Origin: Candidatus Gastranaerophilales bacterium
GTDB lineage: Bacteria; Cyanobacteriota; Vampirovibrionia; Gastranaerophilales; JAILCC01
Assembly (NCBI GenBank): GCA_045598245.1
Contig: JAZLLQ010000042.1
Span: forward strand, 2,976 to 66,975
Length of the DNA: 64,000 nt
Reading direction: 5' to 3'
Below are positions 1 through 64,000 of this stretch, one piece after another. Numbering within the stretch: the first letter of the stretch is position 1; each line of letters starts with the position of its first letter. The position numbers and the translations under genes were made by a program. A model generated the notes under the pieces. The model ran no database searches. It saw only the letters and a program-made list of their open reading frames with translations, and had not been told where the DNA came from.

Positions 1-4
1 TGGT

Positions 5-451
5 GTGAAATTCGTGATTAAGAAAGGAATTAACATGAAAGTCAATAAAACAATTTTAGCTGATGGAAAAATCGAATATTCCATAAAAGAACATAAATCT
101 GAGATTTTCAGAGCGAAAATATCAAAGGACAATCTTAAAAATCAAATAAAGATTGTAAAAGATTTTATGCAAACTGAGCACGCAAAATTCAAAAATTATA
201 CGGAAAAAGAAGTTTTATTAGCATTTTCAAAAATTGCAATTGAAATCGCAGAATGTTATAAGAAGAAATTTCCAAAAGGCGGTTATCGCAAAAACTCCGG
301 ACGCAAAAAAGGTTCATTAAGCAACGGTATAAAATCAGCGAGAACCGCTCGTTTTACAAGAGCAATAACAGAAGAGGAAAAGATTTTTCTCGAAAATCAA
401 CTTGAAAAATTTAGAGCAAAAAATGATTTTTCTCAAAACGTTCAAAATTGA
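5..451 (+). CDS. hypothetical small basic protein, possible ribbon-helix-helix-like tail
   Basis: ORF track 148 aa (GTG at 5; an internal ATG at 35 gives MKVNKT...). The basic stretch GGYRKNSGRKKGS is followed by ARFTRAITEEEKIFLENQL, which resembles RHH/MobC-type tails. No family recognised with certainty. The ORF ends 13 nt from the 3' end of tRNA-Val. Confidence 0.4.
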   Translation: MKFVIKKGINMKVNKTILADGKIEYSIKEHKSEIFRAKISKDNLKNQIKIVKDFMQTEHAKFKNYTEKEVLLAFSKIAIEIAECYKKKFPKGGYRKNSGRKKGSLSNGIKSARTARFTRAITEEEKIFLENQLEKFRAKNDFSQNVQN

Positions 452-464
452 TTTTAAGACGACT

Positions 465-537
465 TGGGCGATACAGGGCTCGAACCTGTGACCCCCTGAA
501 TGTCATTCAGATGCGCTACCAACTGCGCTAATCGCCC
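465..537 (-). tRNA. tRNA-Val (anticodon GAC)
   Basis: The reverse complement reads GGGCGAT-TA-GCGC-AGTTGGTA-GCGC-A-TCTGA-ATGACAT-TCAGG-GGGTC-ACAGG-TTCGAGC-CCTGT-ATCGCCC-A. This folds as a full cloverleaf: 7-bp acceptor, D arm, anticodon loop with U33 and GAC at 34-36, and a TTCGAGC T loop. CCA is not encoded. Confidence 0.9.
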
Positions 538-723
538 ACAAATCTTTATTTAATTGTCAAATCTTTTTAACCGCGCAGTTGGTTTAATCTAAATACCTCC
601 GCTGCTGCTCCGGTTTGGCGCTAATGCCCACAAATCTTTATTTAATTGTCAAATCTTTTTAACTGCGCAGTTGGTTTAATCTAAATACCTCCGCTGCTGC
701 TCCGGTTTGGTGCTAATCGCCCA
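525..723. repeat. tandem direct repeat, about 93 bp x 2.15, starting inside the tRNA-Val 5' end
   Basis: Unit 1 is 525-617, unit 2 is 618-709 (one 1-nt deletion and one C/T change), and a partial unit 3 is 710-723. Each unit begins with a copy of tRNA positions 1-13 (gcgctaatcgccc on the + strand). Each also contains gcgcagttgg, an inverted copy of the tRNA D-arm segment ccaactgcgc. Confidence 0.85.
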
Positions 724-802
724 TAACTCAACTATAACACAAATAAATATTTTGTAAAATTTTTTATAACATACGACCATATTTGACATAAACATAATTT
801 AA

Positions 803-898
803 CATAAAAGATATCACCTGACATAAATATCAGGTGATAGAAACTTTTCGAAAAAATCCTTACTATAGTAACGTTTCGAAAGCATTTATTGTATAATA
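803..898 (-). ncRNA. tracrRNA (type II-C)
   Basis: On the minus strand, 897->863 reads AUUAUACAAUAAAUGCUUUCGAAACGUUACUAUAG. This pairs with the minus-strand CRISPR repeat transcript as 24 bp perfect, a 4-nt internal loop, then 7 bp perfect. It is followed by UAAGG, a weak UUCG stem, and a perfect 10-bp hairpin (812-821/830-839) with a U-rich tail (UCUUUUAUG). Confidence 0.8.
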
Positions 899-902
899 AG
901 AA

Positions 903-930
903 ATTATATAAAATAAAATTTACTTGTCAA
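903..930 (-). promoter_or_regulatory. sigma70-type promoter for tracrRNA
   Basis: On the minus strand: TTGACA (930-925), a 16-nt spacer, then TATAAT (908-903). The predicted start is about 6-7 nt downstream, at the first base of the anti-repeat (about 897-898). Confidence 0.6.
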
Positions 931-964
931 CAACTGCTTTTAATATTTTCAAGGAGAATATAGC

Positions 965-3900
965 ATGGAAAAAATTTTAGGTTTAGATATAGGTATAGCA
1001 TCAGTCGGATATTCCGTTATTAATTATGATGATGAAAATTTTAACGGTGAAATTTTAAAAACAGGTGTAAGAGTTTTTGAAGCATGTGAAGTTGCTAAGA
1101 CAAAAGAATCATTGAATGTTGCACGCAGAAATTTTAGAGGAACAAGGAGAGTTTTATCAAGACGACAAAACAGATTAAAATCAATAAAACAATTGTTTAT
1201 TTCAAATAATTATTCAACCGAAGAACAAATAAATAATATGTTTTACGGAACATCAAACAGAATTGATGTTTGGGAATTAAGAAAATCGGCTTTAAACAGA
1301 CTTTTGACAATTGAAGAATTTTATAGAATACTTCATCAAATCGCTAAAAGACGAGGCTTTAAATCCATAAGAAAATCTGAAGAAGCAAAGAGAGAAGGTT
1401 CTTTGTTAAAAGGTTTAAAAGAAAACAAATTAAATTTTGAAAACAGTAGTTATCAGACAATTGGTGAAATGTTTGCAACAATTTATACCGGTGATGATGC
1501 AAAAAGAAACAAAAGAGATGACTATAAAAACTCTATCCCGAGGGAATTATTACTGGAAGAAATTGAAATAATATTTAAAAAACAACGTGAATTTGGTGCC
1601 GAATTTGCAAGCGAAGATTTTGAAAATGAATATAAAAGAATAGCGTTTTATCAAAGAGCTTTGCAATCAATGGAAAATATGGTCGGATATTGTCAATTTG
1701 AAAAAGATAAAAAAAGAGCGCCAAAAGCAGCATATACATCAGAAATTTTCGTAGCAGCACAAAAATTAGTCAACACAAAATTATTATCAACAAGCGGTGA
1801 TGAATTAAATTTATCGGGCGAACAAATTAATGAAATTATTGAGCTTGCACATTCAAATTCAAAAGTAACTTATAAACAAGCAAGAAAATTACTTGAACTT
1901 GATGAGGATATCCGTTTTAAAACTCTGCAATACGGTAAAATTCAAAAAGATAAAAAAACAGGTGAAGAAAAAGTTATTAATCCTGAAGATGCTACTTTAA
2001 TTGAACTTAAAAAATATCAGGAATTTAAAAAAGCAATAATTAAAAATACAAATGAAGCATATTTTGAAACAATAAAATATGATAAAGATTTATTCAATAA
2101 TATTGCAAGAATTTTAACTTACGAAAAGTCTGATGAAGCAATCAGAGAACAAATGAAAAACGAAGGAATTTGCGAAAATATTATTAACAGTGTGATTGAT
2201 ATTTCAGCAAGTAAAGTTATGCACTTATCAATTGAAGCTATGGAAAAAATTATTCCTTATATGTTACAAGGTTTAAAATACAATGATGCTTGTGAGCAAG
2301 CAGGGTATAATTTTAAAAATGACAAAAAGTCGAAAGGTTTAGAATTTTTACCTGTATTACAAGAACAAACGACAAATCCTGTTGTAAACAGAAGTATTTC
2401 TCAAACAAGAAAAGTAATAAATGCTTTAATCAGAGAATATGGGAAATTTGATAAAATCATTATTGAAACCGCAAGAGATTTAGGCAAATCTGTTGAGGAA
2501 AGAAATAAAATCATTTCAGGTCAAAAAGATTTCCAAAACGAAAAAGAATTAGCCAAGGCAAGATGTATTGAAAATGGTATAAATCCTGAGTCAAAAAATA
2601 ATTTGTTAAGATTTAGACTTTGGGAAGAACAAGGCGGATATTGTCCGTACTCTAAAAAACCTATTGATATTAAAAGATTATCTGAACCTAATTATACGGA
2701 TATTGATCATATTATCCCTTATTCAAGATGTTTTGATGACAGTTTAAATAATAAAGTTCTTTGTCTTTCTGATGAAAACAGGCAAAAAGGTAATAAAATT
2801 CCTTACGAATATTTATCAGGGAAATATAATTGGGATGAATATTCTGTTTGGATTAGAGCATTAAAATTACGTTCAGCAAAACAAAACAGACTTTTAAGAA
2901 AAACTTATGCAGCTGATGAAGAAGGTTTTTCAAGTCGTAATTTGAATGATACTCGTTATATTACAACTTTTATCAAAGATTATTTAAAGGAAAATCTTTC
3001 AAGTAAAGTTCAAACAAGAAACGGTTCATTAACTGCATACCTGAGAAATCAATGGGGAATAAATAAAAACCGTGAAGAAAATGACCGCCACCACGCAATT
3101 GATGCAACTGTTCTTGCTTGTTCAACACAAGGTATGGTTCAATATTTATCAACAATTTCAGCAAAAAGAGAAAACTATGATTTTATAAACGGCTCAAAAC
3201 CTAAATTTAAAAAGCCGTGGGAAACTTTTAGCGAAGATTTGAAAAAATCAATTTCTGAAATTTTTGTATCTCGTGCCACGAGAAATAAAATCCCCGGCGG
3301 AATGCACAAAGCAACTATTTATAGTCCAAAACATCTTGATGAAGGTTTTAAAACATTAAAAATATCAATACAGGATATAACTTTAGAAAAACTTGAAACA
3401 ATGTTTGATAAAGAAAGAAATATCGCAATTTATAATGTTTTAAAAGAAAGATTAATTGAATTTAATAATAACCCGCAAAAAGCATTTACAAAGCCTGTTT
3501 ATATGCCGTTATCAGAAGTAAAACAACAGGCAGGAATAAAACCGCATGAAATAAAAACAGTAAAATTAAAAATTTCAGGAACATCAGGGCTGAAAGTTCA
3601 TAACGGTTTTGCAGAGAATGATTCTATGCCGAGAACCGATGTATTTTCCAAGAAAAACAAAAAAGGTAAAGAAGAATTTTATCTCGTTCCTATTTATGTT
3701 TCGGATTTTGCAAAAGGAGTTTTGCCTAACAAAGCAATTTCTACAGGAAAAGATGAAATCATTATTGATGATACGTTTGCTTTTAAGTTTTCTATGTTTC
3801 CTAACACTTTAATTTGTGCCAATAAAACAACAAATCCAAAAGAAGAACAATGGGGATATTTTAGAGGTACGGATATTGATTCTGCAAGGATAACATTAAT

Positions 3901-4057
3901 TGATGTTGATAATTCTCAAAATAGAAATAGAGTAGCAGTGAAGAGTTTGGAAACATTTAAAAAATACCAAGTCGATATTTTAGGTAATTATCATGAAGTT
4001 AAAAGTGAATCACGTCAACCGATAAAACTTAAAAATACAAATAAGAAAGCTAAATAA
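965..4057 (+). CDS. cas9: Cas9, compact type II-C-like (1030 aa)
   Basis: RuvC-I is LGLDIGIASVGYSV. The arginine-rich bridge helix is RRNFRGTRRVLSRRQNRLKSIKQL. RuvC-II is IIIETARD. HNH is DIDHIIPYSRCFDDSLNNKVLCLSDENRQKGNKIPYE. RuvC-III is DRHHAIDATVLA. RBS AAGGAG at 951-956. cas1 and cas2 follow, with no csn2 or cas4. Confidence 0.97.
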   Translation: MEKILGLDIGIASVGYSVINYDDENFNGEILKTGVRVFEACEVAKTKESLNVARRNFRGTRRVLSRRQNRLKSIKQLFISNNYSTEEQINNMFYGTSNRIDVWELRKSALNRLLTIEEFYRILHQIAKRRGFKSIRKSEEAKREGSLLKGLKENKLNFENSSYQTIGEMFATIYTGDDAKRNKRDDYKNSIPRELLLEEIEIIFKKQREFGAEFASEDFENEYKRIAFYQRALQSMENMVGYCQFEKDKKRAPKAAYTSEIFVAAQKLVNTKLLSTSGDELNLSGEQINEIIELAHSNSKVTYKQARKLLELDEDIRFKTLQYGKIQKDKKTGEEKVINPEDATLIELKKYQEFKKAIIKNTNEAYFETIKYDKDLFNNIARILTYEKSDEAIREQMKNEGICENIINSVIDISASKVMHLSIEAMEKIIPYMLQGLKYNDACEQAGYNFKNDKKSKGLEFLPVLQEQTTNPVVNRSISQTRKVINALIREYGKFDKIIIETARDLGKSVEERNKIISGQKDFQNEKELAKARCIENGINPESKNNLLRFRLWEEQGGYCPYSKKPIDIKRLSEPNYTDIDHIIPYSRCFDDSLNNKVLCLSDENRQKGNKIPYEYLSGKYNWDEYSVWIRALKLRSAKQNRLLRKTYAADEEGFSSRNLNDTRYITTFIKDYLKENLSSKVQTRNGSLTAYLRNQWGINKNREENDRHHAIDATVLACSTQGMVQYLSTISAKRENYDFINGSKPKFKKPWETFSEDLKKSISEIFVSRATRNKIPGGMHKATIYSPKHLDEGFKTLKISIQDITLEKLETMFDKERNIAIYNVLKERLIEFNNNPQKAFTKPVYMPLSEVKQQAGIKPHEIKTVKLKISGTSGLKVHNGFAENDSMPRTDVFSKKNKKGKEEFYLVPIYVSDFAKGVLPNKAISTGKDEIIIDDTFAFKFSMFPNTLICANKTTNPKEEQWGYFRGTDIDSARITLIDVDNSQNRNRVAVKSLETFKKYQVDILGNYHEVKSESRQPIKLKNTNKKAK

Positions 4058-4944
4058 TGAGTTGGAAAACAATATTATTTTCTAATCCCTGTAAACTTCA
4101 CATAAAGAATTATCAACTTGTTTATCAAAATGATAATTCTTGTGAAGAAATTTCGATTCCTATGGAAGATATAGGAACAATAATTTTGGAAAATTCTCAA
4201 ATTACAATAACAAATTATATGTTATCAATGTGTGCGGATTATGAAATTACCGTTTTAACCTGCGATAACAAACATAAGCCTAACGGGATTTTGACTCCGT
4301 TTTATCAACACAGCAGAAATACAAAAGTTGCTTTTGCACATATAAACATGAAAGAGCCGTTAAAAAAACAAATTTGGCAAAAAATTATTAAACAAAAAAT
4401 AAAAAATCAATCTGTTGTTTTAAAAATATTATTTGAAAATGATTATTTAGACTTATTTATAAACAAAGTCCAATCAGGTGATACAACTAATATTGAAAGT
4501 TACACCTCGAAACTTTATTGGCAAATACTTTTTGATAATTTTAAACGTCATTCGGCAGATAAAATAAACGCTTGTCTTGATTACGGGTATGCAATTATCA
4601 GAAGTACAATTTCTAAATATATTGCCTCAAGCGGTTTAATTCCGTGCTTGGGTGTTCATCACTGTAATGAATTAAATGCTTTTAATTTAACAGAAGATTT
4701 AATAGAATCGTTCAGACCATTTGTTGATTTAATGGTAAGCAGTATGGATATTGTTAATGATACGGAATTAAACAAAAACGATAAAGCATATCTTTTATCA
4801 ATATTAACAAAACAATGTCAATTTAAAGGTGAACAAATAACGGTTCAAAATGCTTGCGAAAATATTTGCAAAACTTTTGTTAAAACAATTTCAGAAAAAA
4901 ATATAAATTTATTAGAGTTACCTGAATTTATAGAGGAAAAATGA
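4057..4944 (+). CDS. cas1: Cas1 integrase (type II)
   Basis: 295 aa. The start overlaps the cas9 stop (TAATG). The sequence and size are typical of type II Cas1, and it sits between cas9 and cas2. Confidence 0.93.
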   Translation: MSWKTILFSNPCKLHIKNYQLVYQNDNSCEEISIPMEDIGTIILENSQITITNYMLSMCADYEITVLTCDNKHKPNGILTPFYQHSRNTKVAFAHINMKEPLKKQIWQKIIKQKIKNQSVVLKILFENDYLDLFINKVQSGDTTNIESYTSKLYWQILFDNFKRHSADKINACLDYGYAIIRSTISKYIASSGLIPCLGVHHCNELNAFNLTEDLIESFRPFVDLMVSSMDIVNDTELNKNDKAYLLSILTKQCQFKGEQITVQNACENICKTFVKTISEKNINLLELPEFIEEK

Positions 4945-5273
4945 GTATAAAAGGTGATGATATTTTTATGCGTTTATTTGTGTTTTTTGACCTTCCTGTT
5001 GCAACAAAAAAAGACAGAAAATTTGCGACTCGTTTTAGAAAAGACTTGTTAAATGAAGGATTTACCATGTTACAGTTTTCTGTTTATTGCAGAATTTGCA
5101 GAGGACATGATATTGTCGAACGAGAAATCCGAAGGATAAAAGCAGTTTTACCACCAAAAGGTAATGTTAGAATTTTGCAAGTAACTGACAAGCAATATGG
5201 CAATATGCAATTTTTAGTAGGCATGCCTAAAAAAGAAGAAATTATTGCTTCCGAACAGTTACTTTTATTCTGA
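4941..5273 (+). CDS. cas2: Cas2
   Basis: 110 aa with a 4-nt ATGA overlap with cas1. An N-terminal beta strand with the conserved Asp (LFVFFDLP), typical of Cas2, lies directly upstream of the array. The true start may be the internal M10 (MRLFVFFD). Confidence 0.9.
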   Translation: MSIKGDDIFMRLFVFFDLPVATKKDRKFATRFRKDLLNEGFTMLQFSVYCRICRGHDIVEREIRRIKAVLPPKGNVRILQVTDKQYGNMQFLVGMPKKEEIIASEQLLLF

Positions 5274-5291
5274 TTTTTTTAAAATAAAAAG

Positions 5292-5329
5292 ACCAAACCT
5301 CTTATGCTTACTTGGTTTTGAGGTTTGGT
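5292..5329 (-). terminator. hairpin between cas2 and the array; acts as a Rho-independent terminator on the minus strand
   Basis: A 10-bp perfect stem, accaaacctc (5292-5301) / gaggtttggt (5320-5329). On the minus strand it is followed by cuuuuuauuuu. There is no T tract on the plus side. Confidence 0.55.
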
Positions 5330-6750
5330 ATTATACAATAAATGCTTTCGAAAGGAAACTATAGCTGTCCAAGCTGTACCATGTTTTTTTACATCATTAT
5401 ACAATAAATGCTTTCGAAAGGAAACTATAGCAGATATTACGGATGAAAAGGAAGTTGATTTATTATACAATAAATGCTTTCGAAAGGAAACTATAGCTAT
5501 GATTTTTGAAATATCAAACTGCATGGCATTATACAATAAATGCTTTCGAAAGGAAACTATAGCACCGTTGTAAAATAATCTCTCAATTCACTTATTATAC
5601 AATAAATGCTTTCGAAAGGAAACTATAGCAGGTCAAAGGTTAAGTTCATTTGATACTCGATTATACAATAAATGCTTTCGAAAGGAAACTATAGCTTAAT
5701 GCCGACTTCAAAGGTAAACATCGCAATTATACAATAAATGCTTTCGAAAGGAAACTATAGCTAAGATGTTTTTCTTCTTTTTTTACAGGTTATTATACAA
5801 TAAATGCTTTCGAAAGGAAACTATAGCTCTTTTAAAGTTTTAATTTCGCTTTGCAAAATTATACAATAAATGCTTTCGAATGGAAACTATAGCGGGGTGG
5901 TACTTGCGAACAAATGAGAGAGGATTATACAATAAATGCTTTCGAAAGGATACTATAGCTCAGTTAAGTCATCAATCCTTTTTATATCAATTATACAATA
6001 AATGCTTTCGAAAGGAAACTATAGCCGGAAACAATTTTATTGCCATTCTGTGAAGATTATACAATAAATGCTTTCGAAAGGAAACTATAGCTTCAGTACC
6101 AACGATGTCATATCCGATAAATTATACAATAAATGCTTTCGAAAGGAAACTATAGCCAATGTTCAAAAACATTGTTGGGAAAAAAGATTATACAATAAAT
6201 GCTTTCGAAAGGAAACTATAGCTCATCCCAATTATCTTTTTGTGCTGCATCAATTATACAATAAATGCTTTCGAAAGGAAACTATAGCCTTATGATGGCA
6301 ATTATCAAAGAGCTATTGATTATACAATAAATACTTCCGAAAGGAAACTATAGCTGGAAGTGCAAGTCTTGCAACTCCTCAGATATTATACAATAAATAC
6401 TTCCGAAAGGAAACTATAGCTTACTCTGCAATTCAAGCACCCGAAAGTTCATTATACAATAAATGCTTTCGAAAGGAAACTATAGCGCGTTTATTCATTT
6501 CCCAAATAACGCCGTGATTATACAATAAATGCTTTCGAAAGGAAACTATAGCGGCAAATTGTCTTTGACTTCTTTGTCCATAATTATACAATAAATGCTT
6601 TTGAAAGGAAACTATAGCATGTTTATGGAACTTCCCGAACCTGCAAAGATTATACAATAAATGCTTTCGAAAGGAAACTATAGTATTATAGACCAAGCAC
6701 CCGATTCTATTTTTATTATACAATAAATACTTTCGAAGTGTGCCAAAATT
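5330..6750 (-). CRISPR. CRISPR array, 22 repeats x 36 nt, 21 spacers (20 of 30 nt, one of 29 nt)
   Basis: The + strand repeat is attatacaataaatgctttcgaaaggaaactatagc, with starts at 5330, 5396, 5462 ... 6649. Variant repeats start at 5858, 5924, 6319, 6385, 6583 and 6649. The terminal repeat at 6715 is degenerate (attatacaataaatactttcgaagtgtgcc...). The minus strand is inferred as the transcribed strand from tracrRNA complementarity, the TATAAT at each repeat end, and the terminator at 5292-5329. Confidence 0.95.
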
Positions 6751-6804
6751 CCGTCATATCAAGTAAGAAGATATTTCGCTCATATTAAATTAACACATTA
6801 AAGT

Positions 6805-7056
6805 CTAAAATCTATCACAAATTAATGTTTTACCCGTGGTTTTTCGTATAAATTTTGCGATAAAGGCTTTGATAGGATTAACTTTTATATCGTGTAATTT
6901 TTTTACTAATACTGCTTTTTCAATTAATAATCTGTTAAAAGCAATATTGGCTTCGTCAGATACCAATTTTTCTGCCGTAAATTGTTTTAGTCTGTGTTTT
7001 GTCAGACGAATAGATTTTTCTAATTGTTCTTGAGTTTCGTTCATTTTTATAACCAT
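6805..7056 (-). CDS. hypothetical small helical protein
   Basis: 83-aa ORF (or 79 aa from MNETQEQ at 7044) with coiled-coil-like composition. It lies directly upstream of the array on the minus strand, co-directional with inferred crRNA transcription. No recognisable family. Confidence 0.4.
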   Translation of the reverse strand: MVIKMNETQEQLEKSIRLTKHRLKQFTAEKLVSDEANIAFNRLLIEKAVLVKKLHDIKVNPIKAFIAKFIRKTTGKTLICDRF

Positions 7057-7215
7057 AAGATTTTGACTGATGTAATGGAGTAACCTGTTATTACCAATAT
7101 AAAACGGTTATGTTTTTTTTACTTCCACCAAAAAGTTTATTTTAATAAAAATAAGACAATTTTTTACATAATAAAAACTTTATTAATATAAGGGTGGTAA
7201 ATTAAGGAGTATAGC

Positions 7216-7587
7216 ATGGTTTACGGTATTTACGGACAAAAAGCACAAGGTTCAAGCACTATTTCGCAGACTCAACCAAGTATAATTAATAATTATTACT
7301 GTATAAAACCTCAAGAGCCTGACAGCTACAAAGGCAAAACTCTTAAAAGAGTTTTAACATTTGCAGGTATAGCATCAGCCTTGTTATTCCATAAAAATAT
7401 TGCAAACTGTATCCAAAAATATGCCCCCGGCTTCTATGAGTGGTGTGGTAATCACATCGGTAAATATGCAAGGAACATTATCACAAGAAACCCTGAGAAT
7501 TTCTTGGTTAAAAATGCAGTTTTATCAAAAACAAAACTCGCTCAATGGGGCGATGCTACTATAAAATTTTTCAAATCAGCTGTATAA
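7216..7587 (+). CDS. hypothetical protein with one hydrophobic segment
   Basis: 123-aa ORF preceded by AAGGAG (7203-7208). One hydrophobic helix, VLTFAGIASALLF. No family recognised. Confidence 0.45.
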   Translation: MVYGIYGQKAQGSSTISQTQPSIINNYYCIKPQEPDSYKGKTLKRVLTFAGIASALLFHKNIANCIQKYAPGFYEWCGNHIGKYARNIITRNPENFLVKNAVLSKTKLAQWGDATIKFFKSAV

Positions 7588-7618
7588 AGCAGGAATCAGT
7601 AGCGATAAGATGGGCAAA

Positions 7619-7894
7619 CTATGCATAGTAATCTATTTTGACTTTATCTGCCCTGGTTGAATTTGAAATAACATTAAATATTATGCTTTGAGCATCTGCT
7701 GCTGAAATATACTTCGGATGGATACCACAATAACATTGTGGTCTTGTCGTTTTTGCTCCTTTTTTTGTATAATCTAATACCCAAACATCATTGTTTGTTG
7801 CTTTTCCTAATACATGCCCGTATTGTTCACCTGGTTTTTCCCACGATATTGACTTAAAAGAACCAGGGATAATTTTATCAACTGCCATATACAA
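7619..7894 (-). CDS. hypothetical protein
   Basis: 91-aa ORF with no recognisable motifs. GGAGA lies upstream on the minus strand (acaggagatatattgtatATG). Confidence 0.4.
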   Translation of the reverse strand: MYMAVDKIIPGSFKSISWEKPGEQYGHVLGKATNNDVWVLDYTKKGAKTTRPQCYCGIHPKYISAADAQSIIFNVISNSTRADKVKIDYYA

Positions 7895-8020
7895 TATATC
7901 TCCTGTTTGCTGATATAACTATTAAATTAGAAGAAAAAATAAATTGCTATTATTAGGCAGATTTACTATTATAATTAATTTTTATTGTGGTAAAATGTTT
8001 CTCGTAAAGGCAGGTACGGG

Positions 8021-8980
8021 ATGAATATTTTATTTGTAATTGATGATTTAGAGTTTAAATATTTTGAATTTAACAAACTTGTGACTTCGTTTTGGTTGAT
8101 TTACGGTTTTATCAAAAGAGGATACAGAGTAGATATTGTAACTAAAAATAAACTTTTTTTGCAAGGCAATATCCCTATGGGGTTGACTTATCAGACTTCA
8201 ATTAAAAATGATGATTTGATTAAAGAAAAAGAATTTAAAAAAACAGATTTGAATTTTTATAATGTTATATTTTTCAGACCTGACCCGCCTGTTAATGAAG
8301 ATTTTATTAATGCTACTCATGTACTTGATTATATCGGTAAAAATACTTTGGTTTTAAACAGTGTGCAAAGCCTGAGAAATGCAAATGAAAAACTTTATAT
8401 AAATAATTTTCCGAATATTGTTCCCGAGAATATTGTAACGTCCGATGATGAATTAATCAGAGAATTTTTATACAAAAACAAAGAAATTGTAATAAAACCG
8501 CTTAATTGTTGTTTTAGCAAAGGCGTTTTTTATCTGAATGATAAAGATAAAAATATTCATACAATTATAGATATTGCAACAAATTCAGGTAAAACAATGG
8601 TTATGGTGCAAAAATATTTACCTGAAATATCGGAAGGTGATAAAAGGCTTGTTTATATTGACGGTGAAATTTTTGAAGAATGTGTTTGTAAAATTCATGG
8701 TGATGATGATTTTAAATTTAATACCCACAATGATAAGTATTTCAAAAAAGGTGTTATTACTGAAGAGGAACGAAAAATTGCCAAGTACATAAAGCCTAAA
8801 ATGGAAAAAGAAGGACTTTATATTGCCGGTTTGGATGTAATTGACGGCAGGGTTATTGAAATTAATGTCACCAGTCCATGTTTCTTTATCAAAGAAGTTA
8901 ATCAGCTTTTTGAAACAAATTTCGAGGTTAAAATTCTTGATAAACTTGAAGGATTGATTAAACGCAAAATCATGAAATAG
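8021..8980 (+). CDS. glutathione synthetase-like ATP-grasp enzyme (divergent)
   Basis: 319 aa, collinear with my recollection of E. coli GshB. RPDPPVNEDFINATHVLD matches RKDPPFDTEFIYATYILE. NSVQSLRNANEKLY matches NKPQSLRDCNEKLF. YLPEISEGDKRLVYIDGE matches YLPAIKDGDKRVLVVDGE. AGLDVIDGRVIEINVTSP matches VGLDIIGDRLTEINVTSP. The Gly-rich loop differs (see findings). Confidence 0.75.
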   Translation: MNILFVIDDLEFKYFEFNKLVTSFWLIYGFIKRGYRVDIVTKNKLFLQGNIPMGLTYQTSIKNDDLIKEKEFKKTDLNFYNVIFFRPDPPVNEDFINATHVLDYIGKNTLVLNSVQSLRNANEKLYINNFPNIVPENIVTSDDELIREFLYKNKEIVIKPLNCCFSKGVFYLNDKDKNIHTIIDIATNSGKTMVMVQKYLPEISEGDKRLVYIDGEIFEECVCKIHGDDDFKFNTHNDKYFKKGVITEEERKIAKYIKPKMEKEGLYIAGLDVIDGRVIEINVTSPCFFIKEVNQLFETNFEVKILDKLEGLIKRKIMK

Positions 8981-9056
8981 TTTAACCTTGCTTGATAATA
9001 TATTAGTACGGTATAATATTCTTGTAATGTGTCATTAAAGACAGAGAGGAATATGT

Positions 9057-10085
9057 ATGAAAAAGATTTTAATTGTGCTGATTGCAATATTTACATTTGC
9101 AACAACAGCTAATGCCGCAAATGTAATTAAAAATTATAAGGGGTACACTATTATAGGACATCAAATAGAAGATATTGTAGCTATTATTAATACTGCAATT
9201 GAAAATGAAAAAGAAATAAAGGTTTTAGACGGTACTCCGAATGCTTATTATGCAGTTTATGGTGAAGAACATTATTTTATAAAACTTTACCCAGCAAACA
9301 GCAATACTCATATGTATATTGTTTCGGATGCTTCTTATGAAGTATCTGATAATGATATGACTAAATTCTTTAAATACAACAATTTAAAATGGAAAATATT
9401 GGAAGATAAAGAAGCTGAAAAAGAATATTATTTCGATTTTATTGCGTATGCAAGAACGGGAAAACTTGATGGGTTATTTGTCATGCCTGATTTTGTAAAA
9501 CCTTTAAAGGTAGGTATGCAAAAGCTCAACGATAAAATTTCCAAAAATTCTAAAAAAACCGCTGCTCTCAAATATGAAAATGACACAAACCCAATTGATT
9601 TAACACGTGTAAACACGGAATACTATTCAAATCCCGAGGCTCAGATTAAAATAACGGTGAATGAGTATCGTTTGAAAAATAAAGAAAATAAATATGTTCA
9701 TGCTTATGAATACATTGTTAAAAATACTGCAAGTTCAAAAGTTTTAATTGATAAAGTTACGACAGAAAGAGTAGCATCTTTAAAAGACGTTACGACACAA
9801 ACGTTTGTAGATATGGACAGACTTGATATTGCAGATACTGTTGGTTCTTTCCCGCCTGTATTTATTTGTACATGCGGCCTTTCATTAATTCCAACCGTTG
9901 CAAATAACATAAGATTAGCAAAAGTTGCAAAAGAATCAGCAAGATTTGCACATGCTTTGCCTGAAAATTATACTTTGAACGGTAATTCCATGATGAAAAT
10001 TCTCGTTTTAAAATTCAAAAATGACCCCAAACCACTTGTATTTGATGTAACAAGAGAAGAACAAAAATATAATTTTGCTTTTTAA
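9057..10085 (+). CDS. secreted hypothetical protein
   Basis: 342 aa with an N-terminal signal peptide, MKKILIVLIAIFTFATTANA|AN. No family recognised. Confidence 0.6.
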   Translation: MKKILIVLIAIFTFATTANAANVIKNYKGYTIIGHQIEDIVAIINTAIENEKEIKVLDGTPNAYYAVYGEEHYFIKLYPANSNTHMYIVSDASYEVSDNDMTKFFKYNNLKWKILEDKEAEKEYYFDFIAYARTGKLDGLFVMPDFVKPLKVGMQKLNDKISKNSKKTAALKYENDTNPIDLTRVNTEYYSNPEAQIKITVNEYRLKNKENKYVHAYEYIVKNTASSKVLIDKVTTERVASLKDVTTQTFVDMDRLDIADTVGSFPPVFICTCGLSLIPTVANNIRLAKVAKESARFAHALPENYTLNGNSMMKILVLKFKNDPKPLVFDVTREEQKYNFAF

Positions 10086-10107
10086 TTAAGGTAAAAAACA
10101 TTTATAA

Positions 10108-10137
10108 AAGAGCCATAAGTTTGTCTTATGGCTCTTT
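10108..10137. terminator. bidirectional Rho-independent terminator
   Basis: Stem aaagagccataag / cttatggctcttt with loop tttgt and A/T tracts on both sides. It lies between convergent genes ending at 10085 (+) and 10175 (-). Confidence 0.6.
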
Positions 10138-10174
10138 TATATCTGAAATTTATTTTTTATATTTAATCATCTGA

Positions 10175-13100
10175 TTAGTGATCACCTTTTTCGGAGTATT
10201 CATCAAAAATAAAATCATCATCGTATGAAAAAACTCTGTCTGAATATTCTGTTAATTTTAATTCTGCAATTTTTCTTCCGGCTTTTTTATATTCTTTTAC
10301 ACCATTATCATTTTTGAATGATGCAAATTTACTCATTGCTTTTTCAAAACCTCTTAAAATTCTGAAATCATCCTTCGATTTATGATGTTCATAAATTTCT
10401 TGTTTAGCTTTTGCAGTTAAAGTAGAAATTATTTCTCTGCCTTTGTTATCGGTTGTCAAAATTTGGGTATCTTTGTTTATATAAAATTCTTCAACAAATT
10501 TCGTAATTATTGCCTTTGAAATTTCATCATTTATATTAAATCTTTCCATAAATTTATTTAAGTAATTATCGTCTTCATCATCAGAAGCAAACCAATTGTC
10601 TAACTTCATCAAATAAGGAGTTGCTTTTTCTGATGATAAATCAAATCTTTTTAGAATTTCAAAAAATGCGGATGGAATACTTGTTTTAATTTCATTACCT
10701 TTCAAATAATTTTCATACATATTTGCTAAAACAATGTATTGTCCTGCTCTTTGAGGATTAATTTTCCCCGCATGTTTTGAAGAATTTTTTTCCGCTGCTT
10801 TAACCGTTTTTAAATTTGAATTTTTTGCATCCCAATAGGTTAATTTATATGTTGCGGCTTTAATATCGTTATCGGAATTTACGTCTTGTATTGTTTCAAC
10901 GATATATTCGGCTTCTTCTATATTTTCGTCTTTATCCTTATCCGGCATATATTTTTCATAAAAAATATTGGCTAAATCATCTTCACCTTTTTGGTACAGA
11001 ATATCAAGAACAGCAATAAAATTATCCTGAATATTATCAATATTATCTTTCCATTCTCTTATATTTTGAGCCTCACTACTTTCTAAGGCTTGTTCAGATG
11101 TAATAATACCTAAATTAATTTTATCAATGTTTCTCAAAAAACCTATCATATTTTTTCTTTTATCGGTATTTACATTTTGTCTGCCGTCTATAAAATCAAT
11201 AAGTTCGCAGAGTTCATCATTTTGGCTGATTTTATCATAAACCATAACTTCGACAAATCTGTTTTTCAAATCATCAAGAGTAAATTGTTCATACCTGTGC
11301 TGATGTGTTTCTCGGTAATTATCGGTTTTATTAACAGTAATATTAAATTTCTTTAGCAGATTGCGATATGTAGGACCTGATACATTTAAAGCACGAGAGG
11401 CATCTTTAATGTTTTTGCCGAGAGCAATTTGTTCTAATATCTGCTCTTTCGTGATAGATGCAACATTTTGTCTGATTTTTTTGTAATCAATCATAATATC
11501 AAATTTTTCCACCAGTTGATAATACATACTATCTGCAATACCTAATATATTGCAAATTTGCTCTTTTGTATAACCTTCGGAAATTAATCTGCTTAATTGT
11601 TTTTCCGAAATATTTGATACTTTCTCATGGTATATTTGTCGTTCCGTTAAAAGATTATATTGTGCCAATAATCTTGCAGCTGAAGGTCTTGAAATATTAA
11701 GTTCTCTGCAAATATCATTTATACTTTTACCTGATGATAACATACTTGATAATTGTTCTTTGGTAATAGAGGCAATATTTTCAGAATTTTCCATACGCTG
11801 AGTTTTTATTTTATATATTGTTACTAATCTCTTATATGTACTGTCAGATATTTTTAATTTTTTACATATTTCTTCAGCAGTTAAGCCAAAATCGAGAAGT
11901 TCGGATAATTTTTCTTTTGTAATTCCTTCGATTCTTTTCCTTACTTTCTGCATAGGAGTTAGGATGTGATATTGTTTCAGACGATTTCGGAATGTTCTTT
12001 CAGATACTTTCAATATTTTGCATATTTCAGCAGTTGGCAGACCTTCATTTAAAAGTGAAAGTATTTCTTCTTTAGAAATTTGATTAAGCGGTTTTGCCCA
12101 ATGACAATTAGCTTTTTTTTGAATTTTATAAAGTCTTAATAATCTATGGTACGTTGATTCGGAAATATTTAAAAATTCACATTTTGCTTTTACGGAAGTA
12201 CCTGAATTATATAATTTTATCAAAGTTTCTTTAGGTATTTTGGCAATTCTTTTTTGATTTTGGATTTGTAAATTTTCTATGCCATATTTACGCAGATATC
12301 TGGTAATTGTATCAGGATTTACATTATAGCGTTTTGCAATATCCTTGCGTAGCATACCGCTGTTAATTAAAATTTCCAAATCTTCTTTTTCTATTTTTAT
12401 ATTATCAGTTTTTTCCTGCCAAAATGTTTTGACATTATATTTTTTGAGTAATTGTTGCAATGAACTATGTCCGATATTTAACTCTTTTGAGACTTCTTTA
12501 ATGGTTTTACCTTCTTTGAAAAGTTCTTCCAATTGTTCTTTTGAAATACCGCTTATTATTGCACTGCTCGTTTCCATTTCCTGCATCTTGGGAGTTTTTA
12601 AATTATATTTTTCAAATATGGCACGAGTTGTTTCATAAGTTAACCCTAAAATCTGCTTGATTTCCATTAAAGACTTTCCTTGTTGCAAAAATTCTTCCAA
12701 AGTTTCTTTTGTAACACTTCTTGCAACTTCCCTACTTCTAAGGTTTCTTGTTTTTATTCCAAATTTTTTAAGTAATTTTGTATAAGTACCGGTACTTATA
12801 CCTAAAGCATCTTTAACTTCGTACGTGGTTTTTCCGCTGTTAACAAAATCAAGAAGCTGTTCTTTTGTAATATTTTCTATTACAATATTTATGGCTTTTT
12901 TTGAGTGCAACCCAAATTTTTTTATCAGAGCTTTATACTGATTTATAGAAATATTTAAAATTTCACAAATTTCATTTTTTGATTTACCGATATTTATTAA
13001 TTTTTCTATATCATTTTTAGTTATGATTGCACTTTTTTCTCTTTGTATTTGCTGCAAACTCTTTATTCCATATTTACTCGCATATCCTTTTACGGAATCC

Positions 13101-13345
13101 TTGCTGATGTTATACATGGCTCCGATTTCAGCGTATGTTTTACCTTCATTAACTAATTTTTGCAACTCTTCTTTTGAAATTTCTCTGCCTTTAAAAGAAA
13201 GTTCAAACGTATCATTTGCCTGAAATTTTAAAAAAGGATTATTTGAATGAGAATTATTACTAAAATTATTGTTTCTTTGATATAAATTTCTTTTTAAAAA
13301 TGAAATATAAATTTCCATGAAATTCCCCGGATTTATAGTTTGCAT
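10175..13345 (-). CDS. giant protein with 12 tandem helix-turn-helix modules plus a C-terminal domain of about 340 aa of unknown function
   Basis: 1056-aa ORF (alternative start MEIYISF at 13318). Residues 56 to about 715 are 12 diverged repeats of about 55 aa. Their consensus is I(T/S)KEqLxxLlxxGKsxxEIcxxLnISxsTYxrLlKKfgIkT, a resolvase/Hin-like three-helix HTH pattern. Confidence 0.8.
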   Translation of the reverse strand: MQTINPGNFMEIYISFLKRNLYQRNNNFSNNSHSNNPFLKFQANDTFELSFKGREISKEELQKLVNEGKTYAEIGAMYNISKDSVKGYASKYGIKSLQQIQREKSAIITKNDIEKLINIGKSKNEICEILNISINQYKALIKKFGLHSKKAINIVIENITKEQLLDFVNSGKTTYEVKDALGISTGTYTKLLKKFGIKTRNLRSREVARSVTKETLEEFLQQGKSLMEIKQILGLTYETTRAIFEKYNLKTPKMQEMETSSAIISGISKEQLEELFKEGKTIKEVSKELNIGHSSLQQLLKKYNVKTFWQEKTDNIKIEKEDLEILINSGMLRKDIAKRYNVNPDTITRYLRKYGIENLQIQNQKRIAKIPKETLIKLYNSGTSVKAKCEFLNISESTYHRLLRLYKIQKKANCHWAKPLNQISKEEILSLLNEGLPTAEICKILKVSERTFRNRLKQYHILTPMQKVRKRIEGITKEKLSELLDFGLTAEEICKKLKISDSTYKRLVTIYKIKTQRMENSENIASITKEQLSSMLSSGKSINDICRELNISRPSAARLLAQYNLLTERQIYHEKVSNISEKQLSRLISEGYTKEQICNILGIADSMYYQLVEKFDIMIDYKKIRQNVASITKEQILEQIALGKNIKDASRALNVSGPTYRNLLKKFNITVNKTDNYRETHQHRYEQFTLDDLKNRFVEVMVYDKISQNDELCELIDFIDGRQNVNTDKRKNMIGFLRNIDKINLGIITSEQALESSEAQNIREWKDNIDNIQDNFIAVLDILYQKGEDDLANIFYEKYMPDKDKDENIEEAEYIVETIQDVNSDNDIKAATYKLTYWDAKNSNLKTVKAAEKNSSKHAGKINPQRAGQYIVLANMYENYLKGNEIKTSIPSAFFEILKRFDLSSEKATPYLMKLDNWFASDDEDDNYLNKFMERFNINDEISKAIITKFVEEFYINKDTQILTTDNKGREIISTLTAKAKQEIYEHHKSKDDFRILRGFEKAMSKFASFKNDNGVKEYKKAGRKIAELKLTEYSDRVFSYDDDFIFDEYSEKGDH

Positions 13346-13628
13346 GCGTACTAAAAATTCTAAAAAAAAAATTTGTTATTTAGCAGTGAAATCACAAGAG
13401 AAGATTATGTAAAAAATAACAAAGATAATTATGAAGATTTCTTCTTTTATTTAAGCAAAAGTAAAAGAAGAGAAAAGTATAAATCCAAAATAAAGTTTTT
13501 AGCGAAAAAAGTACAACTACAAAAGCAAAATAAACTTCTTATAATTAATATTATCTGTATTTAATTTAATATGTTATAACACGGAATAATTACTAGAAGT
13601 GAAAAATGTTTTGTGCTAAATTCTTATT

Positions 13629-16466
13629 ATGAATAATGATGATGGAAATAATATAGTTGTCAGAAATGCATATATGCATAATCTGAAAAATATAAACGTA
13701 AAAATTCCCAAAAACCAAATTGTTGTTTTTACGGGAGTTAGCGGTTCAGGGAAAAGTACGCTCGCTTTTGATACAATTTTTGCGGAAGGTCAAAGACGAT
13801 ATATAGAAAGTCTTAGCACATATGCAAGACAATTTTTGGGGCAGCTTAATAAACCCGAAGTTGAAAGTATAGAAGGCTTGAGCCCTGCAATTTCAATTGA
13901 CCAAAAATCTACATCAAATAATCCGCGTTCAACAGTGGGTACAATTACAGAGATATATGACCACTTACGTTTATTATATGCAAGAATTGGAACACCTCAC
14001 TGTCCGAAATGCGGTCGTGAAATAAAACCTCAGACACTTGATGAAATAACCGATAGTGTAATGAACATGGAGCAAGGAGCGAAATTTCAGGTTCTTGCAC
14101 CTATTGCCAAAGGGAAAAAAGGTGAATTTACTCAAACTTTCAGTGCATTAAAACAGGAAGGCTATGCAAGAGTTCGAGTGGACGGCGAAGTTTATAACTT
14201 AGACTTTGATGAAATAAGCATTGATAAAAACAAAAAACATAACATTGAAGTCGTAATAGACAGAATTATATTAAAGCCGGAAGCTCGCTCAAGAATTGCA
14301 GACAGCTTACAAGTTGCTATGAAAAAAGCAAACGGTAATGTCATAATTTTAAACGGTGAGAATGAAAAAATTTACAGTGAAAAATTAGCCTGTCCTAATT
14401 GTGATATTTCTTTTGATGAACTTGAACCGAGAATTTTCAGTTTTAATGCTCCGTATGGGGCTTGCCCGTCTTGCGGTGGCTTAGGCATGCACTTGCAAAT
14501 TAACCCTGATTTAATTGTGCCGGACAAGCGAAAATCTCTCAGAGAGGGTGCAATTTACCCTTGGGCAGTCACAGGGAACCCATATTACACAGATGTTTTA
14601 TATAGTGTTGCAAGAGAGTTCCAAATTGATTTTGATAAACCGTTTGAAAAATTAACTGAAAAAGAACAAAATATTATCTTATACGGAAGCGGTGATAAAT
14701 CTGTTTTAATGGAGCATGATGAGTTCGGAACAAAACGAAGAAAGATATACAAAACGAAGTTCAAAGGTGTTATTCCATATCTTACAAGCAGATATGAAGG
14801 AACTAACTCTGATTTAATTCGTGCAGAAGTGGAAAAATACATGACGCAAATTCCCTGTTCAAGCTGTAATGGTGCGAGATTAAATGATTTTGCACTTTCG
14901 GTTACAATTGACGGAAAAAATATTTATGAATTTACAACAATGTCAATTCAGGATGAATATGACTTTATTTGTTCGTTATTTTTAAAATTAGACAATTTCA
15001 AACTTTCTATTGCGAAACAACTTCTTGAAGAAATAAGAGAAAGATTGAAATTTTTGGTTGACGTTGGTTTAGATTATTTATCACTTGCAAGACAGGCCGG
15101 AACATTGTCAGGCGGAGAAGCTCAGCGTATCAGACTTGCAACACAAATAGGCTCAGGCTTAACGGGAGTTTTATACGTTCTTGATGAACCGAGTATAGGT
15201 TTGCACCAAGTTAATAATGAACAACTTTTAAATACATTAAAAAGACTCAGAAATTTAGGCAATACGCTTATTGTTGTCGAACATGATGAAGAAACGATAA
15301 GAATGGCTGACAGAATTATCGATATAGGACCAAAAGCAGGTATTAACGGTGGCAAAATCGTTGCCCAAGGCAGTGTTGAAGATATTATAAAATCAAAAAC
15401 TTCAATAACAGGGAAATATTTAAGCGGTGAAAAATTAATAAAAATACCCAAAACAAGACGAGCAGGCAACGGTAATTTCTTGCATATTGAAGATGCTCAT
15501 TTGAATAACTTAAAACATATATCCGTTGATATTCCCTTAGGCAAAATTACAACAGTAACGGGAGTAAGCGGTTCAGGAAAAAGTTCGCTCATATTTGACA
15601 TTTTGAACAGTTATGCTATTCATAAATTAAGAAAAAATGTGCCAAAACCTCAAGGAATAAAAGAAATTACAGGTTTTGAAAATATTGATAAAATTATTGA
15701 TATTGACCAATCACCGATAGGAAGAACTCCTCGCAGTAACCCTGCAACATATACAGGAGTTTTTGATCATATCAGAGAATTATTTTCACAAACAACGGAA
15801 GCCAAAACAAGGGGATACAAGCCGGGTCGTTTCAGTTTTAATGTAAAAGGCGGTCGCTGTGAAGCCTGTAGTGGTGACGGTATTATAAAAATAGAAATGA
15901 ATTTCTTATCTGATATTTACGTTCCTTGTGATATTTGCAAAGGAAAAAGATACAATTCTCAAACACTTGAAGTCAAATATAAAGGTAAATCAATTGCTGA
16001 TGTTCTTGATATGACAGTAAAAGAGGCATTGGAGTTTTTTGAAAACATACCTCGTATTGCATCGAAACTTCAAACTCTCAACGATGTCGGACTTGATTAT
16101 ATGAGATTAGGTCAAAGTGCAACAACTCTTTCAGGTGGAGAAGCTCAAAGGGTAAAACTTGCATCGGAACTTAACAAGCGAAATACAGGACGGACACTTT
16201 ATCTTCTTGATGAACCTTCTGTCGGCTTACATTGGTATGATTTAGACAAACTAAACGATATACTTCAAAAACTTGCGGATTTTGGGAATACTATTGTTAT
16301 CATTGAACATAATCTTGATTTAATAAAAACATCAGACCATATCATTGATTTAGGTCCTGATGGCGGAGATAAAGGCGGATATATTGTAGCTCAAGGTACA
16401 CCTGAGGAAGTTGCAAAAGTCAAAGCATCATATACGGGACAATATCTAAAAAAAATGGGACTCTGA
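13629..16466 (+). CDS. uvrA: excinuclease ABC subunit A
   Basis: 945 aa. Two Walker A motifs (GVSGSGKSTLAF, GVSGSGKSSLIF) and two ABC signatures (LSGGEAQR). Zinc-finger Cys clusters: CPKCG, CPNCD...CPSCGG, CEACSGDG...CDICKGKRY. Confidence 0.97.
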   Translation: MNNDDGNNIVVRNAYMHNLKNINVKIPKNQIVVFTGVSGSGKSTLAFDTIFAEGQRRYIESLSTYARQFLGQLNKPEVESIEGLSPAISIDQKSTSNNPRSTVGTITEIYDHLRLLYARIGTPHCPKCGREIKPQTLDEITDSVMNMEQGAKFQVLAPIAKGKKGEFTQTFSALKQEGYARVRVDGEVYNLDFDEISIDKNKKHNIEVVIDRIILKPEARSRIADSLQVAMKKANGNVIILNGENEKIYSEKLACPNCDISFDELEPRIFSFNAPYGACPSCGGLGMHLQINPDLIVPDKRKSLREGAIYPWAVTGNPYYTDVLYSVAREFQIDFDKPFEKLTEKEQNIILYGSGDKSVLMEHDEFGTKRRKIYKTKFKGVIPYLTSRYEGTNSDLIRAEVEKYMTQIPCSSCNGARLNDFALSVTIDGKNIYEFTTMSIQDEYDFICSLFLKLDNFKLSIAKQLLEEIRERLKFLVDVGLDYLSLARQAGTLSGGEAQRIRLATQIGSGLTGVLYVLDEPSIGLHQVNNEQLLNTLKRLRNLGNTLIVVEHDEETIRMADRIIDIGPKAGINGGKIVAQGSVEDIIKSKTSITGKYLSGEKLIKIPKTRRAGNGNFLHIEDAHLNNLKHISVDIPLGKITTVTGVSGSGKSSLIFDILNSYAIHKLRKNVPKPQGIKEITGFENIDKIIDIDQSPIGRTPRSNPATYTGVFDHIRELFSQTTEAKTRGYKPGRFSFNVKGGRCEACSGDGIIKIEMNFLSDIYVPCDICKGKRYNSQTLEVKYKGKSIADVLDMTVKEALEFFENIPRIASKLQTLNDVGLDYMRLGQSATTLSGGEAQRVKLASELNKRNTGRTLYLLDEPSVGLHWYDLDKLNDILQKLADFGNTIVIIEHNLDLIKTSDHIIDLGPDGGDKGGYIVAQGTPEEVAKVKASYTGQYLKKMGL

Positions 16467-16526
16467 TTTTTCAAAGAAATTATCAAAAAAAATCATTTAC
16501 AGATTTTGTATAATAGGTAAATAAAA

Positions 16527-19142
16527 GTGTTTTGCAAAATGAAAATATCTCCTATATATAATATTAATGAAAATGATTTTAATATTAAAAGTAAGCATAG
16601 AAATACTTACGGGTTTAATTTTTCATACAAAACATTAAAATTTGGCACTAAAGCAGACAGCTTAGAATTCTCAACGACTCAATATAAAAAAGAAAAAAGG
16701 GAATTTAAACCGAAATTTGTTAAAGAAAAATCTGAAATAGAGTATTTTTTAAGACAAAACGAATATTCGCCTGAGCGTATTGCAAGTGTTATAAGTCGTA
16801 TAAACGGTTCTAATTTGGATATAGTACAAACTATATGCACAAGTGAAAGTTGGAGAGATATTTATGACATAATGAATTGTTTAAACAAGGACAATATTGA
16901 ATTTGTGAGAAAACTTTGTTTTGATAAAGAATTTCCCAAAGAAAAAATTTCAGGAATTTTATCTGGACTAAAAGATTTTAATATGGAGTTTGCCGAGAAA
17001 CTTTGCTTTGATAAAAATTTCCCAAAAACAATAATTGAAGAAATATTATTAGAAACAAATAAAGATAACGTTCATTTTGCGGAGAGATTATGTTTTGACA
17101 AAAAAGCCGAACATATAAACAGAAATCATATAGGCAAAATACTCTCAAATGTAAACAAAGACAATATAAATATAGCTGAGACATTATGTTTTAAAAAAGA
17201 ATTTTCGCCAAGTGCCATTGATGATATTCTTGAGAATATTAATACAACGTCACCCAATATTTCTCTTATAAAAGAACTTTTAAAATATGATATTCCCGAA
17301 GATACAATATCTAATATTCTATGGAAAACAAAAGATAACAAGGAAGAACTTATTCGGGATAAAATTGAATATGTAAGATTAATAAAAGATGCAAGTGTGG
17401 ATGGGTTTGAGCTTGAATATATTCTAACAAATTCAGTTTTCCCGTTTGCTTATTATTTTTATAAAGCATCTGTTCAAGATAATGAGACTGCTAAAAAAAC
17501 AGTAAAAGCACAAGAAGAAAGATGCTTAAAATATCCTGAATTGTATTGCAACGGTGTTTATGACAATTACTATGATTATAAAGTTAAATGCAATAATTTC
17601 TTTGAAAATGAAAATAACAGGTATGCATTGGCAACTTTGGCAGATATTCTCGGAGCAGAAGCACTCAATGACTTTTTGGGATACAGATTTGATGTGGTAA
17701 AAGAATATTTTGCAAAAATACAGTCAACACTTAATTACAATGATTTAAAACTTTTAAAAAGCATGGTGAATTCGAAAAAACCAAACAGACAAAACTTTAT
17801 ATCAAAAGAAAAAATAAGCCTTGTAGATACACTTTTAGCATATAAAAGCCTAGGACTTGATAATAAAAAAATAGAACAAATGTTATCAAAAGGCTGCCTA
17901 GATACCAATGAACTTCATATTGATATATTGAAAGGACTATTTATAAAATACGGATTAAGCAAACAGGAATTTGATAATACAGATAATGAAATACTTTCTA
18001 AATGGAATTTAAAATACATACAACTGCTTGAAGAAGAAATGAAATTAGATATGCATCATGTATTTCTTGATGTAATAAAAGGTGCAAATACAGGTGATTT
18101 TAAAAATTATATTCACAACAAGCAACATCCTTACGGCTTAGCAAACAAAAGAACTCGAAAAGAGTTTGAAACTTATGGTTTAGACTATGATGCATGGGTA
18201 AATCCGCCCCAAAGTACAGTTACACTATTTAAACACCGTGATAAAACAGCAAAAATCTTATCAAATTCAGTATTTATGATAACAAATGCAATTGAAGAAT
18301 TAAGACGTACGCCTGCAAAAGAGTATATTGATAAAGTTTTAAGTAACTGTATAAAATCAGGGAACTTCGCTATTCCGGAAGAAACGGCACGAAATAAAGA
18401 GAAATTATGTAATTTAGTGAATAATATTCTCGGGCAGCTAAATAAAGTTTGGCAACGAGCATATCAGAATGTACACAATCCGACAGACAGACAGCAAGCG
18501 GCAATTGCAAGAAGAACGCTGAGTATTCAATTTACACTATCACAGGTTAAAAATGCACTGCAAGACTTGCAAAAAGTTGAGAGTAAAAAAAATATCAACC
18601 AAACTATAAAAATGTGGGATAGAAACCCACAAAAAGATTTATTTCAAGGCAATTATTCAAATTGTTGCATTGGCATAAATAAATCAAACGGAAATGTTAT
18701 GCCAAGTTATCTTTTAAATACCATGTTTAATATGATGGAAATAATTGATAATGATTCCGGCGAAACAATAGGTAATGCCCTTGTTTATTATGCAAAAGAC
18801 GAGAAAAATCAACCTTATTTTGTAATAGATAACATTGAAATTCATAACCATTACAGAAAAACATCAGATATAGAACTTGAACTCAGGGATGCAATTACCG
18901 AATTTGCACAAAAAATCAATATGGCTGTTACTAAAAAAGCTGATACCCCGATAATTATTGGTGAAGAGCATAATGATATCACTCTTGCATATCTGCCAAA
19001 TTTGTCAGAAGAATTGAGTCCTATCGGTTCTATGGAGTGTAACGAAATGTATTTAGACCTATTCGGCGGAAGACAGTTTGACGTTAATTCAATAAAAAAA
19101 CAAGTTGAATTTTTTGACTTACTTCATCCGATTTGCAAATAA
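16527..19142 (+). CDS. large hypothetical protein with about 6 tandem LCFDK repeats and a Cys-containing C-terminal domain
   Basis: 871-aa ORF; the likely start is ATG 16539 (MKISPIY). The roughly 30-aa repeats include NIEFVRKLCFDKEFPKEKISGIL, NMEFAEKLCFDKNFPKTIIEEIL, NVHFAERLCFDKK..., NINIAETLCFKKEFSPSAIDDIL and NISLIKELLKYDIPEDTISNIL. The C-terminal region contains LFQGNYSNCCIG and FVIDNIEIHNHY. Confidence 0.7.
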   Translation: MFCKMKISPIYNINENDFNIKSKHRNTYGFNFSYKTLKFGTKADSLEFSTTQYKKEKREFKPKFVKEKSEIEYFLRQNEYSPERIASVISRINGSNLDIVQTICTSESWRDIYDIMNCLNKDNIEFVRKLCFDKEFPKEKISGILSGLKDFNMEFAEKLCFDKNFPKTIIEEILLETNKDNVHFAERLCFDKKAEHINRNHIGKILSNVNKDNINIAETLCFKKEFSPSAIDDILENINTTSPNISLIKELLKYDIPEDTISNILWKTKDNKEELIRDKIEYVRLIKDASVDGFELEYILTNSVFPFAYYFYKASVQDNETAKKTVKAQEERCLKYPELYCNGVYDNYYDYKVKCNNFFENENNRYALATLADILGAEALNDFLGYRFDVVKEYFAKIQSTLNYNDLKLLKSMVNSKKPNRQNFISKEKISLVDTLLAYKSLGLDNKKIEQMLSKGCLDTNELHIDILKGLFIKYGLSKQEFDNTDNEILSKWNLKYIQLLEEEMKLDMHHVFLDVIKGANTGDFKNYIHNKQHPYGLANKRTRKEFETYGLDYDAWVNPPQSTVTLFKHRDKTAKILSNSVFMITNAIEELRRTPAKEYIDKVLSNCIKSGNFAIPEETARNKEKLCNLVNNILGQLNKVWQRAYQNVHNPTDRQQAAIARRTLSIQFTLSQVKNALQDLQKVESKKNINQTIKMWDRNPQKDLFQGNYSNCCIGINKSNGNVMPSYLLNTMFNMMEIIDNDSGETIGNALVYYAKDEKNQPYFVIDNIEIHNHYRKTSDIELELRDAITEFAQKINMAVTKKADTPIIIGEEHNDITLAYLPNLSEELSPIGSMECNEMYLDLFGGRQFDVNSIKKQVEFFDLLHPICK

Positions 19143-19210
19143 TTTATCTGCCACCAATATTAGCCTCATTTTTATTTTAGTGATAATATTTTGTAAGCGA
19201 GGTAATTAAT

Positions 19211-20260
19211 ATGATAGCAAGAAGAAAATCAAAAAAAATCAATATTGGGAATGTTGAAGTTGGTGGGGATGCCCCAATTTCAGTTCAGTCAATGTGCAAT
19301 TCAGATACGCGAGATATCAAAAGTACGGTAAGGCAAATTCAAGAATTAACTGATGCAGGTTGCGAAATAATAAGAGTTGCCGTCCTCGACAAAGAAGCAG
19401 CACAAGCAATTGGAACAATCAAAAAAGAAATAAAAATTCCGATAATTGCGGATATTCATTTTGATTACAGACTTGCTATTGAAGCAATTAATCAAGGTGT
19501 AGATGCATTGAGATTAAACCCCGGGAACATAGGAAGACGAGAATTTGTAGAAAAAGTCACAACTCTTGCCAAAGAACGTCAAACACCAATAAGAATAGGT
19601 ATAAATACAGGTTCACTTGAAAAAGAAGTTCAAAAAACAGATTTGACTTTGCCTGAAAAAATGGTTCTCAGCGCAAAAAAACATATTGAGATTTTAGAGA
19701 GTTTAGATTTTGATTTAATAAAAGTTTCATTAAAATCTTCAAATGTTACAACAATGATAGAGGCATACGAGCTTCTTGCAAAAGAAATCGACTACCCGCT
19801 TCATCTTGGCGTAACGGAAGCAGGTACGATGAAAGGCGGTTTAATCAAGTCTGCCGTTGGTATAGGAACACTTTTACATAAAGGTATTGGAGATACAATA
19901 AGAGTTTCCCTGACAGAAAATCCCGTTGAAGAAGTTTATGCGGGCTTTGAAATTTTAAAATCTTTGAATTTAAGGAAAAAAGGAATAAATTTTGTAAGTT
20001 GTCCTACATGCGGAAGGTGCAAATATGATTTAATCGGACTTGCCAAAAAAGTGGAAAATAAATTTAAAAATGTCGATAAATCTATAACATTAGCAGTAAT
20101 GGGTTGTCCTGTTAACGGACCCGGGGAAGCTAAAAATGCAGATATAGGTGTTGCCGGTGGTGAAGGGTTCGTATATATTTTTAAGAAGGGTGAAATCATT
20201 ATGAAAAGCCCTGAAAGTGAAGTGCTTCCTATATTAGAAAAATTAATAGCTGAATTATAA
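19211..20260 (+). CDS. ispG: 4-hydroxy-3-methylbut-2-en-1-yl diphosphate synthase (GcpE)
   Basis: 349 aa. The N-terminal TIM-barrel part has SVQSMCNSDTRD. The C-terminal 4Fe-4S motif is CPTCGRC ... GCPVNGPGEA. Confidence 0.95.
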   Translation: MIARRKSKKINIGNVEVGGDAPISVQSMCNSDTRDIKSTVRQIQELTDAGCEIIRVAVLDKEAAQAIGTIKKEIKIPIIADIHFDYRLAIEAINQGVDALRLNPGNIGRREFVEKVTTLAKERQTPIRIGINTGSLEKEVQKTDLTLPEKMVLSAKKHIEILESLDFDLIKVSLKSSNVTTMIEAYELLAKEIDYPLHLGVTEAGTMKGGLIKSAVGIGTLLHKGIGDTIRVSLTENPVEEVYAGFEILKSLNLRKKGINFVSCPTCGRCKYDLIGLAKKVENKFKNVDKSITLAVMGCPVNGPGEAKNADIGVAGGEGFVYIFKKGEIIMKSPESEVLPILEKLIAEL

Positions 20261-20300
20261 AAAACTTGCCCGAAAAAACAGCCTATTGTAATATATTGAT

Positions 20301-20921
20301 ATGAATATTATTGATGAAAAAACAAATAAAGTACCGTTTGACCCCGGGTTTGCACCGTATGTTTTAGTATTTTCCACTACATATTATTATATGGAAGCCG
20401 AAGTACGAAAATTCAAAAATGCAAACCAACGTAAAATGAAATACAAATCATTTGAATCAGGCATAATGAAACTTTGCGATAATCTGATAAGTTTTTATTT
20501 TGGCGGAATGTTGTATGGTGCTTATTTGAAAAATAAATTTAAAAATGACCCAAAAGAGCTTGATGGCAATGATTTTATCGGGGCAAATCTTGAGGATTGC
20601 AAAAACGGTGATGTTTCAATAGAAGTAAAAGCCTTGGAAAAATTCATAAAATCAAATGACAGAAACCCCTTTGCTTCAAGAAAAATCAACCCTAAATATA
20701 TTGAGATAATTGATGATTATATTGAATTTTTAGAGCAAAATGAATATTTTATCAACGTGAAAACAACAAATGAGATAAAAATACCGGCAGGATTATCATT
20801 TATAAACAAATTTGAAGATAAAGAATTAGATGAAATTCTTGATACCATCGAAAATGTTATTTCTTCAAAGAAAATAGAAAATATTTTAATATCAAAATAT
20901 ATGGAAGAAATAAAAATATAG
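20301..20921 (+). CDS. hypothetical protein
   Basis: 206-aa ORF with no recognisable family. Confidence 0.5.
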   Translation: MNIIDEKTNKVPFDPGFAPYVLVFSTTYYYMEAEVRKFKNANQRKMKYKSFESGIMKLCDNLISFYFGGMLYGAYLKNKFKNDPKELDGNDFIGANLEDCKNGDVSIEVKALEKFIKSNDRNPFASRKINPKYIEIIDDYIEFLEQNEYFINVKTTNEIKIPAGLSFINKFEDKELDEILDTIENVISSKKIENILISKYMEEIKI

Positions 20922-21099
20922 CATTAATATAATGACACTTTTCTTAATATTTTGTAATATTTATACATTTTTTTAACAATTTTGTTGTGAAGGTAGTTTT
21001 TACATGTGTATAAATAGAGAAACGCACACAATCATAGACACACATAACAACCTAACACTACCTTCATAACACAAACGGTGATTAAAACCAAAAGTGTTA

Positions 21100-21124
21100 C
21101 CTCCTCACAAGGAGGATTTTTTTT
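21100..21124 (+). terminator. short GC stem plus T8 tract, the possible 3' end of a small RNA or long 3' UTR
   Basis: cctcc-tcacaa-ggagg followed by atttttttt. It sits 180 nt after the stop of 20301..20921. The next gene is on the opposite strand. Confidence 0.45.
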
Positions 21125-21132
21125 GGTAAAAT

Positions 21133-21567
21133 TTAAACTTTTTCTATATTTTCTTCTTTTACAAATTCTTCAAACAAAATGCAGGCATCTTCAATACAAC
21201 CTTGACATGTTCTTAAGATAGGCTTCCCGTTAAGACCTTTTATTTCGGCACAAACAGTAGAACCGACTTTTGCTTTAAATTTTTCCGATGCTTCTTTTGC
21301 GAGTTTATAAGTAGACCCTTTTGTTATATTTTCGCAAGAACCACTGCTGTTTTTTAAGCCTAAAAGCATTATTAAACCACTCAAAGCTCCGCATATGGTT
21401 TGAACTCCCATGCCTGCACCAAAACCTTCAGACAGTCTGAAAGCAGTTTTTTCATCAACACCAAATATATCACAATATGCACAAACAACAGACTGTGAAC
21501 AATTCATACCTTGATTATGAAATTCTGCTGCTTTTTTAATTCTGTTTTCTAACATAATACATCTCAC
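21133..21567 (-). CDS. C_GCAxxG_C_C family redox protein
   Basis: 144 aa (probable start MLENRIKK at 21555). Conserved Cys pattern: NCSQSVVCAYC, ICGALSG, and the C-terminal CQGCIEDAC. Confidence 0.8.
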   Translation of the reverse strand: MRCIMLENRIKKAAEFHNQGMNCSQSVVCAYCDIFGVDEKTAFRLSEGFGAGMGVQTICGALSGLIMLLGLKNSSGSCENITKGSTYKLAKEASEKFKAKVGSTVCAEIKGLNGKPILRTCQGCIEDACILFEEFVKEENIEKV

Positions 21568-21664
21568 ATTTTAATAATCTTGCTACAATATATTTTTTCA
21601 CAAAAATAAAAATATAGCAGTTAATTTATTTCTGTTGTAAAGTAATAAAAAGAGGTTTTACTAA

Positions 21665-21931
21665 ATGAGATTAGATAAATTTTTAAAAGTTTCAAGATTA
21701 ATAAAAAGAAGAACTGTAGCAAAAGATATTGCAGATAAGGCAAGAATTTTTGTCAATAATAATCCTGCAAAACCTGCTAAAGAAGTAAAAGTTGGGGACA
21801 AAATAACAATAGAATATTTGAATCGTTCGGTAATTGTTGAAGTCGCTAAAATTCCGACAGGGAATGTAGCTGTTCAAGAAGCTAAAGATTTATACATTCT
21901 TGTTGAAGAAATTATTCACGAAAATGCATAA
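21665..21931 (+). CDS. rqcP: small S4-domain RNA-binding protein (YabO/RqcP-like)
   Basis: 88 aa. The N-terminus MRLDKFLKVSRLIKRRTVAKDIAD is nearly identical in pattern to my recollection of B. subtilis YabO (RqcP). Confidence 0.75.
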   Translation: MRLDKFLKVSRLIKRRTVAKDIADKARIFVNNNPAKPAKEVKVGDKITIEYLNRSVIVEVAKIPTGNVAVQEAKDLYILVEEIIHENA

Positions 21932-21937
21932 AATAAA

Positions 21938-21960
21938 AGAGGCGATAAAGTATCGCCTCT
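21938..21960 (-). terminator. Rho-independent terminator downstream of nrdJ
   Basis: Stem agaggcgata / tatcgcctct with a 3-nt loop. On the minus strand it is followed by uuuuauuuu. Confidence 0.55.
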
Positions 21961-21988
21961 CCCAAAATAAACAAGGTTATTACATTTC

Positions 21989-23980
21989 TTAACTACACCC
22001 TGAGTATCCGCAATTTAAGCAAATAAAACATCCTTCCGAATATTCTATCTTATTACCACACTCAGGACAGATTTTTACTTTAACTTCGCCTGCATATTGT
22101 GTTACAGGTTCAGTTTTCTTTGGTTCTTCCTTAATTTCTGCTTTTACTTCTTCTACAGCTTTTTCTTCTTCTTTCTTTTTCAAATTCATCGGTTGAATAT
22201 CTCTGCTGTTGTTACGATATACAGTTATGCCTTTTAAGTTGCATTTATAAGCAAGGTAGTATGTTTTTTCAATATCTTCTCTTGTTGCTTCTTCGACAAA
22301 GTTAACTGTTTTAGAAACAGCATTATCAGTGTGTAGTTGGAAAGCAGCTTGCATTTTTACGTGCCATTCAGGTGAAACATCATGAGCAGTAACAAATACT
22401 TGTTGAACTTCTTCGGGTACACCGTCAACTCCATGAACAGTACCTTTTTCAGATATTTTACCCATTAATTCTTCTGAGTAGAAACCTTGAGCTTTAGCTA
22501 ACTTTTCAAATATGGGGTTAACTTCATACATTAATGTTCCGTCCATTACATTTCTCAAGAATACCAATCCGAATAATGGTTCAACACCTCCGGATGTACT
22601 TGCTATCATTGAGATAGTTCCCGTAGGAGCAATACATGTAGTCGTTGCGTTTCTTATGCCGGTCTTAGCAATTTGTGCGTCAAGTTCAGCCCATTGTTCA
22701 TCAGAAATCATACCTGCTGATTTACCTTTATACTTAGCTGAAAGATAATTTTGTCCGTCATAGATACTACCGTTAAATGAAGCGAATTTACCACGCTCTT
22801 TGGACAGTTCTATTGATTCAACTTTTGAATGATAATCGATAAATTCCATAATTTGAGAGGCTAATTTTGTACCTTCTTCACTATTATAAGGAATATTCAA
22901 CATCATCAACATATCTGCCCAACCCATTACTCCTAAACCGATTTTACGGTTAGAAGTAACCATTTCGGCAATTTTTGGTAACGGATAATTATTAATTGTG
23001 ATTACGTTATCAAGGAAGTGAATAGCTAATCTTGTAACTTCAGCAAGTTTATCCCAATTAATTGTATTACCGTCAACAAATCTGCTCAAATTAATTGAAC
23101 CTAAGTTGCATGCTTCAAAAGGCAACAATGGAACTTCACCGCAAGGGTTAGTTGACTCAATAGGTCCGATTTGAGGAGTCGGATTATCTGCGTTCATATT
23201 ATCAATAAAGATTATACCCGGTTCACCGTTTCTCCATGCGTGGTCAACAATTTTATCGAATACTTCTTTTGCATTCATTTTCTTTACACATTCTTTTGTT
23301 TTAGGATGAATCAATTCATAATCTTCACCTTTTAAAACGGCTTCCATAAATTTATTTGTAACTGCAACGGAAATATTGAAGTTATTTAATTTAGACCCAT
23401 CAAATTTTGCATCAATAAATTCTAAAATATCAGGGTGGTCAACTCTTAAAATACCCATGTTTGCACCACGGCGTGTTCCGCCTTGCTTAATAGCTTCGGT
23501 AGCAGCGTTGAATACTTCCATAAAAGAAATTGGTCCTGAGGAAACACCCATTGTAGTTTTTACAACATCATTTTTTGGTCTTAAATGGGAGAAGTTAAAA
23601 CCTGTACCGCCGCCACTTTTATGTATTAATGCCGTATTTTTAATTGTTTCAAAAATTTCTTCCAAAGAATCTTCAACCGGAAGTACAAAGCATGCCGCCA
23701 ATTGTCCTAAATCTCTTCCTGCATTCATCAATGTAGGACTGTTGGGCATAAAATATCGCTGTGCTATAAAATTGTAGAATTGCTTAGTTAATTCATCAAC
23801 CTCAGACTGACTCTTTCCGTATTTCAAATCAGCATTAGCCAATGTAGATGCAACACGATAAAATAAATCTTTTGGGGTTTCAATAGGATTACCCTCTTTA
23901 TCTCTCTTCAAGTATCTTTTTTCAAGAACTTTTAAACCATTTTCGCTAAGAGATATTTCTTCTAATGTTTCAGTACTCAC
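21989..23980 (-). CDS. nrdJ: class II (adenosylcobalamin-dependent) ribonucleotide reductase with a C-terminal zinc ribbon
   Basis: 663 aa. Motifs: NPCGEVPL (active-site Cys), [19 protein letters not shown]-terminal [21 protein letters not shown]. Confidence 0.9.
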
Positions 23981-24086
23981 TGTATTTCTCCTCCAGCTCT
24001 TAAATACCCTGTGTTATATAATTCTATCATGAGCATGCCCTTTTTTGTCAAAGTGTAAATATTTGTTTACGATAATTATAAAAAAA

Positions 24087-24108
24087 GGCGACCCCAAAAG
24101 AAGTCGCC
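24087..24108. terminator. bidirectional terminator
   Basis: ggcgac-cccaaaagaa-gtcgcc flanked by an A6 tract and a T6 tract. It lies downstream of the minus-strand gene 24133..24729. Confidence 0.6.
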
Positions 24109-24132
24109 TTTTTTATTTTGAAATTTTTTGAA

Positions 24133-24729
24133 TTATTCTGCGTCAGCAGGTCTTTCTTCGGGTTGAGTAACACCGCTTGAACCTTCTTCCAAGAATTTTT
24201 CAAATTGTTCTTTCATTGTACCAACAGGATCTGCACCAAACATTAAACCGTTAGAAACGTGAGCTTTATCAAGAGTATTCGGGTTGATTAGATAAAGTGT
24301 CGGGAAACCTGTAACATTGTATTGTTGCATATACTTTCTGTTTTCAGGATTTTCACTGTTGATGTATACAAAAGTATATTTTTTCTTCAAATCTTTATCT
24401 TTAGAAAGTTCTGCGTAAGTAGGTGCAAATCTCTTACAGAAACCACACCAGTCAGCAAAGAATAAAACTGCAACAGGTTTTCTCTTTGAAATAGCTTTTT
24501 CTAAAGAAATAGATTTTTTAGCATACTTTTGTGAGATTTTTTCTTCATCCCCTGCAGAAGGTGCTTCGTGTGAAGGTTGAGCTGCAACAATTCTTTGTCC
24601 TTCTCCTTCAGCAGAAGGTGCAGACGGGGCAAATCCTTTAATAACAATAGTTACAGACATTAATAAAACTGCAATTGCAATAACTAAGTTGGCTAAAACC
24701 AATTTTCCTAACATTTTTTCGTCAAACAT
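24133..24729 (-). CDS. membrane-anchored thioredoxin-like protein
   Basis: 198 aa. N-terminal TM helix LVLANLVIAIAVLLMSVTIVI and a thioredoxin-fold CxxC motif, WCGFCKRF. Confidence 0.75.
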   Translation of the reverse strand: MFDEKMLGKLVLANLVIAIAVLLMSVTIVIKGFAPSAPSAEGEGQRIVAAQPSHEAPSAGDEEKISQKYAKKSISLEKAISKRKPVAVLFFADWCGFCKRFAPTYAELSKDKDLKKKYTFVYINSENPENRKYMQQYNVTGFPTLYLINPNTLDKAHVSNGLMFGADPVGTMKEQFEKFLEEGSSGVTQPEERPADAE

Positions 24730-25954
24730 ATAATTTCGCTCCTTTCGGGACTACGGTAACACCATTAGGTGATACGTAAAATCCTCTTTTAATATCCTCT
24801 TCTTTGTTAATACCTATTTTAGCATAATCAGGAATTTTTACAACTTTATCGATGATAGCCTTATGTATGACGGCGTTTCTACCGATTTGTACATCTTCCA
24901 TTAATATCGAATCTGAAACTTGAGAAAAGCTGTTTACTCTTACATTAGGTGATAAAACGCAACGTGTAATTTTACCGCCGCTGATAACACATCCTTCAGA
25001 AACTAAAGATTTTATCGCCATGCCGGTTCTGTCCTCTTCTTCGCGAACAAATCTTGCCGGAGGATAGTTGTAGTTATAGGTTCTGATTGGCCAATCCATG
25101 TTGTACAGATTAAATTCCGGATTATAAGCCAACAAATCCATGTTAGCCTGCCAATAAGCGTCAACGTCACCCACATCTCTCCAATATCCCTGTTCCGTTT
25201 CTGACATTCCTGGGTGTGTATTAACGCTGAAATCATAGACATACACGTCTTTTTCTTTCATTAATGCAGGGATAACGTCTTTACCGAAGTCATGAGAAGA
25301 ATCTTTGTCCTTTGCGTCTTTTGATAGAGAGTCTGCCAAAACGTCATGGTCAAAAATGTAATTCCCCATAGATGCAAGAACGTATCCTTTTTTACCCGGC
25401 ATTTCTTTCACCTGCCCTTTTGGTTTTTCTTTAAAGGCAGTTAATTTCCAATCATCATCGACTTCCATTATTCCGAATCTGTGAGCTTCTGATAACGGAA
25501 CAGGAATGGCGCTAATCGTGAGTGCTGCTCTGTTTTTTTTGTGAAATTTCAACATTTGTGAAATATCCATTTTAAAAACACTATCACCACCAAAAATACA
25601 AACGAATTGAGGATTTTCATCGGAAATAGCATTCATATTTTGATATACTGCATCGGCTGTACCTGAATACCAACCCCCACCGGTACGCATTTGAGCAGGC
25701 AAAAGGTCAACATAATGATTAACAATAGGTGATAACGGCCACCCTCTTACGATGTGCTTATTCAATGAGTCTGATTTGTATTGCGTCAAAACTTTAATTT
25801 TATAGAAACCTGAGTTTATAAAATTATTTAACACAAAGTCAATAATTCTGTACCTTCCGCCGAACGGAACAGCAGGTTTAGCCCTGTCCTTGGTTAAAGG
25901 ATAAAGTCTTTTGCCTTCGCCGCCTGCTAAAATCATTACAAGAGTATCATTCAT
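24722..25954 (-). CDS. glgC: glucose-1-phosphate adenylyltransferase
   Basis: 410 aa. Motifs ILAGGEGKRLYPLTKDRAKPAVPFGG, GTADAV, and a C-terminal left-handed beta-helix region. Confidence 0.92.
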   Translation of the reverse strand: MNDTLVMILAGGEGKRLYPLTKDRAKPAVPFGGRYRIIDFVLNNFINSGFYKIKVLTQYKSDSLNKHIVRGWPLSPIVNHYVDLLPAQMRTGGGWYSGTADAVYQNMNAISDENPQFVCIFGGDSVFKMDISQMLKFHKKNRAALTISAIPVPLSEAHRFGIMEVDDDWKLTAFKEKPKGQVKEMPGKKGYVLASMGNYIFDHDVLADSLSKDAKDKDSSHDFGKDVIPALMKEKDVYVYDFSVNTHPGMSETEQGYWRDVGDVDAYWQANMDLLAYNPEFNLYNMDWPIRTYNYNYPPARFVREEEDRTGMAIKSLVSEGCVISGGKITRCVLSPNVRVNSFSQVSDSILMEDVQIGRNAVIHKAIIDKVVKIPDYAKIGINKEEDIKRGFYVSPNGVTVVPKGAKLYV

Positions 25955-25957
25955 ACA

Positions 25958-27751
25958 TTAATCCTCTACACTTAATACTGCCATAAAAGCCTCTTGTGGA
26001 ATTTCGACCTTTCCCACAGATTTCATACGTTTTTTACCGGCTTTTTGTTTTTCCAACAATTTTTTCTTACGGGTTATATCACCACCATAACATTTATCTA
26101 AAACACTCTTTCTCAGAGCTTTTACGTTCGTTCTTGCAATAACTCTTCCTCCGATAGCTGCCTGAATAGCTACTTCAAACATTTGACGGGGAATAATATC
26201 TTTTAGTTTTGAAGTCAATTTTTGTCCCATATAAGAAGCACTATCCTGATGGACAATGCAACTCAAAGCATCAACAACTTCACCTGCCAGCAGAATATCA
26301 AGTTTTACCAATTTTGAAGCCTGATAATTCAAAAATTCATAATCCATACTTGCATAACCTTTTGAGCAGGATTTTAATTTGTCGTAAAAATCAGTAATTA
26401 CCTCTGCCAGAGGCATTTCGTACTCGAGATTAACTCTTGTGGTATCAAGATATTTCATATTTTTGAAATTACCACGTTTGTTTTGGCATAAATCCATTAA
26501 CTGTCCGACAAAATCGTTAGGCGTAATAATATTTATTTTCACAAAAGGTTCTTCTATTCTTTCACGATACTGAGCATCCGGTAAATTTGCGGGATTATCT
26601 ATCATTAATACTTCACCGTTCGTTTTTACAACCTTGTAAACTACGCTTGGGGCAGTGATTACCAAAGAGAGGTCATATTCTCTCTCCAGTCTTTCCTGAG
26701 CAATTTCCATGTGTAACATGCCAAGGAAACCGCATCTGAAACCAAATCCCAAAGCATTTGAGCTTTCAGGTTCAAAAGTAATACTGCTGTCATTAAGTTT
26801 TAATCGCTCCAATGCTTCTTTCAAATCGCCATATTGGTCATTATCAACAGGAAACATACCCGAAAATACCATCGGAACAGCTTTTTTATAGCCGGGCAAA
26901 GGTTCTGTTGCAGAGTTTTCATCCAATGTTATTGTATCGCCGACAAGTTGCGTGACTTCTTTAATTGATGCGGCACAATAACCAACTTCACCGGTTTTGA
27001 TAACTTTTGCAGGAGTTCTTGTAGGACGCATATAACCTAATTCAACAAGGTCATAAGTTTTATCTGATGCCATAAATTTTATTTTGTCATTATCGTGCAA
27101 TTCCCCGTCAACAACTTTAAAATAGTTTACCGTACCCAAATACGGGTCATACGCACTATCAAATACCAACGCTCTCAATGGTTTATCACTTGTATCAATG
27201 GGATGAGGAACTCTTTTTACAATAGCTTCAAGTACATCTTCAACCCCAAGACCTGTTTTAGCACTTACTAAAATTGCCTCTGAAGCATCAATACCAATTA
27301 TATTTTCGATTTCTTGTTTTACTCTGTCAACATCGGCACTCGGAAGGTCAATTTTATTGATGACCGGTATTATTTCAAGATTTTGATCAATAGCCATATA
27401 AACATTCGCTAAAGTTTGTGCTTCAACACCCTGCGTGGCGTCAACAACAAGCAAAGCACCTTCACAAGCTGCTAAACTCCTTGAAACTTCATAGGAAAAA
27501 TCAACATGTCCCGGGGTATCTATAAGGTTTAGAATGTACTCTTTACCGTCATGAGCCTTATAATTCATTCTTGCTGCCTGAAGTTTTATCGTAATTCCAC
27601 GTTCTCTTTCAATGTCCATATTATCAAGCAGTTGATCTTTCATATCACGACTTGAAACAGTATTGGTTTTTTCCAATAAACGATCGGCAAGAGTGGACTT
27701 GCCGTGATCAATATGAGCTATTATACAAAAATTTCTTATATGGTCTATCAT
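25958..27751 (-). CDS. lepA: translation elongation factor 4
   Basis: 597 aa. [30 protein letters not shown] and NKIDL GTPase motifs, plus the LepA-specific C-terminus. Confidence 0.97.
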
Positions 27752-27870
27752 AACATTTATTCTAGTATAAAAAATTTTCTAATGGAAGGAATTATCGCAT
27801 ATATACACTTTATGACGTAATTATTACTACAGCAAACAAGTATTTACACGTAAAAGCATAACAAAATTAA

Positions 27871-27898
27871 AAGGGTTAACGATAAACAGTTAACCCTT
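27871..27898 (-). terminator. Rho-independent terminator downstream of cobO
   Basis: Perfect 10-bp stem aagggttaac / gttaaccctt with an 8-nt loop. On the minus strand it is followed by uuaauuuug. Confidence 0.6.
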
Positions 27899-27933
27899 CT
27901 CTCCCCAATATTTCCCAAACTCTAATAATTATT

Positions 27934-28467
27934 CTAATATTCAATACCTTGACGAGCCATTACACCTATATCGAAATAATGTTTAATCGGCTTCATTTCA
28001 GTAACCAAATGAGCCATTGCTATTATTTCAGGATGCGCTCTACGACCCGTAAGTACGATTTCCAAATTATCGGGACGGTTTAATAATGCCTCTTTAACGT
28101 CAGAAACTTTGATTAAACCCATATCGATACAAATGTTTAATTCGTCCAAAATAATCAATTGGTACTTGCCGCTACTGATAGCTTCTTTTGCAAATTGCCA
28201 ACCGCTCTTGGCTTCTTTATAATCTTCCATACAAATGTTATGAGAATATACAACTCTGTCCATACCGAATTGAACAACTTCTAATGACGGAAGGAGTTTT
28301 GATGTTGCGATTTCACCATAATAATTGTCATCCTGTTTTCCTTTGGTAAACTGAATAACAAGAACATTCCAGCCATGTCCTAATGCTCTAAGTGCCAATC
28401 CCAACGATGCAGTCGTCTTGCCTTTGCCATCACCGGTATAAATTTGTATATATCCATGTTCTAACAC
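27934..28467 (-). CDS. cobO: cob(I)yrinic acid a,c-diamide adenosyltransferase
   Basis: 177 aa with a GTG start after GGAGGG. P-loop region GYIQIYTGDGKGKTTASLGLALRALGHG, typical of the CobA/CobO/BtuR family. Confidence 0.88.
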   Translation of the reverse strand: MLEHGYIQIYTGDGKGKTTASLGLALRALGHGWNVLVIQFTKGKQDDNYYGEIATSKLLPSLEVVQFGMDRVVYSHNICMEDYKEAKSGWQFAKEAISSGKYQLIILDELNICIDMGLIKVSDVKEALLNRPDNLEIVLTGRRAHPEIIAMAHLVTEMKPIKHYFDIGVMARQGIEY

Positions 28468-29004
28468 TTCGTGCCCTCCAAAATCTTATTAATTTGTTAT
28501 GTGATTTTACTGCCAACATTTCATCAAAATAATGATAAAAAATCAAACAAATAAATGTCCACTATCTCCATTAGCCGCTGACTTCCAGCTCATTCATCTT
28601 TTAAATTTGATGTATATTAATAGTAGTACAAACTAACTTTGTTTGGCAAATAAATAAATTAAATTTTACCATTATTTTTACATTGTTTTTTTAACTTTAG
28701 GCTCTAATTCATACCTGCTAACGACTTTCGAGTTTTTGAAAAAGTTTTACAATTATAAGGTAAAATTTTGTAAATAAACTATTGCAATTCCCTTTTCATG
28801 GCATACACACCATTAGTTAAAAAAACACGCAATCTAAGATAAGATTACAAATTTTTAGAAATTTATCCCCCCTTTGTAAATATAATTATACAAAATTTTT
28901 TCATGTTTGTCTTAAATTTTGGCATGAAGTAATACAATTAGAGGATAAAATTTTATAGACTTTTAACCGATTAAAAAATATTACAATTCATTTACCTTTT
29001 AATT

Positions 29005-31821
29005 ATGGATGTTTTTCAATTAAAAATATATATTGCAATTTTATCAACTCTATGTCTTACATTTTTCATTCTTGTGCTGAAAAGGTATTATCTTCATAAA
29101 CAAGAAACTCTGATTTTGAATTTTACAAAGAAATTTGATGATTATACCGATATAAAAAAAATGGCGTTTTTGTTTGTACAAGAAGTAAAAAATCTTCTAA
29201 ATGCAGATTTGGTAGCTGTTATTGAATATTCACAAAATAAAACAGAAATAATAAATTCAATTCCGACACAAAATTCGGATAAAATATCAGCAGCAGCGAA
29301 CGAACTCTACTTGATTTTAAGAAATCTTGAACAAGAAAATATAAAACACATTGAAAACGGTGATATCCAAAGTGAATATTTCAAAAAAATTTTCCCTGTT
29401 TTTAGTTATGAATATTATCATATTTGTCCTATATTTACTGATAATTCGAGAATAATTACACTTGAGATATACGGTGATTCAGGTGTTAATTTTAAATTTA
29501 AAAAAAAAGTGTTGAAGGAATTGATATCAATTTTTAAAAAAATCTTTATTCAGCAAAACAAGTTTCAGAAAAAAATTTTTAAAATTAAAAAAAATGAAGC
29601 AGTTATTAAATTTTTGGATAGAATACGGAATACTCTTGATAAAAATGAACTTGAGCAAATAATTCTAGAAGAAATATGCCATGCATTTCAATGTGACAGA
29701 GCATATTTTATAAGTGCATATAAAAATGACATTCAAAGTCCGGTATTAGGTAAAGAGTATCTGGCTAATCCGTACGTAACATCCTTAAAAGGAAATAATT
29801 TAGACTTCACCTCCGTATGGGAGCAAATGAAAGAGAACAAGACAAATCCGCCTGTATTTGTAATCGAGGATTCGGAAAAATTCTTAAAGCAAAATAATTT
29901 AGCGGACACTCCAATAGGGGAATTTATTAAAAAAAGTCAAATAAAGTCTTCTTATCCGTTTTTGGTGTATGAAGATGATAATATCTTATCATACCTGGTT
30001 TTACAATACACAAAGCAAGTATTCCCATTTGATAAATATGATTTCGAGATAATGGACTTGATGGTAAAACAAACTAAAATTGCTCTCACTCAGGCAAATC
30101 TGCATACTCAACTAATTATAAACAGCAAAAAAGAAAAACTGCTTATTGATTCCATAAGTATTTTAAGAAGCTCTCTTGATATAAAAAATGTTTCAAATGA
30201 GTTTGTTGGGAAAGTAGGTATATTTTTTAATGCAGACAGATGTTCGATAAGATTTTACGATTCGAAATCAAAAAAATTTTCAGGATATGACGAAGCGTTT
30301 GAATATAAAAAACATTACTACACTGCAAGTGCAAAGAATGTAGACTTACAAAATGAGTCTAACGATTTCTTGATGCAAAATGAAAAATTTCATGATGCAT
30401 TCATGATACAGTACGAAACCGATTTACATAATGAAAATTTTGAATACAGAGAAAACCTGAAAGAATACGCCGATAAACATAAAATCAAATCATATTTGGC
30501 ATCTTATATAAGATATAACGGAAAACTATTGGGTTTATTGTCCTTGCATTTTAAAGAAAAACGCTCTCTTAATGAAAGTGATGAAAGTTTTATAAAAGCG
30601 TTGGCTGATCAGGTTGGTATAGCTATTTATCAGTCAGAACTATATTCAAATATTCAAAGTAGTGCAAAAAAAGAAAAATTGTTAAAAGAAGTTTATGCAG
30701 ATACAATAAGCCTTCAAAACAAAAAAGAAATTTACACTTACTTTTCCGAAAAAATAACAGGACTTTTTGGTTGTGCGGGATGTGTTTTTATAGATTTTCC
30801 AATTAGTACAACTGATAAAATTGAATACTTTGAAAATTACAAAACACAAAATATAAATCTTTCTAAATTTAAAAATTACAGTTTTATTAATGAATTGGTA
30901 AATAAAAAAATACTTAATTATAATTGCAACTTAAAAAATGAAAATGAAGAATTTAATGAATTTTTGAAAGATACAGGGTTAATATGCATCGCAACAATAC
31001 CAATTTCGGATAACTCACTGATGATTTTGTTTTTTAATAATAAGAAAGAATTTTCATCATTTGATAAAAATATTTTATTTGCACTAATAGATGTAATAGC
31101 AAGATGCATTAAGGACAGTCTTAAAAATGCAGAAATAAAAAGTTTAAAAGAAGGCTTTTTATCAACACTTACTCACGACTTACAAATTCCTCTTATTGCT
31201 GAGAGAAATGCTATAAATTATTTAATAAATAAAAATGAGCTATGTAATGACAAGTCAGTAAAAGAAATTTTAAAAGAGCTTAAAGAAACTAATAGTCAAA
31301 CTGAAGATATGCTGAAAGTTTTAACATCAGTTTATAAATATGAAGCAAATAAGAAAATTTTAAATCGAGAAGATTGTAATATCTTAACCATAATAGATGA
31401 AAGTTTATCAAGAATGCCAAAAAAGTTTTTTGACAAAAACATTTCTCTGAAAAAAGAAGTAAATACCGAAAACTTACATTTTTTTGCAGATTATAACGAA
31501 ATAATAAAAGTCGTAGTTATTATACTTACGAATTTAAGTGACAGTTCTGAAAAAGAGAGTGAAATAAATGTAAATATATCTGATGACGGAAAATTTTTAA
31601 AATGCTGTTTTTCCGGATATGGAGATACTCAGGAATATAATCTTAACAGCAGAATTTTTCCAAGAGATATGACAACTAACTCTCTTGAACACAGAATAGG
31701 TGAAGGAATTTATCTTTATCTTGCAAAATTAATTATAAGCAAGCATAGCGGTAAGATATACATAAACAATAAATCTGACGGCGGAAAAATATTTTGTATA
31801 GAACTGGAAAAAATAGTTTAA
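29005..31821 (+). CDS. multi-GAF sensor histidine kinase (divergent ATPase domain)
   Basis: 938 aa. An N-terminal TM helix, several GAF-like segments, the H-box FLSTLTHDLQIPL, and a C-terminal HATPase-like region (ILTNLSDSS, SGYGDT, IGEGIYLYLAKLII). No adjacent response regulator. Confidence 0.75.
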   Translation: MDVFQLKIYIAILSTLCLTFFILVLKRYYLHKQETLILNFTKKFDDYTDIKKMAFLFVQEVKNLLNADLVAVIEYSQNKTEIINSIPTQNSDKISAAANELYLILRNLEQENIKHIENGDIQSEYFKKIFPVFSYEYYHICPIFTDNSRIITLEIYGDSGVNFKFKKKVLKELISIFKKIFIQQNKFQKKIFKIKKNEAVIKFLDRIRNTLDKNELEQIILEEICHAFQCDRAYFISAYKNDIQSPVLGKEYLANPYVTSLKGNNLDFTSVWEQMKENKTNPPVFVIEDSEKFLKQNNLADTPIGEFIKKSQIKSSYPFLVYEDDNILSYLVLQYTKQVFPFDKYDFEIMDLMVKQTKIALTQANLHTQLIINSKKEKLLIDSISILRSSLDIKNVSNEFVGKVGIFFNADRCSIRFYDSKSKKFSGYDEAFEYKKHYYTASAKNVDLQNESNDFLMQNEKFHDAFMIQYETDLHNENFEYRENLKEYADKHKIKSYLASYIRYNGKLLGLLSLHFKEKRSLNESDESFIKALADQVGIAIYQSELYSNIQSSAKKEKLLKEVYADTISLQNKKEIYTYFSEKITGLFGCAGCVFIDFPISTTDKIEYFENYKTQNINLSKFKNYSFINELVNKKILNYNCNLKNENEEFNEFLKDTGLICIATIPISDNSLMILFFNNKKEFSSFDKNILFALIDVIARCIKDSLKNAEIKSLKEGFLSTLTHDLQIPLIAERNAINYLINKNELCNDKSVKEILKELKETNSQTEDMLKVLTSVYKYEANKKILNREDCNILTIIDESLSRMPKKFFDKNISLKKEVNTENLHFFADYNEIIKVVVIILTNLSDSSEKESEINVNISDDGKFLKCCFSGYGDTQEYNLNSRIFPRDMTTNSLEHRIGEGIYLYLAKLIISKHSGKIYINNKSDGGKIFCIELEKIV

Positions 31822-32006
31822 ACAAATGTCTGGTTATGAATTATGATTACACTAAAAGATGTGAGGATAAAGTAATTGATAGTAAAAATGACGAAGGTTT
31901 TTTACACTTTTATTACTCTTGTAATATAAAATATATACGCAGTAGGCAATAAATATTTGCAAAATGTTTTTATTCATATAAGAGAGAAAAAAAGAGAGAA
32001 TTTGGC

Positions 32007-32525
32007 ATGCAAGATACGAGTTTTACAAATAGTGTATCATCCGGTAATTCCAACATATCCGCACAAAACGGACAGGTTAATTCCGGTGCTGTTGATGCAC
32101 AAAGTTCTCAACCTCAAAGTACAAGTATTTTTAGTAAAAATGCAGGCAGTAATAATGTAAATCAATCAAACAGTAATTCTCAAGGTACCGGCGGTGTTGG
32201 TAATATATTTTCAGGCGGTGGTTTTACTCCGTCATTTACTGATACATCAAGCATTTTCTCAGGCATGAATAGAGGTCATCATTATGCACTTTATTCAAAT
32301 AAAGATTATTCTTACGATGTTCCCAAGCTGACACAAGAAGACATCGCTGCTCAAAAAGCACCTGAAGGAGAAAAAAGAACCAACCCTAAAGCGTACAATA
32401 TTGATATGACACCGAAAGAAAACCCATACGCTGCTTTCAGAAACCCTGAAATGCAGGAACACTCACTAAAAGATACAATTTCTAACGCTTTTTCAGGAAT
32501 ATTTAACCAAAAGAAAGCGGACTAA
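32007..32525 (+). CDS. low-complexity S/N/G/Q-rich hypothetical protein
   Basis: 172 aa. RBS-like GAGAGA upstream. Repeated IFS(G/K) motifs. No family. Confidence 0.45.
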   Translation: MQDTSFTNSVSSGNSNISAQNGQVNSGAVDAQSSQPQSTSIFSKNAGSNNVNQSNSNSQGTGGVGNIFSGGGFTPSFTDTSSIFSGMNRGHHYALYSNKDYSYDVPKLTQEDIAAQKAPEGEKRTNPKAYNIDMTPKENPYAAFRNPEMQEHSLKDTISNAFSGIFNQKKAD

Positions 32526-32540
32526 TAAGTTTTTAAATAA

Positions 32541-32571
32541 AAAACGGCTTTGGTAAAACCAAAACCGTTTT
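32541..32571. terminator. bidirectional terminator between 32007..32525 (+) and fusA (-)
   Basis: aaaacggctttggt-aaa-accaaaaccgtttt (one mismatch), flanked by A and T tracts. Confidence 0.6.
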
Positions 32572-32602
32572 TTATTATTCTAAAGTTAAATTACTGTTAA
32601 AT

Positions 32603-34687
32603 CTATGCGTTTGCACCTGATTTTGCAATAATTTCTTCTTTAATATTATTAGGAACTTGTTCGTAGTTAGAAAATTCCATTGAGAAAGTACCGCGACCTT
32701 GTGTATTAGAACGCAAATCAGTAGCATAACCGAACATATTTGCAAGAGGCACTAAACCTCTGACAATTACGTTACCTGTATTGCCTAAAGGTTCTTGACC
32801 TTCTACACGACCACGGCGTCTTGAAATATCACCAATGATAGTACCTGTAAATTCATCAGGAATTTCAATTTCGACTTTCATCATAGGTTCTAAGATGCAA
32901 GGATTAGCTTTCTTACAACCTTCTTTAACTGCCATAGAACCGGCAATTTTAAATGCCATTTCTGAAGAGTCGACTTCGTGATAGCTTCCGTCATAAAGTT
33001 CAACCTTAACGTCAATCATCGGATATCCTGCTAAGATACCGCTTTCAAGAGCTTCTTCCATACCTTTTCTTGCAGGTTCGATATATTCTTTAGGAATAGC
33101 ACCACCGACAATTTTGTTTTCAAATACGAAGCCTTCACCTTCACCTGCAGGAGAAATTCTGACTTTACAATGACCATATTGACCTTTACCGCCTGATTGA
33201 CGGATGAATTTAGAGTCTTGATCAGCATTTCCGAGAATTGTTTCTCTATATGCAACTTGAGGTTTACCAACATTAGCTTGAACTTTAAATTCTCTTAAAA
33301 GTCTGTCTACGATGATATCCAAGTGAAGTTCACCCATACCTGAAATAATTGTTTGACCTGTTTCTTCATCAGATTTAACTCTGAATGACGGATCTTCTTC
33401 AGCAAGTTTTTGAAGAGCAAGACCCATTTTATCTTGGTCAGCTTTTGTTTTAGGTTCAATGGCAACTGAGATAACAGGTTCAGGGAATTCCATTTTCTCT
33501 AAGATAATAGGTGCATTTTCATCACAAAGTGTATCACCTGTTGTCGTATCTTTTAAACCAACAGCTGCACAAATATCACCGGCGTTAACTTCCTGTATTT
33601 CAATTCTTTGGTCAGCATACATTTGAACTAAACGAGAAATACGTTCTTTCTTCCCGTTAGTAGCATTTAAAACATAAGAACCAGAAGTTAATTTACCTGA
33701 ATATACTCGCAAGAAAGTTAAACGACCTACAAACGGGTCAGTCATAACTTTGAATGCCAAAGCTGAGAATGGTTCGTCATCGGATGAATGTCTTTCAACA
33801 ACAGTACCGTCTTCCAATTCACCTTCAATAGCTTTTACATCAACAGGTGAAGGTAAATAATCAACAACAGCGTCTAGCAATAACTGAACACCTTTGTTTT
33901 TAAATGCTGTACCGCATGTAACAGGAACGATTTGGTTATTGCAAACAGCTTTTCTTAATGCAGCTTTTAATTCAGGAATAGTTGGTTCTTCACCTTCCAA
34001 GAATTTCATCATTAAATCATCATCTGTTTCAGATATTTTTTCAATCATTTCTGCTCTGTATTGTTTAGCTTTTTCAACTAAATCAGCAGGAATATCTTCA
34101 GTTTTTATATCTGTACCTAAATCATTTGTATAAATTTCAGCTTTCATTTCCATCAAGTCTACAAGACCTGTGAAATTATCTTCAACACCTATAGGTAATT
34201 GAATAGGAACTGCATTTGCACCTAATCTGTTTTTGATTTGGTCAACAACTCTGTAGAAGTCTGCACCTGTTCTGTCCATCTTGTTAACAAATACCATACG
34301 AGGTACTTCGTAACGGTTAGCTTGACGCCATACGGTTTCTGATTGTGACTGAACACCGCCAACAGCACAGAATACAGCTACAACACCGTCTAATACACGG
34401 AGTGAACGTTCAACTTCAATTGTGAAGTCAACGTGCCCCGGGGTGTCAATAATATTTACCTGATGACCTTTCCATTGAGCAGTAACGGCTGCTGACTGGA
34501 TAGTGATACCACGTTCTTTTTCTTGTTCCATAAAGTCGGTAACAGCTGCACCATCGTGAGTTTCACCGATTTTGTGTGTCTTACCTGTGTAGAACAAAAT
34601 ACGTTCGGTAGTTGTCGTTTTACCCGCATCAATATGGGCAGCAATACCGAAGTTTCTAATTTTTTCTAAAGGGACTTGTCTTGCCAT
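32603..34687 (-). CDS. fusA: translation elongation factor G
   Basis: The ORF track gives 716 aa. The conserved start is [25 protein letters not shown] at 34687 (694 aa), preceded by [14 protein letters not shown] and NKMD motifs. It is not embedded in an rpsL-rpsG-tuf operon. Confidence 0.95.
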
Positions 34688-34877
34688 TTTTTCCTCTTTT
34701 TCTTTTCTCTTTAAATTAATAATAACTAACATGAAATATTGTAATATAAACATGTTAAATTTGGTAATTTTATCTTAAATAAAGTTTATAGAATATTTTG
34801 AGTAGTTTATTTTCGCAATTATATACGCACATAGCACTTTCTTACTGATTTTTTTGAGTTTTTCTTTGCTAAAATAA

Positions 34878-34902
34878 AACACCCCGCTTTTAGCGAGGTG
34901 TT
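34878..34902 (-). terminator. terminator downstream of the GH57 gene
   Basis: aacaccccgc-tttta-gcgaggtgtt (one mismatch). On the minus strand it is followed by uuuauuuu. Confidence 0.5.
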
Positions 34903-34923
34903 TTGAATAATTTTGAAATTTGA

Positions 34924-36642
34924 TTATTGATATAATGGAGCTAATTTTGCTTCTTGTTGAGGAATTTTCCCTTCTTCAATAGGAAGATAAATTCTGTAAT
35001 CAATTTCAGAGAAGCAGTTATCAACAGACTCAATTTCTTTTAATTTATTATCATCAATATGGTTTGCATCAATCATATCTGCAATTGCTTCAAATCTTGC
35101 AACGTGTTCTTTGAATCTGTCTTTTGCATAATCACGAGCTTGCCATGTTGTGATTAAGAACGGCCAATCGCTGCTTTGCAGCAATAAGTTTTCCCTTGCC
35201 AACTGATTTAAAGCTCTCAATAGTAATTTATCCTGAGGTTGCTTTTCGTATCTACCTACAATTTCGGTAATACGTTTTTCGCAAGCATGGATAATAGGCC
35301 ATATCCATTCAACCTGAGGATTTTGCCATACCCAATAATGTCCGCCTTGTCCCCAAGAGCTTTCAGGAATAGAGATAGCTTTTTTCGGCGGGTATTTATC
35401 CAAATATTCCGCAGCTGTCATTCTTTCTACTTCGGGAGTGTAAGTTGCGAATTTTTTAATGACTTGCTTAATAAATTCAACACCTTCAAACCACCAGTGT
35501 CCGAACAACTCTGTATCAAATGATACCATTACCAAACCATTTTCACCTGCAGCATTTTTGTAATCATTCAATAAATGATAAATCAATGTTGTATAGTGAT
35601 CGGAGTTTTCGTTAACTTTTGACATAGCCAATACTGGATCGTAAAGCATTTTGTCACCTAAATCCGTAGTTGAACTTGTAACTCTCCAATATTGCATGCC
35701 TGAGTTTGCGTCTTTTCTGTGAAATTCTCTAAAGCATCCGTCACCGGGGTATCCGTCAGCAGCAGACCATACCTGATAACCTGCTCTGTCGTTTCTTCCC
35801 ATAACAGCAACTTGTGCATCGGGAAGCCAGTATGCTTCATAAGTTGAGCAACCTGTTGCAGCTCTTGCCGGCAACGGAATATATTCAATATTACCGTAAA
35901 CACCGATTACACGTCTGTTACCTACCGAAACACCGCCTTCAATAACGTGAGATTCTGTAAAGAAGTATTCAATATCGTTATTTTGTAAAGTAACTTCAAT
36001 AGCACTTCTCCATTGTTCGTTACCGTTCTTATCCTGATATTTGTATGCCGGTCTGTAAGCACATTCAGGCAACCAGCATCCTCTCGCTTTTTTGCCAAAA
36101 AGTCTTTTTGTTGTATCTGAACCGACTTTAAACTGTGCATTCAGGTTATTATCGGTAGCTAACAACGGTGAAAAGCCGTGTGTTGCACCTGATGTAGTAA
36201 TTTCAATGCACCCGAGTTTTTGATATTTTGCAAAGTTACCGATTAAGTCTTTGTTGTATTTGTTAACAAAACTGTCTTTAATGTTTGTAAACCAATCAAA
36301 GTAGTATTTTGCGAGATATTTTAAGTGTTGTGAATGAGGTACTTCAGGATCGGGGTATCTTTCCAAGTCCTTTGCTACCTTTTCTATTCTACTGTCTAAG
36401 TATGCTATGAAACCTTGTTTTAAGTGTTCGTCATTTAACTGTTCCGCCAAAATAGGGGTAATACCTACTGTTAATTTTGCCTTGATACCTTCTTCGTATA
36501 ATTCACTAATAGCATTCAATAATGGTACGTACGTTTCTGCCATGCACTCATAGAGGTTTTCTTCACCAAATGGCCACATTCCTGCCTTTCTGTAAAACGG
36601 GAGGTGACTGTGGAGCATAAATACAAATGAACCGATTGACAT
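34924..36642 (-). CDS. glycoside hydrolase family 57 alpha-glucan enzyme (branching-enzyme type)
   Basis: 572 aa from MSIGSF (track: 577 aa from 36657). The N-terminal FVFMLHSHLPFYRKAGMWPFGEENLYECMAETYVPLL and the later FDTELFGHWWFEG are typical of GH57. Confidence 0.85.
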   Translation of the reverse strand: MSIGSFVFMLHSHLPFYRKAGMWPFGEENLYECMAETYVPLLNAISELYEEGIKAKLTVGITPILAEQLNDEHLKQGFIAYLDSRIEKVAKDLERYPDPEVPHSQHLKYLAKYYFDWFTNIKDSFVNKYNKDLIGNFAKYQKLGCIEITTSGATHGFSPLLATDNNLNAQFKVGSDTTKRLFGKKARGCWLPECAYRPAYKYQDKNGNEQWRSAIEVTLQNNDIEYFFTESHVIEGGVSVGNRRVIGVYGNIEYIPLPARAATGCSTYEAYWLPDAQVAVMGRNDRAGYQVWSAADGYPGDGCFREFHRKDANSGMQYWRVTSSTTDLGDKMLYDPVLAMSKVNENSDHYTTLIYHLLNDYKNAAGENGLVMVSFDTELFGHWWFEGVEFIKQVIKKFATYTPEVERMTAAEYLDKYPPKKAISIPESSWGQGGHYWVWQNPQVEWIWPIIHACEKRITEIVGRYEKQPQDKLLLRALNQLARENLLLQSSDWPFLITTWQARDYAKDRFKEHVARFEAIADMIDANHIDDNKLKEIESVDNCFSEIDYRIYLPIEEGKIPQQEAKLAPLYQ

Positions 36643-36776
36643 TAAATTGTCCTCCATAAAATAATTAAACCTAAATTTATATAAAAAATAATTTTCCTTT
36701 AAAACTATGCTAACACAAACATATTATTTTGCATATCCATAGAGTGCGAATATTGTTAGCAAAAATTTACAAAAGA

Positions 36777-36809
36777 AAAAGAGAGAAGGTTTAAAACATT
36801 CTCTCTTTT
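36777..36809 (-). terminator. terminator downstream of rubrerythrin
   Basis: Stem aaagagagaa / ttctctcttt with an 11-nt loop and T-rich tails on both strands. Confidence 0.55.
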
Positions 36810-36828
36810 TTAAATGGAATATTAAAGC

Positions 36829-37368
36829 CTATGAAAAATAGCGTTTTAAAAGACCGTCAAAACCACATCCGTGGCGAGCTTCGTCTTTTGCCATTTCATG
36901 AACTGTATCATGAATTGCATCGTATCCTAATTCTTTTGCACGTTTTGCAATAGCCAGTTTGCCCTCGCATGCACCATGCTCTGCATCTGCACGAAGTTCA
37001 AGATTTTTCTTTGTTGAAGAAGTAACAACTTCACCTAAAAGTTCAGCAAATTTAGCAGCATGTTCAGCTTCTTCAAATGCATATCTTTTGTATGCTTCAG
37101 CAATTTCAGGGTATCCTTCTCTTTCGGCAACTCTTGACATTGCAAGATACATACCGACTTCAGTACATTCACCATTGAAATTAGCTCTCAAGCCTTCCAT
37201 AATTTCAGCATCTTCAACTTTTCCATCGCCTACACCGTGTTCGCAAGCATAGACCTTGTTTCCTGCTTCAACTACAGAAAATGTTGTTGCTCCGCATAAA
37301 GGACATTTGTCCGGTTGTGTTGCACTTTCAGTAGACCAACCACAAACTTTGCATACGAATTTTGTCAT
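36829..37368 (-). CDS. reverse rubrerythrin (N-terminal rubredoxin-like domain plus diiron four-helix bundle)
   Basis: 179 aa. N-terminal CKVCG...CPLCG. ExxH diiron motifs EEAEHAAKF and DEARH. Confidence 0.9.
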
Positions 37369-37568
37369 TTTAAAACCTTCTTTCTTCTTACTCTATTCTA
37401 AATAACACTATTCAGCACCATTGTCCTACTACAAAGAATAAAGTCAAGTGTAAGAAAAGTTGAGTTGATATTTTCTAAATCTATATACGGTTTTGCATGA
37501 ATACAAATTGTATTATTCCTCTTTTAAAATGAAAATGTTTGTGTTATTATGTATTTGATTGAAAAATC

Positions 37569-37659
37569 GGAAGATTGGTGCGGCAAAAGTCGGCGAACCA
37601 TGTCAGGACGGGAACGTAGCAGCATTAAGCATTAAACTTTTGGGTGTGCCGGTCTTTCT
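37569..37659 (+). ncRNA. ffs: signal recognition particle RNA (small 4.5S type)
   Basis: ACCAUGUCAGGACGGGAACGUAGCAGC...GGGUGUGCCGG matches the conserved domain IV of 4.5S RNA (ACCAGGUCAGGUCCGGAAGGAAGCAGC...GUGUGCCGG). A closing helix, AAGAUUGGUGCG / UGUGCCGGUCUU (with G-U pairs), is followed by a T tract. Confidence 0.75.
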
Positions 37660-37675
37660 TTTTTAAGAGGGTTTT

Positions 37676-38083
37676 ATGAAGCATCATTACGAAGTGAAAG
37701 TTTACCATGCAGATACCGATTGCTACGGTATAGTTTGGCATGGAAGTTATTTAAGATTTTGCGAGCAGGCAAGATGCGAATTTGCGACATCGGCAAATTG
37801 TTCAATGAAAGAGCTTGAAGCAAGCGGGGCATGTACTCCGTTAATTGAAGCCAACTTAAAATATAAAATGCCCGCTAAAGTTCACGATATTCTTGATATA
37901 GAAACTTCAATATTGAAACTTTCTCCGATAAGAGCAACAATGTTGCAGAAAATAACAAATAAAACAACCGGCGAAGATGTATGCGAAGTAACCGTAACTT
38001 TTGTATGCACTGACAAAGCCGGAAATTTAATGCGCAGAATGCCAAAAGAATTATTTGATGTTTTGAATAAATTAAAAGATTAA
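37676..38083 (+). CDS. acyl-CoA thioesterase, 4HBT/YbgC hotdog family
   Basis: 135 aa. VYHADTDCYGIVWHGSYLRFCEQAR carries the catalytic Asp motif of YbgC-type thioesterases. Confidence 0.75.
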   Translation: MKHHYEVKVYHADTDCYGIVWHGSYLRFCEQARCEFATSANCSMKELEASGACTPLIEANLKYKMPAKVHDILDIETSILKLSPIRATMLQKITNKTTGEDVCEVTVTFVCTDKAGNLMRRMPKELFDVLNKLKD

Positions 38084-38982
38084 AATGCGGTTGCAATATC
38101 TTTTTTTATTTGTTCTTTGAGTTTATCGATATTTTGAAACTTAATTTCACTTCTTATATGATTTAAAAATTCAAAAGATATTTCCATCTCATATATATTT
38201 TTTGAAAAATTTAAAATGTGAATTTCCGCAATAGGTATCGTCAAATCACCAAAAGTTGGTCGCAAGCCGATATTTGCAACAGCTTTATATGAATTTTTTT
38301 CAATTCTTGCTATACCTGAATAAACACCAAATTCAGGAATGATTTTTTTATCGGGAAACATCAGATTTGCGGTAGGAAAATCAATAAGTCTGCCTCTTTG
38401 TTTACCCTTAATAACCTTATTTTTTATTGAATACGGTTTACCCAATAAACTATGTGCCTTAGCAACCTCTCCATTTTTTATGGAGTTGCGAATAAGAGTA
38501 GAACTTGTAACCTCATTTTTTTGCTTTACGGGTGAGCTTACACTCAAAATAAAATTAAACTCTTTTGATTTTTTTTCAAGAAAATCAATGTCCCCGCTTT
38601 GATTTGCACCGAATTTGTGATTATAACCGATACTTATTGACTTGGGATTTAATTTTGAAATTATTTTACTAAAATATTCATCTGCAGACAACGAGGCGAT
38701 TTCAGAAGTAAAATCTGCCATAATAACATTATCAAAGCCCATTTCTTTAAACAAATTTATACGTTCTTCCGCTGTTGTAATAAATTCGGGAACGACATCA
38801 TAGAGGACTTCGACAGGATGATTTTTAAAAGTTAAAACAGTACTTTCCGTTCCGAGTTTTTTTGAAAAAGCAATTGTATCGAGCAAAACTTTTTGATGTC
38901 CCTTATGGATGCCGTCAAAAAATCCTAATGCCAAACTGCTGTTTTTTAACTTTACTAAAATATCATCAGTAACAAAAGTCAT
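38080..38982 (-). CDS. ribF: bifunctional riboflavin kinase / FMN adenylyltransferase
   Basis: 300 aa. GFFDGIHKGHQKVL (FAD synthetase motif) and GKQRGRLIDFPTANL (riboflavin kinase motif). Confidence 0.9.
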   Translation of the reverse strand: MTFVTDDILVKLKNSSLALGFFDGIHKGHQKVLLDTIAFSKKLGTESTVLTFKNHPVEVLYDVVPEFITTAEERINLFKEMGFDNVIMADFTSEIASLSADEYFSKIISKLNPKSISIGYNHKFGANQSGDIDFLEKKSKEFNFILSVSSPVKQKNEVTSSTLIRNSIKNGEVAKAHSLLGKPYSIKNKVIKGKQRGRLIDFPTANLMFPDKKIIPEFGVYSGIARIEKNSYKAVANIGLRPTFGDLTIPIAEIHILNFSKNIYEMEISFEFLNHIRSEIKFQNIDKLKEQIKKDIATAF

Positions 38983-39090
38983 TATCTAAAGTCCTTTCAA
39001 CTATAAATTTTAATACAAAGAAAAATTTACATATACCATTAAATCTCAATTTATGATAAAGTATAATAAACTTTCAGGGTGGAGGACAAA

Positions 39091-48356: not shown

Positions 48357-48965
48357 ATGTGTGAAATATTTAGCATCATTGGGGGTGCTATTTTAGGTGC
48401 TATAGGAGTTACTGGAGCATCAGCTGCTGTTACTACAGGGGTTGGTGTTGCTACTGCTGCTATTGGTGGTGCTGCTATTGGTGCTGGTGCTGGTATGGCT
48501 ACTTCTGCTATTGCTGGTGGGGATATTGGAAAAGGAGCTTTATTTGGAGCTTTGGGTGGTGGTATTTTTGCTCCGGTTGGTGCTGCTGCTGGTGCTGCTT
48601 TTGGAGCTGCTGGTGGTACTTTAGCTGGTGTAGCTGTAGGACAAACTGCTGGTGGTGTTGGTGGTGCTATAGCTGGTAGTGCTATTGGTGGTTTAACAGG
48701 TGGTGTTGTATCAAATATAAGAGCATCAAAAAATGCTAGTGCTGTTAATTCAGCCTTAGCTCAAAGTGCTTTAAATAATAGTATGAAAACCACTTCACAG
48801 GTAGAAGCTACTGAAAGATTTTCAAGAACAGCTGATTCCATAAAAGATAAAGGTTTATTAAAAAGAACATTAAGTTCTTTAAGAATCCCAATGAATAAAT
48901 CAACCTCAAGTGTTGGTTTAAATACAGGGGAATCAACAACTACAACAGGATTAAATATAGCATAG
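48357..48965 (+). CDS. Gly/Ala-rich glycine-zipper protein in the T7 gp7.3 position
   Basis: 202 aa. It begins MCEIFSIIGGAILGAIG. About 120 aa are G/A/V/T repeats, and it ends TTTTGLNIA (my recollection of T7 gp7.3 is that it ends ...SSGGGINI). It lies immediately upstream of the portal gene. Confidence 0.55.
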   Translation: MCEIFSIIGGAILGAIGVTGASAAVTTGVGVATAAIGGAAIGAGAGMATSAIAGGDIGKGALFGALGGGIFAPVGAAAGAAFGAAGGTLAGVAVGQTAGGVGGAIAGSAIGGLTGGVVSNIRASKNASAVNSALAQSALNNSMKTTSQVEATERFSRTADSIKDKGLLKRTLSSLRIPMNKSTSSVGLNTGESTTTTGLNIA

Positions 48966-48974
48966 GTGGAATAG

Positions 48975-50585
48975 ATGGAAGATATTAAATTACACAATCC
49001 TTCACTTGCAACAATGTATGAAAGAATGAAAACGGATAGACAGCAATATTTAGATAAAGCTAGAGAAGCTGCTAAATATACAATTCCATCTTTAATTACT
49101 GATGAGTATAATGCTACTCCAAAAGTAATTGAAACACCTCACCAATCTGTAGGTGCTGATGGAGTAAATAATCTATCGGCAAAAACTACATTGGCTTTAT
49201 TACCACCAAATCAACCATTTTATAAATTTACAATGGATGATTTGACATTAAATCGACAAGCAAAAGAAATCGGACAGAATAAGTCTGAGTTTGAAGCAGA
49301 TGTTGTTAAAGGATTATCAACAGTTGAAAAAATGCTTACCGATTATAATGAACAACATGGTGATAGAGTTTGCTTTGGTGAAGCACAAAAACATGAGTAT
49401 GTAGCTGGAAATGTTATGCTGGTTCATACTCCTAAAGATGGTTTAAAATATTATCCGTTATCTCGATATGTTGTTAAAAGAGATTATGTAGGTAATGTAT
49501 TAAAAGCAATAACACAAGAAACAATCAATTTCTATGCACTTCCTTTTGAAATGCAAGATGCTGTTTTAACTCAAATTGCTACAGAAGAAAAGAAAGATAC
49601 TGAAACTGTACAAAAAGAATTAAAAGAAAAAGATGTTGATTTGTTTACAGGTTATATAAGAAAAGGAAAGACTTGGGAAACTTGGCAAGAAGTTAAAGGT
49701 GTAGAAGTACCAAAATCAAGAGGTAAATATCCTATAGATATATGTCCTTTTACAGCTTTAAGATATACGAGCATTGATGGTGAATCTTATGGTCGTGGTC
49801 TTATTGAAGAATATATTGGTGATATTTCTTACTTAGATACACTTTCCTTAGCAATAAAAGAAACAAGCTTAGCTGCTGCTAAGTTACTTATTTTGGTATC
49901 TCCTAACGGAGTAACTAAAATAAAATCCTTAGCTAAAGCTAAAAATGGTGATTTTGTAGTTGGTAGAGCTGAAGATGTACAAGCTTTACAAACACAAAAA
50001 TATTATGATTTGAATACTGCTCAGGCAGAATCAGATAAAATTGAAAGAAGATTAAATAGAATTTTCTTATTAAAAGCAGCTATCCAAAGAGATGCTGAAA
50101 GAGTTACAGCTGAAGAAATAAGAGAGATGGCTAAAGACTTGGATGAAGCTCATGGTAATTTGTATTCCGTAATGAGTAAAGAGTTTCAATATTGGTATGT
50201 AAAAATCTCTTATTATCACATGAGAAAAGAAAAAGGTAATTTATTACCGGATTTAATTAAAGATAAAAATATTAAATTAACTGTAACTACTGGGTTAGAA
50301 GCATTGGGTAGAGGTTCTGAATTAACAAAATGGGCTACATTCTTCGATATTATGGCGAAGTTTGCTCAAGCTGCTCAAATTACCGGAGCTAAGATTGAAC
50401 CTTTAGCTGCTAAAGTTGCTGCTAGTCTTAATCTTGATATTGAAGGTGTATTCTACACTGAAGAAGAAAAGGCTGAAATGACTAAGCAAGCACAACAACA
50501 ACAATTATTAGAAAAAGCTGCTCCTAATATGGTTAATAAATATGGTGATTTAGTGATGCAGCAACAAAATAAAGAACAAGTATAG
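48975..50585 (+). CDS. portal (head-tail connector) protein, T7 gp8-like
   Basis: 536 aa. Motifs match my recollection of T7 gp8: YTIPSL; DGESYGRGLIEEYIGDI vs DGESYGRSYIEEYLGDL; GDFVVGRAEDV vs GDFVTGRPEDI; ERVTAEEIR identical; TTGLEALGRGSEL vs STGLEAIGRGQDL. Confidence 0.93.
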   Translation: MEDIKLHNPSLATMYERMKTDRQQYLDKAREAAKYTIPSLITDEYNATPKVIETPHQSVGADGVNNLSAKTTLALLPPNQPFYKFTMDDLTLNRQAKEIGQNKSEFEADVVKGLSTVEKMLTDYNEQHGDRVCFGEAQKHEYVAGNVMLVHTPKDGLKYYPLSRYVVKRDYVGNVLKAITQETINFYALPFEMQDAVLTQIATEEKKDTETVQKELKEKDVDLFTGYIRKGKTWETWQEVKGVEVPKSRGKYPIDICPFTALRYTSIDGESYGRGLIEEYIGDISYLDTLSLAIKETSLAAAKLLILVSPNGVTKIKSLAKAKNGDFVVGRAEDVQALQTQKYYDLNTAQAESDKIERRLNRIFLLKAAIQRDAERVTAEEIREMAKDLDEAHGNLYSVMSKEFQYWYVKISYYHMRKEKGNLLPDLIKDKNIKLTVTTGLEALGRGSELTKWATFFDIMAKFAQAAQITGAKIEPLAAKVAASLNLDIEGVFYTEEEKAEMTKQAQQQQLLEKAAPNMVNKYGDLVMQQQNKEQV

Positions 50586-50597
50586 AGGAGATTTTTT

Positions 50598-50846
50598 ATG
50601 GCGAGCAACAAATCAAAAGCCAACAAAGCTAAAACAGAAGTAGCAAAAGTTGAACCAAAAGTTGAAGAAACTGAAGAAGTAGATGAATCAGTTGTTGAAG
50701 AAGAAATTATTGATTCTGAAATTGAAAATTTAACAGCTAAAACAGAAGTAATTGAAAAAGCTATGTCTGAAGTTGAAGAAGTGAAATCAAAAGCTCAAAA
50801 AGAATATGATGAAGCTTTTGCATCATTGGTTATTGTTAGAAATTAG
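50598..50846 (+). CDS. small highly acidic phage protein
   Basis: 82 aa, E/D-rich, with RBS GGAG upstream. It lies between the portal and scaffold genes. Confidence 0.5.
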   Translation: MASNKSKANKAKTEVAKVEPKVEETEEVDESVVEEEIIDSEIENLTAKTEVIEKAMSEVEEVKSKAQKEYDEAFASLVIVRN

Positions 50847-50860
50847 GATTGTTTTATTTT

Positions 50861-51667
50861 ATGGATGAAAAAGATAAAGAACAGACTACCAGTGAAGAAA
50901 AAGTTGATGAAACTGTAGAAACTGGTGGTACTCCTGATGAAGCTAATGGAAGTGTGAAGGAAGAAAATAGCTCATCAGAAGAAAAGGGAAATGAAGAAGC
51001 TGACACAGATAGTGATAAAGCTGATAAAACACCTGATGAAAATTCTGATAATGAAGAATCTGATAATGACGAAACTGAAGATAAAGAAGCTGATGAAGAA
51101 ATCACAGCTGATAAAGCTAAAGAAGCTACAGTTGATAAAGCTACAAATGTTTTAAAAGACAAAGGTTTTGATTATGCAGAGCTTCAAAAAGAATTTAATG
51201 AAAAAGGTGAGATTTCAAAAGAAACAAAAGAAAAATTAGCTGAAGTAGGTATCACTGAAGAAATATTTGATAACTATGTTGAAGGACAAAAAGCAAGAGT
51301 TGAAAGAGAATTAGATGAACTTGCTGTTTGTGTGGGTGGTAGAGCCATTATGAATCAAGTAATTCAATGGGCTGCTGCTAATATTTCTGATGAAGAAAAA
51401 GCATCAATAAATAAAATTACTGATGCTAATGTTATGAAAGTTTATTTAAAGGATTTAAAGAATCGTATGGAAGAAAAAGAAGGAAAAGTACCTGAAACTC
51501 AATTAAATGGTGAAGGTGGTAAACCGGCTGTAGAAATGTTTGAATCTCAAGCACAAATGTTTGAAGCAATAAGAGACCCTAGATATAAAAAAGATGAAGT
51601 TTATAGAGCCAAAGTTATGAAGAAAATCCAAGCTAGTAGGGAAGCTGGGATAGATTTAGGAATATAG
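50861..51667 (+). CDS. capsid scaffolding protein, T7 gp9-like
   Basis: 268 aa from MDEKDKEQ (the track starts at TTG 50849). An acidic N-terminal half. The C-terminal FESQAQMFEAIRDPRYKKDEVYRAKVMKKIQAS matches T7 gp9 FADRSEMIKAMSDPRYRTDANYRRQVEQKVIDS. Confidence 0.85.
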   Translation: MDEKDKEQTTSEEKVDETVETGGTPDEANGSVKEENSSSEEKGNEEADTDSDKADKTPDENSDNEESDNDETEDKEADEEITADKAKEATVDKATNVLKDKGFDYAELQKEFNEKGEISKETKEKLAEVGITEEIFDNYVEGQKARVERELDELAVCVGGRAIMNQVIQWAAANISDEEKASINKITDANVMKVYLKDLKNRMEEKEGKVPETQLNGEGGKPAVEMFESQAQMFEAIRDPRYKKDEVYRAKVMKKIQASREAGIDLGI

Positions 51668-51679
51668 GAGAGATAAGAA

Positions 51680-52654
51680 ATGACAGACCCAACACCATTC
51701 GGTGATGTTAGTTTGAACCGATTAGGTCAAAGAAATTTAACTGGTGATGTAGATGCTCTTTTTAGAGACCAGCTCATCCCTGAAATCCTAACAGAATTTG
51801 ACCAACAAAGAGTTGTTAAAAATTATGTTAGAAGCAAAACTATTACCAAAGGTAAATCAGCATCATTCCCAGTATTAGGTGCTACTGGTGCAAAATATGT
51901 AACTGCTGGTGAAGCTTTACTTGGTAATCAAAAAGTTGCACAAAATGAAATCACTATCAATATTGACCCATTCTTAGTATCTGATATTGAAATTGCTGAA
52001 ATTGATACTTTGATGGCTGAATATGATAACAGAGCTGAAATTGCTCGTGAAATGGGTAGAGCATTGGCTAACACTGAAGATAAACAATTACTTCAAGTTG
52101 GTGTATTGGCTGCTCGTGCTTCAGGAATTGTTACAGGTCGTGAAGGTGGTTCTGTAATCCATTCTGCTGGTTGTAAAACTGATGCTGCTAAATTAGCTGC
52201 TGCTATTTATGCTGCTGGTGTAGAATTGGATGAAAAGAATGTACCTTTTGAAGATAGATTCTGCTTCATTAAACCTATGCAATTTGCTTTGCTTGCTCAA
52301 TATGACAAGATTGCAGATAAAAACTTAGGTGGTGGTAGCTATTCTTCAGGTAAACCATCTGATTTGAACAATATCCAAATTATCAAAACAAATCATTTAC
52401 CTGACACTAATATAGCTCAAGGTGAAGGAGTACAACCTAATAACATTTATTATGGTGATTTCTCTAACACTGCTGCATTAGTTATGAATCGTCAAGCTGT
52501 AGGTACAGTTTCTCTTAAAGGATTAACAGTTGAAAAGAACTGGGATTTCAGAAGATTAACATGGTTGCTTACTGCTCGTGTTCTTCAAGGTCATGGTATC
52601 TTGAGACCTGAATGTGCTGTTGAAATTGCTAATGATGCAGCTTCAGGTTCATAA
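51680..52654 (+). CDS. major capsid protein, T7 gp10-like
   Basis: 324 aa. VRSKTITKGKSASFPVLG matches VRSISSGKSAQFPVLG. MNRQAVGTVSLKGL matches MHRSAVGTVKLRDL. QGHGILRPECA matches MGHGGLRPEAA. Confidence 0.93.
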   Translation: MTDPTPFGDVSLNRLGQRNLTGDVDALFRDQLIPEILTEFDQQRVVKNYVRSKTITKGKSASFPVLGATGAKYVTAGEALLGNQKVAQNEITINIDPFLVSDIEIAEIDTLMAEYDNRAEIAREMGRALANTEDKQLLQVGVLAARASGIVTGREGGSVIHSAGCKTDAAKLAAAIYAAGVELDEKNVPFEDRFCFIKPMQFALLAQYDKIADKNLGGGSYSSGKPSDLNNIQIIKTNHLPDTNIAQGEGVQPNNIYYGDFSNTAALVMNRQAVGTVSLKGLTVEKNWDFRRLTWLLTARVLQGHGILRPECAVEIANDAASGS

Positions 52655-52689
52655 TATAGAGTTCGCTTGATAAATTTTTATACTTCTTT

Positions 52690-52721
52690 AGGGTAGCTAG
52701 AAATGGCTACCCTATTTTTTT
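52690..52721 (+). terminator. strong terminator immediately after the capsid gene (analogous position to T7 T-phi)
   Basis: agggtagc-tagaaatg-gctaccct followed by attttttt. Confidence 0.75.
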
Positions 52722-52735
52722 AATTTAGGAGAAAT

Positions 52736-53542
52736 ATGATACATATATGTTTTAATTTAGATGAAAAATATGTAAATCCTTGTAAAGTTCTAATCAGAGA
52801 AATCACAGCAACTACAAAGGAAAAATGTACTTTTCACTTTATAGGAATTGATAAAAGAGATATGGGAACTACAAGCACTTGTGTATTTTATCCTAAACCT
52901 GATTTATCTTATTTTAATGCTGAGAATTTAAAAGACTATAATTATTTTTCTCAAGCAGCTATGTATAGATTGTTAATACCTTTTTTAGTAAAAACTGATA
53001 GAGCAATTTATTTAGATATAGATGTTGTTGTTTTAAAAGATATTAAATCATTATGGGATAAAGATATTGACTTAGTTGGTGCTACTATAGACCCTTGTGA
53101 TATTTACCATAATAAAAGATTAGGACTTGATGCTGAATCTTATTTTAATTCAGGTGTTATTGTATTTAATTCAAAAAGAATAAGAGAAGAAATGCCGGAT
53201 TATAAAGAAAGAATATTAAAAGCACAAGAAGATTATGTTTTAGATTTAAAAGACCAAGATATATTCAATGTGGTTTTTAATAAACACATTACATCTTTAG
53301 GTTATGAATTTAATATTGATGCTCATAATTTAAAAGAAAATACAGAATCTAAAGCTGTTTCAAAAGCTAAAGACAAAGCTTTTAAAAACCCTACGATAGT
53401 TCATTGTATGGGTAAAGAAAAATGGTGGACATTATATGGTTTAGATTTTGGTGATTATTGGGATAAATATGCCAAAGAATTAACACCAAAATATAGAAAA
53501 CAATGTATTGTCAAAGGCGATTTATGGATAGTAAGGAATTAA
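52736..53542 (+). CDS. family 8 glycosyltransferase (moron)
   Basis: 268 aa. GT8 pattern: HICFNLDEKYV, AAMYRLLIP, YLDIDVVVLKDIKSLW (DxD), FNSGVIVFN. Confidence 0.85.
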   Translation: MIHICFNLDEKYVNPCKVLIREITATTKEKCTFHFIGIDKRDMGTTSTCVFYPKPDLSYFNAENLKDYNYFSQAAMYRLLIPFLVKTDRAIYLDIDVVVLKDIKSLWDKDIDLVGATIDPCDIYHNKRLGLDAESYFNSGVIVFNSKRIREEMPDYKERILKAQEDYVLDLKDQDIFNVVFNKHITSLGYEFNIDAHNLKENTESKAVSKAKDKAFKNPTIVHCMGKEKWWTLYGLDFGDYWDKYAKELTPKYRKQCIVKGDLWIVRN

Positions 53543-53544
53543 AA

Positions 53545-54108
53545 ATGACTACAAAACTAGAAGCAATAAATGAAATGTTAGCTTGTGTTGGTCAATCCCC
53601 CTTAGATAGCTTAGAAGGTACTAAAAGTTATTTTACAATGACTGCTGAAAATATCTTAGAAAGTGAAAATAAAAGAGTTCAACTTTTTGGTTGGGATTTT
53701 AACACTGAAGAACACTATAGATTAACTCCGGATGTAAATGGAATTATATCTGTAGCTGATGATATGTTATCAGTCAAAGATAGTGAATACTATAGAGAAA
53801 GATATGTCATTAGAAAAGGTAAATTATATGATAAGTTAAAACATACATTTACCATAACAGAACCTATAGATGCAACTGTAATCTTCTGTTTTGATTATGA
53901 AGAACTCCCTGAAGCTGCAAGAATCTATATTAAGATGTCTGCTGCTTATAAATTCTGTAAAAAAGAATTAGGTTCTGATAAAGCATGTCAATACACTCAA
54001 GAAGATTTAGTTGAAGCTTACTGGGCTATGCAAGAATTTGAACTAAGCACAGGAAACTATAATATTTTAAATGAATTTTATGATGGAACAATAAGGAGTA
54101 ATATATAA
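53545..54108 (+). CDS. tail tubular protein A, T7 gp11-like
   Basis: 187 aa from MTTKLEAINEML (the track starts at 53503, overlapping GT8). INEMLACVGQSPLDSLEG matches T7 VNDILASIGEPPVSTLEG. GWDFNTEE matches GWTFNIEE. Confidence 0.85.
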   Translation: MTTKLEAINEMLACVGQSPLDSLEGTKSYFTMTAENILESENKRVQLFGWDFNTEEHYRLTPDVNGIISVADDMLSVKDSEYYRERYVIRKGKLYDKLKHTFTITEPIDATVIFCFDYEELPEAARIYIKMSAAYKFCKKELGSDKACQYTQEDLVEAYWAMQEFELSTGNYNILNEFYDGTIRSNI

Positions 54109-56426
54109 TGAGTTTGGTTAATGATACAATATCTAATTTTGTTGGTGGTGTATCGCAGCAACCTGATAAAATAATGTACCCTAACCAAGCAAAATCTCTT
54201 GAAAATTATCTTTTAAGTATTTCAGATGGGTTGCAAAAAAGACCACCGGCTGAATTAGTTAAAAAGTTAATGAATCCATTAACAATTCATCCAAAAACAC
54301 ATACTATAATAAAAGAAAATGAAACATATACAGTATTATTCACAGGTAGTGGAATTAAAGTATTTGATTTTGATGGTAATGAAAAAGAAGTTAATATAGA
54401 GACAGGTTCTCTCCCTTATATTACATCTTTAGACCCTTTAAAAGAATTAGATGCTTCAACAATCGGTGATTATACTTTTGTTGTTAATAAGACAAAAGTA
54501 GTTAAATTAAGTACAGATTTATCCCCTAATACTCATAGTAATACAGCTTTAATATTTGTGAGACAAGGTGATTATACAACAGATTATAAAATAACTATTA
54601 ATGGAGAAGTAAAAGCTACTTATACAACAACAGACCGACCTGAAAGCACAAAAACCAATGAAATCGCAACACAATTAAGAAATCAATTAAGAGACAATTT
54701 AGGTGATGGTTGGGTTACATCAATAAAAAACTCTTGTATTTCAGTTAAGAAAAGTAATAATACAGCTTTTACCATATTAGCTACAGACAGTAATGCCGAT
54801 TATAATTTATATGCTTTTTATAAAGAAGCTAATAGCTTACAAACATTACCGGTAGTAGCTCCAAATGGATTTATCTTAAAAATTGTAGGTGAGCAAGTTG
54901 CTGTAGAAGATGACTATTATGTTAAATTTGAAACAACAGATGGTTCATCTTTTGGTAGTGGAACATGGGTTGAATGTTCAGCTCCAAATATTAAATATAA
55001 ACTTGATGCTTCTACAATGCCACATGGTTTAGTTAGAAATGCTAATGGTACATTTACATTTAAACAATTAGATTGGACACCAAGAGGTGCTGGGGATGAA
55101 AAATCAGCTCCAAGTCCATCTTTTATAGGTAATACAATTCAAGAAGTATTTACTCACAAAGGAAGATTAGCTTTTATTTCAGCTGATAAATCTAGTTATT
55201 CTGATACACAAGATATTTTCAGCTTCTTTAAAAAGACTACACAGACAGAATTAGATACAGACCCTATAGATGTAACCTCTAACTCAAAAATGGTTGATTT
55301 AAAGCACTCCCTCGCCTTTAATGAGGAGTTATTATTATTCTCACCAACTACAGAGTTTACATTGAGAGGTGGAGATATATTCTCAAATGGAACAGTAGCT
55401 ATTGATTTAGCTATGAATTATCAATGTTCTTCAAACTGTAAACCTGTCAATGCTGGTAATACAGCTTTCTTCTTATTTGAGAATGGTGAATATTCAAAGA
55501 TGATGGAAGTTTATGTTACTTCAACATATAATTTAGATGCAAGAGAAGTAACAGAACAATGTCCAAGTTATTTACCTAAAAATATTTATAAAATAGCAAG
55601 CTCAACAGCTAACAATATAGCTTGTCTATTATCAACAGAACACAGAGATACAATATATTGTTATAACTATTATTATAATTCAGAACAAAAAGCTCAATCA
55701 GCTTGGAGTAAATGTGTATTTGATAATGCTCAAATCTTAAATGCTGATTTCCATGATAACTGGTTATATTTAGTTGTACAATATTCAGATGGTGTTTATT
55801 TCTTAAAGATGAACTTTTCACCTAAAAATAAAGAATCAGATTTAGATTATTTATTCTTCTTAGATAGAAAAGTTTATTTAGATTCAGACAATTTAATTTA
55901 TGATGATTTAACAAACACAACAGCTTTCACACTTCCTTATGCACTGGATAATGAATTAACAGTATTGGAAGAAAGAGGATTCCCTCTTGATTATATTATT
56001 GATGATAATATGGTCATTGTTGAAGGTGAATATAATAAATTGATTGTTGGAAATACTTATGATTCTAATTGGAAATTAAGTAAAATATTTGTTAGACAAC
56101 AATCTTCTAATGGTGGTTTAAAGGTTAAAGAAGGTATTTTGATGTTAAGAGACATCAATTTAACTTATGCTAATTCAGGATATTTTAAAGTAAAAGTTAC
56201 TCCAAAATATTCTACAGCTATAACTTCAATATTTGAATTTACCGGTAAAATTACAGGTTTAGTATCTGCAACTTTAGAGCAAATTCCTGTATCTGATGGT
56301 ACATTCTTGATTCCTATTGCATCTAAAAATGATGAAATAGATATAGAAGTTATCAATGATAGTTATTTACCTTCTGATTTTCTATCATTAGAATGGTTAG
56401 GAGATTTTGTTATTCGTGGACAATAA
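54108..56426 (+). CDS. tail tubular protein B, T7 gp12-like
   Basis: 772 aa. The N-terminus MSLVNDTISNFVGGVSQQPDKIMYPNQ...DGLQKRPP matches T7 MALISQSIKNLKGGISQQPDILRYPDQ...EGLQKRPP. Confidence 0.9.
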   Translation: MSLVNDTISNFVGGVSQQPDKIMYPNQAKSLENYLLSISDGLQKRPPAELVKKLMNPLTIHPKTHTIIKENETYTVLFTGSGIKVFDFDGNEKEVNIETGSLPYITSLDPLKELDASTIGDYTFVVNKTKVVKLSTDLSPNTHSNTALIFVRQGDYTTDYKITINGEVKATYTTTDRPESTKTNEIATQLRNQLRDNLGDGWVTSIKNSCISVKKSNNTAFTILATDSNADYNLYAFYKEANSLQTLPVVAPNGFILKIVGEQVAVEDDYYVKFETTDGSSFGSGTWVECSAPNIKYKLDASTMPHGLVRNANGTFTFKQLDWTPRGAGDEKSAPSPSFIGNTIQEVFTHKGRLAFISADKSSYSDTQDIFSFFKKTTQTELDTDPIDVTSNSKMVDLKHSLAFNEELLLFSPTTEFTLRGGDIFSNGTVAIDLAMNYQCSSNCKPVNAGNTAFFLFENGEYSKMMEVYVTSTYNLDAREVTEQCPSYLPKNIYKIASSTANNIACLLSTEHRDTIYCYNYYYNSEQKAQSAWSKCVFDNAQILNADFHDNWLYLVVQYSDGVYFLKMNFSPKNKESDLDYLFFLDRKVYLDSDNLIYDDLTNTTAFTLPYALDNELTVLEERGFPLDYIIDDNMVIVEGEYNKLIVGNTYDSNWKLSKIFVRQQSSNGGLKVKEGILMLRDINLTYANSGYFKVKVTPKYSTAITSIFEFTGKITGLVSATLEQIPVSDGTFLIPIASKNDEIDIEVINDSYLPSDFLSLEWLGDFVIRGQ

Positions 56427-56877
56427 AGTTAAAATTATATCATCAACCTTAGATGATGTATTCTCACTTGAGAATCGTCTAAGGTTGGCTGATATAAATG
56501 AGGTGAAGGCATTAGGAAGCAATCCTAGAAAAGCTTTACTAATGGGTTATATTTATTCAGATGAATGTTTCTCCGTATGGGCGAACAATAAAGTAATAGG
56601 AATGTTTGGTGTAAGTTCTTGGGAGTTACCTAAAGGCTTTGCTAGTATATGGTTTTTAGGTTCAAAAGAATGTAAAGACCATCCGGTTACTTTTGTAAAA
56701 GAAGGAATAAAATATACAAAAGAAAAATTATTAAAATACGACATTTTAGTTAATTGTGTAGATGCTCGAAACACTGATAGTTTAAAGTGGTTGAAGGCAA
56801 TCGGTATGAATTTATCAAGTTCAATTTTTCATAATGGTTATGAATTTATACAATTTTATAAAGTAAAAGGAGTTTAA
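56407..56877 (+). CDS. small phage protein in the gp13 position, possibly with a GNAT-like fold
   Basis: 156-aa ORF (TTG 56407 or GTG 56416 start, overlapping the gp12 end). The alternating beta/alpha pattern VIGMFGV...IWFLGS...LVNCVDARNTDSLKWLKAIGM suggests an acetyltransferase-like fold. No confident family call. Confidence 0.45.
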   Translation: MLFVDNKVKIISSTLDDVFSLENRLRLADINEVKALGSNPRKALLMGYIYSDECFSVWANNKVIGMFGVSSWELPKGFASIWFLGSKECKDHPVTFVKEGIKYTKEKLLKYDILVNCVDARNTDSLKWLKAIGMNLSSSIFHNGYEFIQFYKVKGV

Positions 56878-56882
56878 AATAA

Positions 56883-57428
56883 ATGTGTGATGTAGGAACA
56901 GCTATCTCAGGTATTGGCTTGGGATTACAAGGTGCAAGTGTCATTGGAAACTACATTTCAGATAGACAAGCATCATCAGCATATTCTGATTATCAGGCAT
57001 TACAAACTCAAAGTACACTAAACAACTATATCCAACAAACAAAAGCAATAAATACAAGATATGCACAAGAGCAAGAAGCTACAGGTTTAGAAGTTCAACA
57101 GATTTATTTGAAGAACTTACAAGCAAAAGCTACAGCTCAGGCTTCAGCAGCTTCAAGTGGAGTTGAAGGAAGCACAATAGAAAACTTGTTTAGAGGATAT
57201 GATAGAGCTTCGGCTGTAAGTAATTATGTTGCTGCTAAAAACTTACAAATGAAGGGTATGCAATATAATGAAGAACTTGAAAGTTTAAGAGCTTCAGCAA
57301 TAAGTTCTATAAATTTGCAACAACCTTACTATTCTACAGGAGCTTCTACATTGTTAAGTGGCTTAGGTGGAATGATGTCAAGTTATGCAAATTATGAAGA
57401 AAGAAAAGATAGAATAAAAATATTATAG
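56883..57428 (+). CDS. internal virion protein, T7 gp14-like
   Basis: 181 aa. It begins MCDVGTAISGIGLGLQGASVIG (T7 gp14 begins MCWMAAIPIAISGAQAISG). It is Q/A/S-rich and helical, and its position matches gp14. Confidence 0.65.
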   Translation: MCDVGTAISGIGLGLQGASVIGNYISDRQASSAYSDYQALQTQSTLNNYIQQTKAINTRYAQEQEATGLEVQQIYLKNLQAKATAQASAASSGVEGSTIENLFRGYDRASAVSNYVAAKNLQMKGMQYNEELESLRASAISSINLQQPYYSTGASTLLSGLGGMMSSYANYEERKDRIKIL

Positions 57429-57438
57429 GGGAAAATAG

Positions 57439-64000: not shown

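Follow-up and report, generated by a model that had tools for sequence, protein, structure and literature searches.

Organisation of the cas9 locus

The window, i.e. the whole 64,000-nt stretch of DNA that was analysed, derives from a mesophilic gut melainabacterium (Gastranaerophilales, 30% GC). Its region 803-6750 harbours a chromosomal locus composed of cas9, cas1 and cas2, all with intact open reading frames, and a CRISPR array that begins 56 nt past the end of cas2 (Table 1). The genes are arranged in the order cas9-cas1-cas2, and the adaptation module, in which Cas1 matches the type II model, consists of cas1 and cas2 only, without the csn2 of II-A or the cas4 of II-B systems. For comparison we used ten further distinct orthologous loci with Cas9 identities of 55-81% (eleven loci with that of the window); all ten share the layout. 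The cas modules among these loci lie in unrelated genomic neighbourhoods. As for the host, LepA has 86% identity to Candidatus Gastranaerophilales, and the MAGs that carry relatives of the Cas9 bear the labels Gastranaerophilaceae and 'Cyanobacteria bacterium UBA7753'. None of the small ORFs flanking the window locus (5-451, 6805-7056 and 7216-7587) has a match in PHROGs or PADLOC, and ORFs 5-451 and 6805-7056 have none in Pfam. The second of these three encodes 83 aa on the minus strand (7056->6805), and 55 nt separate its end from the array downstream.

Table 1. Features of the locus, in positions of the window
Feature	Position	Strand	Remarks
Predicted tracrRNA	803-897	-	~92-95 nt; ends inferred from promoter and terminator
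tracrRNA terminator hairpin	812-839	-	12 bp, loop UUUA, then UCUUUUAU
Anti-repeat	863-897	-	sole inverted repeat copy in the window
tracrRNA promoter, -10 box TATAAT	903-908	-	12/12 to consensus together with -35 box
tracrRNA promoter, -35 box TTGACA	925-930	-	12/12 to consensus, spacer 16 nt
cas9	965-4057	+	1030 aa, II-C type
cas1	4057-4944	+	type II, NMENI class; TIGR03639, 279.8 bits; PF01867
cas2	4941-5273	+	TIGR01573; PF09827
Predicted terminator for minus-strand array transcripts	5281-5329	-	10-bp stem, 5292-5301 with 5320-5329, then CUUUUUAUUUU
CRISPR array	5330-6750	-	22 repeats of 36 nt, 21 spacers
Spacer 17	6421-6450	-	phage target, 30/30
Degenerate oldest ('extra') repeat	6715-6750	-	first 13 nt diverged, -10-bearing 3' half kept

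Cas9 and its relatives

The cas9 product scores 784 bits against TIGR01865 (cutoff 100) and contains the Pfam domains HNH_4, RuvC_III and Cas9_RuvC. It has the split RuvC domain with an inserted HNH nuclease domain by which a Cas9 is recognised, and all catalytic motifs are present (D8, E501, D581-H582, H709-H710, D713). Over residues 3-764 it is homologous to the GeoCas9/Nme-like II-C enzymes (E 1.8e-188 to 2.2e-173). Among solved structures the best matches, covering residues 4-764, are those of the Geobacillus enzymes GeoCas9, CaldoCas9 and ThermoCas9 (9ar4, 8jtj, 8uza; E ~1e-188 to 1e-186), with ThermoCas9 and GeoCas9 at the top (E ~1e-188) and Nme1Cas9 and Nme2Cas9 next (E ~1e-173), whereas CjCas9 is a far more distant protein (5x2g, E 8e-85). 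Among the named Cas9 proteins retrieved by homology, other than the Geobacillus enzymes, identity to the protein is no more than ~38-43%.

The C-terminal PAM-interacting region had been regarded as unassignable, but residues 766-1021 match the WED/PI region 828-1082 of Nme1Cas9 (E 4e-40). Homology to the GeoCas9/Nme-like clade thus extends over the full length, WED/PI included, an assignment by sequence homology rather than by a tree. In its PI region the window Cas9 is nearer to Nme1/Nme2 (141 bits) than to the Geobacillus enzymes (103 bits), and it is ~55 aa shorter than the latter. The PAM contacts of Nme1Cas9, which we take to be H1024, T1027 and N1029, align to D970, a gap and S973; therefore, N4GATT is an unlikely PAM for the window enzyme.

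A predicted tracrRNA gene divergent from cas9

The 24-mer TTTCGAAAGCATTTATTGTATAAT occurs on the plus strand at 874-897, inverted with respect to its 22 array copies, where no match is expected by chance. It marks the anti-repeat upstream of cas9 that the original prediction had placed on the minus strand (897->863), and which turned out to be the only one in the window. The promoter predicted with it likewise held up: TTGACA-16-TATAAT at 930->903 is the lone perfect TTGACA-N16-18-TATAAT in the 64 kb, against a chance expectation of 0.08. A TTGACA-like -35 box occupies the matching place in the related loci (L001-L012), and the orthologous -10 boxes read TATAAT, TACTAT, TATTTT or TACAAT, 6-7 nt ahead of the anti-repeat. 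A transcription start at the first anti-repeat base, as had been suggested, is plausible since base 897 is the sixth after the -10 box, but its position is one that we infer.

In the predicted tracrRNA the anti-repeat is followed by UAAGG, a segment with a U-run and CGAAAAG, the terminator hairpin and a U-tract. The hairpin had been described as a perfect 10-bp stem; it is indeed there, but includes one G.U pair and is longer than stated (Table 1). Every orthologous locus has a hairpin in the matching place, each with a different stem sequence and each followed by AUCUUUU, and in L009 and L010 the helix that flanks it is GAAG:CUUC in place of GAAAAG:CUUUUU. No Rfam family matched the predicted RNA. 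A tracrRNA is recognised by an anti-repeat complementary to the CRISPR repeat, and the window holds one such copy with its own putative promoter and terminator. Because promoter, anti-repeat, tail and terminator are kept in ten loci and repeat and anti-repeat covary, the comparison supports a tracrRNA encoded on the minus strand upstream of cas9.

Cofolding of the minus-strand repeat with the anti-repeat gave an upper stem of 24 bp, an internal loop (2x2 / 1-bp / 1x1) and, adjoining the spacer, a lower stem of seven Watson-Crick pairs, which bears out the predicted duplex and adds a terminal G.U pair to it. The geometry is identical in the ten further loci. Compensatory changes across the eleven loci affect repeat positions 2, 4, 13, 17, 21, 22, 23 and 24, while the mismatches of the internal loop are invariant. 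At the level of sequence, this shows that compensatory substitutions have preserved the pairing between repeat and tracrRNA among the orthologous loci.

The array and its reading direction

Twenty of the 21 spacers are 30 nt long and one is 29 nt. On the minus strand the repeat reads GCUAUAGUUUCCUUUCGAAAGCAUUUAUUGUAUAAU. All 22 repeats open with ATTATACAATAAAT on the plus strand, corresponding to ...AUUUAUUGUAUAAU on the minus strand, so that the TATAAT noted earlier within every repeat is a real feature; the 3' end ...TTATTGTATAAT is invariant across the related loci and the middle of the repeat varies. Repeat positions 33-36 are invariant, yet in seven of the eleven loci the tracrRNA bases opposite them differ or stay unpaired, some of these bases preceding the predicted tracrRNA start. 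This supports the view that TATAAT has been kept for a reason other than pairing. Recognition of the conserved repeat end by the Cas1-Cas2 integrase could be an alternative reading. As a promoter, the repeat offers a perfect -10 hexamer, an upstream TG one base too near for a canonical extended -10 (TGnTATAAT), and a -35-like TTTCCT that agrees at three of six positions. The promoter in the repeat of N. meningitidis is an extended -10 (TGnTACAAT), whereas that of the window repeat would be TTGTATAAT. Promoter activity of the TATAAT boxes within the repeats is likely, though well short of assured.

The hairpin with a U tail predicted on the minus strand between array and cas2 (5292-5329) was borne out. 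Its folding z-score is -2.84, it is present in all related loci with eight of ten pairs changed on both sides, and its covariation score was reached by none of 500 shuffles. A tail with 5-7 T among 8 nt is present on the minus strand alone, and the counts of G.U versus A.C (8 to 4) weakly favour the same strand. The region is at the same time the 56-nt junction beside the repeat at which new spacers are expected to be inserted. The array had been proposed to run antisense to the cas operon. This is supported by the internal loop, which lies 8 bp from the spacer in that orientation only, and by the covarying hairpin and U-tract that follow the cas2-proximal repeat in every locus. Both the type II-C identity of the locus and the minus-strand orientation of its array are highly likely.

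Repeat mutations do accumulate towards 6750, as had been noted. The first eight, cas2-proximal repeats are perfect and mutually identical; variant repeats are those at 5858, 5924, 6319, 6385, 6583 and 6649, and with the degenerate one at 6715 all lie in the distal two thirds of this one array. The 6715 repeat has diverged in the first 13 nt only and thereby lost the tracrRNA-binding half, and the same holds for L008 and L009. II-C systems acquire spacers at the last repeat, and their extra repeat is mutated mostly in the first 15 nt (PMC12080349). Since the oldest, distal repeat follows this pattern, the proposed entry of new spacers at the cas2-proximal end is supported by sequence and by analogy. 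We searched for a second contig carrying the array and found none with which polarity could be compared between strains.

Spacer targets

The spacers had been suggested as a route to the PAM. Of eight scanned, one has a convincing target: spacer 17 matches the phage contig IMGVR_UViG_3300001598_003459 at 30/30 positions (L021, 2827-2856; 36.6% GC), and the matched stretch belongs to a tail-sheath gene (phrog_165, E 1.4e-23). A related contig of 38% GC is matched by spacer 17 (26/30) and spacer 11 (25/30). A II-C PAM is expected 3' of the protospacer on the non-target strand, where the flank of the perfect protospacer reads CAAACCACAT. One perfect protospacer is too few to define a PAM, the three imperfect ones give no consensus on either side, and the flanks of the spacer 17 protospacer favour neither orientation.

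Proposed mechanism and alternatives

Taken as a working system, the locus would transcribe a ~93-nt tracrRNA divergently from cas9, and the TATAAT at the minus-strand 3' end of each repeat would start transcription ~6-8 nt into the neighbouring spacer. Each crRNA would consist of a guide of ~22-24 nt and the next repeat, whose pairing with the tracrRNA would yield the duplex that Cas9 takes up. Trimming of the 3' duplex by RNase III is possible, but the enzyme would be dispensable for making the crRNA 5' end. Transcripts running past the last cas2-proximal repeat would stop at the hairpin and U-tract (5329->5281), beside the repeat at which new spacers would be inserted. The distal, oldest repeat would keep the promoter half required for expression of spacer 21, and because it has lost the half that binds tracrRNA and Cas9, no guide-less extraneous crRNA should arise.

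A functional II-C CRISPR-Cas9 adaptive immune locus on a Gastranaerophilales (Melainabacteria) chromosome is very probable on these sequence features. That it is an inactive relic, horizontally acquired and now unexpressed or unused, is highly improbable: the unrelated neighbourhoods of the cas modules suggest mobility and most of the spacers scanned lack a convincing target, but the three ORFs are intact with their catalytic motifs, promoter, anti-repeat and terminators are in place, the eight cas2-proximal repeats show no differences among themselves, and spacer 17 matches a phage contig perfectly. A plus-strand reading, in which the 56 nt after cas2 are a leader driving pre-crRNA, 863-897 is transcribed towards cas9 as tracrRNA and the 6715 repeat is the trailer-end repeat, is equally hard to sustain. 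The 3' end of an array is usually recognisable by a degenerate repeat, which predicts the plus strand, but this rule fails for N. meningitidis and C. jejuni (PMC3737331). The plus-strand copy of the anti-repeat does carry a TATAAT (892-897); however, its transcript would enter the cas9 ribosome-binding site without a structured tail or terminator, through a region that varies in length and sequence between loci. The internal loop would then lie 24 bp from the spacer instead of 8 bp, and both the conserved promoter-terminator pair and the U-tract of the post-cas2 hairpin belong to the minus strand.

The more serious rival, albeit an unlikely one, accepts the minus-strand orientation and holds the repeat TATAAT to be inactive. 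A single long pre-crRNA would come from a promoter beyond 6750, e.g. by read-through from the 83-aa ORF, and be processed by tracrRNA and RNase III, the repeat end being kept for Cas1-Cas2 integration or for recognition by RNase III/Cas9. No terminator was found between this ORF and the array, and the repeat has neither a proper extended -10 nor a good -35. The 24-bp upper stem suits RNase III well, and the needs of integration commonly keep repeat termini conserved. Against this stand the perfect TATAAT, invariant across related loci while the paired tracrRNA bases drift, and the degenerate oldest repeats, which retain exactly the half that bears it. Moreover, promoter function has been demonstrated for the homologous repeat ends of N. 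meningitidis and C. jejuni (PMC5965381, PMC12080349). Long pre-crRNA and repeat promoters are not mutually exclusive.

Comparison with known II-C systems

The novelty of combining an antisense array with repeat-internal promoters had been overstated. The arrays of N. meningitidis and C. jejuni run antisense to the cas operon (PMC3737331), and crRNA 5' ends arise independently of RNase III from promoters located within the II-C repeats (PMC5965381). Antisense guide RNAs with a promoter in every repeat are therefore a known II-C hallmark and nothing new, the textbook configuration (PMC3737331, PMC5965381, PMC12080349). New is a previously uncharacterised II-C locus from an uncultured gut relative of cyanobacteria.

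With Geobacillus II-C systems the locus shares the operon cas9-cas1-cas2 and a 36-nt repeat that is identical at 21 of 36 positions, including both ends (GTCATAGTTCCCC...GGTATAAT vs GCTATAGTTTCC...TGTATAAT); the Geobacillus repeat GTCATAGTTCCCCTGAGATTATCGCTGTGGTATAAT likewise ends in GTATAAT (PMC8100143). In contrast to these, the window host is a gut mesophile with 30% GC. N. meningitidis has the same repeat and spacer lengths (36 and 30 nt), an array antisense to the cas operon and the repeat-internal promoters predicted here, but differs from the window locus, in which the predicted tracrRNA gene precedes cas9 and is oriented away from it. C. jejuni resembles the predicted window locus in its repeat-internal promoters, antisense array, last-repeat acquisition and measures against extraneous crRNA. 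Its experimentally tested terminator, however, precedes the array on the side of the oldest repeat, whereas the conserved terminator of the window lies downstream, after the newest. By analogy, the mechanism against extraneous crRNA that applies to the window locus is the mutated extra repeat.

Gene content, host and genomic surroundings

An intact CRISPR-Cas9 system of type II-C, built on the known II-C pattern, occupies window 803-6750. The cas9, cas1 and cas2 genes are co-directional on the plus strand, and since csn2 and cas4 are absent from the locus, its gene content assigns it to subtype II-C. Cas9 scores 784 bits against the NCBIfam Cas9 equivalog, carries the Pfam domains HNH_4, RuvC_III and Cas9_RuvC, and has intact catalytic motifs (D8, E501, D581-H582, H709-H710 and D713). 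The closest solved structures by sequence are those of ThermoCas9 (9ar4) and GeoCas9 (8jtj, 8uza), followed by Nme1 and Nme2 Cas9; homology to solved II-C Cas9 structures extends over the entire protein. By homology search, gut metagenomes contain 45 or more near-full-length relatives that reach 49% identity, and homologues at 55-81% identity are common there. The newness is limited to an uncharacterised ortholog from an uncultured lineage, and there is no surprise in it for the specialist.

Features of the CRISPR-Cas9 locus and their window coordinates
Feature	Position	Strand	Remarks
tracrRNA hairpin	839->812	-	12-bp, then U-tract; downstream of anti-repeat
tracrRNA promoter	930->903	-	predicted; TTGACA-16-TATAAT, 12/12; directly upstream of anti-repeat
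cas9	965-4057	+	1030 aa
cas1	4057-4944	+	type II-specific model TIGR03639
cas2	4941-5273	+	TIGR01573
CRISPR array	5330-6750	-	22 repeats of 36 nt, 21 spacers (twenty of 30 nt, one of 29 nt)

The LepA protein of the window is 86% identical to a Candidatus Gastranaerophilales protein, and two of the related loci carry the labels Gastranaerophilaceae and 'Cyanobacteria bacterium UBA7753'; this places the host among the gut-dwelling, non-photosynthetic relatives of cyanobacteria. Its sequence has a GC content of 30%. The window also encodes a bacterial small SRP RNA at 37567-37663 (+; Rfam RF00169, 52 bits), which together with the nearby UvrA, IspG, RNR and LepA confirms a chromosomal context. 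For comparison, 12 related cas9-cas1-cas2-array loci (L001-L012) were retrieved; as L004 duplicates L003 and L006 duplicates L005, 10 distinct loci stand against the window. Their modules are found in unrelated neighbourhoods, among them an integrase with McrBC (L005) and a phage terminase with a portal gene (L008), which suggests that the module moves horizontally.

Several further elements were seen around these loci. Next to the window locus (464-724), a tRNA-Val(GAC) at 464-538 (-) precedes a tandem pair of 92-nt units (534-625 and 626-717; 98% identical), and the end of each unit repeats the tRNA's first ~14 nt. The pair could have arisen by duplication of the tRNA promoter and 5' end, or be the scar of an integration next to the cas module. 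The small flanking ORFs gave no match in PHROGs or PADLOC, and those scanned against Pfam gave none there either. A 1056-aa protein encoded at 10175-13345 (-) matches 20 HTH-type Pfam families and appears to be built of many helix-turn-helix repeats. In L005 (10420-11800) and L006 (6718-8270), an orphan repeat and a 136-nt unit, duplicated in L006, lie between cas2 and the array, and a decayed older array with 37-nt variant repeats stands behind the active one.

A predicted minus-strand tracrRNA gene upstream of cas9

The 24-mer TTTCGAAAGCATTTATTGTATAAT occurs 23 times in the window, with 0 copies expected by chance; 22 lie in the array on the minus strand and one on the plus strand at 874-897. 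This lone copy makes the minus strand from 897 to 863 an anti-repeat to the minus-strand repeat transcript. The predicted tracrRNA promoter is the single perfect match to TTGACA-N16-18-TATAAT in the 64 kb (0.08 expected). Cofolding of repeat and tracrRNA gave a lower stem at the spacer of seven Watson-Crick pairs plus a G.U, an internal loop (UU/UU, one C-G pair and C.C) and a 24-bp upper stem, and thus reproduced the duplex geometry of the original prediction. Rfam offered no tracrRNA family.

The same layout, upstream of cas9 and on the opposite strand, recurs in all 10 distinct related loci and the window. First comes a TTGACA-like -35 box, with the -10 box 16-17 nt after it and the anti-repeat 6-7 nt beyond that; UAAG, a (U)CGAAAAG segment, a hairpin and AUCUUUU complete the series in this order. 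As a plain MAFFT alignment misaligns the terminator hairpins, pairing was assessed locus by locus. The stems of these hairpins differ in sequence in almost every locus, with pairing always kept, and in L009 and L010 the flanking helix has changed from GAAAAG:CUUUUU to GAAG:CUUC. Repeat positions 2, 4, 13, 17, 21, 22, 23 and 24 (numbered along the minus strand) covary with their anti-repeat partners, and the three loop mismatches are invariant. Because repeat and anti-repeat change together around a constant loop, the comparison provides strong evidence that the minus-strand tracrRNA is functional.

A guide scaffold for the compact Cas9 can be designed directly from the crRNA repeat, the tracrRNA and the sgRNA junction. 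The predicted sgRNA would consist of a 22-24-nt guide, GCUAUAGUUUCCUUUCGAAAGC, a GAAA loop and GCUUUCGAAACGUUACUAUAGUAAGGAUUUUUUCGAAAAGUUUCUAUCACCUGAUAUUUAUGUCAGGUGAUAUCUUUU.

Orientation of the array and probable promoters within the repeats

On the minus strand the repeat reads GCTATAGTTTCCTTTCGAAAGCATTTATTGTATAAT, and the array is separated from cas2 by 56 nt. The opposite arrangement, with a leader after cas2 and a tracrRNA running toward cas9, was weighed against this reading. In such a plus-strand model the internal loop would be 24 bp from the spacer, and the tracrRNA, lacking a structured tail, would run into the cas9 ribosome-binding site; the model was rejected. The duplex geometry is canonical only with the crRNA as the minus-strand transcript. 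On the minus strand, all related loci and the window (5329->5281, z = -2.84) have a 10-bp hairpin and a U-rich tract directly behind the cas2-proximal repeat. In this hairpin 8 of the 10 pairs have changed on both sides, 85.5% of cells pair, and its covariation score was reached by none of 500 shuffles; the tail, with 5-7 T in 8 nt, is present on the minus strand only. From these features, together with the repeat end and the distal repeat described next, we consider it very probable that the array is expressed from the minus strand.

All 22 repeat copies, the degenerate last one included, end in ATTTATTGTATAAT. Across the related loci the repeat end TTATTGTATAAT is invariant and the middle of the repeat varies. 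Pairing does not explain this conservation, since the tracrRNA partners of repeat positions 34-35 vary or are unpaired in 7 of 11 loci and in several precede the predicted start of the tracrRNA. The distal repeat of the window (6715-6750) has diverged in its first 13 nt and has kept the last 23 nt with one change (AATTTTGGCACACTTCGAAAGTATTTATTGTATAAT), a pattern shared by L008 and L009. The kept half would be needed as the promoter for the oldest spacer, while the lost half would have made a guide-less crRNA. The -10 box of the repeat is a perfect TATAAT. Since the TG before it stands one base nearer than an extended -10 would require, and TTTCCT makes a weak -35-like element, we go only so far as to call it fairly likely that the hexamer acts as a promoter.

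Published II-C systems show the same habits. N. meningitidis and C. jejuni transcribe their arrays against the direction of the cas operon, and the degenerate-repeat rule mispredicts the orientation of these arrays (PMC3737331). Promoters in the II-C repeats of N. meningitidis generate crRNA 5' ends without RNase III, and similar promoters occur in C. jejuni (PMC5965381). New spacers of II-C systems are inserted at the last repeat, every repeat carries a promoter, and 60% of arrays have mutations in the first, oldest repeat, mostly within its first 15 nt (PMC12080349). The repeat of CaldoCas9, a Geobacillus II-C enzyme 98% identical to GeoCas9, is GTCATAGTTCCCCTGAGATTATCGCTGTGGTATAAT (PMC8100143); it has both termini in common with the window repeat, GTATAAT included. 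The original prediction was thus right in its observation, and gene content, the tracrRNA comparison and the array features support its interpretation; the sequence features of an antisense array and the repeat TATAAT that it highlighted are present, but rather than being out of the ordinary they are defining habits of this II-C clade. The locus raises no new mechanistic question. It does lend independent comparative support, from a lineage not studied before in these respects, to repeat-embedded promoters, last-repeat acquisition and the mutated extra repeat.

In the search for evidence of acquisition polarity, the spacers of L005 and L006 proved identical, the degenerate repeat had no match in a metagenome scan, and exact look-ups of the window Cas2 and Cas9 gave no contig. 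Two adjacent repeats (6319-6354 and 6385-6420) carry the same double variant (minus strand ...TTTCGGAAGTATTT...), which is consistent with duplication of a mutated repeat in one acquisition event. The conserved hairpin abutting the cas2-proximal repeat, the presumed acquisition end, might double as an anchoring element for spacer integration.

A possible antisense start of the cas9 transcript

In every locus a mere 10-35 nt separates the cas9 ribosome-binding site from the tracrRNA -35 box, which leaves room for the cas9 promoter only within the tracrRNA gene or farther out. Immediately past the tracrRNA terminator, five loci (the window at 771-805 (+), L001, L002, L003 and L011) share a partly palindromic motif, yGwCC-N5-7-TTGwCr, with a TAnnnT -10-like box 11 nt later; its window form is ACGACCATATTTGACA-N11-TAACAT. 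The motif may serve as operator and -10 box of a plus-strand transcript that crosses the tracrRNA gene in antisense and continues into cas9. If so, tracrRNA and cas9 5' UTR would be fully overlapping antisense transcripts and form a built-in autoregulatory circuit. We give little credence to the full proposal that the cas9 mRNA starts outside the tracrRNA gene and reads antisense through all of it and that, separately, the acquisition-end hairpin anchors spacer integration. At window 892-897 (+), the complement of the anti-repeat contains a perfect TATAAT that is close to the tracrRNA -10 (908->903) but oriented the other way, toward cas9; the related loci have drifted versions of it (TACGAT, TATACT, TATGAT and others), most of which retain TAnnnT.

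PAM-interacting region and spacer targets

The C-terminal region had been described as unassignable. Its last 266 residues, however, align to Nme1Cas9 828-1082 (E 4e-40), which makes the WED/PI region assignable. Opposite the Nme1 PAM contacts H1024, T1027 and N1029, the window Cas9 has in this alignment D970, a gap and S973, so that N4GATT is unlikely to be its PAM. Derivation of a PAM from spacer searches, as originally proposed, did not succeed: among the four candidate protospacers, neither flank showed a consensus.

Eight spacers (1, 2, 5, 6, 9, 16, 17 and 20) were scanned against IMG/VR. Exact 20-23-mer scans with spacers 1, 2, 5, 6, 9 and 16 gave no match there. A 20-mer of spacer 20 hit eight contigs, which were rejected as chance or a conserved gene start (61-63% GC, only 24/30), and two of three metagenome matches of the spacer-17 20-mer were dismissed for their GC content of 54-56%. 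Against INPHARED phages, the sole match of the window array (Brevibacillus, 25/26-nt, E 0.4) was attributed to chance, the L007, L003 and L010 arrays gave only weak chance matches, and the phage contig targeted by spacer 17 had no DNA-level relative. No spacer target was found within the window or the related loci.

Spacer 17 (6421-6450) matches this phage contig, IMGVR_UViG_3300001598_003459 (34,966 bp, 36.6% GC), at 30/30 positions. The protospacer lies within a tail-sheath gene adjoined by a tail-tube gene, and its flanks in crRNA sense are 5' ...AACGGAT and 3' CAAACCACAT; CAAACCAC likewise represents a flank. A related contig of 38% GC is matched by spacer 17 at 26/30 and by spacer 11 at 25/30, and an L007 spacer matches the same tail-sheath gene at 24/30. 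Through the perfect match, the 35-kb IMG/VR contig is tied to a host in Gastranaerophilales, an uncultured lineage for which such links are rare; the locus is useful as a candidate compact nuclease and as a phage-host link. Spacers 17 and 21 (6685-6714), otherwise unrelated, have the 11-mer CAAGCACCCGA in common, which in the tail-sheath gene hit by spacer 17 codes for QAPE.

Follow-up and report, generated by a model that had tools for sequence, protein, structure and literature searches.

The window, the whole 64-kb stretch of DNA analyzed here, comes from a gut Gastranaerophilales bacterium (Melainabacteria). On its minus strand lies an open reading frame for a 1056-aa protein, placed exactly where a preliminary description of the sequence had put it. 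An identical protein is deposited at NCBI (P0001), with the start at Met10 and a length of 1047 aa. The gene is solitary, ends in a terminator of its own and shares an intergenic region with uvrA. Its promoter presumably lies within this region (13346–13628); a promoter scan there gave a result no better than shuffled sequence. The same window holds a type II CRISPR locus, whose array (5329–6737; about 20 repeats of 36 bp at a 66-bp period, with variable spacers) is 3.4 kb from the gene. Four genes, on both strands, lie between the two. Coordinates are collected in Table 1.

Table 1. Features of the gene and its flanks (positions in the window; residues of the 1056-aa protein).
Feature	Position	Strand	Basis
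Intrinsic-terminator-like hairpin, 17-bp stem plus T run, directly 3' of the stop codon	10103..10141	-	
Whole gene, 1056-aa protein (stop codon 10175-10177)	10175..13345	-	ORF listing, identical NCBI P0001
C-terminal alpha/beta module, residues 960-1056: strand-strand-helix-helix, then four strands	10178..10468	-	model secondary structure
Conserved C-terminal domain, residues 673-1056 (384 aa), net charge -18	10178..11329	-	profile search, AlphaFold
Array of twelve HTH units, residues 56-672, net charge +38	11330..13180	-	unit starts, Pfam HTH_23/HTH_28/HTH_7, model helices
HTH unit 12, residues 631-672	11330..11455	-	unit starts, AlphaFold model
HTH unit 11, residues 579-630	11456..11611	-	unit starts, AlphaFold model
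HTH unit 10, residues 527-578	11612..11767	-	unit starts, AlphaFold model
HTH unit 9, residues 475-526	11768..11923	-	unit starts, AlphaFold model
HTH unit 8, residues 423-474	11924..12079	-	unit starts, AlphaFold model
HTH unit 7, residues 370-422; linker 410-418 pLDDT <50	12080..12238	-	unit starts, AlphaFold model
HTH unit 6, residues 318-369	12239..12394	-	unit starts, AlphaFold model
HTH unit 5, residues 267-317	12395..12547	-	unit starts, AlphaFold model
HTH unit 4, residues 211-266, longest linker, 56 aa	12548..12715	-	unit starts, AlphaFold model
HTH unit 3, residues 159-210	12716..12871	-	unit starts, AlphaFold model
HTH unit 2, residues 108-158	12872..13024	-	unit starts, AlphaFold model
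HTH unit 1, residues 56-107	13025..13180	-	unit starts, AlphaFold model
N-terminal region, residues 1-55, predicted mostly disordered, bears SFKG tag	13181..13345	-	AlphaFold pLDDT, regex
A/T-rich intergenic region, common to the gene and divergently transcribed uvrA	13346..13628	.	sequence

Apart from its disordered first 55 residues, the protein is filled by an array of helix-turn-helix (HTH) units (residues 56–672) and a C-terminal domain (673–1056). The array comprises twelve consecutive units, the number first proposed, with starts running from residue 56 to residue 631 (Table 1); Pfam profiles recognize them independently. Successive starts lie 52, 51, 52, 56, 51, 52, 53, 52, 52, 52 and 52 aa apart (range 51–56, mostly 52). 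Several dimensions given in the preliminary description needed correction: the period is about 52 aa rather than about 55, the array ends near residue 672 rather than about 715 (DNA 11330–13180 rather than from about 11200), and the C-terminal domain spans about 384 aa rather than about 340.

The units share the consensus ItKEqL..L.n.GKt..EIc..LNIS..Ty..LLkKY.Ikt, in which the framework positions quoted earlier are recovered, and they are anciently diverged. Compared in register, their DNA is on average 48% identical (maximum 59%), and identity at third codon positions is 0.41, where composition alone would give 0.34. Protein identity among units averages 33% (19–45%), and Tandem Repeats Finder reports no repeats in the gene. 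The original view of the copies as diverged, with no recent duplication, therefore holds.

Profile and structure comparisons identify the units as homeodomain-like or resolvase-type HTHs. In Pfam, the protein matches HTH_23 (E=1.6e-43; 145.8 bits, cut-off 24.6; 8 stretches), HTH_28 (E=2.7e-40; 136.6 bits, cut-off 25) and the resolvase family HTH_7 (E=7.7e-26; 90.4 bits, cut-off 23.8; 7 stretches). AlphaFold models each unit (pLDDT about 80) with helices of about 9, 8 and 10 residues, the second and third forming the helix-turn-helix, and a fourth, linker helix; the model of the entire array, made from a 7-sequence alignment, has a pTM of 0.25 and places the units relative to one another without confidence. 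A unit-profile search of the PDB returned the CRISPR-repeat-binding protein Cbp2 as the best natural match (2lvs; E=9e-7), with both Cbp2 HTHs matched, followed by LuxR/GerE/NarL regulators, an IS21 transposase, and the HTHs of Bin3, Sleeping Beauty PAI, Hin and gamma-delta resolvase. All of these are DNA binders. The assignment to three-helix HTHs of the resolvase/Hin type thus stands.

Ahead of the array, AlphaFold pLDDT falls below 50 at residues 1–6 and 17–53. Here lies the SFKG motif noticed earlier at the N-terminus (residues 50–53, DNA 13187–13198). A loose regular expression finds a related tag, Y-S-x-I-[ASP]-F-[GTKC]-[AG] by consensus, within the N-terminal 110 aa in 122 of the 145 full-length members of the family described below. 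A similarly loose search for an N-terminal F-[GKT]-[AG] tag showed no proteome-wide enrichment (1.7%, with a background of about 1.4%).

The nearest known relatives of the unit are Cbp1, by NCBIfam, and Cbp2, by PDB search and by Foldseek of the array (probability 0.72). HTH_Cbp1 is the best NCBIfam match, and two consecutive units cover its profile positions 5–92. Cbp1 and Cbp2 resemble the array in their tandem homeodomain-like HTHs, short basic linkers and the unit tail '...LKK(F/L)G(I/L)K'. Published work on Cbp1 describes three HTHs that align 5' to 3' along the CRISPR repeat, with a 21-bp binding motif (PMC10883916). Nevertheless, Cbp1 has three units and Cbp2 two, compared to twelve in the window protein, and both are small stand-alone archaeal proteins of 100–150 aa that lack the N-terminal tag and the 384-aa C-terminal domain. 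The window protein scores 94.3 bits against the Cbp1 equivalog cut-off of 140 (NCBIfam NF040595), and its twelve units, N-terminal region and 384-aa domain do not fit the definition of Cbp1 as a small protein with three HTH repeats. Nor did its homolog loci reveal a conserved tie to CRISPR: L001, L082 and L083, all on short contigs, showed neither CRISPR arrays nor cas genes.

Serial tri-helical HTHs, each with one adjacent subsite, also occur in Paired (PAI+RED), Myb (R1R2R3), Pipsqueak (4 Psq) and the bipartite domains of Tc1/mariner/Sleeping Beauty, and both Sleeping Beauty PAI and Mos1 are among the sequence or fold matches of the array. Such series are known with 2–5 units and are eukaryotic or transposase-linked. 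No DDE or transposase domain shows up in the window protein (Pfam, NCBIfam). Serine recombinases (Hin, gamma-delta resolvase, Bin3) have an HTH_7 unit like those of the window protein, but as a single C-terminal HTH on a catalytic resolvase domain. The window protein has no such domain, and none appears among the best 25 of 67 matched Pfam families, all of which are HTH-type or small nucleic-acid-binding domains. An IS transposase (IS630, IS3, IS481, IS1, IS21) was rejected on NCBIfam scores of 25–57 bits against cut-offs of 100–224; for IS630, IS481, IS1 and IS21, the best stretch is about 30–55 HTH-type positions near the profile start.

Among phage families, multi-HTH 'DNA binding proteins' and HTH-bearing homing endonucleases (PHROGs 14131, 12058, 323 and 8446) match about four consecutive units collinearly at the same period of about 50 aa, with residues 474–670 aligning to positions 131–329 of the phrog_14131 profile. 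Serial arrays of the same HTH type therefore exist elsewhere. These families, of 184–768 aa, lack the C-terminal domain of the window protein, which has zero PHROG matches. Moreover, the similarity is at profile level only, with no BLAST-level relatives in 50,697 phage genomes or IMG/VR.

TALEs, mTERFs and other helical-repeat readers share a concept with the array, many short repeats in a row with variable residues that could read a long site piecewise. Their folds are unrelated to HTHs, however, and they use one repeat per base (TALE) or a continuous superhelix. For the array, no comparable superstructure is confidently predicted: the register is regular at 52 aa, but the 7-sequence model has only the pTM of 0.25 given above. 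The highest PDB match by sequence and fold is 8VD6, a 'CAP repeat' designed de novo with ProteinGenerator, which has five tandem HTH-like units; it is artificial, with identical units of 33 residues, evolutionarily unrelated and not known to bind DNA (PMC12339374). The preliminary description had found no precedent for a dozen HTHs in series. This holds for the architecture of twelve HTHs plus C-terminal domain, which is rare and undescribed in Pfam, NCBIfam, the PDB, PHROGs, PADLOC and the literature, but tandem arrays of the HTH type are not unique, as Cbp1/Cbp2 and the phage PHROGs illustrate.

Judged by sequence comparison, the C-terminal domain defines a larger, undescribed family in Gastranaerophilales-type MAGs. 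Because a word-indexed search with a 29-sequence alignment of the domain returned one fragment, the family was re-collected from a single member. The profile search with the domain yielded 158 clusters at E<=1e-3, 93 of them at E<=1e-30. The window protein, first sequence of alignments A2–A4, matches the profile of about 400 positions over its full length and has the invariant K, F/E, G.K, K, R, F/D and terminal H by which members are recognized. Most of the invariant residues sit in the terminal alpha/beta module (K981, F1000/E1001, G1015, K1017, K1030, R1037, F1047/D1048 and terminal H1056; alignments A3, A4 and A6). AlphaFold models the domain at pLDDT 87.7 and pTM 0.77. Comparison with Pfam, the PDB, PHROG and Foldseek found no relative, and the Foldseek search advised at the outset gave sub-threshold matches alone. 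A RelE/YoeB-like toxin at the C-terminal end (pattern 'YK.ELK..G..DRLFS...F.FD.YS..G.H') was rejected: hhalign probabilities against RelE and YoeB sequences were 0.8% and 0.3%, and the empty Pfam and PDB profile searches and sub-threshold Foldseek matches also oppose this BECR-fold reading.

The defining feature of the family is this domain, not the HTH array. The survey of repeat number suggested earlier shows wide variation: about two-thirds of the full-length members have no HTH, and the remainder carry 1–12 units with periods of 47, 52 or 56 aa. Across homologs, array size clusters at 8–12 units and the period is almost invariant at 52 aa. Members have either an HTH array or an alternative region of about 320 aa ahead of the same C-terminal domain, as expected of exchangeable targeting modules, and the alpha/beta module is joined to other N-terminal regions in P0103, P0104, P0112, P0118, P0133 and P0134. 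Since most members lack HTHs, the core function of the family would be independent of them.

The C-domain profile found zero relatives among GTDB representative genomes, and in a UvrA scan of the same genomes the gene was absent from all 80 uvrA loci examined. No synteny was seen with the closest genome (L002). Neither the C-terminal domain nor the array has a match in the viral, phage and plasmid collections IMG/VR, INPHARED and PLSDB. These empty searches speak against a viral, phage or plasmid origin of the gene, which also shows no signs of mobility.

Positional orthology between window units and those of homologs about 30% identical was not detectable, so conservation was measured in a closer group of collinear orthologs, 40–67% identical (P0002, P0003, P0005, P0006 and P0011). 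At the variable helix-3 positions 27, 28, 31 and 32, identity between orthologs is 0.45–0.56, compared to 0.08–0.20 between units. At the variable helix-1 and turn positions, ortholog identity is just 0.25–0.36. Recognition-helix positions thus differ among units, as first noted, and orthologs conserve them above other variable surface positions. That helix-3 residues are unit-specific yet conserved fits the prediction of unit-specific reading.

The array probably grips a long stretch of DNA. In the reading we favor, to which we give slightly less than an even chance, the product would be a cytoplasmic, modular, long-footprint DNA-binding protein whose HTH array tethers an effector domain of unassigned activity to DNA. 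Its twelve basic homeodomain-like units, each a three-helix HTH with a linker helix in fixed 52-residue register, would line up on double-stranded DNA as the two to three HTHs of Cbp2 and Cbp1 do on the CRISPR repeat, and the third helix of every unit, distinct from those of the others, would insert into the next segment of groove. With about 7–8 bp per unit, as in Cbp1, the footprint of the whole array may reach about 90–100 bp. Acting as a targeting module, the array would carry the conserved acidic C-terminal domain to that DNA. A stronger proposal, which we consider unlikely, makes the array a candidate modular HTH reader whose twelve differentiated units would each take a subsite of several base pairs and jointly define one unique site about 100 bp long. 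By this TALE-like targeting principle it would deliver a new effector or enzymatic domain, and the family would swap the array for other targeting regions.

A search of the window for periodic cognate sites, also advised at the outset, came up short: apart from the CRISPR array, Tandem Repeats Finder returned nothing but short repeats of low copy number. We count this lack of a periodic or extended site against the favored tether reading, along with the pTM of 0.25 from seven sequences, the lack of HTHs in most family members, the missing positional orthology with homologs about 30% identical, and a C-terminal domain without a recognizable catalytic fold.

The array could instead be a sequence-independent, polyvalent, low-specificity clamp that coats or tethers DNA in chromatin-like fashion, its sole role being to keep the C-terminal domain chromosome-bound. 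A net charge of +38 would suit such a nucleoid anchor, as would the lack of a cognate site in the window, the want of clear positional orthologs for the window units in the more distant homologs, and the partly homogenized units of some homologs (up to 72% identity in P0018). Purely electrostatic binding, however, would not be expected to keep helix-3 surface positions unit by unit across orthologs above other surface positions, and arrays remain differentiated rather than homogenized. We regard the anchor as possible but improbable. The same charge, together with membership in DNA-binding HTH families, favors nucleic-acid binding over a structural scaffold, in which the helical repeats would bind no nucleic acid and form a solenoid or rod acting as spacer or protein-interaction surface. 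The strict 52-aa register and extra linker helix do suggest a regular superstructure, and 8VD6, the top structural and sequence match, packs its HTH-like units compactly (PMC12339374). Yet 8VD6 is a design rather than a natural relative, and AlphaFold finds no confident packing between units (pTM 0.25). We consider the scaffold quite unlikely.

The C-terminal domain could also be an enzyme. The tandem HTHs match the segments with which HNH and other homing-endonuclease families bind DNA (PHROG 8446, 4645 and 20467; 'HEase' in PADLOC), and P0008, the sole match outside the family in the first search, combines similar HTHs with LAGLIDADG and methyltransferase parts. Like modular homing endonucleases, the protein might then be a targeted nuclease or nucleic-acid-modifying enzyme, with the array recognizing a long site and the alpha/beta module catalytic through its invariant K/E/K/K/R/D/H. 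Invariant charged residues are indeed concentrated in the last 100 or so residues, and Foldseek gives weak matches to the RNase-toxin domains 3ao9_B (probability 0.13) and 6cp9_D. We think this very unlikely: Pfam, NCBIfam, PHROGs, PDB profile search and Foldseek reveal no nuclease family or fold, the RelE and YoeB comparisons were negative, and the gene is missing from phage, plasmid and viral collections and shows no signs of mobility. Kinship of the unit to Cbp1 and Cbp2, with a CRISPR array of about 20 repeats only 3.4 kb off, also invites the idea of a bacterial counterpart that binds the repeats of the adjoining type II array and modulates its transcription. Here the NCBIfam score of 94 falls below the Cbp1 cut-off of 140, the short-contig homolog loci lack CRISPR arrays and cas genes, a twelve-unit footprint misfits a 36-bp repeat with a 66-bp period and variable spacers, and four genes on both strands intervene. 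Such a role seems to us most improbable.

To our knowledge, DNA binders with HTHs in series have so far been described with two to about five units. With 9–12 differentiated units in fixed register, a natural array would, if true, be the longest known HTH reader, and if each unit reads its own subsite, the array would represent a new type of modular scaffold with which to recognize very long DNA sites. The conserved C-terminal domain marks a sizeable family without annotation or detectable fold relative. Gut Melainabacteria, from which it comes, remain poorly understood, and few if any have been cultured. Once the role of the C-terminal domain is known, hundreds of 'hypothetical proteins' would gain an annotation, and lineage-specific chromosome biology might come to light.

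The open reading frame at 10175..13345 on the minus strand is real, as the preliminary description claimed, and codes for 1056 amino acids. The protein occurs once in NCBI, on one 68-kb contig, as the 1047-aa P0001, whose start is put at Met10. The earlier count of twelve helix-turn-helix (HTH) units is confirmed both by motif scan and by a self-derived HMM; the units start at residues 56, 108, 159, 211, 267, 318, 370, 423, 475, 527, 579 and 631. Unit spacing is 51–56 aa and exactly 52 in 8 of 11 gaps. Judged by these starts and spacings, the array ends at residue 672, short of the 715 first proposed, and the C-terminal domain (residues 673–1056) has ~384 aa rather than ~340. Net charge is +38 for the array, which is strongly basic, and −18 for the acidic C-terminal domain. 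The copies are as diverged as first described: aligned in register, the units have a mean DNA identity of 48% and at most 59%, third codon positions agree at 0.41 where composition alone predicts 0.34, protein identity averages 33%, and Tandem Repeats Finder reported no repeat inside the gene. This divergence shows the copies to be old, and rules out both recent duplication and an assembly artefact.

The HTH unit belongs to a known superfamily. Consistent with the proposed resolvase-type fold, curated Pfam models match units independently: HTH_23 (E=1.6e-43, 8 stretches), HTH_28 (2.7e-40), the resolvase HTH_7 (7.7e-26) and HTH_Tnp_1 (1.7e-22). The top NCBIfam match is HTH_Cbp1, an archaeal CRISPR repeat-binding protein, with two consecutive units covering profile positions 5–92; its 94 bits fall short of the 140-bit cut-off. 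All five NCBIfam transposase models also score under cut-off, and in four (IS630, IS481, IS1, IS21) the best stretch is a short HTH segment near the profile start. When a profile of 30 units was searched against PDB sequences, the best natural match was Cbp2 (2lvs, E=9e-7, both Cbp2 HTHs aligned), followed by LuxR/GerE/NarL, IS21 transposase, Bin3, Sleeping Beauty PAI, Hin and gamma-delta resolvase. Ahead of these came 8VD6 (E=1e-25), an artificial ProteinGenerator repeat protein (PMC12339374). It is a de novo design and no relative; the generative model evidently arrived at a tandemly repeated HTH-like consensus unit. This 'CAP repeat', compared with residues 52–175, is the array's top PDB match in fold as well as in sequence.

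AlphaFold2 modelling of residues 1–700 from a 7-sequence alignment predicted that each unit has four helices, three forming the HTH and one the linker, and that the N-terminus is disordered (residues 1–6 and 17–53 below 50 pLDDT). Unit pLDDT is ~80 against a pTM of 0.25, so single units in this model are credible and the arrangement between them is not. Foldseek with the array model listed the kinds of protein already met in the PDB profile search, none significant overall.

Units differ in their recognition helices, as the preliminary description held. Between-unit identity at variable helix-3 positions 27, 28, 31 and 32 is 0.08–0.20, whereas identity among five collinear orthologs (40–67% identical) is 0.45–0.56 there. 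Helix-1/turn positions 7, 8, 11, 12 and 16 are just as variable, with ortholog identity of only 0.25–0.36. Unit 5 reads SKS[AT]Y[SN]VLLTKY and unit 6 STKFYY[ST]LM[RN]KF in four of five orthologs, and P0011, the most divergent, is close to both. Because ortholog identity in helix 3 exceeds that of helix-1/turn positions, the recognition helix holds unit-specific information kept by selection. This fits differentiated recognition of DNA subsites without proving it. The almost constant 52-aa register is an argument for linker geometry being important.

Searching 5.8 billion clusters with the whole protein recovered only six real relatives, all metagenomic, 867–987 aa long and ~30% identical. Common to these relatives are the array, the tag S-F-K/T-G/A at the N-terminus and a C-terminal domain whose last residues read '...F.FD.YSP.GDH'. 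An exhaustive search of 1.84 billion representatives with a C-terminal domain profile found 158 clusters, 93 at E<=1e-30. A self-derived HMM finds no HTH units in 71 of 104 full-length members; these are ~780 aa long, with an unrelated ~320-aa region ahead of the same C-terminal domain. Since most full-length members thus keep this domain without HTHs, the array is one of several exchangeable front ends in an undescribed family that the C-terminal domain defines. Arrays vary in repeat number from 1 to 12, with sizes mostly 8–12, and the window protein stands at the top of the range found. Most array-bearing members have a 52-aa period; it is 56 aa in P0015 and 47 aa in P0047 and P0052. Spacing is irregular in P0135 (3286 aa), whose HTHs number at least 12 and are spread over ~1600 residues.

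The C-terminal domain was modelled confidently (AlphaFold2, 32-sequence alignment; pLDDT 87.7, pTM 0.77) as a helical part (1–281, domain numbering) followed by an alpha/beta module (288–379) of two strands, two helices and four strands. Invariant residues cluster in this module: K309, F328/E329, G343, K345, K358, R365, F375/D376 and the terminal H384 (K309 to H384 are protein K981 to H1056). The module is also fused to other, unrelated N-terminal regions. It occurs in the giant members P0134 (2452 aa), P0135 and P0118 (1256 aa), the first two sharing a distinct N-terminal region without Pfam matches. No family member carries Pfam annotation in its C-terminal part, and the sole source name is 'hypothetical protein'.

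The HTH-array gene stands alone. An A/T-rich spacer of 283 bp separates it from the divergently oriented uvrA, and a strong terminator hairpin (10141–10103) marks its other end. The neighbouring UvrA is 89% identical to that of one uncultured MAG and 66–72% identical to those of dozens of Candidatus Gastranaerophilales/Melainabacteria MAGs from guts and rumens; these identities indicate a gut-dwelling host that belongs to the lineage sister to Cyanobacteria, which is non-photosynthetic. The family is apparently lineage-restricted, judging by this UvrA placement, its low-GC, Lys/Asn-rich character and the metagenomic sources of its matches, and was not found in phage, plasmid or IMG/VR collections. 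Neighbours at homolog loci are unrelated housekeeping genes. At two loci (L084 7635–7946, L085 604–915) a conserved 103-aa ORF without Pfam matches lies directly upstream of P0168 (~780-aa class) on the same strand, a possible partner gene; no equivalent adjoins the window gene. Elsewhere in the window, the phage structural block is probably a podovirus-like prophage, and the 92-bp repeat upstream of cas9 might be related to a tracrRNA or leader.

Features of the window and their coordinates
Feature	Position (nt)	Details
Complete type II CRISPR-Cas locus	525-6737	
92-bp tandem repeat	525-723	2.2 copies; upstream of cas9
cas9	965-4057	1030 aa
cas1	4057-4944	
cas2	4941-5273	
CRISPR array	5329-6737	~20 repeats, 66-bp period; consensus repeat ATTATACAATAAATGCTTTCGAAAGGAAACTATAGC
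HTH array	11330..13180	minus strand; residues 56-672; from unit starts
Phage structural gene block	47960-64000	
Head-tail adaptor/portal-like	48975-50585	phrog_449, E=2e-141
Major head protein	51680-52654	phrog_267, E=2e-63
Tail protein	54108-56426	phrog_457, E=8e-194
Protein with peptidase-like C-terminal segment	57439-59466	
1513-aa ORF		continues beyond window end

A run of hypothetical proteins of 136–459 aa (40521–46180, also 16527–19142), without PHROG matches, carries tags resembling SFKG in the HTH-array protein within about the first 50 residues ('..N-F-G-A', 'I-N-F-K-G', 'A-F-G-A' or 'R-F-G-Q'). A loose tag regular expression was not enriched proteome-wide (1.7% vs ~1.4%). Small Gastranaerophilales ORFs of 158–167 aa at three loci (L044, L048, L038) start 'SFTANPINRDAKTRREKVEDAATVTGGVGAGAAATRG', closely paralleled by the N-termini 'SFTGNPINKAGEELSQEAIKKASEAISAIGKASI' of HTH-array members P0004 and P0012. 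These sequences suggest a common N-terminal module of tag plus Ala/Gly/Ser-rich segment, perhaps for targeting or anchoring.

We infer the function of the HTH-array protein throughout. The best-supported reading, which we hold tentatively and at slightly below even confidence, has the protein in the cytoplasm, with twelve HTH units that would target a C-terminal effector. The units would follow one another along DNA like the HTHs of Cbp1, three of which are placed in 5' to 3' order on one ~24 bp repeat (PMC10883916). Extrapolated from Cbp1, the array would cover ~90–100 bp and direct the family's C-terminal effector domain to the bound DNA. The protein might instead be a non-specific nucleoid anchor, which we think unlikely, or a structural solenoid that does not bind DNA, which is more doubtful still. 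A targeted enzyme resembling a homing endonuclease, which overlaps the best-supported reading, has a slim chance of being correct.

Proximity to a type II CRISPR-Cas locus 3.4 kb away raises the idea of a Cbp1-like binder of the CRISPR array, and a search of the window for periodic candidate target DNA found none besides that array. However, no CRISPR is present on homolog contigs, and the footprint of twelve units mismatches the geometry of 36-bp repeats and 30-bp spacers. CRISPR-array binding is thus very improbable, and we treat the closeness of the two loci as coincidence, leaving it only a small chance of being otherwise.

Serial HTH readers are already known from Cbp1/2, paired, Myb and Psq. 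The earlier statement that no described family with a dozen HTHs in series was known survives in that we found no literature on such arrays. Matches at profile level show some phage families to carry runs of about four units of this kind. The family defined by the C-terminal domain is uncharacterised. What is new is the scale of 9–12 differentiated units, their strict register and their fusion to an undescribed domain family.
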